Part shown: piece by piece, positions 1 to 33,477 of the stretch
How the letters are laid out: each line of letters begins with the position of its first letter
How positions within the stretch are numbered: position 1 is the stretch's first letter
Origin: an uncultured archaeon
GTDB taxonomy: Archaea > Aenigmatarchaeota > Aenigmatarchaeia > CAYQNF01
Assembly (NCBI GenBank): GCA_964418905.1
Contig: CAYQNF010000004.1
Coordinates: 1 to 33,477 of the forward strand
Direction: 5' to 3'
Length of the DNA: 33,477 nt
Notes under the pieces: generated by a model
The model's database searches: none
What the model saw: only the letters and a program-made list of their open reading frames with translations
Told to the model about the DNA's origin: nothing
Translations under genes and position numbers: made by a program

Positions 1-77
1 GCGGCTCCCAAAGACTCATGATTCATAGTGAATATATGTTCACTAAAACTAATAAAATAAACTTACTAACCTAGTTT

Positions 78-1004
78 ATGAAACAAGACAAGGAAATTCC
101 AAAGAAATTGCCAGAATTACATGCCACCAATTGGTTAAACGGAAATCCTTCTCTAAAAGATAAAACCATACTAATAGACTTTTGGACATATAGCTGCGTT
201 AACTGTATTAGATCCCTACCTCATATAAAATCAATATGGGAAAAGTACGGAGAAAGGGAAGATTTTATTCTAATAGGGATTCATACCCCAGAATTTGATT
301 TTGAGAAAGATATCAAAAATGTAAAAGACGCTGTTAAAAGACATGGTATAAAATACCCAATAGCGATGGATTCTGAATATGAAATATGGAAATCTTTCAA
401 TAACCATTATTGGCCAAGACAATATCTCTTCGATAAAAACGGTAATTATGTTTACAATAATATAGGAGAAGGAAATTACCTGGAATTAGAAAACAGACTA
501 AGAAAATTACTGGGACTCGACGCTTTGAAAGAAAAGGAGAAAAAAGAGATACAAGGAAAGGTCACAAATGAGACATACTGTGGAAAGTTAAGAGGTCCGG
601 ACATACCCGGAAGACATTGCAAAGAAGGTCAATGTGATAATTACAAAGATCCCGGAGAAAGAAATGAAGGTCAAATATATTTAGAAGGATTATGGGACAG
701 AAAAGAGGATTATCTAGAACATAAAGGAGAAGAAGGGGAAATAGCAATAAATTACAAAGCTTCTAACGTAAACGTAGTTATTACTTCCGATAATTATCTG
801 GAAATAGATGTTTACTTAGACGATAATTATATACCGAAAGAAAAATCCGGAGATTCCGTACATTTCGACGGGGAAAGATCTTATATTGTAATAGAAAGAG
901 ATGACATGTATAACATAATAAACGACAAAGAAAAACATCAACACTCTTTAAAATTTGAAGTAAATAATAGAAATGTGAGATTTTATGCATTTACTTTTGG
1001 CTAG
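78..1004 (+). CDS. Thioredoxin-fold redoxin (TlpA/DipZ C-terminal-type thiol-disulfide oxidoreductase)
   Basis: 308-aa ORF. The N-terminal half follows the redoxin pattern DFWTYSCVNCIRSLPHIK...IGIHTPEFDFEKD...YPIAMDS...YWPRQYLFDKNG with a CxxC (CVNC) site. A beta-rich C-terminal domain follows, as in DipZ-type proteins. No signal peptide or TM segment is visible. Confidence 0.8.
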   Translation: MKQDKEIPKKLPELHATNWLNGNPSLKDKTILIDFWTYSCVNCIRSLPHIKSIWEKYGEREDFILIGIHTPEFDFEKDIKNVKDAVKRHGIKYPIAMDSEYEIWKSFNNHYWPRQYLFDKNGNYVYNNIGEGNYLELENRLRKLLGLDALKEKEKKEIQGKVTNETYCGKLRGPDIPGRHCKEGQCDNYKDPGERNEGQIYLEGLWDRKEDYLEHKGEEGEIAINYKASNVNVVITSDNYLEIDVYLDDNYIPKEKSGDSVHFDGERSYIVIERDDMYNIINDKEKHQHSLKFEVNNRNVRFYAFTFG

Positions 1005-1170
1005 ATTCAATATCTCTTAATTTCTTCTTAACTCTAGCTTCTGCATATTTATCTTTCGGAGAATATTTAGGCGGATGAGCACTATTTGTGTTACCACACT
1101 TGTCACACTCATCTTTTAGAGTGTAACCATGATCGCATTTTTTTATGAGAATAATATCACTCTTTGACAA
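991..1170 (-). CDS. nop10: H/ACA RNP component Nop10 (59 aa, absent from the ORF track)
   Basis: Hand translation from TTG at 1170 gives (M)SKSDIILIKKCDHGYTLKDECDKCGNTNSAHPPKYSPKDKYAEARVKKKLRDIESSQK*. It carries the Nop10 hallmarks: a zinc ribbon followed by HPP(K/R)(Y/F)SP(K/E)DKY. It lies directly downstream of aIF2alpha, the conserved archaeal arrangement. The exact start is uncertain because TTG is the only canonical start in frame. Confidence 0.8.
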   Translation of the reverse strand: MSKSDIILIKKCDHGYTLKDECDKCGNTNSAHPPKYSPKDKYAEARVKKKLRDIESSQK

Positions 1171-1930
1171 GTTCGAAAGATCCTTCGCCGTCTTCCTTCT
1201 TTATTTCTTCTATTATTTCATCCGCTTTCTTTTTTAGCTTTTGTTCCGCAGATCTAGGATCCTTGCTTTTAATTTTAATAGAATATTTAGGAGCCGATAT
1301 GTAAGAAGCATCCAATCCAGAATTTTCTAAGACCGTTTTTATTCTCTTTACTCCGTCTGATTTAGGACAAGTAAGTTCTAAGACGCCCTTAACGACAGTT
1401 TCCTTTTCTTCTATGGTTTTTTCTGCTATTTCTTCTATAATGTCTACCCATTCTTTGTCTAATCCTCTTTTCTCTAGAAGTTCTCTATTCTTTTTGGCTT
1501 CTTTGAAACCTTGGAACATTTCCCCAAACTCCTCTTGAAGTTTGAATCCAACTTCGTCATAGGCATCATCAAGAGAAACTCCTTTCTCTTTTGCAGCAAG
1601 TTCAAGCATCTTCTCTGCTCTTCTTTCTCTCTTCCAAGCGTCCAAAGCGTGCTTTCTTTCATAGTCTGAAACTCTCTTAAGACTTAGATAAATATGACCT
1701 TTACTTCTATCAATTCCCCTAACTTTACAGGTAACAGTTTGTCCCACTTTCACGTGTCTTCTGATGTCTTTTACCCATTTGTTTGAAACTTCAGAAACAT
1801 GGACCATACCATCTTTTTCGTATTCAATTAAGTGGACAAAAACAGAATTCGGATTGATATTGGTTACCTTACCAACAACTATCTCATTCTTTGGTGGATA
1901 CTCATTTAATTTTCTAACTATTTTAATCAC
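1157..1930 (-). CDS. eif2a: Translation initiation factor aIF2 alpha subunit
   Basis: 257 aa. It has an N-terminal S1/OB domain (EIVVGKVTNINPNSVFVHLIEYEKDGMVHVSEVSNKWVKDIRRHVKVGQTVTCKV...IYLSLKRV), then helical and alpha-beta domains. It sits in the rps27e-aIF2a-nop10 cluster. The GTG start lies inside an AGGTGA motif, so the true start may be a few nt away. Confidence 0.9.
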   Translation of the reverse strand: MIKIVRKLNEYPPKNEIVVGKVTNINPNSVFVHLIEYEKDGMVHVSEVSNKWVKDIRRHVKVGQTVTCKVRGIDRSKGHIYLSLKRVSDYERKHALDAWKRERRAEKMLELAAKEKGVSLDDAYDEVGFKLQEEFGEMFQGFKEAKKNRELLEKRGLDKEWVDIIEEIAEKTIEEKETVVKGVLELTCPKSDGVKRIKTVLENSGLDASYISAPKYSIKIKSKDPRSAEQKLKKKADEIIEEIKKEDGEGSFELVKE

Positions 1931-1958
1931 CTATACTAAATTATAAGAATTGAGTAAA

Positions 1959-2129
1959 TTACTGAAGTCTTTCAGCTACTTCCACCTTAACTTCTCCTTC
2001 TCCGCCGGTGGACTCTACTAAAATTTCTTCACAGACTAAGCACTTTACGTCTTGTGCGGGTCTTTCGAATACTATTTGTTCGTTCTTACATTTTTCACAT
2101 TTTGTCCTTAAGAATGCATTTTGAGACAT
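1959..2129 (-). CDS. rps27e: 30S ribosomal protein S27e (56 aa, absent from the ORF track)
   Basis: Hand translation gives MSQNAFLRTKCEKCKNEQIVFERPAQDVKCLVCEEILVESTGGEGEVKVEVAERLQ*. This is the CxxC...CxxC zinc ribbon with NEQIVF and TGG, typical of S27e. It lies immediately upstream of aIF2alpha. Confidence 0.85.
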   Translation of the reverse strand: MSQNAFLRTKCEKCKNEQIVFERPAQDVKCLVCEEILVESTGGEGEVKVEVAERLQ

Positions 2130-2180
2130 GTTATATCACAACTATAACTAATGATTATAACTTAAATATCTTCCTATGGT

Positions 2181-2942
2181 TTGGTATTTATGAGAATAAA
2201 TTTTGTAACCGAAGAACCTGCGGTAAAGGTAGGGGATTCTCTAATTATTACAGATGTACATATAGGAATAGAATATGAGTTCTATAAATCGGGGATAAAT
2301 TTGCCCACACAAACCAAAAAGATCAGAAAGAAGATAGAATCATTACTAAAAGGGACAAAAGCAAAGAAATTGATCATATTAGGTGACTTGACGCACCAAG
2401 TCCCAGGAATATCATGGCAAGAAAGGAAAGAGATACCAAAAATGATGGAAAAGTTGAACAAAAGAGCTGAAATTCATATAATCAAAGGAAACCATGACGG
2501 AGAGCTCGAAACTCTAATAGAAAACGATGATATCAAAATTCACGGCTCCAAGGGATTTTTGCATAAGGACGTAGCATTCGTTCACGGCAACGCATGGCCC
2601 ACGAAAGACCAGTTAAAAGCTAAAACTTTGATAATGGGACATATACACCCAACGATTGAATTTACAGACCACTTCGGATTCAGAATGGTAGAAAAATGCT
2701 GGATACGTGCGCCAGTAAATAAAGAAGCTCTAGCCAAGAAATACAAAACTGATGAAGATGATATAAATCTAGAAGAGGTCATAGTAGTTCCAGTTTTCAA
2801 TTCTCTAATAGGAGGTATGGCTATAAACAAAGGTAAAGCATTCATGGGACCCATCATGAAAAAATGCATAAACAAAGAAGAGCTAAAAGCATACCTATTA
2901 GACGGAACTGATCTGGGTCACATAAAAAACAAGAAGAGCTAG
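2181..2942 (+). CDS. Metallophosphoesterase (calcineurin-like, COG1407-type)
   Basis: The motifs D-x-H (ITDVHIG), GD (ILGDLTH), GNHD, VHGN and GHIHP occur in the canonical order. The start could be the second ATG at 2190. Confidence 0.8.
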   Translation: MVFMRINFVTEEPAVKVGDSLIITDVHIGIEYEFYKSGINLPTQTKKIRKKIESLLKGTKAKKLIILGDLTHQVPGISWQERKEIPKMMEKLNKRAEIHIIKGNHDGELETLIENDDIKIHGSKGFLHKDVAFVHGNAWPTKDQLKAKTLIMGHIHPTIEFTDHFGFRMVEKCWIRAPVNKEALAKKYKTDEDDINLEEVIVVPVFNSLIGGMAINKGKAFMGPIMKKCINKEELKAYLLDGTDLGHIKNKKS

Positions 2943-2944
2943 AT

Positions 2945-3268
2945 CTACTCTCCAAATGTTATATCATAACTACATTCATCTTGAAAATCATAATTGGTAT
3001 CTACATGTTTTCCGTTTTCAAATAACCAAATCTCGCTACCATTACAATTTTCTACTAGATTGATAAAACTGATATAGAATAAATATGAAGTTCTTCCGCA
3101 GATATTACACGCGACACTTTTAGTCTCATTATTGTCTACCAAACAGGCACGCTCAGTGCAAAAGGTCACATCCTCTCTAGTCATAGCTCCGAAAACTCCG
3201 CCCACCAATACAAAAACTATCAAAGCTGATATTGATACAATAACCTTTTTCTTATCATATTCTCTCAT
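2945..3268 (-). CDS. Hypothetical membrane-anchored Cys-rich protein
   Basis: 107 aa with one N-terminal TM helix (VIVSISALIVFVLVGGVFGA) and 7 Cys in the predicted external part. It overlaps the ham1 stop by 4 nt, suggesting translational coupling. Confidence 0.5.
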   Translation of the reverse strand: MREYDKKKVIVSISALIVFVLVGGVFGAMTREDVTFCTERACLVDNNETKSVACNICGRTSYLFYISFINLVENCNGSEIWLFENGKHVDTNYDFQDECSYDITFGE

Positions 3269-3807
3269 TCTCCACTCTCCAGAAACTCTGCAAATTTCTT
3301 AAATGCCTTTCCTCGCATGCTTATCTTATTTTTTTCTTCTGTTGTAAATTCGCCAAATACTTTTTCATATCCTTTTGGTTGGAATATAGGATCCCACCCA
3401 AACATTCTACCTTCCCTGGGCTCAACTAACCTACCTGGTAAAACTCCTTCAAAGAAATGAATATCAGTAGGACTTCTTGCATATCCCACGACTGTTTTAG
3501 CCTCTACTTCCAAATTTCCTAACTTATTAGCAACCTCATAAACACCGTCATTTCCCAGGGACTCAAAAAACCATTTGTTTAGAGGTCCGGGTAATCCGTT
3601 CAGGCAGCTCATATAAAGAGATGTATCCTCGACTATAAACTCTCCTTCGTGGTATTTGAACGCCTCTTGTAATTTAGCTTTCAGAACTTCATGCGCGTCC
3701 ATGTGCTGGATTTCTGGTAAATCAACACTAAGCTGTTCTAAATCATCTACTAACTTTTTAGCCTCTTTAAATTTTTTCTCATTTCCTGTTATGAAATAAA
3801 TTGTCAT
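3265..3807 (-). CDS. Non-canonical purine NTP pyrophosphatase (Ham1/RdgB/ITPase family)
   Basis: 180 aa. It starts IYFITGNEKKFKEAK and contains EDTSL, NGLPGP and GWDPIF..., all Ham1-family signatures. Confidence 0.85.
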   Translation of the reverse strand: MTIYFITGNEKKFKEAKKLVDDLEQLSVDLPEIQHMDAHEVLKAKLQEAFKYHEGEFIVEDTSLYMSCLNGLPGPLNKWFFESLGNDGVYEVANKLGNLEVEAKTVVGYARSPTDIHFFEGVLPGRLVEPREGRMFGWDPIFQPKGYEKVFGEFTTEEKNKISMRGKAFKKFAEFLESGE

Positions 3808-3811
3808 TTTA

Positions 3812-5251
3812 TCACTCCGATAATTTATTGCCTCTAGTCTTACTTTCTCTCCACCCTTTACTAGTTATACGAATAAATTCAGCATTATTCTGCATTTCTT
3901 GTATACTTCTAGCACCGCAATAGCTCATACCACTTTGTATTCCCTTAACTATTGACTTTATCACTTCTTCAACCGGACCCTTGTATTCTATTAGATTCGA
4001 TACTCCCTCTACGTAAGTATCCATTCTGTTTTTTATTTTCTTACCTTTGGATCTTTCTTTTCTTTCGTGTACGCTTTCATATGAAGCAGAGCCTATATAC
4101 CTCTTATATCTCCTTCCGTCCTTGTAAACCATTATTCCCGGGGCTTCGTCAGTTCCTGCATAGAACGATCCTGACATATAAGTTCCTGCCCCCAAAGCCA
4201 ACGCCTTGGTAACATTTCCTATTATCCCACCGGCTCCTCCATCAGCACAAACCGGTATATTAAATTCATTAGCCACTTCGCAAACATCTTTAACCGCAGT
4301 GAATTGAGGCACCCCGGCCCCAGAAACTATACGAGTACTACATACACGGGAAGGGCCTATACCAACTTTAAGTCCGTCCGCTCCCGCCTCTATAAGATCT
4401 TTAGCCGCTTCCTTAGTTGCTATGTTACCAACCATTACATCAATATCAAATTTGGATTTTAGCTCTTTCAAACTGTTTATCATCATATCCGAATGACCAT
4501 GTGCTAAATCTATTACGATGACATCCGCTCCCGCCTCCACTAAAGCCTCGGTTCTTTCTATACTATCCCTGACACCAACGGCCGCGGCCACCATAAGTCT
4601 GCCTTTATTGTCTCTAGATGCCTCTGGCCAATATTCCATCTTCTTAATATCTTTAGTAGTTATCAGACCTTTCAAATGTCCGTCATTGTTAACTAATGGT
4701 AATTTTTCTATCCTATTTTTCTGTAATATATCCTTGGCTTCGTCAGTGCTTATTTCAGGAGTAGATGTTATGAGTTTGTCCTGTCCTGTCATAACATCTG
4801 AAACTTTCTTGTCCATGTCGTCCTCAAACAAATAATCTTTAGAAGTAAATATCCCGACAAGTTTGTCATTACTCATAACAAGCAAACTAGTAACATTCTG
4901 TCTTTCCATTAAATCTATAGCTTCATAAATAGTAGCGTTCGGTTTTATGGTTATAGGATCCTCTATAACAAAGCTTGTACTTCTCTTTACCCTCTTCACT
5001 TCTTCAACTTGATCCTCAATAGAAGAAAATTGATGTATAACGCCAATACCTCCTTCGCGAGCCATGGCAATAGCCATTTTATGCTCTGTCACAGTAGCCA
5101 TGTTAGAACTAACCAAAGGAACGTTAATCTCTATATTCTTAGTAAAATTAGTTTTAGTATTAGCCTCGGATCTAGAATTAAGAGGTGTACGCTTAGGTAC
5201 AAGCAGTACGTCAGAAAATGTTAACCCTGTTCGGATATCGTTATTCCCCAA
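3812..5251 (-). CDS. guaB: IMP dehydrogenase with CBS-pair insert
   Basis: 479 aa. Motifs seen are [10 protein letters not shown], a CBS pair (residues about 95-205), the catalytic loop [16 protein letters not shown] and YRG-type motifs. It has a TTG start. Confidence 0.92.
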
Positions 5252-5451
5252 ATATATCCTTACATATATTTGTTTTTACCAGATATTAAGCTTTTCTTTT
5301 TGCAATTTTATCAATTTCTTTATTAATATTTCCGAAACCTTTAAGAACGGACATTTTCTGGAAAAAGTACTTAAACTAAACTCAGGTCCAGATAGTGCGA
5401 ATAACCCTTATATAGCTAAATCGGGCATAACCAAAAATTGGTGAATAATAT

Positions 5452-5793
5452 ATGGCGTCAGTAATAAAACCTCAATACAAGTTCAAAACTGTAGAAAAGG
5501 AGAAATCTGTAGCAGAAAATGGATACAAAGATATCGTAATTTGCGATGAGGATCTAGAATGGGCAGATTATGAATTACTGGAAAACGGCCACAAAAAATC
5601 AAAACTAAGTGAAAACGGTAACATCGATGCTATTTACAACGGTTTAGCCGAGGAATTAGAACCTCCTGAAAATCCAAGTAGGGTAATAGACATTCCTTAT
5701 TCTAGTCGTTTAGGTAAAATACTACACGATGAATTATTCAGAATAGACGCTGAAGAAATAGATGCTCCTCAACTAAATGGACACAAATTCTAA
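5452..5793 (+). CDS. Hypothetical acidic protein
   Basis: 113-aa ORF with GGTGA 9 nt upstream of the ATG and a TATA-like CTTATATAG about 40 nt upstream. No family recognised. Confidence 0.5.
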   Translation: MASVIKPQYKFKTVEKEKSVAENGYKDIVICDEDLEWADYELLENGHKKSKLSENGNIDAIYNGLAEELEPPENPSRVIDIPYSSRLGKILHDELFRIDAEEIDAPQLNGHKF

Positions 5794-6267
5794 TTATTCC
5801 TCTTCTTCGTCTTCGCCTACAATTTTTATTGGATACCATTTCTTAGAGCGAGACATATGAGTAAGCTTCTTCTTCTCGCATGTAATAGTCTTACCTTCCA
5901 ATTCAAAAGGATTCATTACTCCAATCTTTCTGAACTGTTTCATTAATCTATAACTCTCGCTTCTTTTAGAAAAAGTAAATTCTCCGTCTTCCTTCTTAAC
6001 TCCAGAATATCTTTGAGTATAAGGTCCTTTCCAATATTGGTTATTGTATGTTATACACAGATAGAATTTATTCTCCATAGGCTCTCCTGTCTCGTAATCC
6101 TTGACAGGTTCTGTTTTAACTTCCTTAACGTCTAAATCGAATACTCCTTTTCTTCTTCTTACGATATTAACACTCTCCAATATGACTCTTTTATAAACAT
6201 TTTTAAAATTGTCCTTTTTATTCAAAATAAGACAATTACTATTATGTCCTTGGATGTTAATAAACAA
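5794..6267 (-). CDS. Hypothetical protein with acidic C-terminal tail
   Basis: 157-aa ORF ending ...KIVGEDEEEE. No family recognised. The 5' end overlaps the divergent neighbour, so the real start may be internal. Confidence 0.45.
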   Translation of the reverse strand: MFINIQGHNSNCLILNKKDNFKNVYKRVILESVNIVRRRKGVFDLDVKEVKTEPVKDYETGEPMENKFYLCITYNNQYWKGPYTQRYSGVKKEDGEFTFSKRSESYRLMKQFRKIGVMNPFELEGKTITCEKKKLTHMSRSKKWYPIKIVGEDEEEE

Positions 6268-6282
6268 AATCCCAACAAACCA

Positions 6283-7143
6283 ATGGGCATCAAAGGTAAA
6301 TTATATTCTGTCTTAGCCCCTTTGATAACTCCTGACCTATACATAGGAACCCATGAACTATCTCATATAGGAACAGGAAAGGCACTAAACCAAGACTATG
6401 ACTTCCATAATTCCAACATAGGAGACACTCCTCTGATAGAACATCTGGAAGATCATAGATATCTACCAAACAACGACGATTCTACTCTTACTCAATCATT
6501 AATAGATGCGATAAATAACGGACCTATAGGAGAATCTATTCAAGAGAGGTCGTTATACCCGCTAGGTAAAGGGGCCGCAGGTTTGGGAAGTGCTGCAAAA
6601 AATTCTGTACAAGAAGGGTCGTTGGATCCTCTAAGAGATTCGTTGAGTCATTATCCCACTGAAGAAATCAAAAGAGAGATGGTGGAAAGTCCTTTGGGAA
6701 GAGCGCATTCAGGAACTCCTGCCAACGCCACCGATTTTGGCATAACACTGATGGGGGGACACGCAGGTACAATATTATTGAATCTGGGTATTGGAGTTTA
6801 CGCAAATAAAACAGGTAGCGTACCTGCTAAAATATTATCCACGACAATGGCAGGTGCCCAGATCTTAAACATAACAAAGGATGTATTGTTAAGAGACGTA
6901 AACTCAGACTTATGGAGATTTTCTGATCTAGTTGATAAAGACCCCGGACTTATAGGAGGAGCTATTGCAACTTTGTCTGCAATACCGGCAGTTTACGCTT
7001 GGTGGCCCAACATAAAAGCAAAATTCAGAGGCGAAGAGCCTCCTGCATCTAGAACGTTGGAAGAGCTCCAAGAAGAGATAAACAATATACATGTAGAATG
7101 TAAGGATTTGGAAAATCCGGAATTAGACTATAACGTAGAATAA
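6283..7143 (+). CDS. Hypothetical membrane protein with HExxH motif (possible zinc metalloprotease)
   Basis: The ORF track starts at 6244. I prefer the ATG at 6283 because it avoids overlap with the divergent gene. It has THELSHIGTG (HExxH) near the N-terminus and two Gly/Ala-rich hydrophobic segments (GITLMGGHAGTILLNLGIGVYA; GLIGGAIATLSAIPAVYAWW). Confidence 0.5.
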   Translation: MGIKGKLYSVLAPLITPDLYIGTHELSHIGTGKALNQDYDFHNSNIGDTPLIEHLEDHRYLPNNDDSTLTQSLIDAINNGPIGESIQERSLYPLGKGAAGLGSAAKNSVQEGSLDPLRDSLSHYPTEEIKREMVESPLGRAHSGTPANATDFGITLMGGHAGTILLNLGIGVYANKTGSVPAKILSTTMAGAQILNITKDVLLRDVNSDLWRFSDLVDKDPGLIGGAIATLSAIPAVYAWWPNIKAKFRGEEPPASRTLEELQEEINNIHVECKDLENPELDYNVE

Positions 7144-7146
7144 TGA

Positions 7147-7272
7147 TGGCGGACCCGACGGGATTTGAACCCGCGACTTTTGGCTATCTTCTTTCACCGC
7201 ACTTCCGTGCTCAATTCTTCTATTTAGAAAATAGAAGGCCAACACTCTAAATCCAAGCTGAGTTACGGGCCC
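7147..7272 (-). tRNA. tRNA-Arg(UCU) with a roughly 46-nt canonical (37/38) intron and encoded CCA
   Basis: Reverse complement: GGGCCCG-TA-ACTC-AGCTTGGATTTA-GAGT-G-TTGGC-CTTCTA[TTTTCTAAATAGAAGAATTGAGCACGGAAGTGCGGTGAAAGAAGAT]A-GCCAA-AAGTC-GCGGG-TTCAAAT-CCCGT-CGGGTCC-G-CCA. All four stems pair. Intron AAATAGAAG pairs with the anticodon-loop segment CTTCTATTT, a typical exon-intron helix. Confidence 0.9.
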
Positions 7273-7291
7273 ACACAACAGTAGAAGTATT

Positions 7292-7299
7292 CTATATTA
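7292..7299 (-). promoter_or_regulatory. TATA-like box for tRNA-Arg
   Basis: On the minus strand TAATATAG is centred about 24 nt upstream of the mature tRNA 5' end. Confidence 0.4.
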
Positions 7300-7374
7300 G
7301 CATTTAAATATATTTGCTCTCATTGGATGAAAAACGGGACATCTTTTTAACGGTATCTATTTCTATTATAGTTT

Positions 7375-8568
7375 ATGTCATTCAAAATAGGCTTGGTCGG
7401 AAAGCCGTTAGCAGGGAAGAGTACATTTTTCAAAGCATCAACTTTAGCAGATATTCCTATAGCCTCTTATCCATTTACAACTATAGACAAAAATGAAGGC
7501 GTGGCTTATGTGAGAGTAGATTGTCCGGCCAAAGAATTCGGTAAAACATGTGACCCAAAGTTCGGATTTTGTAAAAATAACAAAAGATTTGTTCCCGTAG
7601 AGCTAATAGACGTAGCCGGTCTAGTCCCAGGAGCCCACGAAGGAAAGGGAATGGGAAATAAATTTTTATCAGATCTAAACGAAGCAGATGTTTTAATCCA
7701 TGTAGTAGATTCTTCAGGAAAAACTAATGCAAAAGGAGAACCATGTGAAGATCATGATCCATGTGAAGACATAGAATTCCTAGAAAGAGAAATAGATATG
7801 TGGTATTTAGGCGTAATGAAAAGAGGCTGGGACAAAATTGTTAGATTGGCTAAACAAAAGGACGAAGATTTTCACGTTTCACTATCAGGACACCTAAACG
7901 CTTTTAGAATTACTAAGTATATAGCAAAAAACGCTATGATAGAATGTGGACTCGATCCAGAGAACTATGAGAATTGGGAAAATAAAGATCTTGAGAAATT
8001 GGCAGTAGAACTTAGGAAAAGAACCAAGCCGATGGTAATAGCTGCTAATAAAATGGATCTACCGTCCTCTAAAGAAAATATAAAGAAAATGAAAGAAAAA
8101 TTCCCGCACCTTATGATAATACCATGTTCAGGGGATATGGAACTTGCCTTAAGATCCGCAGCAAAAGCAGATCTCATTGATTATGTTCCAGGGGAATCAG
8201 ATTTCAAGATCAAAGGCGATCTAACAGATAAACAAAAGAAAGGTCTAGAGAAGATAAGAAATTCTTTAGAAAAATATGAATCCACAGGAGTACAAAAAGC
8301 ATTAGACTCCGCTGTTTTCGATTTCTTAGAATATATAGCAATATTCCCGGGCGGGGCCAATAAACTAGAAGATTCAGACGGCAACGTTTTACCGGATTGC
8401 TTCCTTTTACCGAAAGGGTCAACAGCTTTGGATTTTGCTTACGCTTTACATACCGACTTCGGTGATAATTTCCTATACGCTGTGGATGTCAGGACTAAGC
8501 AAAAAATAAGCAAAGACCACAAACTAAAGAACGGAGACATTATTGAGATAATAAACGCCGCTAAATGA
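7375..8568 (+). CDS. ychF: Obg-family P-loop NTPase, archaeal YchF-type with C-terminal TGS domain
   Basis: 397 aa. It has a P-loop (GLVGKPLAGKST), FTTI (G2), DVAGLV (G3), NKMD (G4), and a C-terminal TGS-like segment (GSTALDFAYALHTDFGDNFLYAV...LKNGDIIEI). Confidence 0.85.
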   Translation: MSFKIGLVGKPLAGKSTFFKASTLADIPIASYPFTTIDKNEGVAYVRVDCPAKEFGKTCDPKFGFCKNNKRFVPVELIDVAGLVPGAHEGKGMGNKFLSDLNEADVLIHVVDSSGKTNAKGEPCEDHDPCEDIEFLEREIDMWYLGVMKRGWDKIVRLAKQKDEDFHVSLSGHLNAFRITKYIAKNAMIECGLDPENYENWENKDLEKLAVELRKRTKPMVIAANKMDLPSSKENIKKMKEKFPHLMIIPCSGDMELALRSAAKADLIDYVPGESDFKIKGDLTDKQKKGLEKIRNSLEKYESTGVQKALDSAVFDFLEYIAIFPGGANKLEDSDGNVLPDCFLLPKGSTALDFAYALHTDFGDNFLYAVDVRTKQKISKDHKLKNGDIIEIINAAK

Positions 8569-8598
8569 ATTTTTATTTCTAGAACACTAAATTATAAC

Positions 8599-9156
8599 AT
8601 GTTAAACAAACTAAGCGAAAAAGAGAAAGGTTATATCATAGGACTTTTCATAGGAGATGGTTACTCAAACTACCACAAGAATAGTAGACATTATAGAGTA
8701 AACTTCTATCTCAATTCAAAAAAAGACAAGGATGTAATAAACAAAATAACATATACCCTAGAAAAGATAGGACTTAATGTCTATTTCTACAAAGACAAGA
8801 GATCAAATACTGGAATAGTTAGAGTGAGCTCTAAGAATTTTATGAATACAATGGAAAATGAAGTTAATAACATAGACTCGTTGGGTGATACATCTGAGGA
8901 ATTTAAAATAGGACTGTTATCGGGATTTATAGACGCAGAAGGTTATGTAAACAACGGAGAAATCCAATTAACTCAAAAAGACAAAAATACTTTATTATTA
9001 TTCAAGAAAATAGCAGACGAGTTTGATATATCAAGAAAGTTCTGGTCTGCTAAGAACTATAAAGGTTCTGGATCAATTTGGCGCTTTAGGGTATCAACTA
9101 AGTTTAAATATCTCCCGCACAATTCTTGTAAAGTCAGGAGACAATATTCAACGTAG
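8599..9156 (+). CDS. Free-standing double-motif LAGLIDADG homing endonuclease
   Basis: 185 aa with two LAGLIDADG motifs (YIIGLFIGDGY and LLSGFIDAEGYV) about 100 aa apart. It is not embedded in an intron or intein. The stop TAG (9154-9156) overlaps the first 2 nt of the tRNA-iMet gene. Confidence 0.85.
   Translation: MLNKLSEKEKGYIIGLFIGDGYSNYHKNSRHYRVNFYLNSKKDKDVINKITYTLEKIGLNVYFYKDKRSNTGIVRVSSKNFMNTMENEVNNIDSLGDTSEEFKIGLLSGFIDAEGYVNNGEIQLTQKDKNTLLLFKKIADEFDISRKFWSAKNYKGSGSIWRFRVSTKFKYLPHNSCKVRRQYST
9103..9110 (+). promoter_or_regulatory. Consensus TATA box (TTTAAATA) for tRNA-iMet, inside the LAGLIDADG ORF
   Basis: AAGTTTAAATATC lies about 49 nt upstream of the mature tRNA 5' end. This implies a 5' leader of roughly 20-25 nt to be removed by RNase P. 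Confidence 0.4.
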
Positions 9157-9264
9157 CGGGGTGGGGCAAGGTCCGTATGTTTAATCATTGGACCCCCGAA
9201 GCCTGGAGTGCCCGCGAGGCTCATAACCTCGAGGCCAGTCGTTCAAATCGACTCCCCGCTACCA
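9155..9264 (+). tRNA. Initiator tRNA-Met(CAU) with a non-canonical intron of about 31-33 nt in the D-loop and encoded CCA
   Basis: AGCGGGG-TG-GGGC-[42-nt D-loop region AAGGTCCGTATGTTTAATCATTGGACCCCCGAAGCCTGGAGT]-GCCC-G-CGAGG-CTCATAA-CCTCG-AGGCC-AGTCG-TTCAAAT-CGACT-CCCCGCT-A-CCA. The A1:U72 pair and AGCGGGG acceptor are the archaeal initiator hallmark. The insert contains a GGTCC...GGACC hairpin. Removing about 31 nt leaves a normal AAGCCTGGAGT D-loop. Confidence 0.85.
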
Positions 9265-9371
9265 TCATTTTCTAAAAAATTAAACAAATATACACAATTT
9301 ATGGTTCAGACCAAACAAATAAACTTTTTATAAGGAATAAAATTCTAGTTTTTTGTATAGGTGAACACTAA

Positions 9372-9647
9372 ATGGCAGAACTATTATCTGGAAGTCTTGG
9401 ACTCGGTCTAGGGCTACTATTGGCATTAGTGTTTGCTAGCTATTCAAAGCTAAAAGGCTTGGATAAACAACTACATTGGGTAGCAGCTGGTGGTCTATTT
9501 TTCTTAATAGATGCAGCTCTAACTGACGGTCTAGGAACGCTTCTTCAAGGAGCAGCCGGACCTCTTTCCCAGTTGTTTACAGGTCTAGGAGCTTTATTTG
9601 TGCTTGTTGGAGCTCTTTGGGCTTCAGGTAAGCTTCTAAAGGTTTAA
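9372..9647 (+). CDS. Small Gly/Leu/Ala-rich integral membrane protein
   Basis: 91 aa with about 3 hydrophobic helices. AGGTGA lies 7 nt upstream of the ATG. A palindromic terminator follows. The gene is visibly more GC-rich than its neighbours. Confidence 0.6.
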   Translation: MAELLSGSLGLGLGLLLALVFASYSKLKGLDKQLHWVAAGGLFFLIDAALTDGLGTLLQGAAGPLSQLFTGLGALFVLVGALWASGKLLKV

Positions 9648-9659
9648 TCTTATTAGGCC

Positions 9660-9706
9660 TTGCTAGCTAGCAAACAACCCTCTTTCTTTTTTTATTTTTA
9701 TTTCTT
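9660..9706. terminator. Perfect 14-bp palindrome TTGCTAGCTAGCAA plus T-rich tract (bidirectional terminator candidate)
   Basis: The palindrome is at 9660-9673, followed by CCCTCTTTCTTTTTTTATTTTTATTTCTT. It is the only convergent junction in the window that has a real spacer. Confidence 0.5.
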
Positions 9707-9715
9707 AGGAAATAA

Positions 9716-10117
9716 TTACATATCGTCCCTATCAGAAGGTTCAATATATTTGTCTAGAATATTTCTAACTCCTCCTTTTGGATTTTTCATATCTCCTTCA
9801 TATCTAGGAATTATGTGAACATGTAAATGATCTATACTTCTCCCCGCAGCTCTTCCATCGTTAATACCTATGTTATACCCATCCGGATTGAACCTCTCGT
9901 CTAGTTTATTCTTAACTTCTTTAATGAATTCGTAAAGCCCTGAAACGTATTCTGAGTCCATATCAAAAAACGAGACTATATGTCTTGTTGGGATAACAAT
10001 ACAATGGCCCTTACTAACAGGAGCTAGATCAAGAAATGCATGAAAATCTTCATCTTCCAAGATATTGTCCTTTATTTGGTTCTCTATTAATTTACAGAAT
10101 CTGCAATTATTTGACAT
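9716..10117 (-). CDS. HIT family (histidine triad) nucleotide hydrolase/transferase
   Basis: 133 aa. It has an N-terminal C-x-F-C and the histidine triad HLHVHIIPR. Confidence 0.88.
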   Translation of the reverse strand: MSNNCRFCKLIENQIKDNILEDEDFHAFLDLAPVSKGHCIVIPTRHIVSFFDMDSEYVSGLYEFIKEVKNKLDERFNPDGYNIGINDGRAAGRSIDHLHVHIIPRYEGDMKNPKGGVRNILDKYIEPSDRDDM

Positions 10118-10137
10118 ACTAAAAATAATTTTCGAAT

Positions 10138-10992
10138 TTATTTAACTCTTTCAACAGCTAAATCTAGGCATACTTTCCAGACACGAGAAGCATATTGACT
10201 CATCTTTCTTCCCTCATACATTTTTATCTCATATCCAGATCTTTTAGCAGAGGAAACTACCTTTCCTACACTTTCATCAAAAAGTGTCTCTTCTGCCTCT
10301 GTATTATAAAAATTAATAACTCCTTTGTCTTTCAGGACAAGAAAGGCCTCATCTAAAAATTGGTGGGCATGGACCCCCAAAGGCATTACAACTCTATCAA
10401 ATTTATCTTCAAAATCCTCAGAAACTTCTTTAACATCGCCAAGAACGGCGCTCGCGTTATCTATCTTATTCAGTTCTATATTCTTCTTCATGTAGTCAAC
10501 TGCATCCGGATTTATCTCAATACCGGTAACACTTCCAGGATTAGAATTCTTTGATATGACTACAACATAAGGCCCGCATCCTGCAAAGAAAACGCATACA
10601 TCCTCTCCGTCCTTTATTTGCTCTGCTATTAATATCCTCTCGGTTCCTTCTCTAGGAGAGAAAAAAACTTTCTGTGGATCCAATAAGAATTTGCATCCAC
10701 TTTCTTTATGCAATACTTCAGTATCTTTTTCCCCTTTTATAATTTCATAATCTCTAAGTCTGAACTCTTCTTTTCTATCGCTCAGTTCTCTAAGAACTGT
10801 ATTAACATTCTTATGATTGCTCATTATAGCATCTGCTATAGTTTCTTTTTTCTCTTCTAATGAGTCAGGGATCTCTATTATAGCAACAGCCCCTTCTCTG
10901 CTCCCTATAACATCGTAACTAGTAATCAAATCTTCCAGTTCTTTCTTTGTCAAATCCTTTTCCAATAACTCTTTTAATGTTGCCATACTCAA
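10138..10992 (-). CDS. Class I SAM-dependent tRNA methyltransferase/aminocarboxypropyltransferase of the Trm5/Taw2 (Met-10+) family
   Basis: 284 aa. FSPREGTER, a SAM-binding FAGCGPY motif and DRVVMPL (in place of the NLP motif) occur in the Trm5/Tyw2 order. I cannot distinguish Trm5 from Taw2 by eye. Confidence 0.7.
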   Translation of the reverse strand: MSMATLKELLEKDLTKKELEDLITSYDVIGSREGAVAIIEIPDSLEEKKETIADAIMSNHKNVNTVLRELSDRKEEFRLRDYEIIKGEKDTEVLHKESGCKFLLDPQKVFFSPREGTERILIAEQIKDGEDVCVFFAGCGPYVVVISKNSNPGSVTGIEINPDAVDYMKKNIELNKIDNASAVLGDVKEVSEDFEDKFDRVVMPLGVHAHQFLDEAFLVLKDKGVINFYNTEAEETLFDESVGKVVSSAKRSGYEIKMYEGRKMSQYASRVWKVCLDLAVERVK

Positions 10993-11068
10993 TAATGAGT
11001 ACCGATAAGATTAAATACTATAACGTCAAGCGATTTTTAGGATGAGTACAAACTAGGGGGACTATAAA

Positions 11069-11338
11069 ATGGCATTCGTATGTAAAAAATGTGGTTATAA
11101 ACAAGAAGATCCTGGACTTTGCCCGCAAGACGATGAAAAACTTATAGCAGAAGCACTCAAAGAAGATGTTGTTCCGGAAGACATTGAAAGCGACTTTGTA
11201 GAAGACTTTGATGAAGAAGATGAAGAGGTCGACGAAGACGAAGAGGATGAAGAAGAGGATTTAGAGGATTTCGCAGACGATGACGGAGAAATATTGGAAG
11301 AATTAGAGGAAGAGGAAGAAAACGGATACGGACTTTAA
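11069..11338 (+). CDS. Small protein with Cys-containing N-terminus and hyperacidic tail
   Basis: 89 aa. The N-terminus is MAFVCKKCGYKQEDPGLCPQDD (only 3 Cys). About 55 residues follow that are nearly all D/E, ending ...EEEEENGYGL. An AGGGGGA SD-like motif lies upstream. Confidence 0.55.
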   Translation: MAFVCKKCGYKQEDPGLCPQDDEKLIAEALKEDVVPEDIESDFVEDFDEEDEEVDEDEEDEEEDLEDFADDDGEILEELEEEEENGYGL

Positions 11339-11351
11339 AAAGTGATTGTAT

Positions 11352-12038
11352 ATGTTATTTTTGGTAGGCCTTGGACTTTATGATGAGAAAGATATAACAT
11401 TCAGGGGAATAGACACTGCCAAAAATAGTGATTTTGTTTATGCAGAAACTTACACATCAGACTGGAAGGGTTCTTTCCAGAAATTAGAAAAAATGATTAA
11501 CAAGGATATAGAATTACTAGATAGATCAGGAATGGAAGAAGATGCTGGAGAATTAATAGAACAGGCAAAGGATAATGACGTTTGCATCTTCATACCAGGA
11601 GATCCCCTAGTGGCAACTACTCATTCTTCTTTAATGGTAGAGGCAAAGGATAATGATGTACCTGTAAAAATTGTACATGCTTCATCCATATATTCCGCAA
11701 TAGCGGAAACCGGATTACATATCTACAAATTCGGGAAAACTGTATCTTTACCATCAAGTGGATTAACAGAATCAATAATAGATGGAATAAATGAAAATAA
11801 TGAAAGAGGGTTACACACTCTAGTTTTATGTGATATAGGACTTCCTTTCAAAGACGCAATCGATCTAATGAAAGACGAAATAGAAGATGAAAAAGTTGTT
11901 ATATTAAGCCAAGTAGGATCTGAAAACTCAAAACTTCAATACGATAACGTAGAAAACTTAGATATGGACATAGAACCACCATATGTTATAATAATTCCAG
12001 GTAATTTACATTTCAGTGAGGAAGATATGCTTGAGTGA
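11352..12038 (+). CDS. dphB: Diphthine synthase
   Basis: MLFLVGLGLYDEKDITFRGI..., PGDPLVATTH and the tetrapyrrole-methylase fold pattern. I chose the ATG at 11352 (GTGAT 5 nt upstream) over the track's TTG at 11346. At 228 aa it is somewhat short for the family. Confidence 0.88.
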   Translation: MLFLVGLGLYDEKDITFRGIDTAKNSDFVYAETYTSDWKGSFQKLEKMINKDIELLDRSGMEEDAGELIEQAKDNDVCIFIPGDPLVATTHSSLMVEAKDNDVPVKIVHASSIYSAIAETGLHIYKFGKTVSLPSSGLTESIIDGINENNERGLHTLVLCDIGLPFKDAIDLMKDEIEDEKVVILSQVGSENSKLQYDNVENLDMDIEPPYVIIIPGNLHFSEEDMLE

Positions 12039-12270
12039 GACTAAAGACAAATTGATTGAAGAAACCGATAAATGGTTAGAAAAACTTAAAGTGGAAATTC
12101 CTGGCATAGATCCTGAAAATAAAAAAGAGGAAGAGGCTCTGGAAAACATAAACGCTTACATAGAAGATTCTGATTACTTTAGACAAAAAGAAGACCATGT
12201 TCGTGCATTTGAAGCATGTATATGGGCATGGGCAGTTTATGAAATGATTTTCAAATTTATTAAAGAATAA
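12016..12270 (+). CDS. DUF357-like small archaeal protein
   Basis: The pattern INAYIEDSDYFRQKEDHVRAFEACIWAWAVYE resembles the DUF357 helical hairpin. It overlaps the dphB 3' end. The start could be the TTG at 12031. Confidence 0.55.
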   Translation: MRKICLSETKDKLIEETDKWLEKLKVEIPGIDPENKKEEEALENINAYIEDSDYFRQKEDHVRAFEACIWAWAVYEMIFKFIKE

Positions 12271-12294
12271 AAGTTTATTTCTCCCTCTTGTTTT

Positions 12295-12888
12295 ATGGTA
12301 AACAACATACAGACAATGAAGAGAGTAAGAAGGTTATTTTTGGAGAGTGTTAACTCTTTACAAGAAAAATTAGATTCTTTGGATTCTCCAAGAGTTATAG
12401 AAGAACCTATTAGAGATTATTTAAGAAGTGCTGCTATAAGCTTAAATCACGGAGGCCCGGGCCATTTACTAAAGGACGGATCCTCTAAAGAAAATTTATT
12501 TGAAAGGGGTTTATTTTCAGAATTACAAAACGAAGACGTAATACTCGAAAGGGATCACTACGATGCTATATTTTATACCAGCAAATGGAAAGAGTTAAGC
12601 GATGAACCAAAATGGGTTTACAAGGCAAAAAGAATAGTAAAGGATCCTAGTTTTATGCCTCAAGATTTTGGGACCAAAGAAGCATTGATTCTAAAAATAG
12701 ACATAATATTGAATTCCATGTATAGGTCTAGAGAGCTTGTGAGATATATAGTATATGCAAATGAAGGCAGGGAAGAAAAACCATATGGCTATGACTTTCT
12801 AGGTACCGTAAGGCCAGAAGAATTTAAGATATGGTCGGAAAGAGCAGAAAAATTCTTTGAAGATCAAGCAGAAAGATGGGATTTATAA
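12295..12888 (+). CDS. Hypothetical protein
   Basis: 197-aa ORF with ordinary, non-repetitive composition. No family recognised. Confidence 0.5.
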   Translation: MVNNIQTMKRVRRLFLESVNSLQEKLDSLDSPRVIEEPIRDYLRSAAISLNHGGPGHLLKDGSSKENLFERGLFSELQNEDVILERDHYDAIFYTSKWKELSDEPKWVYKAKRIVKDPSFMPQDFGTKEALILKIDIILNSMYRSRELVRYIVYANEGREEKPYGYDFLGTVRPEEFKIWSERAEKFFEDQAERWDL

Positions 12889-12889
12889 C

Positions 12890-13672
12890 CTAAAAATCAA
12901 TTTCTTCGGAACCGTTCCAGAGCGTCTCCCAATAATGGGAAAATGTTTTAACCAGTCCTTTGTTCTTGGAATGAACTCCTACATAATTTGTTCTTCCGTT
13001 TGCGTTATACTCCATTCTATACAGACACTCTTTTCCATCCACAATTAATATTGTAAGAGGGATTTCATCTGGATAGGTTTTTAAATCCATATATTTCCCG
13101 TAAAACATGACTCTACTGACATTATCCTGGCCTATTTTTGTCACCCCTTTAAAATCAACTTCTCTTTCAGTGGCATCATTTAGCATTTTATCTATCAAAG
13201 GATGTCTAGAAAATCTAGGACTTACCGCAAGCACTTGCTCCTTACTTCTCGATACCATTTCGGCCATCTTTTCATGGAAAGCTCTTCTACCGTCCACGGT
13301 CCATATTATATCATCCTTATTAACAAGAACTTCATTTTCTTTTCTTAAGTTGTCTGATATTCTTTTGAATTCTTCAGCATCTTCCTCTAGCCTACTTATT
13401 CTATTTTTCTCCTTTTCTATAATCTCATCAATAACATTCTCAATAGGTCTAGCTTTGTACATTTTAGGGGAACCCGGATATTCCTCAAGCATACCTTCTT
13501 TAGTTAGATACCTTAAAGTATCATAAATTTTACTTTTTGGTATTCCCGAAGCCTTAGCCGTTTCAGAAGCAGACATGACCCCTCTCAAGCCAAGGGCTAG
13601 ATAAGCTTTAGATTGATAACCAGTAAATCCAAAATCCTTTAACTTTTCAACCAATTTCTTTGGAAGTGACAT
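12890..13672 (-). CDS. TrmB-family transcriptional regulator
   Basis: 260 aa. It has an N-terminal wHTH (FGFTGYQSKAYLALGLRGVMSASETAKASGIPKSKIYDTLRYLTKEGMLEE), a coiled-coil linker, and a C-terminal TrmB-type effector domain. Confidence 0.8.
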   Translation of the reverse strand: MSLPKKLVEKLKDFGFTGYQSKAYLALGLRGVMSASETAKASGIPKSKIYDTLRYLTKEGMLEEYPGSPKMYKARPIENVIDEIIEKEKNRISRLEEDAEEFKRISDNLRKENEVLVNKDDIIWTVDGRRAFHEKMAEMVSRSKEQVLAVSPRFSRHPLIDKMLNDATEREVDFKGVTKIGQDNVSRVMFYGKYMDLKTYPDEIPLTILIVDGKECLYRMEYNANGRTNYVGVHSKNKGLVKTFSHYWETLWNGSEEIDF

Positions 13673-13779
13673 ACTTTAAAAAGCAAATAAAAGGTTATAA
13701 GCTTTTCTTTTTTATGAAAATTCTAAACATTCGTTAAAATAATATAAATCACAAATTGACACTATAAGTAGGTACTTCT

Positions 13780-16248
13780 ATGGTAAAAATTGAGAAATTG
13801 ATCTTACATGGATTCAAATCATTTAGAAAGAAAACTGAACTCCCCTTTCCGGAAGGTTTTAATGTAGTTGCAGGACCAAACGGTTCCGGTAAAAGTAATA
13901 TAGTAGACGCTATGACTTTCGTTCTTGGTACTCTGAGTACTAAATCTCTACGTGCCGATAGATTAAACGAACTGGTTTATCATGGACATAAACAAAAAAG
14001 ACCTTCCAAGTTCGCAAAAGTTTCTCTCTATTTAGATAATGAAAGCGGGAAAATACCAACAGAAGACGATACGATAAAAGTTACAAGAAAGGTAAACAAA
14101 AAAGGTAACTCCGTCTATAAAATCAATGGTAAGATTGAAACCAGGAATAAAATTTTAGATCTTCTTTCATCTGCCAACGTTTTCCCAGATGGACACAACA
14201 TCATAATGCAGGGAGACATTACAAGAATTATAGAAATGAGTCCTGAACAAAGAAGAGAAATGATTGACGAAATATCCGGAATAGCTGATTACGATGATAA
14301 AAAAGTAAAAGCAGAAAAGGAATTGGAAAAAGTTGAAACAAGATTATCTGAGTTTGAAATTATAGTAAACGAAAGAGAAGAGATTCTAAACAAACTAAAG
14401 AAAGAGAGAGACGCCGCGATAAAATATGAAAAATTATCAAAAGAATTAAAGAAATTAAAAGCATCCTATTTGAAATCCAATATAGAAAAATACGAAAATG
14501 ACTTTGAGACCCTAGGAAAAGAGATAGAAGAAAAAACCAAATCCGTAGAGGAATTGCAAAATACTGTAGATGAAGCAGAAGACAAAATGGACAATATAGA
14601 GAAAAGAAACAGAGAGTTAAGCAACAAAATATTCGACTCTGCTAAAGACACAGAACTTATGAGAAAGCACGAAGAAGTAAAAAATGATATAATCAGAACT
14701 CAAGATAAAATAAAATTCAGTAGAAAAGAAATAGAAAGAATTGATCAAACAATAGAAAGACTACAAGAATTGAGCCACGGTGGCGGTAAGGCCGTTGAAA
14801 CGATTTTGGGTCTAAATAGGTCCGGTGTATACGGAACTGTTTCTCAACTAATCTCATTTGACGCAGAGCATTCAACTGCTCTAGAAGTTTGTGCAGGAGG
14901 ACATCTTTCAGATATAATAGTAAAAGATGATAGATTAGCACAAGAATGTATAAAGTACCTTAAGAGGGAAAAAATAGGAAGAGCTACATTTTTACCATTA
15001 AACAAAATAAAAGAAAGAAATCCTAGAGATTATGATTTAAGAAAGAAAGACGGTGCAATAGGCTGGGCTATAGAGCTTATTGATTTTGACAAAAAATATA
15101 TGTCCGCTCTTAAACATGTCTTCGGCAGTACATTGGTCGTAGAAGATATAGAAGCTGCCAGGAGGATAGGAATCGGGAAAACAAGAATGGTAACATTATC
15201 CGGAGATTTGATAGAAACCTCTGGGGCTATGATAGGTGGTCATTATAGAAAGAAAAAGCAAATGGACACGAAATCAGAAGTAAAGAAGAAAAAGGAGTTA
15301 GAAAATGACATAAACTCCCTACAAAACAAGCTTCAAGAATTAGAAAAGAAAGAAAAAGAGCTTTCTGATAAATTAGGAAACAAATCAAAAGATGTTCTAG
15401 ACCTAGAAAAACAAAGAAATACCCAAGACAAGGAATATGAAAAACTGAGAACCGAAAGGAAAAAGAACTATGAAAGGATGCTTAGAGAAAGAGAGAGACT
15501 CGGTAAAATAAAAATGGAAAGGGCTAAAGTGGAAGCCAAACTAGATAATTTCAAAGCAGAATTCCAAGATTACAAGGATCAAGAATCATTCTACAGAAGA
15601 GAAATACAAGAACTGGAAAAACAGGTGAGAGAAACTACAGAAGAGATAAACAAACTAGGCCCAATAAACCAGAAAGCTGTCGAAGAGTATGATATAATAA
15701 GAAATGAATTCACCGAGCTAAGCAAGAAATTTTACAAATTAAAAGAAGAGAGAATGGCAGTTCAAGAAATGATTGACGAAATTGAAACAAAGAGAAGGAA
15801 CACATTCATGAAAACTTTCAATGAAGTAAGAGACGAATTTGGGAGAATATTTGGGATAGCCACAGGAGGTACAGGAAATCTTGAATTAGAAGATTCCGAT
15901 GATATAACATCCGGGCTTCTGATAAGAGCAAACCCTGAAGGCAAATCTCTAATAAACATGGATTCTTTATCAGGAGGAGAAAAAACGATGGTTGCACTTT
16001 CATTCTTATTTTCATTGCAAAAAGTAAGACCGGCCCCATTTTATATTCTAGATGAAATTGATGCCGCTTTAGATAAGTCAAATACTGAAAAGATTGTAAA
16101 ATTAGTTCAAGAACTCAGTAAAGATGCACAATATGTAGTAATATCCCACAACGACCACACGATAAGTAACGCTGATCGTGTAGTTGGAGTAACAATGGCA
16201 GGTGGGGAATCCAAGATTCTTGGAGTAGAGTTAGCAAAGAGTAATTAA
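13780..16248 (+). CDS. smc: SMC chromosome segregation ATPase, short-arm form (822 aa)
   Basis: It has Walker A (GPNGSGKSN), QGDITRIIEMSPEQRREMIDEISG, a hinge (about aa 345-487, VYGTVSQLISFD...ATFLPLN...VTLSGDLIETSGAMIGG), the signature LSGGEKT and Walker B (FYILDEIDAALD). scpA and scpB lie downstream. Confidence 0.9.
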   Translation: MVKIEKLILHGFKSFRKKTELPFPEGFNVVAGPNGSGKSNIVDAMTFVLGTLSTKSLRADRLNELVYHGHKQKRPSKFAKVSLYLDNESGKIPTEDDTIKVTRKVNKKGNSVYKINGKIETRNKILDLLSSANVFPDGHNIIMQGDITRIIEMSPEQRREMIDEISGIADYDDKKVKAEKELEKVETRLSEFEIIVNEREEILNKLKKERDAAIKYEKLSKELKKLKASYLKSNIEKYENDFETLGKEIEEKTKSVEELQNTVDEAEDKMDNIEKRNRELSNKIFDSAKDTELMRKHEEVKNDIIRTQDKIKFSRKEIERIDQTIERLQELSHGGGKAVETILGLNRSGVYGTVSQLISFDAEHSTALEVCAGGHLSDIIVKDDRLAQECIKYLKREKIGRATFLPLNKIKERNPRDYDLRKKDGAIGWAIELIDFDKKYMSALKHVFGSTLVVEDIEAARRIGIGKTRMVTLSGDLIETSGAMIGGHYRKKKQMDTKSEVKKKKELENDINSLQNKLQELEKKEKELSDKLGNKSKDVLDLEKQRNTQDKEYEKLRTERKKNYERMLRERERLGKIKMERAKVEAKLDNFKAEFQDYKDQESFYRREIQELEKQVRETTEEINKLGPINQKAVEEYDIIRNEFTELSKKFYKLKEERMAVQEMIDEIETKRRNTFMKTFNEVRDEFGRIFGIATGGTGNLELEDSDDITSGLLIRANPEGKSLINMDSLSGGEKTMVALSFLFSLQKVRPAPFYILDEIDAALDKSNTEKIVKLVQELSKDAQYVVISHNDHTISNADRVVGVTMAGGESKILGVELAKSN

Positions 16249-16478
16249 TTTCCGATAAACTCAAAACGAGGTACTTCTTCGCCGTCGACTTCTACATTTT
16301 CCAGGAACATGTCCTTAGGTCTTACCCATATCTGGTCTTTTCCAAAATCTTCACTTTCGTACAATGCTATGTAAACGACAAGCTCTTCCAGAGTCTCGCT
16401 GTGTCTAGCAACTCCTATGACTTCATAATCCTTTCCTTTGTAATGTCTATATTTTCCCTTTCTTACTTCTTCTGACAT
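16245..16478 (-). CDS. DUF1653 family protein
   Basis: 77 aa. The pattern YRHYKGKDYEVIGVARHSETLEELVVYIALY...WVRPKDMF matches DUF1653. Confidence 0.7.
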   Translation of the reverse strand: MSEEVRKGKYRHYKGKDYEVIGVARHSETLEELVVYIALYESEDFGKDQIWVRPKDMFLENVEVDGEEVPRFEFIGN

Positions 16479-16536
16479 AGTCTATATTACACATAACAAT
16501 ATTTAACTTCTAAACATAATTCTTATAGTGATATAA

Positions 16537-17262
16537 TTGAATGAAGAGCAAATTCTAGAGTCCATAATAAAAGAATATTCATGGGAAACTGTACTTTATA
16601 ATATAGTCATAGCAGAGGACATGGACCCATGGGATATAGATATAGTGAAATTAGCAAACGCTTTTGCTAAATATATGAAGAAATTAAAGGAAATGGACTT
16701 TAGAATACCCGCAAAGGTAATATTAACCGCTTCAGTTTTCCTAAGAATGAAATCAGAAGCCCTAAAAATAGAAGAGGAAGAAAAGAAAGAGAGGAAAAAG
16801 AAAGACGAAGAGCCTCTAGATGTATCAGACGTTCCCGATATAGACAAACCGGCAAAAAGGAAACCCGTTAGAAAAGTTACCCTAAACGAACTAGTAAGTG
16901 CTCTGGAAAAGGCCTTTGAAGTGAAAGAAAAAAGGGATGTAAGAAGAAACACCGAACAGACCGTAATAGAAGTAGAAGAAGACAATATACACGAAAGGAT
17001 AGAAGATTTATACAATGAAATTATAGATTATATAGAAGAAAAGAGAGGGAAAAAAATACCATATTCTAAGTTAGTACAACAAGATGACTCTATGAAAGTA
17101 GTTAAGTCTTTCCTACCTTTGCTGCATTTAATGCAGGAAGGTAAAATAGACGCGGAGCAAGAAGAATTATACAAGGAAATTTATATTCATCTAAAGAACA
17201 AAAACGACGACGAAGAGGACAATGATTATGACGACGAAGGAAGAGAAGAAGAAACTGATTGA
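16537..17262 (+). CDS. scpA: Segregation and condensation protein A (kleisin)
   Basis: 241 aa. It has the N-terminal ScpA pattern (DPWDIDIVKLANAFAKYMK...VILTASVFLRMKSEAL), an acidic/basic linker, and a C-terminal winged-helix segment (FLPLLHLMQEGKI). It has a TTG start. Confidence 0.8.
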   Translation: MNEEQILESIIKEYSWETVLYNIVIAEDMDPWDIDIVKLANAFAKYMKKLKEMDFRIPAKVILTASVFLRMKSEALKIEEEEKKERKKKDEEPLDVSDVPDIDKPAKRKPVRKVTLNELVSALEKAFEVKEKRDVRRNTEQTVIEVEEDNIHERIEDLYNEIIDYIEEKRGKKIPYSKLVQQDDSMKVVKSFLPLLHLMQEGKIDAEQEELYKEIYIHLKNKNDDEEDNDYDDEGREEETD

Positions 17263-17764
17263 AGGCGCTCTCTTCATGGGAAACACGGTAAAGAAAGAAG
17301 AATTAATGAAGATAGCCGGATGTAATAAAGAAGAACTTCATGAACTAATGAGAGATCTAGAAAGAGATTATTTTGACAGAGCTATTCATATAATTGAGAC
17401 TGAAGACGAGTATAAAATGATGGTCGAGACTGAGATAAATGATAAAGTATCTCACTTGGCCCCACACGCCGATATATCACCGGGTCCTCTAAGGACATTG
17501 GCCATTATAGCATTCAAACAACCTGTAAAGCAAAGTGAAATAGTAAAGGTACAGGGAAATAGAGTTTATGATTATGTTAAAGAGTTAGAAAACAGAGGAC
17601 TAATAAAATCAAGTAAAGAAGGAAGAACGAAGGTTCTAGAAACGTCAGACGAGTTTGAAGACTATTTCGGATTAAGCCCAGAAGAGTTAAAAAGATTAAA
17701 GAAGAAGAAAACGAAGGAAGAAGACGGTGAGGACAATGCCGAAGAGGGAAATGACAAGTCTTGA
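17222..17764 (+). CDS. scpB: SMC-Scp complex subunit ScpB
   Basis: 180 aa. LIEGALFMG..., then TLAIIAFKQPVKQSEIVKVQGNRVYDYVKELENRGLI (second wH domain). It overlaps scpA by 41 nt. Confidence 0.8.
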   Translation: MIMTTKEEKKKLIEGALFMGNTVKKEELMKIAGCNKEELHELMRDLERDYFDRAIHIIETEDEYKMMVETEINDKVSHLAPHADISPGPLRTLAIIAFKQPVKQSEIVKVQGNRVYDYVKELENRGLIKSSKEGRTKVLETSDEFEDYFGLSPEELKRLKKKKTKEEDGEDNAEEGNDKS

Positions 17765-19709
17765 TCTATTCTATTTACTAAAAGAAATAAGACCCGTGCT
17801 TTCCGGAGGAAAAATACAAAAAATATACCAAGACGGAAGAGATTTTAGATTTAGAATAAATACAGGCGAAAACCAGGAAGAATTGTTTATAGGGCAAAAA
17901 AGAATGCATCTATCCAGCTATAAAAGAGAAAGCCCTCAGATGCCGCCATCTTTCTGTCTATTTTTAAGAAAACATCTACAAGGAAGAAGAATCAATGATA
18001 TAAAACAGGTAAACTTCGATAGAGTAGTACAAATAGAGACTGACGATTCTTTTGTCATAATTGAACTTTTCTCAAAAGGTAACGTGATACTAACAGACAA
18101 ACAAAGAAAAATAATAATGCCTCTAGAAGTCCAAAATTGGAAGGATAGAAAGGTTGCTCCAAAGGAGAATTATAAGTTCCCTCCATCGAGCTACGATATA
18201 CCTAAGATGACATTAACCGAATGGCAGAGATACATGCAGAAGGACAGAGAGTTAGTAAAAACCTTAGCATCGTTAGGCCTAGGCGGTACATACGCAGAAG
18301 AAGTTTGTGCTCTTCTAGGAGCAGACAAAAACATGATAGCCGGCGATATGTCGAAAAAACAAATAGAAATAGCGGCAGAGGCCACTAGATCATTATTCAA
18401 TAAGGAAATAAATCCAAGAATAATAATTGATGAAGAAGAAAAAATAGATGTTCTTCCTTTCGAAACTAGAATTTATTCTAGAAATAAAAAGAAAACATTT
18501 GATAGTTTCAATAATGCCGTTGACAACTACTTCACAGAAATGGAAATAGAGAAAAAGGAAGAAGAGGTCGAGAAAAAGGTAGAAAAGGCTGAGAAAAGGG
18601 TAGAAAAGAAATTAGAAAAGCAAAAAGAAGCTATAGACAAATATGAAGATCTGGAAAATGAAGCTAGAAGAAAGGCAAATTTGATAAAAAAACATTACGC
18701 TGACATTTCATTGATAGTAAAAACCATAAACAAGGCAAAAGACATGGGAATGACATGGGAAGAGATCAAATCCAAGGCCAAACAGGAAAGTGATGGCGAA
18801 GCCGGTCTAATAGAGGATATTCAAGAAAATAACGGATTGGTTGTTCTGGATTTAGATGGAACTGAAATTAAGATAGACTTCACTACCTCTATAGAAAATA
18901 ACATAGACAGGATATACAAAAGAGCAAAATTCGCAAAGGAGAAAATGAAAGGTGCTAAAAAGGCCGTTAAGAAAACAAAGAAAGAAGTTGAAAAAGTAGA
19001 GGACCACGTAAAAAAGAAGGTTAAAAAAGAACAGAAAGAAGTCAAAAAGAAACGGAAAAAGAAATGGTATGAAAAATTCAGATGGTTCCACACATCAGAC
19101 GGTTTCTTATGCATAGGCGGAAAAGACGCTGATCAGAATGAGGCCTTGATTAAGAAATATACAGACGATGACGATGTAGTTCTTCACGCTGAAATTCAAG
19201 GAGCTCCGTTCATTGTAATAAAAACTAAAGACAGGGAAGTTAGCCCGGTGGCCATAAGAGAAGCAGGGGACTTTGCAGCTGTTTACTCTTCTGCATGGAA
19301 AAAGGGTTACGGTACAATAGACGTATACTGGATAAGACCCGATCAAGTGTCAAAAGATGCTCCTTCCGGGCAATATCTATCAAAAGGTTCGTTTGTGATA
19401 AAGGGTAAGAAAAATTACCTAAAAGAAAGGGAATTGAAAATATCTTTGGGCGTAAAGTTTGATGAAATAGGGCCTAGAGTAATAGCAGGACCGGTTCAAT
19501 CAATCAATAAAAACGCTAAATACTTCATAACAGTCAGACCGGGATATACATCACAAGGAGAACTATCTAAAAATATAAAGAATAGAATATTAGGAAAATC
19601 CACTCCTGAAGACAGGGGTCAAATAGAACAGGTGAATTCAGAAGAATTCAGGCAATTCTTACCACCAGGAAACTCGGACATAGTAGACGGTCCAAGCGAT
19701 ACCATGTAA
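17727..19709 (+). CDS. NFACT-family ribosome quality control protein (RqcH/Rqc2/FbpA homologue)
   Basis: 660 aa. It has an NFACT-N domain (SLDLFYLLKEI...RFRIN...LHLS), a K/E-rich coiled coil, and an NFACT-R/DUF814 region (WFHTSDGFLCIGGKDADQNE...HAEIQGAPFIV). A more likely start is the ATG at 17736 or 17751. Confidence 0.85.
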   Translation: MRTMPKREMTSLDLFYLLKEIRPVLSGGKIQKIYQDGRDFRFRINTGENQEELFIGQKRMHLSSYKRESPQMPPSFCLFLRKHLQGRRINDIKQVNFDRVVQIETDDSFVIIELFSKGNVILTDKQRKIIMPLEVQNWKDRKVAPKENYKFPPSSYDIPKMTLTEWQRYMQKDRELVKTLASLGLGGTYAEEVCALLGADKNMIAGDMSKKQIEIAAEATRSLFNKEINPRIIIDEEEKIDVLPFETRIYSRNKKKTFDSFNNAVDNYFTEMEIEKKEEEVEKKVEKAEKRVEKKLEKQKEAIDKYEDLENEARRKANLIKKHYADISLIVKTINKAKDMGMTWEEIKSKAKQESDGEAGLIEDIQENNGLVVLDLDGTEIKIDFTTSIENNIDRIYKRAKFAKEKMKGAKKAVKKTKKEVEKVEDHVKKKVKKEQKEVKKKRKKKWYEKFRWFHTSDGFLCIGGKDADQNEALIKKYTDDDDVVLHAEIQGAPFIVIKTKDREVSPVAIREAGDFAAVYSSAWKKGYGTIDVYWIRPDQVSKDAPSGQYLSKGSFVIKGKKNYLKERELKISLGVKFDEIGPRVIAGPVQSINKNAKYFITVRPGYTSQGELSKNIKNRILGKSTPEDRGQIEQVNSEEFRQFLPPGNSDIVDGPSDTM

Positions 19710-20315
19710 CTACTGATTCTCATAAAATAAATTCAAAGCATCGACTACGTTTCTATGGACCTTCTCTATGCTTTTAGTTCCATCTATTGTTATAATGTTA
19801 TTATATTTTTCTGCTAACTTGTCGTAATTGGCTAAAACCTTCTCTAGAGTATCAACTTTCTCATAAAACTCTTTTTCGTTTCTTGAAGCATCCATTCTAC
19901 GTACGCATTCTTCTGCAGGAACTCTAAGATAAAAAACCACGTCTGGTTTCAGAAATCTGGAATTCATATCTTCAATATATTCAATCGGAAGTTCTATACC
20001 ACCGTAAGCCATTGAAGAATACATTGATCTATCGCTGACAACAGTAAATCCCTTCTCTAGCATTGGTTTTACTTCTCTGTCAAGTAAATGCGCTCTATCT
20101 GCTGCAAAAAGTAATTGTTTTCCTTCTTCTGGTATATCCCACTCGTGGGTTAAAAATCCTCTAACTAGTCCTCCTACTATATTATTAGTGGGTTCCTTTG
20201 TAGTATGAACTCTTTGATCTTCGTTTTCCAAGTATTCCTGAAGCAGTTTAACCTGAGTAGTCTGACCGGATCCATCAAGTCCCTCAAATACGAAGTAATC
20301 TCCATGTAACGACAT
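19710..20315 (-). CDS. tmk: Thymidylate (dTMP) kinase
   Basis: 201 aa. It has a P-loop (FVFEGLDGSGQTTQ), a DR motif (VVSDRSMYSSMAYG) and a LID-like region. Confidence 0.88.
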   Translation of the reverse strand: MSLHGDYFVFEGLDGSGQTTQVKLLQEYLENEDQRVHTTKEPTNNIVGGLVRGFLTHEWDIPEEGKQLLFAADRAHLLDREVKPMLEKGFTVVSDRSMYSSMAYGGIELPIEYIEDMNSRFLKPDVVFYLRVPAEECVRRMDASRNEKEFYEKVDTLEKVLANYDKLAEKYNNIITIDGTKSIEKVHRNVVDALNLFYENQ

Positions 20316-20376
20316 AACAATAAATTATAACACTAAGATATATTAGTTTACTTCGTTTATTTTAGAATGTGATATC

Positions 20377-22542
20377 ATGTTAGATAATTATTTTTCCGAT
20401 GATTTAGTAAACAAATGGGGAGAAGAAGCTCCGGAATTAAACCCCCACCAAAAAGAGTCATTAGAAAGAGGGCTTCTAGACGGGAAAAATATGATAGTAT
20501 CGGCCCCCACATCTTCCGGAAAAACCTTGATATCAGAATTCGCTTTCATGAATACTATCCTAAACCAAGGAAAAAAAGCTGTTTATTTAGTACCTTTGAG
20601 ATCTCTAGGATCGGAGAAATACGAAGAATTTAAAGAGAAATACGAAAAGTTGGGAATAAGGGTAGCGCTAAGTATAGGGGATCTTGATTCAAAGGATGGA
20701 TGGCTCGGGGACTACGATCTAATCATAGCAACATCCGAAAAAATGGATTCTCTACTAAGACACGGAGCATCTTGGACAAAAGATCTAGGCCTCGTAGTAG
20801 TAGATGAAATTCATTTACTCGATGATTCCAACAGAGGCCCTACATTAGAAGTTACATTAACTAAATTACTACAAAACTCAGATTCTAGAGTATTAGGCTT
20901 ATCGGCCACAATAAAAAATTCTCAAGAGTTAGCCGACTGGTTAAATGCAGAATGTATAATAAGCGATTATCGCCCTGTTGACCTAAGCGAAGGAATATAT
21001 GACGGCAATGCTATACACTTTGAGGAATTCAAAGAGCCATTACAAAGCGATGGGAACAATGAGAAAGTTCTAATAGAGGATACTCTTAGAAAAGGTAAAC
21101 AAGCTTTATTTTTCGTAAGTTCAAGAAGAAATGCCGAAGCCGCTGCGGAAAGGTTAGGCGAAGCAATACAAAAGAAGATAAAAAAGGGGGAAAAAGAAAA
21201 ATTAAAGGAGGCTTCTGAAAAGGTATTGAATGCGTTAGAAAGTTCGACTAAACAATGCAGAAGGCTAGCTAAATGCGTAAAAAATGGATCCGCTTTTCAT
21301 CATGCAGGATTGCACTACAAACAGAAGAAAATAGTCGAGAATTACTTCAAAGAAGGAAACATTAAGTCAATAGCGGCTACTCCAACACTTGCCGCGGGAG
21401 TAAATTTACCAGCCTATCGTGTTATTATCAGAGACATCAAAAGATATTATGGAGCTAAAGGTATGGATTACATACCTGTCTTGGAATACAAACAAATGGT
21501 CGGCCGGGCAGGAAGAACAAAATACGATAGTGAAGGTCAAGGAATAATAATTTCAAAAAGTCAGGGAGAAGCTAGATCTCTAGCCCAAAGATATATTCTA
21601 GGTGAACCTGAAGAAATATACAGCAAATTATCATTAGAGCCTGTTCTCAGAAGTCATATACTTGCCCTAGTAGATGAAAGAGAGAAAATGAGCCTAGATG
21701 ATATATTAGAATTCTTCTCAGAAACATTTTACGGACATCAATATGGAAACGTGAAAGACATTGAAAAGAAAATAGAAAATGTTCTTAATTACCTTACAGA
21801 AAATAAAATGCTTGTAAAGGTAGGAGAAGAATATCTAACAACCAGAATTGGTTCTAGGGTGTCTCAACTATATCTAGATCCGCAAAGCGCAGTTACGATA
21901 ATGGATGCCATAGAGAATGTAAACTGGTGGACTCCTTTGACTCCATTAATTACTATTTCCTCATGTTTAGAACTAAAACCGGGAGTTAGGCCTAGAAAGA
22001 ATGAAATAGAAGACCTTCAAGCCGATGTTGATTACAGAGAAAGGGAAATACCAGTTCCTATACCTGAAACATGGGAATGGGAATTTGAAGAGTTTCTGAA
22101 GACTTACAAAACCGCTCTTCTATTCGAGGATTGGATAAAAGAAAAATCTCAAGACCAATTACTCAAAAAATACAAAGTACCGCCTGGAGAATTAAGGGTA
22201 AAATTACATCTAGCGGATTGGCTTATCTACTCAATGAAAGAGTTAATAACGCTCTCAGGAAAAAAAGAGATGATAAACCGCGTTCAAAAGATTAGACTTA
22301 GAATGAAATATGGTATCAAAGAGGAATTGTTACCAGTTGTTAAGCTAAAAGGTATAGGAAGGGTAAGATCAAGAAAATTATTCAAAGCTGGCTTTAGAAG
22401 CATAAAAGACATAAGAGAAGCCAATCCAAAAAGATTACAAAAAATAGTAGGAACTAAAACTGCAAATAAGATACTAGAACAGGTATCTGGCAAAAAAGAA
22501 GATCTGAAAGACGAAAAGCAGATGACTCTCAAAAAATACTAA
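20377..22542 (+). CDS. hel308: Ski2-like superfamily 2 DNA helicase Hel308
   Basis: 721 aa. It has motif I (APTSSGKT), DEIH (motif II), SAT, and HHAGL...QMVGRAGR. C-terminal winged-helix, ratchet and HhH (LKGIGRVRSRKL) domains follow. Confidence 0.9.
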   Translation: MLDNYFSDDLVNKWGEEAPELNPHQKESLERGLLDGKNMIVSAPTSSGKTLISEFAFMNTILNQGKKAVYLVPLRSLGSEKYEEFKEKYEKLGIRVALSIGDLDSKDGWLGDYDLIIATSEKMDSLLRHGASWTKDLGLVVVDEIHLLDDSNRGPTLEVTLTKLLQNSDSRVLGLSATIKNSQELADWLNAECIISDYRPVDLSEGIYDGNAIHFEEFKEPLQSDGNNEKVLIEDTLRKGKQALFFVSSRRNAEAAAERLGEAIQKKIKKGEKEKLKEASEKVLNALESSTKQCRRLAKCVKNGSAFHHAGLHYKQKKIVENYFKEGNIKSIAATPTLAAGVNLPAYRVIIRDIKRYYGAKGMDYIPVLEYKQMVGRAGRTKYDSEGQGIIISKSQGEARSLAQRYILGEPEEIYSKLSLEPVLRSHILALVDEREKMSLDDILEFFSETFYGHQYGNVKDIEKKIENVLNYLTENKMLVKVGEEYLTTRIGSRVSQLYLDPQSAVTIMDAIENVNWWTPLTPLITISSCLELKPGVRPRKNEIEDLQADVDYREREIPVPIPETWEWEFEEFLKTYKTALLFEDWIKEKSQDQLLKKYKVPPGELRVKLHLADWLIYSMKELITLSGKKEMINRVQKIRLRMKYGIKEELLPVVKLKGIGRVRSRKLFKAGFRSIKDIREANPKRLQKIVGTKTANKILEQVSGKKEDLKDEKQMTLKKY

Positions 22543-22544
22543 TG

Positions 22545-22562
22545 TTCTGAAAATTTTCAGAA
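22545..22562. promoter_or_regulatory. Perfect 18-bp palindrome TTCTGAAAATTTTCAGAA
   Basis: It lies 2 nt after the hel308 stop and 8 nt upstream of the TATA box TTAAATAT (22571-22578), which sits about 24 nt before the ATG at 22598. It is an operator and/or terminator hairpin candidate. Confidence 0.45.
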
Positions 22563-22597
22563 AAGGCTCTTAAATATTTTTATTGAAAATTATTACT

Positions 22598-22882
22598 ATG
22601 CTACCAGAACACATACCGAATACATATAGCGCAGGCGGAATAGAAATTAATCTATCCGATACACAAGCTGTTTTATTAGACTGTTTAAGAGAGATATCCC
22701 CAAAACCGAAAAGAACTGATCAATTGGCAGCATATAGTAGATTGGATACAAAAACTACCAGAAAAGAACTCTCTAGACTAAAAGAGAAAGGTTATGTTTC
22801 CAGAAAAAGAGGTAAATGGAAAGCTACTGTAAGCGGTATAGTTTATCTTAGAAAATACGAAAAAGTATTAGAAAGTGAATAA
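22598..22882 (+). CDS. Small winged-helix DNA-binding protein (paralogue 1)
   Basis: The track starts at TTG 22583. I prefer the ATG at 22598 because of the TATA spacing, which would make it leaderless. wHTH: RTDQLAAYSRLDTKTTRKELSRLKEKGYVSRKRGKWKATVSGIVYL. Confidence 0.65.
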   Translation: MLPEHIPNTYSAGGIEINLSDTQAVLLDCLREISPKPKRTDQLAAYSRLDTKTTRKELSRLKEKGYVSRKRGKWKATVSGIVYLRKYEKVLESE

Positions 22883-22884
22883 AG

Positions 22885-23160
22885 ATGGTATCTGTTAGAA
22901 GAATATCTAAGATGAGAACTCAGCTAAGAACTCTTGATTTTTTAGAAAATAGACTTGACGGGGATCCCATAAAGCCTGGTAAAGTAGCGGATGTTCTGGA
23001 CATGACGCCCCAAGCCATAGGAAAAATATTCAGGGAGTTAAGAGACTTAGGTTACGTTTCTACGTACGAAGGAAAAAGAAGGTCATATAAAATATCGCCA
23101 TCCGGCATTTTCGAAAAAAGAAGATTAGAAGAGAAAATTAGAAAATATGAAACTAATTAG
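22885..23160 (+). CDS. Small winged-helix DNA-binding protein (paralogue 2)
   Basis: 91 aa. PGKVADVLDMTPQAIGKIFRELRDLGYVSTYEGKRRSYKISPSGIF has the same architecture as the upstream gene, 2 nt away. Confidence 0.65.
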   Translation: MVSVRRISKMRTQLRTLDFLENRLDGDPIKPGKVADVLDMTPQAIGKIFRELRDLGYVSTYEGKRRSYKISPSGIFEKRRLEEKIRKYETN

Positions 23161-23927
23161 ATTTTCTAGCAAAGGTCAGAAATCCTGTATGTGAAAGCAT
23201 ATGATGATCTGGTCTTGTCCAATCAGATATGACCTTCCATGTTCTAACAAGTACTTCTCTTGTTTCAATCTCTCTCCAACCTTCACCAAGATTTTCATGC
23301 ACTTTTTCAGCTTGGTTTATTACAGGACTATAAACAACTAACCACCCTCCGGTTCTCAGGGATTCATGACACTTATCAAGAACATCCTCAGCACCTTTCA
23401 TGTCTAAAGTTATCAAATCTAAATCTTTCTCAGTCATCTTAGAAACTGACTTATTCTTAATTTCTAGATTATCAAGACCAAATTTTTCTGCGTTTTCTCT
23501 TGCTATTTCTGCATGCTTCTCTACCTTTTCATAAGCAGTAACTTTTCCGGGGCTTGCTATGGAAGATATAAACATTGACATAAATCCTGTACCTGCTCCT
23601 GCATCCACACAATTCCACCCAGGTCTGAGTCCAGTTTTAGCCACTATTTCTCCTATATCCTTAGGATGGACAGTGGCCGGTCCTCTTTTGGCCTCATGAG
23701 CAAAGAAATCTGCTATCGTAGGCTTTGCTATATAGAATTCAGTACCTTTATGGGACTTTATCTTATCTCCGTATTTCTTGTCCTTTAGATCATCTACTTC
23801 TATGATTCCTAAATCTGTATTGAGATCTCTATCTACAATATAATAGATATCTCTCGGTCCAATGAATAGTATATGATCTCCCTTTTCATCTGCAAACTCC
23901 TTTAACGCTAAATATCACATCTGACAT
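23153..23927 (-). CDS. trmI: tRNA (adenine57/58-N1)-methyltransferase TrmI (Gcd14 family), with the frame interrupted within the first 13 codons
   Basis: The C-terminal SAM-MTase domain is the tracked ORF 23153..23644 (DAGAGTGFMS...). The same frame stays open to 23914 and encodes a clear TrmI N-terminal domain (EKGDHILFIGPRDIYYIVDR...HKGTEFYIAKPTIADFFAHEAKRGPATVHPKDIGEIV), but has no ATG, GTG or TTG. The only plausible ATG (23927) is in the adjacent frame and stops after 13 codons. Confidence 0.8.
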
Positions 23928-23931
23928 ATGC

Positions 23932-23956
23932 TTTTATTTGATATTAACAAATAAAA
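23932..23956. promoter_or_regulatory. Symmetric divergent promoter: TTTTATTTG-ATATTAA-CAAATAAAA
   Basis: Two 9-bp inverted arms sit in the 32-bp spacer between ATG 23927 (minus strand) and ATG 23960 (plus strand). Each arm reads as a T/A box about 24-28 nt upstream of the start codon on its own strand, implying two leaderless transcripts. Confidence 0.55.
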
Positions 23957-23959
23957 ACT

Positions 23960-24829
23960 ATGATTGGTTTCATTGAAATACAGATTATTATTGCTTTAGT
24001 CGCGCTGGCTTATGCCGGTCTATATGATCTAAAGACTACCGATATACCCGATATTTCGCCATATACTATGGCAATAGCCGGTGTTATCATAAACGGTATT
24101 CATTCCTACGTTACTGGAAATTATTCGTACATACTGTGGTCACTAGGACTAGGACTAGGATTTTTCGGCTTTGGCTTCCTATTATATTATACAAAACAAT
24201 GGGGCGGAGGAGATGCTAAATTATTATCCGGTTTAGGTTTTATTCTACCTACGGCTCCAGTGCAGCTCAATAGTCTTGTTCCGTACCCACTCGTACTCTT
24301 AATGAACATATTTCTTGTCGGTGCAGTATATAGTATATTTTACGCTCTCGTAGCTTCTCTAAGGACTCCAGGATTTGTCTCTACATTAGTGGATGACATA
24401 AAATCAAATAAAGGGAGAATGTCTATATTTTTTGTGATAATAGTATCGGCAATGTTCTTATTTAGCGTATTGATGGCATTTTTCACCAATAAAATACATC
24501 TACTATCCGAAGTCCTATTAATGCAAAGCTTTCTGATACCTGGGATAATATTTCTCTTGATACTATGGAGATTCATAAAAATAGTAGATACTCAAGTTTT
24601 CAAAAAAGAGATCTCAACTAAAGACCTAAAAGAGGGAGACGTTTTAGTTGACGATGTTAAAGTAGGTAAGAAGAAACTAAAAGCCGGTCTAATAGAAGGT
24701 CTAACAAAAGAACAGGTAAAATTAATCAAGAAACACCATAAAAAAATTAGAGTATTGGACGCAATAAGATTTGGTCCAGTATTTTTCCTAGCTCTTGTAG
24801 TCACGCTCTTGGGATTCTCGATCTTCTAA
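23960..24829 (+). CDS. A24-family prepilin/preflagellin aspartic peptidase (PibD/FlaK-like)
   Basis: 289 aa, polytopic. The first Asp motif is YDLKTTDIPD and the second is WGGGDAKLLSGLG (GxGD). It has an extra soluble K-rich insert near the C-terminus. Confidence 0.8.
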   Translation: MIGFIEIQIIIALVALAYAGLYDLKTTDIPDISPYTMAIAGVIINGIHSYVTGNYSYILWSLGLGLGFFGFGFLLYYTKQWGGGDAKLLSGLGFILPTAPVQLNSLVPYPLVLLMNIFLVGAVYSIFYALVASLRTPGFVSTLVDDIKSNKGRMSIFFVIIVSAMFLFSVLMAFFTNKIHLLSEVLLMQSFLIPGIIFLLILWRFIKIVDTQVFKKEISTKDLKEGDVLVDDVKVGKKKLKAGLIEGLTKEQVKLIKKHHKKIRVLDAIRFGPVFFLALVVTLLGFSIF

Positions 24830-24994
24830 TTCCTCATACGCAGTTCTAACAGCGCTTTCAGCTCTTTCTATCCATTCGGGATCAGCATCTCTTCTAAGAT
24901 CTTTTCTAATTCTTGCAGAAGGAGTAAGTCTATCTGGATCTACTTCCAGCTCCTTATAGACGTTTGCTTTATTTTTAGAAATACTATCACTCAA
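24788..24994 (-). CDS. Hypothetical small charged protein
   Basis: 68 aa with a TTG start overlapping the stop of the upstream coiled-coil gene (8 nt). The 3' end overlaps the convergent peptidase gene by 42 nt. No family recognised. Confidence 0.4.
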   Translation of the reverse strand: MSDSISKNKANVYKELEVDPDRLTPSARIRKDLRRDADPEWIERAESAVRTAYEELEDRESQERDYKS

Positions 24995-26591
24995 TAACGG
25001 TTGGCTGCGAGACGCTTTTATTTCTAAAAGCCGAGGATAGTCTCTTCATATCTTCTTCTAATCTAAGAAGTCTAGATTCCAGGTTATGGACTTCATTAAG
25101 TAATTGGTTTTCTGTGGTTCCCTGCTCAAATTCTTTTATTTTCTCCATTACTGTTCTATTCATGTCACTTCCTAGAGATTTTATTCTATCCATTTCAAGT
25201 TTTACTAGCTTCATTAGCTTTCCTATATCATCCTTGTTTTTACCAACTTGATTTTCTAGAGCCGCAACATCTCCCATTTTTTGGTTCAGATCTTCTAGTC
25301 TTTCTTTATTTTCTACAACTCTTTCGGATAGGTCCTCAAGTAAATCTACATCCAACTTAGCCAACTTCTTGTTGACGTAAGAATCCAGATGCATCTTCAG
25401 TGAATCATAATCTTTTTTGACGTCTTCGAGCTTTTCTAACTGTAGGCCTACATCAACACGCCAGCTCTTGAATTTAGTCTTTATGCTATCGATCTCTTCT
25501 TCTATGTTTTCGAATTTCTCATCAGTGTTTTCTTCCCTAAGCCTTTCCGCTAGGAAATCATTCTTTAGTTCAGTATATTTGGAATCAACTAATTCTTTTA
25601 GCTCTTCTTTTGTGACAAAACTCTTATCTCCGTACTCGTCTAACTCGCTCTGTATTTTTCTTAGATCTGAACTCAAGGAAGATACTAGATCATCAGTGTC
25701 TCCTATCTTTTCATCCATTTCCTTTTCTACTTTCTTAACTTCTTTAGGAATAGTATCTAAGACTTCAGTCATCTGTTTCTGCATTTTTCCTGTTCTATCT
25801 TCTACCTCTTCAACGGTTTCAAGGAACTTCTTTCTTTCTTTCGTATAAGAATCAAACTCTTCTTCTATTTCTTTAACTCTTTTCTCCATTTTCTTTGGAT
25901 TTATCTTCATATTGTCTTTTAGTTCTGCAAGAGCCGCTTTAGTCACATTTTCTTTGACCTCATCAAGCATTTTCTCAACATCTTTGTCGCTCCAAGGACG
26001 TGATGCTTTGTCTATCTCTTTCCTCAAGGATGAAACTCTTTCATCTATCTTGGTCTCAAACTTCTCCTCAATAACAGAAGTGTCGACATCTCCTTTAGGA
26101 AGCTTTTTCTCCGATAAAATTTTATCTGTCTCTTCTTCTACAATACTTCTAACCTTATCCCAATCGACTTCAGTTTTCTTACTTCTACTAAAGAATCCAC
26201 CCTTTTCTTCCTTCTGTTTGGACACACCCTTTAGTCTTTCATCCACTTCTTCTTGTATTTTCTTTTCAAGATCGTCTTTTAGACTTTTTAGAGATTTTTT
26301 ATCTCCGCTAGCAGCACTCATCTCGGAAAGAGTATCATTAACAAATTTCTCTAGACTTATTACTCTGTCATATAAATCGCTGTAACCAGGAGCCTTTCCT
26401 GCTTCGTCCTTAGTGGCTTGGACTCCTTCAGGCGTCATCATTCCCAGAGATTCCATCTCATTTCTTATATTTTCAATTTCCTCTCTAAGTTCTATAGAAT
26501 TAAGTTTTTCTAGTAATTGTAGATCCTCTAGCTCATCTACCTTTTCCTGCAACTGTCTAAAATTTTCTTCTTCAGAACTTGCTTCTACCAT
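24987..26591 (-). CDS. Long acidic coiled-coil protein (534 aa), unknown function
   Basis: E/K/D/L-rich heptad-like sequence throughout. It has no TM segment, P-loop or Cys motif. A TATA-like ATTTATAAT lies about 25-30 nt upstream of the ATG. Confidence 0.7.
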   Translation of the reverse strand: MVEASSEEENFRQLQEKVDELEDLQLLEKLNSIELREEIENIRNEMESLGMMTPEGVQATKDEAGKAPGYSDLYDRVISLEKFVNDTLSEMSAASGDKKSLKSLKDDLEKKIQEEVDERLKGVSKQKEEKGGFFSRSKKTEVDWDKVRSIVEEETDKILSEKKLPKGDVDTSVIEEKFETKIDERVSSLRKEIDKASRPWSDKDVEKMLDEVKENVTKAALAELKDNMKINPKKMEKRVKEIEEEFDSYTKERKKFLETVEEVEDRTGKMQKQMTEVLDTIPKEVKKVEKEMDEKIGDTDDLVSSLSSDLRKIQSELDEYGDKSFVTKEELKELVDSKYTELKNDFLAERLREENTDEKFENIEEEIDSIKTKFKSWRVDVGLQLEKLEDVKKDYDSLKMHLDSYVNKKLAKLDVDLLEDLSERVVENKERLEDLNQKMGDVAALENQVGKNKDDIGKLMKLVKLEMDRIKSLGSDMNRTVMEKIKEFEQGTTENQLLNEVHNLESRLLRLEEDMKRLSSAFRNKSVSQPTVIE

Positions 26592-26711
26592 GTTAATATT
26601 TTGGTTTTGATGATTATAAATTGTTTATTATGGTTAATTTATTTTAAAAACAGTGAAATCTCATTATTTCATACCGGTTTATCATATAATTATTATAATT
26701 ATATTGTTCTA

Positions 26712-27275
26712 CTACAACAAACGGAACTTATTTACTACTTGATATAACTTATCTAGGCCTCCATATGTAGGCTCGCCTTTATTTCTTTTAAACCAGAATA
26801 TCCACATTCCGAATATGAATAATAACATCATCTCTCTCCAAAGTATGGTATGTACGAATTCAAGATTTCCCGGATAAAAAACTCCTACATATATCGTACT
26901 TGCAGTTCTAACCAGATTAGCCAGATAAACTAAAGGCAAACCTATCCCCAAAGCTTTCATTTTATTTTTTCCTTTCACGAAGGGTGTGGCCACAACTAAG
27001 GCAAAAAATGCTAACATCGCTTTCCAAGCTGTACAGTCTCTAATAAATACAAAAGTAAACGTGTCTGTAAATATCCTAATTCCCTCATGTTTTATTGAAA
27101 GTCCCAGTGCGGATAAAATAGCTGCAGTCTGGGACGCTGTTACTATCTGCATTCCCGTAGTATCTATATTTATCCATAGAAGAAAGTGCAGAGGTATTGC
27201 CAAAATCAAGAATTTTACAAGAAATGTTAACAAAGTCCAAGACTTTTTCTGAAATTCAGTAGGCTTATTGCTCAT
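26712..27275 (-). CDS. Exosortase/archaeosortase-family membrane protein (short form)
   Basis: 187 aa, polytopic. The core resembles the exo/archaeosortase signature: FVFIRDCTAWKAMLAFFAL (Cys), LANLVRTASTIY (Arg), FVHTILWRE (His). Confidence 0.6.
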   Translation of the reverse strand: MSNKPTEFQKKSWTLLTFLVKFLILAIPLHFLLWINIDTTGMQIVTASQTAAILSALGLSIKHEGIRIFTDTFTFVFIRDCTAWKAMLAFFALVVATPFVKGKNKMKALGIGLPLVYLANLVRTASTIYVGVFYPGNLEFVHTILWREMMLLFIFGMWIFWFKRNKGEPTYGGLDKLYQVVNKFRLL

Positions 27276-27276
27276 A

Positions 27277-27942
27277 TTAATTATTATATTTTCTAGTTAA
27301 TATTTCTCTTATTTTACTAGCCATTTTATCTCCAACACCATCTACTTTCTTAAGTTCTTCTTCCGATGCCGTAAATATATTCTCAACTGTTTTGAAGTGA
27401 AAGAGAAGCCTCTTGCTCATTTTAGTGCTAATATTTGGCAATCCTGCTACTATGAACTCCTTTAACTCATCGGGATCCATTTTAGATCTCTTCCCCCTTA
27501 TTTGAACGGGCCTATCTTCCTGAACCTGTTCTCTCTTGGCTATAGTAAATATAAGAGAAGCAGTATCCTCCTCATTATCAGTCCATATTATAGGTATTTT
27601 CTGATCCAACGCAATACTGGACAAAGCCCCGCGAATTGCATTGGGATGTATATTTCTCTCGCTTCTTCTTTTTCCTTCTATAACAAGAAGAGGTGCATCA
27701 AAACTATCGTCCATGTCCTTAAGCTGAGAAAATAAGCGACCGTCTATTATACTCTGAATAAAATCTTCGTAAGTCTTTCTCTCTATACCAACGCGGTCTG
27801 ATATAAGATAATCAGAAATTTTAAGCTGTTTCGGTTTAACAACGCAATCATTTTTCATTAATTCAAATACAACATCTGATGAGAACTCTCTGTTATCTAC
27901 AAATATTACAATCTCTTTGCTTGGTAAAATACTCTGAGCCAT
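27277..27942 (-). CDS. xpf: Short XPF-type ERCC4 nuclease with C-terminal (HhH)2
   Basis: 221 aa. IFVDNRE...SDYLISDRVGIERKTYEDF (ERCC4 motif with Ser where Gly is usual in GDY). C-terminal LPNIS...LKKVDGVGDKMASKI HhH pair. AGGTGA SD is present. Confidence 0.8.
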   Translation of the reverse strand: MAQSILPSKEIVIFVDNREFSSDVVFELMKNDCVVKPKQLKISDYLISDRVGIERKTYEDFIQSIIDGRLFSQLKDMDDSFDAPLLVIEGKRRSERNIHPNAIRGALSSIALDQKIPIIWTDNEEDTASLIFTIAKREQVQEDRPVQIRGKRSKMDPDELKEFIVAGLPNISTKMSKRLLFHFKTVENIFTASEEELKKVDGVGDKMASKIREILTRKYNN

Positions 27943-28026
27943 CTTTTCACCTTTCTTTATTAACTAGATTTAACATAGAAATTATTATATACCCCATGTG
28001 GAAAAATATAATTTGAGGTGCATTGA

Positions 28027-28722
28027 ATGACAAAGAAGAAAGCTAGACCTTTAACAGACGTAAAGGGAATCGGAAAGAACACAGCTAAAAAACTGAAGAA
28101 AAAAGGAATTAAGACAACTAAAGGATTAGCGGCTTCAAGACCTGAAACTGTAGCCAAGAAAATAGGCGTCTCAAAATCCACTGCAGAAAAATACGTAAGA
28201 AGAGCAAAATCTGTTTCTACTAAAAAACCTCTGAAATCTACATCAAAAAACTTTGATCCTCATGCTCCAGCTAAAGCATTCAACGCACTGAAAAAAGACG
28301 TAAAAAGAATAGGAAAGCTAGAAACTACAGTAAGTAACCTTGACAAGAAATTCTCAAAAGAAATAGATACGCTGAAATCCGACTTTGAGAAAGGTGATGA
28401 AAAACTTTCAAAATCAATAGATTCACTGGAGAAAACGTTGAGTAATGAAATTAAATCCTCAAATAAGGATCTAACAGGAAAAATAACAGATACCAAAAAA
28501 GATCTTTCTGATAAAGTGAAATCATTAGACAAAAAAACAAAAGATAAGATGTCGTCCATGGAAAAAGACCTGAAAAAGGAAATAAAAACCGTAGATGACA
28601 AAGCGAACAAAAGAATGGATAAAATAGAAGGCGCAATATCCCAACTACACAAATCGGTCAGATCCCTTTCAGATAACTGGGACGCTTTCACTAACTCACT
28701 TCTTCTAGACGATGAGAAGTAA
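28027..28722 (+). CDS. HhH DNA-binding protein with hendecad-repeat coiled coil
   Basis: 231 aa. It has N-terminal LTDVKGIGKNTAKKLKKKGIKTTKGLAA...VAKKIGVSKSTAEKY (HhH), a basic linker, then about 10 consecutive 11-residue repeats. GAGGTG SD is present. Confidence 0.7.
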   Translation: MTKKKARPLTDVKGIGKNTAKKLKKKGIKTTKGLAASRPETVAKKIGVSKSTAEKYVRRAKSVSTKKPLKSTSKNFDPHAPAKAFNALKKDVKRIGKLETTVSNLDKKFSKEIDTLKSDFEKGDEKLSKSIDSLEKTLSNEIKSSNKDLTGKITDTKKDLSDKVKSLDKKTKDKMSSMEKDLKKEIKTVDDKANKRMDKIEGAISQLHKSVRSLSDNWDAFTNSLLLDDEK

Positions 28723-28772
28723 CTACCTCTGTGGTTACTTTTTCATTTTTTACCACTCTTGTTATTCGACAG

Positions 28773-28780
28773 TATATATA
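28773..28780 (+). promoter_or_regulatory. TATA box TATATATA
   Basis: It is centred about 29 nt upstream of the ATG at 28806. This supports the shorter start for the wHTH gene. Confidence 0.45.
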
Positions 28781-28805
28781 CCGGTACCTAAGACAACTCT
28801 ATTAC

Positions 28806-29417
28806 ATGAATTACCAAAGCCGACTAGAAGGCCTAAGAATAGCAAAAGAATGCGGTTTTCATGTAGAAGAGGAAGAAAACGGTTATGTAGCAACTACAAC
28901 CTTACCTTCCCATTATCTAACTGAAAATCTTCCAGATTTCTTATACAAAACGGAGATATCAGTATCTGGAAAGGAAGTTAGACTTAGATCAGAGGATCCT
29001 TTCATGATGGCTCTAGTAGCCGATGAAATAACAGAAAGCGATCCCTTTGATCCAGAAAACGTGGAAGGACAGTTATCTAGATACCCTCAGACTCTTGAGG
29101 AGCTATCTGATAAATTATGTCTTTCTAGGAAAACTGTTTCTTCTGAATTGGACAAGTTAAAGGATTCAGGCTTTGTCAGAGAGGAAGATGGTATATATTA
29201 TCATTCTTCCTGGAATGAGGATAGCTTACCGAGATCTCTAAAAGAGAGATCTATAGAAGCCTCAAAAACTATGGACGAGCTTGATTCTCTTCTGGACAAA
29301 TCCCCAGAAGGAACAATTCTAGAAGAACAATTAGTCTCTCTTAGGGCAAAATTTGCAGACAAGAAAATCTTCTACAAGGCTTTGGCTCTTGGAGGAGTTC
29401 AAAATGTTGGTAAATAA
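28806..29417 (+). CDS. Hypothetical wHTH-containing protein
   Basis: The track starts at GTG 28731, but those first 25 residues are F/Y/T/L-rich and contain the TATA box. I use the ATG at 28806. Central wHTH: QTLEELSDKLCLSRKTVSSELDKLKDSGFVREEDGIYY. Confidence 0.6.
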   Translation: MNYQSRLEGLRIAKECGFHVEEEENGYVATTTLPSHYLTENLPDFLYKTEISVSGKEVRLRSEDPFMMALVADEITESDPFDPENVEGQLSRYPQTLEELSDKLCLSRKTVSSELDKLKDSGFVREEDGIYYHSSWNEDSLPRSLKERSIEASKTMDELDSLLDKSPEGTILEEQLVSLRAKFADKKIFYKALALGGVQNVGK

Positions 29418-29856
29418 AAGGAAAGTAGAGAAAAAAATAAAGCAAAGGGACAAATCCCTTGAAAAAATGGACGCAGATCTTAAATCAAGGCTAAGAAAAT
29501 ACAGGAAAGGAATAGAAAAAAGTTCAGTTAGCTTTGAAGCAAAAAAATACGCATTATCTGTTGCAGAAGACCTAGAAAGGAAATACGAACAATGCCAAAC
29601 AACCCACGAAATACAAAAATTCTCAACAGAGGCTATGATAATATTAGGGAAACATTACGAAAGACTGGAAGAATTAGAACAGGAATTTGGTCCCTATGAA
29701 GATGCTATAGCTAAGATGTATCCGGCTGAAAGAATAAAGAAAGCCGAAGCTTTGGAAGTAAGGTCCGCGCAGAAGACGATTGACCATCTAGATGACATGC
29801 TTGGTTCAATGCCGAATTTCCATACTCTACTTTCTTCGACTAATGTAAGAAGATAG
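29404..29856 (+). CDS. Helical protein, possible ESCRT-III/PspA-superfamily member
   Basis: 150 aa from the ATG at 29404 (GGAGGAG SD 9-15 nt upstream; the track start at 29353 lies inside the previous gene). It has a basic N-terminal helix pair (KIKQRDKSLEKMDADLKSRLRKYRKGIEK...EAKKYALSVAEDLERKYEQ) and a less basic C-terminal half. The assignment is tentative. Confidence 0.45.
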   Translation: MLVNKRKVEKKIKQRDKSLEKMDADLKSRLRKYRKGIEKSSVSFEAKKYALSVAEDLERKYEQCQTTHEIQKFSTEAMIILGKHYERLEELEQEFGPYEDAIAKMYPAERIKKAEALEVRSAQKTIDHLDDMLGSMPNFHTLLSSTNVRR

Positions 29857-29868
29857 GAGGGGAATTTT

Positions 29869-30480
29869 ATGTTCGGATTTTTCAATAAAAATCCAAAAAA
29901 CGAAGGTAAGGAAGCTTTGAAGGAACTGAGGAAAGAAAAAAGAAGAATATCCTCAGTAAACTCTAGAATCCGAAAGAAGATGAAGAGAACAGAAAGGGAG
30001 AGACATAATCTCCAATTCATGGCAGAGAAAAACTCCCAAAACGGAAACGGCGAAGAAGCCGTACTGAAAGCTTACCAAGCAGAATTAAAAGACAGACAAA
30101 TAGCAGAGCTAAGAAACAGACAACATGAACTAGTAAGATATGACGGTCGTCTGGAAATATTGATAACAGGACTTGAAACAGAACTCATGAAAGGTGATCT
30201 GAAAGTAGGTCCCATAGTAAATGAAGACCTCATAGAGAGAATAGAAAAATATGTGGATTTCAAAAACGATATTACTGAAACTGATGACAGCGTAGATTTC
30301 GAATACTTGGAATCTACTCTAGACGGATTAGGTGAACCCGAATTACCAGACACGACATACGACGCAAAAAAGATGGAAGTAGACGGTCTCACTGGTTATA
30401 CGCCAGAATTTAGAAACTGGGCGGACAAGTTGAGATCTGATCTAGTTGAAGTAGACGTAGACCCATCTTACAAGGGATAA
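29869..30480 (+). CDS. ESCRT-III (Snf7/CdvB)/PspA-superfamily-like protein
   Basis: 203 aa with a GGAGGGG SD. It has an N-terminal MFGFFNK hydrophobic motif. Residues 1-100 are a strongly basic helical hairpin with a Snf7-like pattern (EALKELRKEKRRI...AEKNSQNGNGEEAVLKAYQAELKDRQIAELRNRQHEL...LEILITGLE). Residues 115-203 are strongly acidic. Confidence 0.55.
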   Translation: MFGFFNKNPKNEGKEALKELRKEKRRISSVNSRIRKKMKRTERERHNLQFMAEKNSQNGNGEEAVLKAYQAELKDRQIAELRNRQHELVRYDGRLEILITGLETELMKGDLKVGPIVNEDLIERIEKYVDFKNDITETDDSVDFEYLESTLDGLGEPELPDTTYDAKKMEVDGLTGYTPEFRNWADKLRSDLVEVDVDPSYKG

Positions 30481-30481
30481 T

Positions 30482-30667
30482 ATGTTAGACCAGATCTTGG
30501 ACTATGTAGACACTGCTAAATATGTCTATCCTATTCTCCAAGAGAGAGCTATAGAAACGGCCAGAAATCCAGCATTTTGGACCGAAGTAGGGCTAGCCCT
30601 CACAGCGAGGGAGGCCCTACACATAGCCGTTAAAAAATATCAAGACTGGAAGCTTGGTAGATATTAG
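30482..30667 (+). CDS. Hypothetical 61-aa protein
   Basis: Its ATG is 1 nt after the upstream stop. It is helical and unrecognised. Confidence 0.4.
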   Translation: MLDQILDYVDTAKYVYPILQERAIETARNPAFWTEVGLALTAREALHIAVKKYQDWKLGRY

Positions 30668-30715
30668 CGGTAAAGCTTAAATTCTATAACTATTATAACA
30701 GTTATAGGTGATATA

Positions 30716-30886
30716 ATGACTACAATAGCTATTAAACCAGAAACAAAAAAGGTATTGGACAGTATTGGCTCTAAAGGTGAAAGTTATGATGATATAATAA
30801 ATGAACTTTTGGAAGTCTATGTACAATTCCTTAAAAGACAGGAAGATATTCTGGAGAATGACAAATTCGTAGAGCTGAAATTATGA
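30716..30886 (+). CDS. Type II antitoxin (archaeal VapB/RelB-like 'putative antitoxin' family; 56 aa, absent from the ORF track)
   Basis: Hand translation gives MTTIAIKPETKKVLDSIGSKGESYDDIINELLEVYVQFLKRQEDILENDKFVELKL*. AGGTGA lies 6 nt upstream. The stop overlaps the toxin ATG (ATGA). Confidence 0.7.
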   Translation: MTTIAIKPETKKVLDSIGSKGESYDDIINELLEVYVQFLKRQEDILENDKFVELKL

Positions 30887-31161
30887 AAGTACTAATTTCC
30901 AAAACTGCCCTGAAATATCTAAACAAATTAGATAAAGACACTTCCGATAGAATAAAAGGGAAGTTAGAAATACTATCAGAAAACCCACTTTCTCCTCTTT
31001 TAGATGTCAAGAAAATAAAATATTCTAAAAAGGAGAAAAATAAAACGGTTTACAGGTTAAGAGTAGGAAATTACAGAATAGTTTATTACCTGAGAAAAGG
31101 AATTATAAAAATAACAGATATATTTCACAGAAGTGATGGCTATGATCATTTATTTAGATAG
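30883..31161 (+). CDS. relE: Type II toxin, RelE/ParE family
   Basis: 92 aa. The pattern ...DRIKGKLEILSENP...VYRLRVGNYRIVYYLRKGIIKITDIFHRSDGY matches RelE/ParE. Confidence 0.8.
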   Translation: MKVLISKTALKYLNKLDKDTSDRIKGKLEILSENPLSPLLDVKKIKYSKKEKNKTVYRLRVGNYRIVYYLRKGIIKITDIFHRSDGYDHLFR

Positions 31162-31199
31162 CACATTAGTTATAAGTTCTTCTTTTTCGAACTTTTGAT

Positions 31200-32240
31200 A
31201 TGAAGATATTACAATTGGGTTACTATCCTCCCCAGGTAGGCGGAATAGCTAATCATTTAGAAACCTTATCAAAAGGCCTGTCCAAAAAGCATGAAATAAC
31301 AGTAGTAACCTACGGCAAGATGAATAGGAAAGACAAGAATATAGAAATAATAGAAATTCCAGTAATAAACAAGACTCCTTTCAGAGGTATTTCATATTCA
31401 TTGGGACTGTTGAAATATTTAATAAAAAACGGTAAGAACTTCGATATAATTCATGCACACGGCGTACAGCCTGCAGGTACTATCACTTCATATTATGGAA
31501 AATTCTCTAAAGCTCCTGTTGTTATAACATCACACGGTTCTGATTTATTGAAATGGGCAGATCGGTTTGGAAATGCTTATTTCAAAAATGTTTGCAATAA
31601 CTCATCTAAATTAATTTGCGTAAGTGAATATCTAAAGAAGAAAGCTCTTTCCATAGGAATAAAGGAAGAAAAAATAAAAATCATAAGAGAAGGATTAGAT
31701 ATGCCAAAACTCTCTTCCAAGACTAAACTGAGAAAGAAATTGAAAATAAAGAATAATACTATACTCTTCGTTGGGGCGCTGATTGACGCAAAAAGACCTG
31801 ATTTAGTAGTAGAATGTGCCGAAAACAGCGTTTATGACTTCGTAATCATAGGCGACGGGCCTCTCAGAAGCAGATTAGAAGACGTTTCTCCTGATAATGT
31901 TACCTTCTTAGGCTATTTGGACCATAAAAAGACTCTAGAATATATGAAAGCCTCTGATCTAGTAGTTATACCTTCAGATTATGAAGGATTTGGACTGGTA
32001 GCTTATGAATCATTATCATTAAAGACTCCGGTAGTATCAAGACCGGTAGCTGCTCTGAAAGAAATGTTACCGAAAGAAGCTATGAGTGAAAATCTAAACG
32101 ATAAAATAAATGAAGTAATGGAAAACAAAAAACTTCAGAAAAAAATAATTAAGGATTTTAATAAAAATAAAAACTCGGCAAAAGATATGATAAAAGAGAC
32201 TGAAAGCTTATACAAAAACATTCTAGATAATTTTTCTTAA
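31200..32240 (+). CDS. Glycosyltransferase family 4 (GT-B, group 1)
   Basis: 346 aa. N-terminal GGIANHLETL, and a C-terminal E-x7-E region (PSDYEGFGLVAYESLSLKTPVV). Confidence 0.85.
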   Translation: MKILQLGYYPPQVGGIANHLETLSKGLSKKHEITVVTYGKMNRKDKNIEIIEIPVINKTPFRGISYSLGLLKYLIKNGKNFDIIHAHGVQPAGTITSYYGKFSKAPVVITSHGSDLLKWADRFGNAYFKNVCNNSSKLICVSEYLKKKALSIGIKEEKIKIIREGLDMPKLSSKTKLRKKLKIKNNTILFVGALIDAKRPDLVVECAENSVYDFVIIGDGPLRSRLEDVSPDNVTFLGYLDHKKTLEYMKASDLVVIPSDYEGFGLVAYESLSLKTPVVSRPVAALKEMLPKEAMSENLNDKINEVMENKKLQKKIIKDFNKNKNSAKDMIKETESLYKNILDNFS

Positions 32241-32852
32241 TGCGTATTTTTCATAGTTTTGAAGCAAGGCAAGTGTGTAAACATCAGCCGCCTTTCTTAC
32301 ACTAGTTTGGTTATTACCGTCTATGAATATGACATTATCAACCATGGCAACTCTTGTTCTGTTATTAGGCGAAAATCTGACTAGTATCCTAATACCTGTC
32401 AAATTCTCATAATTATCTGGTTCTCCGTTTAGATATGTAACTACTCCATTTTCTAAATTTCTTCTGTATGTATTATCATAACCGAGCCATTGATAGACCT
32501 TGCTAGTTCTAAAGGCTACATCAAAAGCCGCAGTAGATAAAGCTCCACATTCTTGATTTTCTACATCACAATTCTTAGGTATTCCTATAGTAACAAAGTC
32601 TGGACTGTCTAATGAAGCGTTGACTACAGTTTTAACATCGGGATGTATAGGTACATCCACTATCTCCTCTAAAGGGGCTGAAAACACAAATTCAGTATCT
32701 CTTACGACCAATTTATGACTATCTGGTGTGTTTTCTCCTTCCGGATTGGCCCAAGGACTAGTCTCAATCATTAGATAAATTCCAAGAATTAGTGAAACTA
32801 CTAATGCAAAAATTATTAGGATGTTCTTGTTTTCCATTTGATCACTTATCAT
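32223..32852 (-). CDS. Hypothetical N-terminally anchored extracellular protein
   Basis: 209 aa with a single N-terminal TM (ILIIFALVVSLILGIYLMI). It lies directly downstream of the S-layer gene on the same strand. Confidence 0.5.
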   Translation of the reverse strand: MISDQMENKNILIIFALVVSLILGIYLMIETSPWANPEGENTPDSHKLVVRDTEFVFSAPLEEIVDVPIHPDVKTVVNASLDSPDFVTIGIPKNCDVENQECGALSTAAFDVAFRTSKVYQWLGYDNTYRRNLENGVVTYLNGEPDNYENLTGIRILVRFSPNNRTRVAMVDNVIFIDGNNQTSVRKAADVYTLALLQNYEKYALRKII

Positions 32853-32898
32853 GATTATATAACAATAGTTATAAATTTTCCCTAGCTACCGCTAGATA

Positions 32899-32936
32899 CT
32901 AAAAAAATAAGAAAAAGTTGGGGGATTATTCCCCCG
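32899..32936 (-). terminator. Hairpin plus T-tract terminator candidate after the S-layer gene
   Basis: On the minus strand GGGGGAATAATCCCCC (stem 32920-32924/32931-32935) is followed by AACTTTTTCTTATTTTTTT. It lies 28 nt downstream of the S-layer stop. Confidence 0.55.
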
Positions 32937-32963
32937 ATTAATTAAGGTTTTTTACATCAGACT

Positions 32964-33477
32964 TTACTCAAATGCAACAGTTCCTACTGTAGCTCCAGTG
33001 AATGTTACCTGGTTGCCAGTTAGCTCATCTTCGTAAGCTCCGAAGTTTTGCAATACTTGCGTTGCTACTGTAGTTTCTTGTCTTCTTGAACCTGCTACAA
33101 CCAATGCTGCTTCACCGTCGCTGAAAGCGTCGTCAACCAGACTGATTACACCAAAGTTCTCAGACATTCCTGTCCATCCTGAACATGTTAGGTCAGTTCC
33201 ATCTTTTTGAAGCTGTCCTTGTTCAGCAAGTTCTTGTACTAGGGAGTTTGCACAAGGCCCTCCAACTAGTATTAAGTTCTTGCTTGATCTGTCCGCGGAT
33301 GTTACATCTGTATCCAATTTAGCGATTGGAGATGTTATTGGATCTACGATCCTATTGTCTCCAGTTGTTGACAGATCGCCTGCAGATACTCTGAATGTTC
33401 CTTCTACTTGATCCGAAGGTACATTCAGTACAACTTTTCCATCTTCACCATTGGATTCAGGATTTTCGATAACCCAT
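32964..33477 (-). CDS. S-layer protein, C-terminal part (5' end outside the window)
   Basis: The frame is open from 33477 to the stop at 32964; the track's TTG at 33317 is internal. NLILVGGPCANSLVQEL...ALVVAGSRRQET resembles the C-terminal domain of Methanococcales-type S-layer proteins. Codon usage is more GC-rich, consistent with high expression. Confidence 0.7.
   Translation of the reverse strand, partial: WVIENPESNGEDGKVVLNVPSDQVEGTFRVSAGDLSTTGDNRIVDPITSPIAKLDTDVTSADRSSKNLILVGGPCANSLVQELAEQGQLQKDGTDLTCSGWTGMSENFGVISLVDDAFSDGEAALVVAGSRRQETTVATQVLQNFGAYEDELTGNQVTFTGATVGTVAFE

What the first reader, a model, noticed from the sequence alone, without database searches (positions are those of the whole stretch)
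8599..9264. Initiator tRNA with a D-loop intron abuts a free-standing LAGLIDADG gene whose stop codon overlaps tRNA nt 1-2
The tRNA-iMet gene (A1:U72, AGCGGGG acceptor, CAU anticodon) carries about 31-33 extra nt inside the D-loop rather than at the canonical 37/38 site. The insert has a GGTCC/GGACC hairpin.
- The upstream double-motif LAGLIDADG ORF ends with TAG at 9154-9156, and the tRNA begins at A9155.
- RNase P processing of any read-through transcript would therefore cut inside the stop codon and leave a non-stop mRNA.
- A consensus TATA box for the tRNA (9103-9110) lies inside the endonuclease ORF.
- LAGLIDADG enzymes are normally intron- or intein-borne. This one is free-standing and wedged against an intron-bearing essential tRNA. 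That suggests a domesticated or decaying homing element that targeted this locus, or expression linked to tRNA processing.
Basis: partly seen in the sequence, partly recalled or inferred. Interest (0 to 1): 0.65.

Follow-up and report, generated by a model that had tools for sequence, protein, structure and literature searches.

The report
Homing-endonuclease cassette targeting initiator tRNA gene
The endonuclease gene touching this intron-bearing initiator tRNA belongs to a recurrent element of DPANN-type archaea: an I-DmoI-like LAGLIDADG gene always lies beside the initiator-tRNA gene, and that tRNA nearly always carries a small intron in its first 16 bases, which points to a selfish homing element and a possible route for spreading unusual archaeal tRNA introns.

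Summary
ORF 8599-9156 is an intact two-motif LAGLIDADG protein with an I-DmoI-like fold. Its TAG stop overlaps A1-G2 of a tRNA-iMet (9155-9261, then CCA). The tRNA carries a 32-nt intron (9169-9200, between positions 14 and 15) with a relaxed bulge-helix-bulge fold.

This is not a one-off. In all 38 related loci with enough flanking sequence, from several DPANN phyla, Altiarchaeota and Thermoplasmatales MAGs, a member of this protein family lies next to tRNA-iMet, while the outer neighbours seen all differ. Of these tRNAs, 35 of 38 have an intron at positions 4-16. Only 6 of 49 endonuclease-less iMet genes do (Fisher p about 2e-14, not corrected for phylogeny).

About half the loci keep an orphan copy of tRNA positions 1-12 behind a tRNA-type promoter at the ORF start. 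Two endonuclease-less alleles keep remnants of the ORF's 3' end.

Best reading: a selfish homing cassette specialised on the iMet gene. The mini-intron would interrupt the site the enzyme cuts in intron-less alleles, as in "collaborative homing". The architecture and the association are shown; cleavage, homing, splicing and transcripts are inferred. I found no published description. Verdict: a new variant of a known kind.

The parts
8570..8578 (+). TATA-like box (TTTTTATTT) 29 nt before the ORF's ATG. It is the inferred promoter of a leaderless endonuclease mRNA.
   Evidence: Sequence. The same -29 spacing of a TATA-like box to the ATG occurs in 9 relatives, with L013 at -28 and L033 at -33. 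It matches the -31 spacing of TATA to tRNA +1 in endonuclease-less iMet genes. Function is inferred.
8599..9156 (+). Gene for a single-chain LAGLIDADG endonuclease, 185 aa, I-DmoI-like.
   Evidence: ORF list. Pfam LAGLIDADG_3 at 3.4e-15. 57 homologues at 38-58% identity. Profile hit to I-DmoI at 2e-9. AF2 model pLDDT 94, and Foldseek top hits are I-DmoI at TM about 0.7.
8632..8664 (+). LAGLIDADG motif 1 (YIIGLFIGDGY). The catalytic Asp20 codon is at 8656-8658.
   Evidence: G19, D20, G21 and Y22 are invariant in 21 family members. D20 aligns with D21 of I-DmoI.
8911..8946 (+). LAGLIDADG motif 2 (GLLSGFIDAEGY). The catalytic Glu114 codon is at 8938-8940.
   Evidence: G109, I111, D112 and G115 are invariant and E114 is at least 90% conserved. 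E114 aligns with E117 of I-DmoI.
9103..9110 (+). TTTAAATA, also the codons F-K-Y. Candidate internal promoter for the tRNA, 52 nt before tRNA +1.
   Evidence: TTT-AAA is kept in most relatives, but the distance to tRNA +1 varies from 45 to 129 nt (45-72 in all but L010 and L017) and the element is lost in the GC-rich L014 and L017. In L155 the roughly 65-nt ORF remnant that survived deletion includes this box. Inconclusive.
9126..9133 (+). TTGTAAAG, also the codons C-K. A second, weaker TATA-like element, 29 nt before tRNA +1.
   Evidence: Sequence. The position matches the -31 rule for endonuclease-less iMet genes, but the box is imperfect and its spacing is not conserved in L001, L003 or L004. 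Inference only.
9154..9156 (+). Stop codon TAG, whose A and G are tRNA nucleotides 1 and 2.
   Evidence: Sequence. The same overlap occurs in 12 of 32 aligned loci. In 10 more the ORF reads into the tRNA.
9155..9168 (+). tRNA-iMet exon 1 (positions 1-14: AGCGGGGTGGGGCA).
   Evidence: Spliced alignment, BHB geometry, and ARAGORN on the spliced sequence.
9169..9200 (+). 32-nt BHB-type intron in the D-loop, between positions 14 and 15. H2 pairs 9170-9175 with 9189-9194. The central helix pairs 9164-9166 with 9195-9197. Bulges are at 9167-9169 and 9199-9201.
   Evidence: The same intron position, with different intron sequence but kept helices, is seen in L004, L009, L027, L037, L129 and L133.
9201..9261 (+). 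tRNA-iMet exon 2 (positions 15-73). The anticodon CAT is at 9222-9224 and the discriminator A at 9261.
   Evidence: Rfam tRNA model at 26.9 bits on 9200-9261. Spliced alignment.
9262..9264 (+). Genomically encoded CCA.
   Evidence: Sequence. CCA is also encoded in L001 and L004 but not in most other relatives.
9268..9271 (+). T-run after the tRNA, a candidate archaeal terminator shared by the ORF and the tRNA.
   Evidence: Sequence. T-runs follow the tRNA in most relatives, and none lies between the ORF and the tRNA. Function is inferred.

Best explanation
The ORF and the tRNA form one composite selfish element: a LAGLIDADG homing-endonuclease cassette specialised on the initiator-tRNA gene of DPANN-type archaea.

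**Shown**
- The endonuclease gene always lies directly beside tRNA-iMet, usually upstream, with its stop codon overlapping or running into the tRNA.
- The adjacent tRNA almost always carries a small BHB intron within its first 16 nt.
- In about half the loci the ORF starts at, or just after, an orphan copy of tRNA positions 1-12. That orphan sits at tRNA-promoter distance from a TATA box. So the cassette lies inside a partly duplicated tRNA gene and uses the old tRNA promoter for a leaderless mRNA.
- Endonuclease-less alleles exist that keep the intron and short remnants of the ORF.

**Inferred**
- The enzyme cuts intron-less, endonuclease-less iMet genes within roughly positions 2-23 of the tRNA gene.
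- Repair from an occupied allele copies both the ORF and the intron-bearing 5' part of the tRNA.
- The mini-intron interrupts the recognition sequence in the carrier's own essential tRNA gene and so gives immunity. This is the arrangement known from phages as collaborative (trans) homing.
- The tRNA stays functional because the splicing endonuclease removes the intron, and 5' processing removes the leader that carries the ORF.
- In the window, the endonuclease mRNA would start at the ATG (8599) and run through the tRNA to the T-run at 9268. The tRNA would mature from that transcript or from one started within the last 50 nt of the ORF.
- Processing at A9155 would remove the stop codon, so only unprocessed RNA could give a normally terminated protein.
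For: **Linkage**
- All 38 family loci with enough flanking sequence have tRNA-iMet adjacent, although the outer neighbours in the loci whose genes were listed all differ.

**The linkage is at the DNA level, not the transcript level**
- 3 loci are convergent (L009, L013, L154) and in 1 the tRNA is upstream (L026). All four still carry a 5' intron.

**Intron association**
- An intron at positions 4-16 occurs in 35 of 38 endonuclease-positive genes and in 6 of 49 endonuclease-negative genes. Fisher p = 1.7e-14.
- The introns are genuine. 45 of 47 have at least 3 of 4 central BHB pairs and 33 have all 4. The H2 helices differ in sequence but stay paired.

**The enzyme is probably active**
- Catalytic D20 and E114 are conserved.
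- The predicted fold is I-DmoI-like.
- 36 ORFs are intact and full-length; 1 is frameshifted.

**Orphan copies of the tRNA 5' end**
- They occur at the ORF start in 15 of 32 loci and all end at position 12. L027 and L037 have two each.
- A TATA box lies 29-34 nt upstream of the ORF ATG or of orphan A1 in most loci checked. In endonuclease-less iMet genes the TATA starts about 31 nt before tRNA +1 in most cases.

**Gain-and-loss signature**
- L155 keeps about 65 nt, and L095 about 12 nt, of the ORF's 3' end in front of an intron-bearing tRNA.
- L110 is frameshifted.
- The family is rare and scattered. About 9% of sampled iMet genes carry it (5 of 54). 31 representative genomes span Nanoarchaeota, Aenigmatarchaeota, Altiarchaeota and Thermoplasmatales. 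Aenigmatarchaeota appear at three places in the protein tree.
- The adjacent tRNA is of host type. The Thermoplasmatales D-loop in L019 and L020 is an example.

**Published precedent**
- The concept of collaborative homing is described in PMC3984707.
- Relaxed BHB motifs at non-canonical positions, and the broad-specificity EndA enzymes that cut them in DPANN-type (ARMAN) and Nanoarchaea, are described in PMC3488258.
Against: - No cleavage assay, no mapped target and no transcript data exist.
- I found no presence/absence polymorphism within one syntenic context. The closest flanking-gene relative is only 66% identical and not syntenic. Low-depth contigs from the same soil show no variant.
- Three endonuclease-positive tRNAs lack a 5' intron (L001, L017, L055). 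Immunity there would need another explanation. L001 has a strongly diverged 5' region.
- Introns at 4/5 would leave most of a target centred at 12/13 intact, so different subfamilies would need shifted targets.
- Almost all ORFs are intact, with about 47% mean column identity. That would also fit a host-beneficial, domesticated protein.
- The Fisher test is not corrected for phylogenetic relatedness.
- How homing would work between species whose sequence upstream of the tRNA differs is unresolved. The orphan would offer only about 12 nt of left-hand homology.
Confidence: 0.6

Rival explanations
1. Domesticated LAGLIDADG protein. The protein no longer homes. It serves the host at this locus, for example as a maturase-like cofactor for splicing or processing the unusual pre-tRNA-iMet, or as a regulator of it. 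That role would explain why it is kept next to the tRNA.
For: Almost all ORFs are intact and well conserved. The linkage to one essential tRNA is tight. In the 4/5-intron class the BHB uses the last nucleotides of the ORF, so ORF and tRNA are constrained together. LAGLIDADG maturases are known for group I introns (own knowledge; the I-AniI structure 1p8k is listed).
Against: - Both catalytic acidic residues are conserved.
- Six endonuclease-less alleles carry introns at the same positions, so the protein is not needed for splicing.
- BHB splicing by EndA needs no maturase (PMC3488258).
- The family is rare among iMet genes (5 of 54) and taxonomically scattered.
- The convergent and tRNA-upstream arrangements argue against coupling through a shared transcript.
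Confidence: 0.17
2. Giant-intron reading. In loci with an unmodified orphan (AGCGGGGTGGAG), the orphan is the real exon 1, made with a correct 5' end by transcription initiation. The ORF, the second exon-1 copy and the mini-intron are then excised together as one large BHB intron, possibly as a circular mRNA, as in archaeal rRNA introns that carry LAGLIDADG genes.
For: Orphans sit about 31-34 nt from a TATA box, the geometry of leaderless tRNA genes. The central BHB helix could form equally well with the orphan, because the sequence is the same. Archaeal rRNA BHB introns encode I-DmoI-type enzymes (own knowledge; I-DmoI and I-Tsp061I are labelled as intron-encoded).
Against: - The window, L003 and other loci have no orphan, so the copy next to the ORF stop must be the functional exon 1 there.
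- Most orphans carry an inserted T (ATGCGGGG) that would spoil A1:U72.
- Orphans end at position 12, while many mini-introns sit at 14-16, so the spliced product would be wrong.
- By inspection of L025, no H2 helix forms next to the orphan.
Confidence: 0.08
3. Expression coupling. The adjacency exists because the endonuclease mRNA and the tRNA are one transcript. tRNA 5' processing inside the stop codon would control endonuclease expression.
For: No T-run lies between the ORF and the tRNA, while one follows the tRNA. The stop overlaps or lies inside the tRNA in 22 of 32 loci. The BHB of the 4/5 class needs leader nucleotides from the ORF. This is probably true as a consequence in the common orientation.
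Against: It cannot explain the linkage itself, given the convergent and tRNA-upstream loci. It does not explain the 5' intron association. There are no RNA data.
Confidence: 0.1
4. Chance neighbour, with a tRNA pseudogene carrying junk in its D-loop.
For: ARAGORN and Rfam at gathering threshold do not call the gene.
Against: The arrangement recurs in 38 of 38 loci. The exons are intact and the acceptor stems co-vary. BHB geometry holds in 45 of 47 introns. It is the only iMet-like gene in the window.
Confidence: 0.01

Closest known systems
I-DmoI and other LAGLIDADG endonucleases encoded in archaeal rRNA BHB introns
   Same: Small single-chain, two-motif LAGLIDADG enzyme of about 190 aa. It is the best sequence and fold match. 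It is archaeal and associated with a BHB intron in a stable-RNA gene.
   Different: Here the ORF is outside the intron, beside the gene, and the host is a tRNA rather than rRNA. The intron is only 13-45 nt in most cases (up to 73) and has no ORF. Identity to I-DmoI is only about 18%.
Collaborative or trans homing in phages: free-standing F-CphI with the psbA intron, and mobE with the nrdB intron (PMC3984707, PMC2790892)
   Same: A free-standing endonuclease gene lies next to a gene that carries an ORF-less intron. [quoted passage not shown]
   Different: Those are group I self-splicing introns in phage protein-coding genes, with endonucleases of other families (mobE is HNH). Here there is a protein-spliced BHB intron in an archaeal tRNA, a LAGLIDADG enzyme, a stop codon that overlaps the tRNA, and a partial duplication of the target gene. 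Cleavage has not been tested here.
Non-canonical BHB tRNA introns of Thermoproteales, Nanoarchaea and ARMAN (PMC3488258)
   Same: Introns lie in the D-arm and acceptor stem, have relaxed hBH or HBh' motifs, and there can be several per tRNA. They need a broad-specificity EndA.
   Different: I found no published link between such introns and an endonuclease gene. Here the 5'-proximal introns co-occur with one.
Integrative elements that target tRNA genes and carry a replacement piece of the tRNA (own knowledge)
   Same: The target gene is kept functional because the element brings a copy of the displaced part. An orphan fragment is left behind.
   Different: Those elements use integrases and replace the 3' part. 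Here it is the 5' part, and the enzyme is a homing endonuclease.
tRNA punctuation with incomplete stop codons in animal mitochondria (own knowledge)
   Same: An ORF abuts a tRNA so that tRNA 5' processing would cut within or next to the stop codon.
   Different: In mitochondria polyadenylation completes the stop. No such mechanism is known here, and co-transcription has not been shown.

Membership tests
LAGLIDADG homing endonuclease (single-chain, I-DmoI type) | Two LAGLIDADG motifs, each with a catalytic Asp or Glu at its end | tested here: met
   GLFIGDGY (D20) and GFIDAEGY (E114). D20 is invariant and E114 is at least 90% conserved in 21 members. They align with D21 and E117 of I-DmoI.
LAGLIDADG homing endonuclease (single-chain, I-DmoI type) | Pseudo-dimeric alpha-beta-beta-alpha-beta-beta-alpha fold | tested here: met
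   AF2 model with pLDDT 94.4 and pTM 0.90. The top 34 PDB matches are I-DmoI, with TM 0.65-0.75 and E about 1e-9 to 1e-10. Pfam LAGLIDADG_3 scores above its cut-off.
LAGLIDADG homing endonuclease (single-chain, I-DmoI type) | Site-specific double-strand cleavage of a roughly 20-bp target | not testable with these tools
   This needs the purified protein and DNA substrates.
LAGLIDADG homing endonuclease (single-chain, I-DmoI type) | Mobility: occupied and empty alleles, degenerate copies, patchy distribution | tested here: inconclusive
   Empty iMet genes are common (49 of 54). There are two remnants (L155, L095) and one frameshifted copy (L110), and the taxonomy is scattered. No occupied/empty pair was found in the same syntenic context.
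Archaeal BHB intron | Two 3-nt bulges on opposite strands separated by a 4-bp helix, with splice sites in the bulges | tested here: inconclusive
   In the window the 5' bulge CAA is flanked by a 6-bp H2. The central helix has 3 of 4 bp and the 3' bulge is less well closed, so the motif is relaxed. Across relatives 33 of 47 introns have a perfect 4-bp helix and 45 of 47 have at least 3 of 4.
Archaeal BHB intron | Removal restores a canonical tRNA | tested here: met
   Removing 9169-9200 gives tRNA-Met(CAT) by ARAGORN, with a D-arm matching intron-less homologues apart from one compensated D-stem pair.
Archaeal BHB intron | Excision by the tRNA splicing endonuclease | not testable with these tools
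   No RNA runs hold this locus. No EndA gene was looked for beyond the window.
Archaeal initiator tRNA | CAU anticodon with an A1:U72 pair | tested here: met
   AGCGGGG pairs with CCCCGCU, and CAT is at 9222-9224.
Archaeal initiator tRNA | Three consecutive G:C pairs at the bottom of the anticodon stem (29-31:39-41) | tested here: not met
   The window has A29:U41 followed by two G:C pairs (CGAGG/CCTCG). L023, L032 and L034 have the same variant, and most relatives have all three G:C pairs. I treat it as a lineage variant. The assignment as initiator rests on A1:U72 and on homology to the other loci.
Collaborative (trans) homing system | A free-standing endonuclease gene adjacent to a gene carrying an ORF-less intron | tested here: met
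   38 of 38 loci show the adjacency, and 35 of 38 have a 5' intron.
Collaborative (trans) homing system | [quoted passage not shown] | not testable with these tools
   Inferred only, from the clustering of introns at positions 4-16 and the orphan breakpoint at 12/13.
Group I intron with endonuclease ORF (considered) | Group I ribozyme core around the ORF | tested here: not met
   No Rfam group I match in the window at gathering threshold, or in 8900-9400 at E up to 10.

The most novel reading that the evidence does not exclude
This family is the first endonuclease-driven mobility system for archaeal tRNA (BHB) introns. A LAGLIDADG enzyme attacks intron-less initiator-tRNA genes, and either drags a protective mini-intron with it or selects for one. 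The enzyme gene hijacks the tRNA's own promoter and first 12 nt to make a leaderless mRNA. If so, it would give a concrete mechanism for the gain and spread of non-canonical tRNA introns. It would also be direct evidence for the Randau-Söll idea that disrupting tRNA genes protects them from mobile elements.
Probability: 0.45. Interest if true: 0.88.

Novelty: new variant of a known kind. Interest (0 to 1): 0.8.

Why it matters
1. How archaeal tRNA introns arrive at non-canonical positions, and why they persist, is an open question. Here one class, at positions 4-16 of tRNA-iMet, is statistically tied to a nuclease gene. That makes the question testable with one protein and a few DNA substrates.
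2. It would extend collaborative homing from phage group I introns to protein-spliced archaeal introns. It would also show a new way for a selfish gene to sit harmlessly in an essential gene: partial duplication of the gene plus a mini-intron, rather than residence inside the intron.
3. In this window ARAGORN and Rfam at its gathering threshold miss the initiator tRNA, so genomes carrying such genes may be scored as lacking it.
4. The family offers small I-DmoI-like enzymes whose likely target is a highly conserved stretch of about 20 bp.

Tried and rejected
- **Exact-match DNA search in representative genomes.** A search for the tRNA's D-arm and anticodon stem found nothing.
- **Synteny route to an empty site.** The neighbouring YchF-type GTPase has no relative above 66% identity. 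The two closest contigs show no tRNA-iMet after the gene.
- **RNA evidence.** No RNA runs hold the locus.
- **Population polymorphism.** Contigs from four soil runs cover the locus thinly and show no endonuclease-less variant. One contig is a different archaeon's intron-less iMet gene.
- **Viral contigs.** Only 22-48% identity hits, none a family member.
- **Bacterial-type promoter and terminator scan.** Uninformative for an archaeon.
- **ARAGORN as a splice-site discriminator.** It accepts almost any deletion of 27-36 nt. I placed the splice sites from BHB geometry and intron-less homologues instead.
- **TTTAAATA (9103-9110) as a fixed-distance tRNA promoter.** Not supported by the spacing.
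- **Giant-intron reading for the window.** Rejected, because the window has no orphan exon.
- **Group I intron.** Rejected.
- **Literature.** Five full-text searches on the arrangement found no description of a LAGLIDADG gene linked to tRNA-iMet or to tRNA BHB introns; a sixth search only retrieved the source for the tRNA-intron protection hypothesis. The library does not cover most subscription journals.
Full report
**1. What is in the window**

The window is AT-rich, about 35% GC. Its proteins match DPANN-type archaea: Nanoarchaeia, Woesearchaeota and Aenigmarchaeota.

ORF 8599-9156 (185 aa) is a two-motif LAGLIDADG protein.
- It matches Pfam LAGLIDADG_3 at 3.4e-15.
- A profile of 21 family members hits I-DmoI, the endonuclease of an archaeal 23S rRNA intron, at 2e-9. 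Window D20 and E114 align with the catalytic D21 and E117.
- An AlphaFold model (pLDDT 94, pTM 0.90) matches I-DmoI structures at TM about 0.7.

The stop codon TAG (9154-9156) overlaps A1-G2 of a tRNA gene.

ARAGORN and Rfam at its curated threshold miss this tRNA. Rfam gives 26.9 bits, below threshold, on the 3' two-thirds. Deleting the D-loop insert gives tRNA-Met(CAT).

BHB geometry and intron-less homologues place the intron at 9169-9200 (32 nt), between tRNA positions 14 and 15.
- The 5' bulge is C-A-A.
- The central helix has 3 of the canonical 4 pairs, so the motif is relaxed.
- Relaxed motifs at non-canonical positions are cut by the (alpha-beta)2 and epsilon2 splicing endonucleases found in Nanoarchaea and ARMAN (PMC3488258; PMC5829648 abstract).

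The tRNA has A1:U72 and a CAU anticodon. Its anticodon stem has A29:U41 instead of a third G:C pair, a variant shared with L023, L032 and L034. It is the only iMet-like gene in the window.

**2. The juxtaposition is a family trait**

The protein has 57 database relatives at 38-58% identity.

In the first three contigs examined, the ORF was again followed directly by tRNA-iMet, although all outer neighbours differed.

A scan of species-representative genomes returned 31 more family loci (L007-L037; L007 is the L001 contig again). I aligned a mature iMet reference to each locus, allowing long insertions. I also inspected the exceptions and added five loci from a metagenome scan.

All 38 loci with enough flanking sequence have tRNA-iMet within about 100 nt of the ORF. 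Thirty-four have the ORF upstream on the same strand. Three are convergent, with the tRNA's 3' end facing the ORF stop (L009, L013, L154). In one the tRNA lies 29 nt upstream of the ORF (L026).

Among the 32 loci aligned, the junctions fall into these classes:

| Junction | Loci |
|---|---|
| Stop overlaps tRNA A1-G2, as in the window | 12 |
| ORF reads into the tRNA | 10 |
| Spacer of 3-31 nt | 7 |
| Spacer of 81 nt (L010) | 1 |
| Convergent | 2 |

Where the ORF reads into the tRNA, it stops in one of three places. Most stop in the first intron. Some use U8-A9-G10 or U9-G10-A11 of the tRNA itself. L012 stops just past the tRNA's 3' end.

Thirty-six ORFs are full-length and unbroken. One is frameshifted (L110) and two are cut by contig ends.

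**3. The intron is the co-varying feature**

The 47 inferred introns are bona fide. Forty-five have at least 3 of 4 central-helix pairs in canonical BHB geometry and 33 have all 4. The bulges are mostly [NG|A] and [AA|N]. 94% of the introns reach or exceed the 95th percentile of a random-position null. H2 helices differ in sequence between loci but stay paired.

Positions cluster in the first 16 nt: 4/5, 7/8, 10/11, 14/15 and 15/16. A background of canonical anticodon-loop introns is also present.

For a control I scanned metagenome contigs for the iMet D-arm and anticodon-stem sequence. Seventy-six hits are real iMet genes. Combined with the family loci, the counts are:

| iMet genes | With intron at positions 4-16 | Without |
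|---|---|---|
| Next to the endonuclease gene | 35 | 3 |
| No endonuclease gene (at least 650 nt upstream available) | 6 | 43 |

Fisher p = 1.7e-14. The test is not corrected for relatedness. Intron position partly follows the clades of the protein tree but changes between some sister loci.

The four loci in non-standard orientation also carry a 5' intron. So the intron is not there to help process a leader that contains the ORF.

The six endonuclease-less alleles with a 5' intron have it at the same positions as the occupied classes.
- L155 keeps about 65 nt of the ORF's 3' end.
- L095 keeps about 12 nt of it.

These look like endonuclease losses. They also show that the protein is not needed for splicing.

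**4. The ORF sits inside a partly duplicated tRNA gene**

In 15 of 32 loci, a copy of tRNA positions 1-12 lies at or just before the ORF start. It is either unmodified (AGCGGGGTGGAG, then A) or carries one inserted T that creates the start codon (A-T-GCGGGGTAGA, giving the N-terminus MRGR). All copies end at position 12, followed by AAAT-like sequence, whatever the position of the mini-intron. L027 and L037 have two copies each.

In endonuclease-less iMet genes, the TATA box (TTTAAAAG) starts about 31 nt before tRNA +1 in most cases. That implies transcription starting at or next to the mature 5' end.

The orphans, or the ORF's ATG, lie at about the same distance, 29-34 nt, from a TATA-like box in most loci checked. 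The window has TTTTTATTT 29 nt before the ATG but no orphan.

So the old tRNA promoter and 5' end appear to drive a leaderless endonuclease mRNA. A replacement 5' segment of the tRNA lies after the ORF.

**5. Mechanism**

*Shown:* the architecture, the linkage in any orientation, the association with a 5' intron, the conserved catalytic residues, and the orphans and remnants.

*Inferred:*
- The enzyme cuts intron-less iMet genes somewhere within positions about 2-23. All 5' introns and the orphan breakpoint fall in this stretch.
- Recombinational repair copies the ORF and the intron-bearing 5' part from an occupied allele.
- The intron breaks the target in the carrier.

This is the logic of collaborative or trans homing described for phage group I introns (PMC3984707; PMC2790892). 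It also fits the proposal that tRNA gene disruption protects against mobile elements (cited in PMC3488258).

For the window, no T-run separates the ORF from the tRNA, and one follows the tRNA. Read-through is therefore the default expectation.

In the 4/5 class, the BHB central helix (ATAG/CTAT) and the outer helix use leader nucleotides that are the ORF's last codons. The pre-tRNA there must be 5'-extended and spliced before or independently of 5' trimming.

Whether the TATA-like codons at 9103-9110 or 9126-9133 act as a tRNA promoter is open.

*Weak points:*
- No biochemical or RNA evidence exists.
- No occupied/empty pair was found in one syntenic context.
- Three occupied genes lack a 5' intron.
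- Introns at 4/5 would leave most of a target centred at 12/13 intact.
- Almost all ORFs are intact, which also fits domestication.

**6. Comparison and novelty**

The enzyme is a member of the LAGLIDADG family, closest to I-DmoI. The intron is a non-canonical BHB tRNA intron. Both kinds are known.

What appears undescribed is their fixed association with the initiator-tRNA gene, the stop codon overlapping the tRNA, the orphan exon with promoter capture, and the statistical tie between an endonuclease gene and 5'-proximal tRNA introns. Five full-text searches on the arrangement found nothing on this; a sixth only retrieved the source for the tRNA-intron protection hypothesis. A paper on archaeal group I introns reports LAGLIDADG ORFs only in rRNA introns (PMC6125680). 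No group I ribozyme is present here.

I rate it a new variant of a known kind, with interest 0.8.

Noticed in passing
window 7150-7272 (-): A second intron-bearing tRNA, Arg(UCU), with an intron of about 46-48 nt at the canonical anticodon-loop site. Rfam finds it at 48.8 bits, but ARAGORN in default mode does not. A TATA-like box starts about 36 nt upstream of its 5' end.
   Followed up: partly
L046-L165 (endonuclease-less iMet genes), for example L061, L063, L125, L142: In most DPANN-type iMet genes the TATA box (TTTAAAAG) starts about 31 nt before tRNA +1. That implies transcription starting at the mature 5' end, as described for Nanoarchaeum equitans, which lacks RNase P. It raises the question of how 5' ends are made in endonuclease-occupied genes.
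   Followed up: partly
L010, about 30-100 nt after the ORF stop: An order not seen in the other loci: ORF stop, then a TATA box, then 33 nt on an orphan AGCGAGG, then 8 nt on the real exon 1 (AGCG) with a 4/5 intron. Here the orphan and promoter lie between the ORF and the tRNA.
   Followed up: partly
L014, the 100 nt after the tRNA 3' end: Further acceptor-like fragments (TAGCGACCG, TAGCGGGGGGTCGCGAGC ... CCCCCGCTAC) follow the tRNA in this Altiarchaeota contig. They are possibly more debris from rearrangements at this site.
   Followed up: no
L155, about 90-170 nt upstream of tRNA-iMet: Sequence that looks like another tRNA gene (it carries a GGTTCGATTCC T-arm) lies just upstream of the 65-nt endonuclease remnant. 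It was identified by eye only.
   Followed up: no
L001 5182-6570 (same contig as L002 and L007): An SMC gene 1.5 kb downstream contains an intein with a LAGLIDADG_3 domain, so the genome carries other LAGLIDADG elements.
   Followed up: no
window 9200-9261, run X2 contig: The same soil sample holds a different archaeon's iMet gene with no intron (…TTCAGCGGGGTGGAGC joined directly to AGCCTGG…). It would be a potential target allele in the community.
   Followed up: no
window 10138-10992 (-) and L004 1441-2253 (-): A Trm5b/Taw2-like tRNA methyltransferase gene lies within 1-2 kb of the cassette in both the window and its closest relative L004. This may be residual synteny or coincidence.
   Followed up: no
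L021 and L017 (record titles): Family loci sit on contigs binned as 'Patescibacteria group bacterium' and 'Methanosarcinales'. The archaeal DPANN-type iMet gene on L021 suggests it was mis-binned.
   Followed up: no

Follow-up and report, generated by a model that had tools for sequence, protein, structure and literature searches.

The 203-residue protein p203, encoded in a 33,477-nt stretch of archaeal DNA (hereafter the window), is probably a highly derived ESCRT-III-type subunit, a homology that we consider probable and not proven. Its gene appears to belong to an operon together with the genes for a winged-helix (wHTH) protein, a 150-residue helical protein (p150) and a 61-residue product (p61). 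The host is a DPANN archaeon (Nanoarchaeota), Woesearchaeota-like. The reading draws on the predicted fold of p203 and on its only known relative, P0003, which is encoded next to a CdvC-like ATPase gene.

Gene content and transcription of the cluster

An earlier, sequence-only reading had described five tightly packed genes on the forward strand. Re-reading of the sequence returned the same five open reading frames (231, 203, 150, 203 and 61 aa in order, the second and third counted from ATG; Table 1) and the same junctions, with an overlap of 14 nt followed by gaps of 12 and 1 nt. For the wHTH frame a longer version starting from GTG at 28731 is also possible. In DNA of 36% GC, the chance of an equally long open frame was 4e-7 to 7e-5 for the four larger frames and 0.02 for the 61-aa frame. 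With a codon model trained on the conserved genes of the window, all five scored +0.26 to +0.37 per codon in frame, and the other two frames were negative. GGAGG-type ribosome-binding sites are located upstream of p150 and p203, and GAGGTG upstream of gene 1. The five frames are present as reported, and their codon usage is that of the genome.

The tight spacing applies to four of the genes, but gene 1 is set off from them by an 83-nt gap that holds T-runs (cTTTTTcaTTTTTTa) and a TATATATA box. The T-runs resemble an archaeal oligo-T terminator. Judged by standard archaeal promoter geometry, the TATATATA box is a candidate archaeal promoter that would give rise to a leaderless or short-leader wHTH-p150-p203-p61 mRNA. 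Because of these two elements in the gap, gene 1 is probably transcribed apart from the other four genes, and we infer an operon wHTH-p150-p203-p61 at 28806-30667.

Table 1. Positions in the window of the genes and sequence elements discussed in the text
Feature	Position	Strand	Description
Gene 1, HhH/coiled-coil	28027-28722	+	HhH_5 at aa 7-58, lysine-rich linker, C-terminal coiled coil; pI 9.95
T-runs (cTTTTTcaTTTTTTa)	28737-28752	+	15 nt past the gene 1 stop codon; read from sequence
TATATATA box	28773-28780	+	26-33 nt 5' of the wHTH ATG; read from sequence
wHTH protein	28806-29417	+	Acidic, 203 aa; winged helix at aa ~89-131, helical C-terminus
p150	29404-29856	+	Orphan, all-helical, basic N-terminus; helices 2-39, 44-62, 67-105, 108-135 (AF2 pLDDT 78)
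p203	29869-30480	+	203 aa; probable derived ESCRT-III-like protein
MFGFF motif, then Lys-rich stretch	29869-29883	+	From sequence and family alignment; MFERI in P0003
Predicted alpha1-alpha2 hairpin of p203	29893-30192	+	aa 9-57 and 61-108; AF2 model
C-terminal block LTGYTPEFRNWADKLRSDL of p203	30388-30444	+	aa 174-192; most conserved stretch of the family alignment
p61	30482-30667	+	61-aa orphan frame, 1 nt past the p203 stop; codon score positive in frame

The HhH domain that had been assigned to the product of gene 1 was recovered by Pfam (HHH_5, E 4.5e-10), the remaining matches being generic coiled-coil, and the NCBIfam match was the RadA N-terminal HhH. The protein is a probable non-specific DNA binder. 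It had also been likened to CdvA, which combines a PRC barrel with a coiled coil and a C-terminal peptide that binds ESCRT-III. All that it has in common with CdvA is a coiled coil and probable binding to DNA; the N-terminal domain is HhH_5, and no PRC barrel was found in it. Its membership of an ESCRT-III-like module is doubtful, since gene 1 appears to have a terminator and promoter setting to itself and is divergent from the ERCC4 nuclease gene.

The second gene does encode a wHTH protein, of ArsR type (Pfam HTH_5, E 5e-5), with weaker Pfam matches to MarR, TrmB and HTH_20 and weak NCBIfam matches to Lrs14 and ArsR. The best PDB match was MJ223 (E 0.097), and the EAP30/Vps25 families gave no match. 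The protein may be an adaptor, comparable to the wH proteins whose genes stand 5' of ESCRT-III in other archaea, or an ordinary regulator.

The suggestion that p150 is a second ESCRT-III paralogue did not hold. The hhalign comparison of p150 with the p203 family gave P 0.17, and its score against the ESCRT-III set (15.9) equalled background. The best Foldseek matches were ISD11/LYR and miscellaneous bundles, with Vipp1 at a probability below 0.1, and the homologue search for p150 returned none.

Similarity of p203 to ESCRT-III proteins

p203 is an orphan with P0003 as its single relative among about 15 billion proteins. As judged from their alignment (28% identity, E 6.2e-10, residues 7-194 of p203 against 14-200 of P0003), the two are full-length homologues, and they are the two members of the family alignment and profile A1. 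Both motifs that had been pointed out in p203, MFGFF and KNSQNGNGEEAVLKAYQAELK, are present. MFGFF is a candidate membrane-inserting helix 0; the corresponding N-terminus is MFERIKSSF in P0003, and MGLFGK and MWSSLFGW in CHMP3 and Snf7, respectively (sequences checked against the PDB). The net charge of p203 per 25 residues is +4, +7, -2, +1, -3, -7, -5, -3 and +1, that is, +11 over residues 1-50 and -18 over residues 101-200. The C-terminal half is therefore acidic as had been claimed, but only about the first 50 residues, and not the first 100, are strongly basic. An N-terminal motif, a basic core and an acidic C-terminus, the sequence features looked for in an ESCRT-III member, are all found in p203.

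Both family members keep the tip motif G-N-x-E-E (invariant G59, N60, E62 and E63). In the C-terminal block LTGYTPEFRNWADKLRSDL, residues T175, G176, Y177, T178, P179, F181, N183, D191 and L192 are invariant between p203 and P0003. The block follows an acidic linker modelled with low confidence and is MIM-like by position, which makes it a candidate docking site for the N-domain of an ATPase. The MIM1 consensus is (D/E)xxLxxRLxxL(K/R) and that of MIM2 is proline-rich; the conserved helix TGYTPxFxNxxxxxxxDL fits neither.

The AF2 model of p203, built from one sequence, predicts a hairpin of 48+48 residues with block pLDDT mostly 78-94 (aa 11-100), followed by helices at residues 119-137, 144-153 (low confidence) and 179-192; pLDDT is below 50 for residues 113-174. 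This predicted arrangement, a long hairpin and then shorter alpha3-alpha5 helices, is that of the ESCRT-III fold. When the model was compared with the PDB using Foldseek, ESCRT-III, PspA or Vipp1 occupied all of ranks 1-22 and some 38 places among the 50 best matches (among them CHMP1B, Vipp1, PspA, Asgard ESCRT-IIIB, CHMP2A/3, Snf7 and CdvB). The structural check thus returned the hairpin fold and the superfamily proposed by the sequence-only reading, with a best E-value of 0.009 and no PDB match at E 1e-3. The best local superposition was to the PspA hairpin 4whe (rmsd 1.7 Å, 99 columns). In BFVD, generic viral helical proteins were found at E-values like those of the ESCRT-III matches.

Profile searches answered only in part to the proposed relationship. 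p203 gave no Pfam match to Snf7 (PF03357) or PspA_IM30 (PF04012) even at E<=10, but Snf7 was the only Pfam family matched by P0003 at E<=1 (E 0.011 at full length, 0.0017 when trimmed). This alignment pairs residues 22-105 with model positions 3-79 and reaches 15.8-18.5 bits, where the gathering score is 27.3; neither protein passed the curated Pfam thresholds of Snf7 and PspA_IM30. P0003 also matched, just as weakly, NF011161 in NCBIfam, an unrelated-looking helical family (E 0.0035). Searched against the PDB, the A1 profile had CHMP3 as its second match (E 0.06, in register) after a kinesin fragment, and in the weak family matches to CHMP3 and Snf7 alike the hairpin was in register. Aligned by hhalign to five ESCRT-III sequences, A1 scored 27.6 (P 0.002, residues 1-82 against 1-78), a score reached by 0 of 120 column shuffles. 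p203 alone scored 24.2 against 27.4 for NFACT and 24.4 for a glycosyltransferase, both decoys taken from unrelated ORFs of the window, so that this test of p203 is no better than that of some unrelated window ORFs.

The ATPase neighbour, a possible mechanism and alternative readings

P0003 is encoded on a 1.1-kb contig (L001) with a GC content of 35%, like that of the window, and a CdvC-like AAA gene starts 6 nt downstream of it on the same strand. Among 18,950 families, NCBIfam NF041006 'cell division protein CdvC' was the top match of this gene (E 4.6e-16). The match runs collinearly through the N-terminal domain and on into the AAA domain (residues 15-157 against model positions 23-172) and is far below the 650-bit full-length cutoff. 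The gene is cut after 158 aa, so that it covers neither a whole AAA domain nor the C-terminal helix expected of a Vps4. The models of FtsH, PAN and Cdc48 match residues 80-157 only, the E-value to Pfam AAA is 4.5e-11, and among the PDB matches listed only CdvC 4lcb extends into the N-domain. The stretch from residue 2 to 41 is TPR-like (E 7e-5), as are MIT domains, which form three-helix bundles; the hhalign comparison of the N-domain with MIT domains gave P 0.026, within the shuffle range. The earlier statement that there is no Vps4 partner is true of the 33-kb window, where no classic AAA gene was found, but the lack of such a partner probably does not extend to the family as a whole. In this genome the ATPase partner would have to lie outside the window or have been lost. 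The position of the CdvC-like gene on L001 is taken in the window by p61, which gave no match in Pfam, NCBIfam, PHROG or PADLOC and was not similar to either the CdvC-like N-domain or MIT domains.

By analogy with known ESCRT-III systems, the hydrophobic MFGFF N-terminus and the basic hairpin of p203 would bind the membrane, and the hairpins would pack side by side into filaments, while the acidic C-terminal half would hold the monomer closed. The C-terminal helix TGYTPxFxN...DL may recruit a CdvC/Vps4-type AAA ATPase, which would remodel or disassemble the polymer; the wH protein could serve as an adaptor or nucleator of ESCRT-II type, a role suggested for such proteins at other ESCRT loci of archaea, or simply regulate the operon. 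Vesicle budding, membrane repair or host-cell contact seem likelier roles for p203 than division, since FtsZ-based division has been reported for DPANN archaea (PMC7617429). It is possible, though we would not call it probable, that the locus represents the first ESCRT-III/Vps4-type system of DPANN, with a derived subunit, a new C-terminal ATPase-docking motif and a separate winged-helix adaptor.

p203 and P0003 could instead be lineage-specific coiled-coil proteins without ESCRT-III descent, in which a generic long antiparallel hairpin carries a charged tail; the operon would then combine a wHTH regulator with small proteins, e.g. nucleoid or envelope associated. We regard this as rather unlikely, although every sequence-level signal is sub-threshold, natural decoys match the hhalign score of p203, P0003 has its second, unrelated sub-threshold match, and the Foldseek E-values of 0.009 or worse are similar to those of generic helical proteins in BFVD. 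The window, moreover, holds no ATPase. Such proteins would leave unexplained why a gene with CdvC as its best match directly follows P0003 on the same strand, why the PDB matches concentrate in one superfamily when those of the neighbouring helical protein p150 do not, and why the alignment is in register and includes an ESCRT-III-like N-terminal motif. A place for p203 among the PspA/Vipp1 (IM30)-type stress proteins, in the bacterial branch of the superfamily, appears very improbable; such a protein would protect membranes without a Vps4-type ATPase, as the earlier 'no Vps4' statement implies. Vipp1 and PspA, including 4whe, are among the top Foldseek matches, no ATPase gene is present within the window, and some archaea carry PspA (PMC7619361); however, hhalign gave P 0.42 for PspA and Vipp1 (sequences approximate) against P 0.002 for the ESCRT-III set, PspA_IM30 was matched by neither p203 nor P0003, and the gene next to that of P0003 encodes a CdvC-like ATPase, a partner that bacterial PspA systems do not have according to a review (PMC7619361). 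Placement in the ESCRT-III/PspA superfamily, as first proposed, is moderately supported by the AF2 hairpin, the Foldseek matches and the sub-threshold Snf7 match of P0003, but an affinity of PspA type is not.

A further reading, compatible with an ESCRT-III-like p203, is that the operon is cargo of a DPANN mobile element or virus and not a core cellular system. Its rarity would then be accounted for, with no homologue or just one found for four of the five products, and so would the toxin-antitoxin pair (DUF7557/VapB-like antitoxin and ParE toxin, 30716-31161) directly after the cluster. It is nevertheless hardly probable: PHROG matches were confined to generic HhH/coiled-coil, searches of IMG/VR and plasmids found nothing, no integrase or capsid gene is present nearby, GC content and codon usage equal those of the rest of the contig, and the operon is flanked by housekeeping genes (ERCC4 nuclease, exosortase-family (archaeosortase-like) protein and glycosyltransferase).

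Significance and comparison with known systems

Reviews place ESCRT-III homologues in every major archaeal lineage other than DPANN (PMC7619361) and describe DPANN as lacking ESCRT proteins (PMC10117752). A derived ESCRT-III and CdvC-like pair in Nanoarchaeota-like genomes would, if true, fill this gap, bear on the presence of ESCRT in the last archaeal common ancestor (PMC10936438) and provide a candidate membrane-remodelling machine of ultra-small, host-attached archaea. ESCRT would then either be ancestral to all archaea including DPANN, where it diverged beyond recognition, or have been acquired by these episymbionts, which might use it for vesicle formation or contact with the host membrane. 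The case would also show that ESCRT-III-like proteins can diverge too far for current profiles to find them, and published reports of their absence may understate how widely they occur. Since the family has two known members, the feature may also be sporadic, lineage-specific or mobile, and not a general DPANN trait.

p203 shares with PspA/Vipp1 the superfamily fold of a hairpin plus helices and the amphipathic or hydrophobic N-terminal start, and these proteins are among its top structural matches. It differs from them in showing no profile similarity to them and, through P0003, in the pairing with a Vps4-type ATPase. The crenarchaeal CdvA-CdvB-CdvC system likewise combines an ESCRT-III-like protein with a CdvC-type ATPase, here seen in the contig of P0003, and the DNA-binding coiled-coil protein near p203 recalls the DNA binding of CdvA. 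In contrast to Cdv, the PRC-barrel CdvA is absent, the wH domain belongs to a protein of its own and is not fused to p203, the HhH/coiled-coil gene probably forms a transcription unit by itself, and division in DPANN is ascribed to FtsZ.

Eukaryotic ESCRT-III proteins (CHMP3/Vps24, Snf7/CHMP4, CHMP1B; PF03357) resemble p203 in their size of about 200 aa, the N-terminal hydrophobic motif, the basic alpha1-alpha2 hairpin with a G-N/K tip motif and the acidic C-terminal half with a terminal helix. They also provide its best structural matches and the weak in-register sequence matches. In contrast, the scores of the p203 family are under the Pfam gathering threshold, TGYTPxFxN is unlike MIM1/MIM2, and alpha3-alpha5 of p203 are modelled with low confidence.

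Outside TACK and Asgard, Makarova et al. 2024 distinguish 'Main', Thermoplasmata and Halo_adaptin groups of ESCRT-III/Vps4 (PMC10936438). The present locus differs from such archaeal loci in its DPANN host, where ESCRT is reported absent, in having no Vps4 gene in the window, in the unrelated helical p150 between the wH and ESCRT-III-like genes and in a family of two members. The likenesses are in gene order and in the way of identification. Published loci have a wH gene upstream of the ESCRT-III gene and the latter upstream of vps4 (PMC10936438); the window operon also has a wH gene upstream, and on L001 a helical-hairpin protein is encoded directly 5' of the CdvC/Vps4-like gene. Additional helical or coiled-coil proteins are found at the locus, and here too the assignment was made from predicted structure and gene neighbourhood, not from sequence. 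The closest known case for p203 is the 'derived ESCRT-III' of the Halo_adaptin loci, inferred upstream of vps4 (PMC10936438).

The gene cluster and its surroundings

Five plus-strand ORFs lie at the positions claimed in the sequence-only reading, and their junctions (a 14-nt overlap, a 12-nt gap and a 1-nt gap) are as it described. Several measures show that they are real genes. Given a stop-triplet frequency of 0.062 in the window, the chance of open frames 150-231 codons long is 7e-5 to 4e-7, and that of the 61-codon ORF is 0.02. A codon model built from twelve of the window's conserved genes gave each of the five a positive in-frame score (+0.26 to +0.37 per codon) and negative scores in the other two frames. 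The genes for the 150-aa product (p150) and for the 203-aa product (p203) are each preceded by a GGAGG-type ribosome-binding site.

An 83-nt spacer 3' of the HhH/coiled-coil gene contains T-runs and, 26-33 nt 5' of the wHTH ATG, a TATATATA box; this first gene is therefore probably its own transcription unit, divergent from the ERCC4-HhH nuclease gene across an 84-nt spacer. If it is separate, we infer that wHTH, p150, p203 and p61 form a four-gene operon. Given its divergent arrangement with an XPF/Hef-type nuclease, the HhH/coiled-coil protein may have to do with DNA repair and not with the downstream operon. It is plausibly a non-specific DNA binder and, unlike CdvA, has no PRC barrel. The wHTH protein carries an ArsR/MarR-like winged helix at residues ~89-131, had no match in IMG/VR, and may serve either as an adaptor of the ESCRT-II type or simply as a regulator. 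The last product, p61, has no detectable relatives; it was rejected as an MIT-like protein, having no similarity to MIT domains. A defence system and a prophage origin were likewise discarded, as PADLOC gave coiled-coil noise only and PHROG only generic HhH and coiled-coil matches. Directly 3' of the operon lies a toxin-antitoxin pair whose genes overlap by 4 nt.

That the organism is an archaeon follows from the gene content of the window: aIF2-alpha, NFACT, a Hel308-type helicase, a short SMC together with ScpA and ScpB, an S-layer fragment and a protein of the exosortase family (archaeosortase-like). As judged by its Obg-like GTPase, whose best GTDB relatives are Woesearchaeota, Pacearchaeota and Nanoarchaeia MAGs (55-59% identity), the host belongs to the Nanoarchaeota within DPANN and has no close relative among sequenced genomes. 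The compactness of the condensin operon is in keeping with a reduced genome. The contig has many orphan genes, also outside the cluster under study.

Features of the window and of L001, the contig carrying the p203 relative
Feature	Position	Strand	Remarks
ORF without Pfam family	5064-6267		several ORFs of 113-299 aa over this and the three other stretches so labelled
ORF without Pfam family	6244-7143		
Obg-like GTPase	7375-8568		
LAGLIDADG-type homing-endonuclease-like ORF	8599-9156	+	LAGLIDADG_3, E 3.4e-15; free-standing, 30 nt past the GTPase gene, outside any intron or intein
ORF without Pfam family	12295-12888		
SMC, ScpA-like, ScpB, NFACT	13780-17764	+	SMC unusually short (822 aa, hinge and both head halves)
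Two tandem small winged-helix (MarR-like) ORFs	22583-23160	+	99 and 91 aa; 3' of Hel308-type helicase gene
Very acidic coiled-coil protein	24987-26591	-	534 aa, pI 4.8; GGFFSRSKK motif; weak SMC/Rad50-type coiled-coil matches only
Short exosortase-family (archaeosortase-like) membrane protein	26712-27275	-	Exosortase_EpsH, E 3.9e-10; adjoins the 534-aa protein gene
Short archaeal XPF/Hef-type nuclease	27277-27942	-	ERCC4 E 1.2e-33, C-terminal HhH2
HhH/coiled-coil protein	28027-28722	+	
T-runs	28737-28752		
TATATATA box	28773-28780		
wHTH protein	28806-29417	+	
p150	29404-29856	+	
p203	29869-30480	+	
p61	30482-30667	+	
DUF7557/VapB-like antitoxin and ParE-family toxin	30716-31161	+	E 2.8e-10 and E 1.4e-10
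ORF without Pfam family	32223-32852		
Truncated CdvC/Vps4-like AAA ATPase	L001:649-1122	as P0003	ends at contig edge after 158 codons

Sequence and predicted structure of p203

The sequence motifs quoted earlier for p203 are present, and its C-terminal half is acidic as claimed, but the strongly basic stretch covers only the first ~50 residues (+11) and not 100, residues 51-100 being near-neutral. The protein matches no family in Pfam or NCBIfam. When 1.84 billion cluster representatives were searched exhaustively with phmmer, a single relative emerged: P0003, a 205-aa protein with 28% identity (E 6.2e-10) over nearly the full length. No further member was found by word-index searches with p203, p150 and the alignment of p203 with P0003 (A1), by an A1-based locus search of GTDB genomes and IMG/VR, or by tblastn against plasmids. 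The two aligned proteins have in common an MF at the N-terminus, G-N-x-E-E where the hairpin tip is predicted and YDG(R/K)L within helix 2; best conserved is the block TGYTP(E/K)F(R/Q)N...DL near the C-terminus. Scanning DNA with a degenerate pattern for TGYTP[EK]F[RQ]N gave six matches in JGI metagenomes, all of them chance matches in unrelated ORFs, and none in GTDB genomes or IMG/VR.

All sequence-level signals for ESCRT-III homology of this family are sub-threshold. Snf7 was the only Pfam match of P0003 at E<=1 (E 0.011 at full length; E 0.0017 when trimmed to the hairpin, residues 22-105 aligning to model positions 3-79), but its 15.8-18.5 bits fall below the gathering score of 27.3. P0003 also matched NCBIfam NF011161 ('haloacid dehalogenase superfamily protein', PRK14562; residues 14-93 to model positions 7-85) at a sub-threshold and comparably weak E of 0.0035. 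This helical family looks unrelated and probably comprises archaeal translin-like proteins; weak helical matches of such size are thus not unique to Snf7. Using p203 or P0003 as phmmer query, nothing relevant was found in the PDB, and the A1 profile ranked a kinesin fragment first and CHMP3 second (E 0.06, in register) among PDB sequences. In hhalign against a set of five eukaryotic ESCRT-III sequences, which agree almost completely with PDB chains wherever such chains cover them, A1 scored 27.6 (P 0.002; residues 1-82 to 1-78), and the maximum of 120 column shuffles was 20.9. When every ORF of the window was put through the same test, NFACT scored 27.4, a glycosyltransferase 24.4 and p203 alone 24.2. 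Since these natural decoys (NFACT and the glycosyltransferase) were not beaten, the score is weak and weakly discriminating evidence. Similarity of A1 to PspA/Vipp1 was not significant (hhalign P 0.42); the comparison of query sequences with PDB chains covered the ESCRT-III set.

The AlphaFold2 model of p203, built from the single sequence (mean pLDDT 66), folds residues 9-57 and 61-108 into a confidently predicted helical hairpin (block pLDDT mostly 78-94), followed by helices 119-137 and 144-153, a low-confidence acidic linker and a helix at 179-192. The order of these predicted elements matches ESCRT-III. In a Foldseek search against the PDB, ESCRT-III superfamily structures filled ranks 1-22 and about 38 of the 50 best matches, but none reached E <= 1e-3. 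They included CHMP1B (E 0.009), Vipp1, Asgard ESCRT-IIIB and PspA, as well as CHMP2A/3, Snf7 and CdvB, and the PspA hairpin 4whe superposed at 1.7 A over 99 columns. The helical neighbour p150, serving as control, gave ISD11/LYR and miscellaneous bundles, which argues that the enrichment is specific to p203. The E-values themselves carry little weight, because in a viral structure library generic helical proteins scored about as well; a Megaviridae Snf7 was ninth there.

The suggestion that p150 is a second paralogue is not supported. No homologue of it was found, it has no similarity to the p203 family, its hhalign scores against ESCRT-III were of background type, and its confident four-helix model is unlike ESCRT-III; the idea was rejected on the hhalign tests and the Foldseek matches.

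A CdvC-like gene beside the relative of p203

P0003 is encoded on L001, a 1,124-bp Logan contig (SRR22388135_2412701) with the same GC content as the window (35%). A co-oriented ATPase gene starts 6 nt past its stop codon and contains the start of a classic AAA domain (Pfam, E 4.5e-11). Of 18,950 NCBIfam models, NF041006 ('cell division protein CdvC') fits its product best (E 4.6e-16), with residues 15-157 collinear with positions 23-172 from the N-terminal domain through the linker to the Walker A region. The FtsH, PAN and Cdc48 models cover only residues 80-157, and CdvC 4lcb is, among the PDB matches listed, the only one reaching into the N-domain. Residues 2-41 are TPR-like (PP5 TPR1, E 7e-5), which would fit an MIT-type three-helix bundle; hhalign of the N-domain against four MIT domains was not significant. 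There is no similarity between this ATPase and p61.

A small archaeal genome has, roughly estimated, only a handful of classic AAA genes, so that the chance of one lying adjacent in the same orientation is about 0.5% (likewise a rough estimate, not computed). The view that the cluster has no Vps4 partner is correct for the 33-kb window, which contains no classic AAA gene, but probably does not hold for the protein family. Used as synteny anchors, the L001 ATPase and the ERCC4 nuclease of the window had no close relatives in GTDB genomes; the synteny searches failed because the host has no close sequenced relative.

The ESCRT-III reading and known archaeal loci

The findings are explained most economically if p203 and P0003 make up a very divergent family of ESCRT-III-like proteins that works with a CdvC/Vps4-type ATPase, whose gene is not adjacent to the p203 locus in the p203 genome. 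We regard homology of p203 to ESCRT-III as fairly probable. The main rival, that p203 is a non-homologous hairpin protein, draws its strength from the fact that every sequence signal stays below threshold, and for that reason it keeps an appreciable place, although we consider it rather unlikely. With only two sequences among about 15 billion, the family limits how far any conclusion can be generalised.

If p203 is an ESCRT-III-like protein, then by analogy its N-terminus and basic hairpin would bind membrane, the protein would polymerise, its acidic tail would autoinhibit and the conserved C-terminal helix would recruit the ATPase. According to reviews, ESCRT-III occurs in all major archaeal lineages but DPANN (PMC7619361), ESCRT proteins are absent from DPANN (PMC10117752), and DPANN division is by FtsZ (PMC7617429); no report of a DPANN ESCRT-III was found in the literature searched. 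If the ESCRT-III reading is right, p203 would represent a strongly derived and hitherto undescribed form of a known type of system, in a lineage believed not to have it.

In archaeal ESCRT loci vps4 is preceded by the ESCRT-III gene, which in turn commonly has a wH gene 5' of it, and 'derived ESCRT-III' in haloarchaeal loci has been called by exactly such gene-order logic (Makarova et al., PMC10936438). The window shares with these loci the order of wH before the putative ESCRT-III gene, and L001 that of the putative ESCRT-III gene before the vps4-like one.
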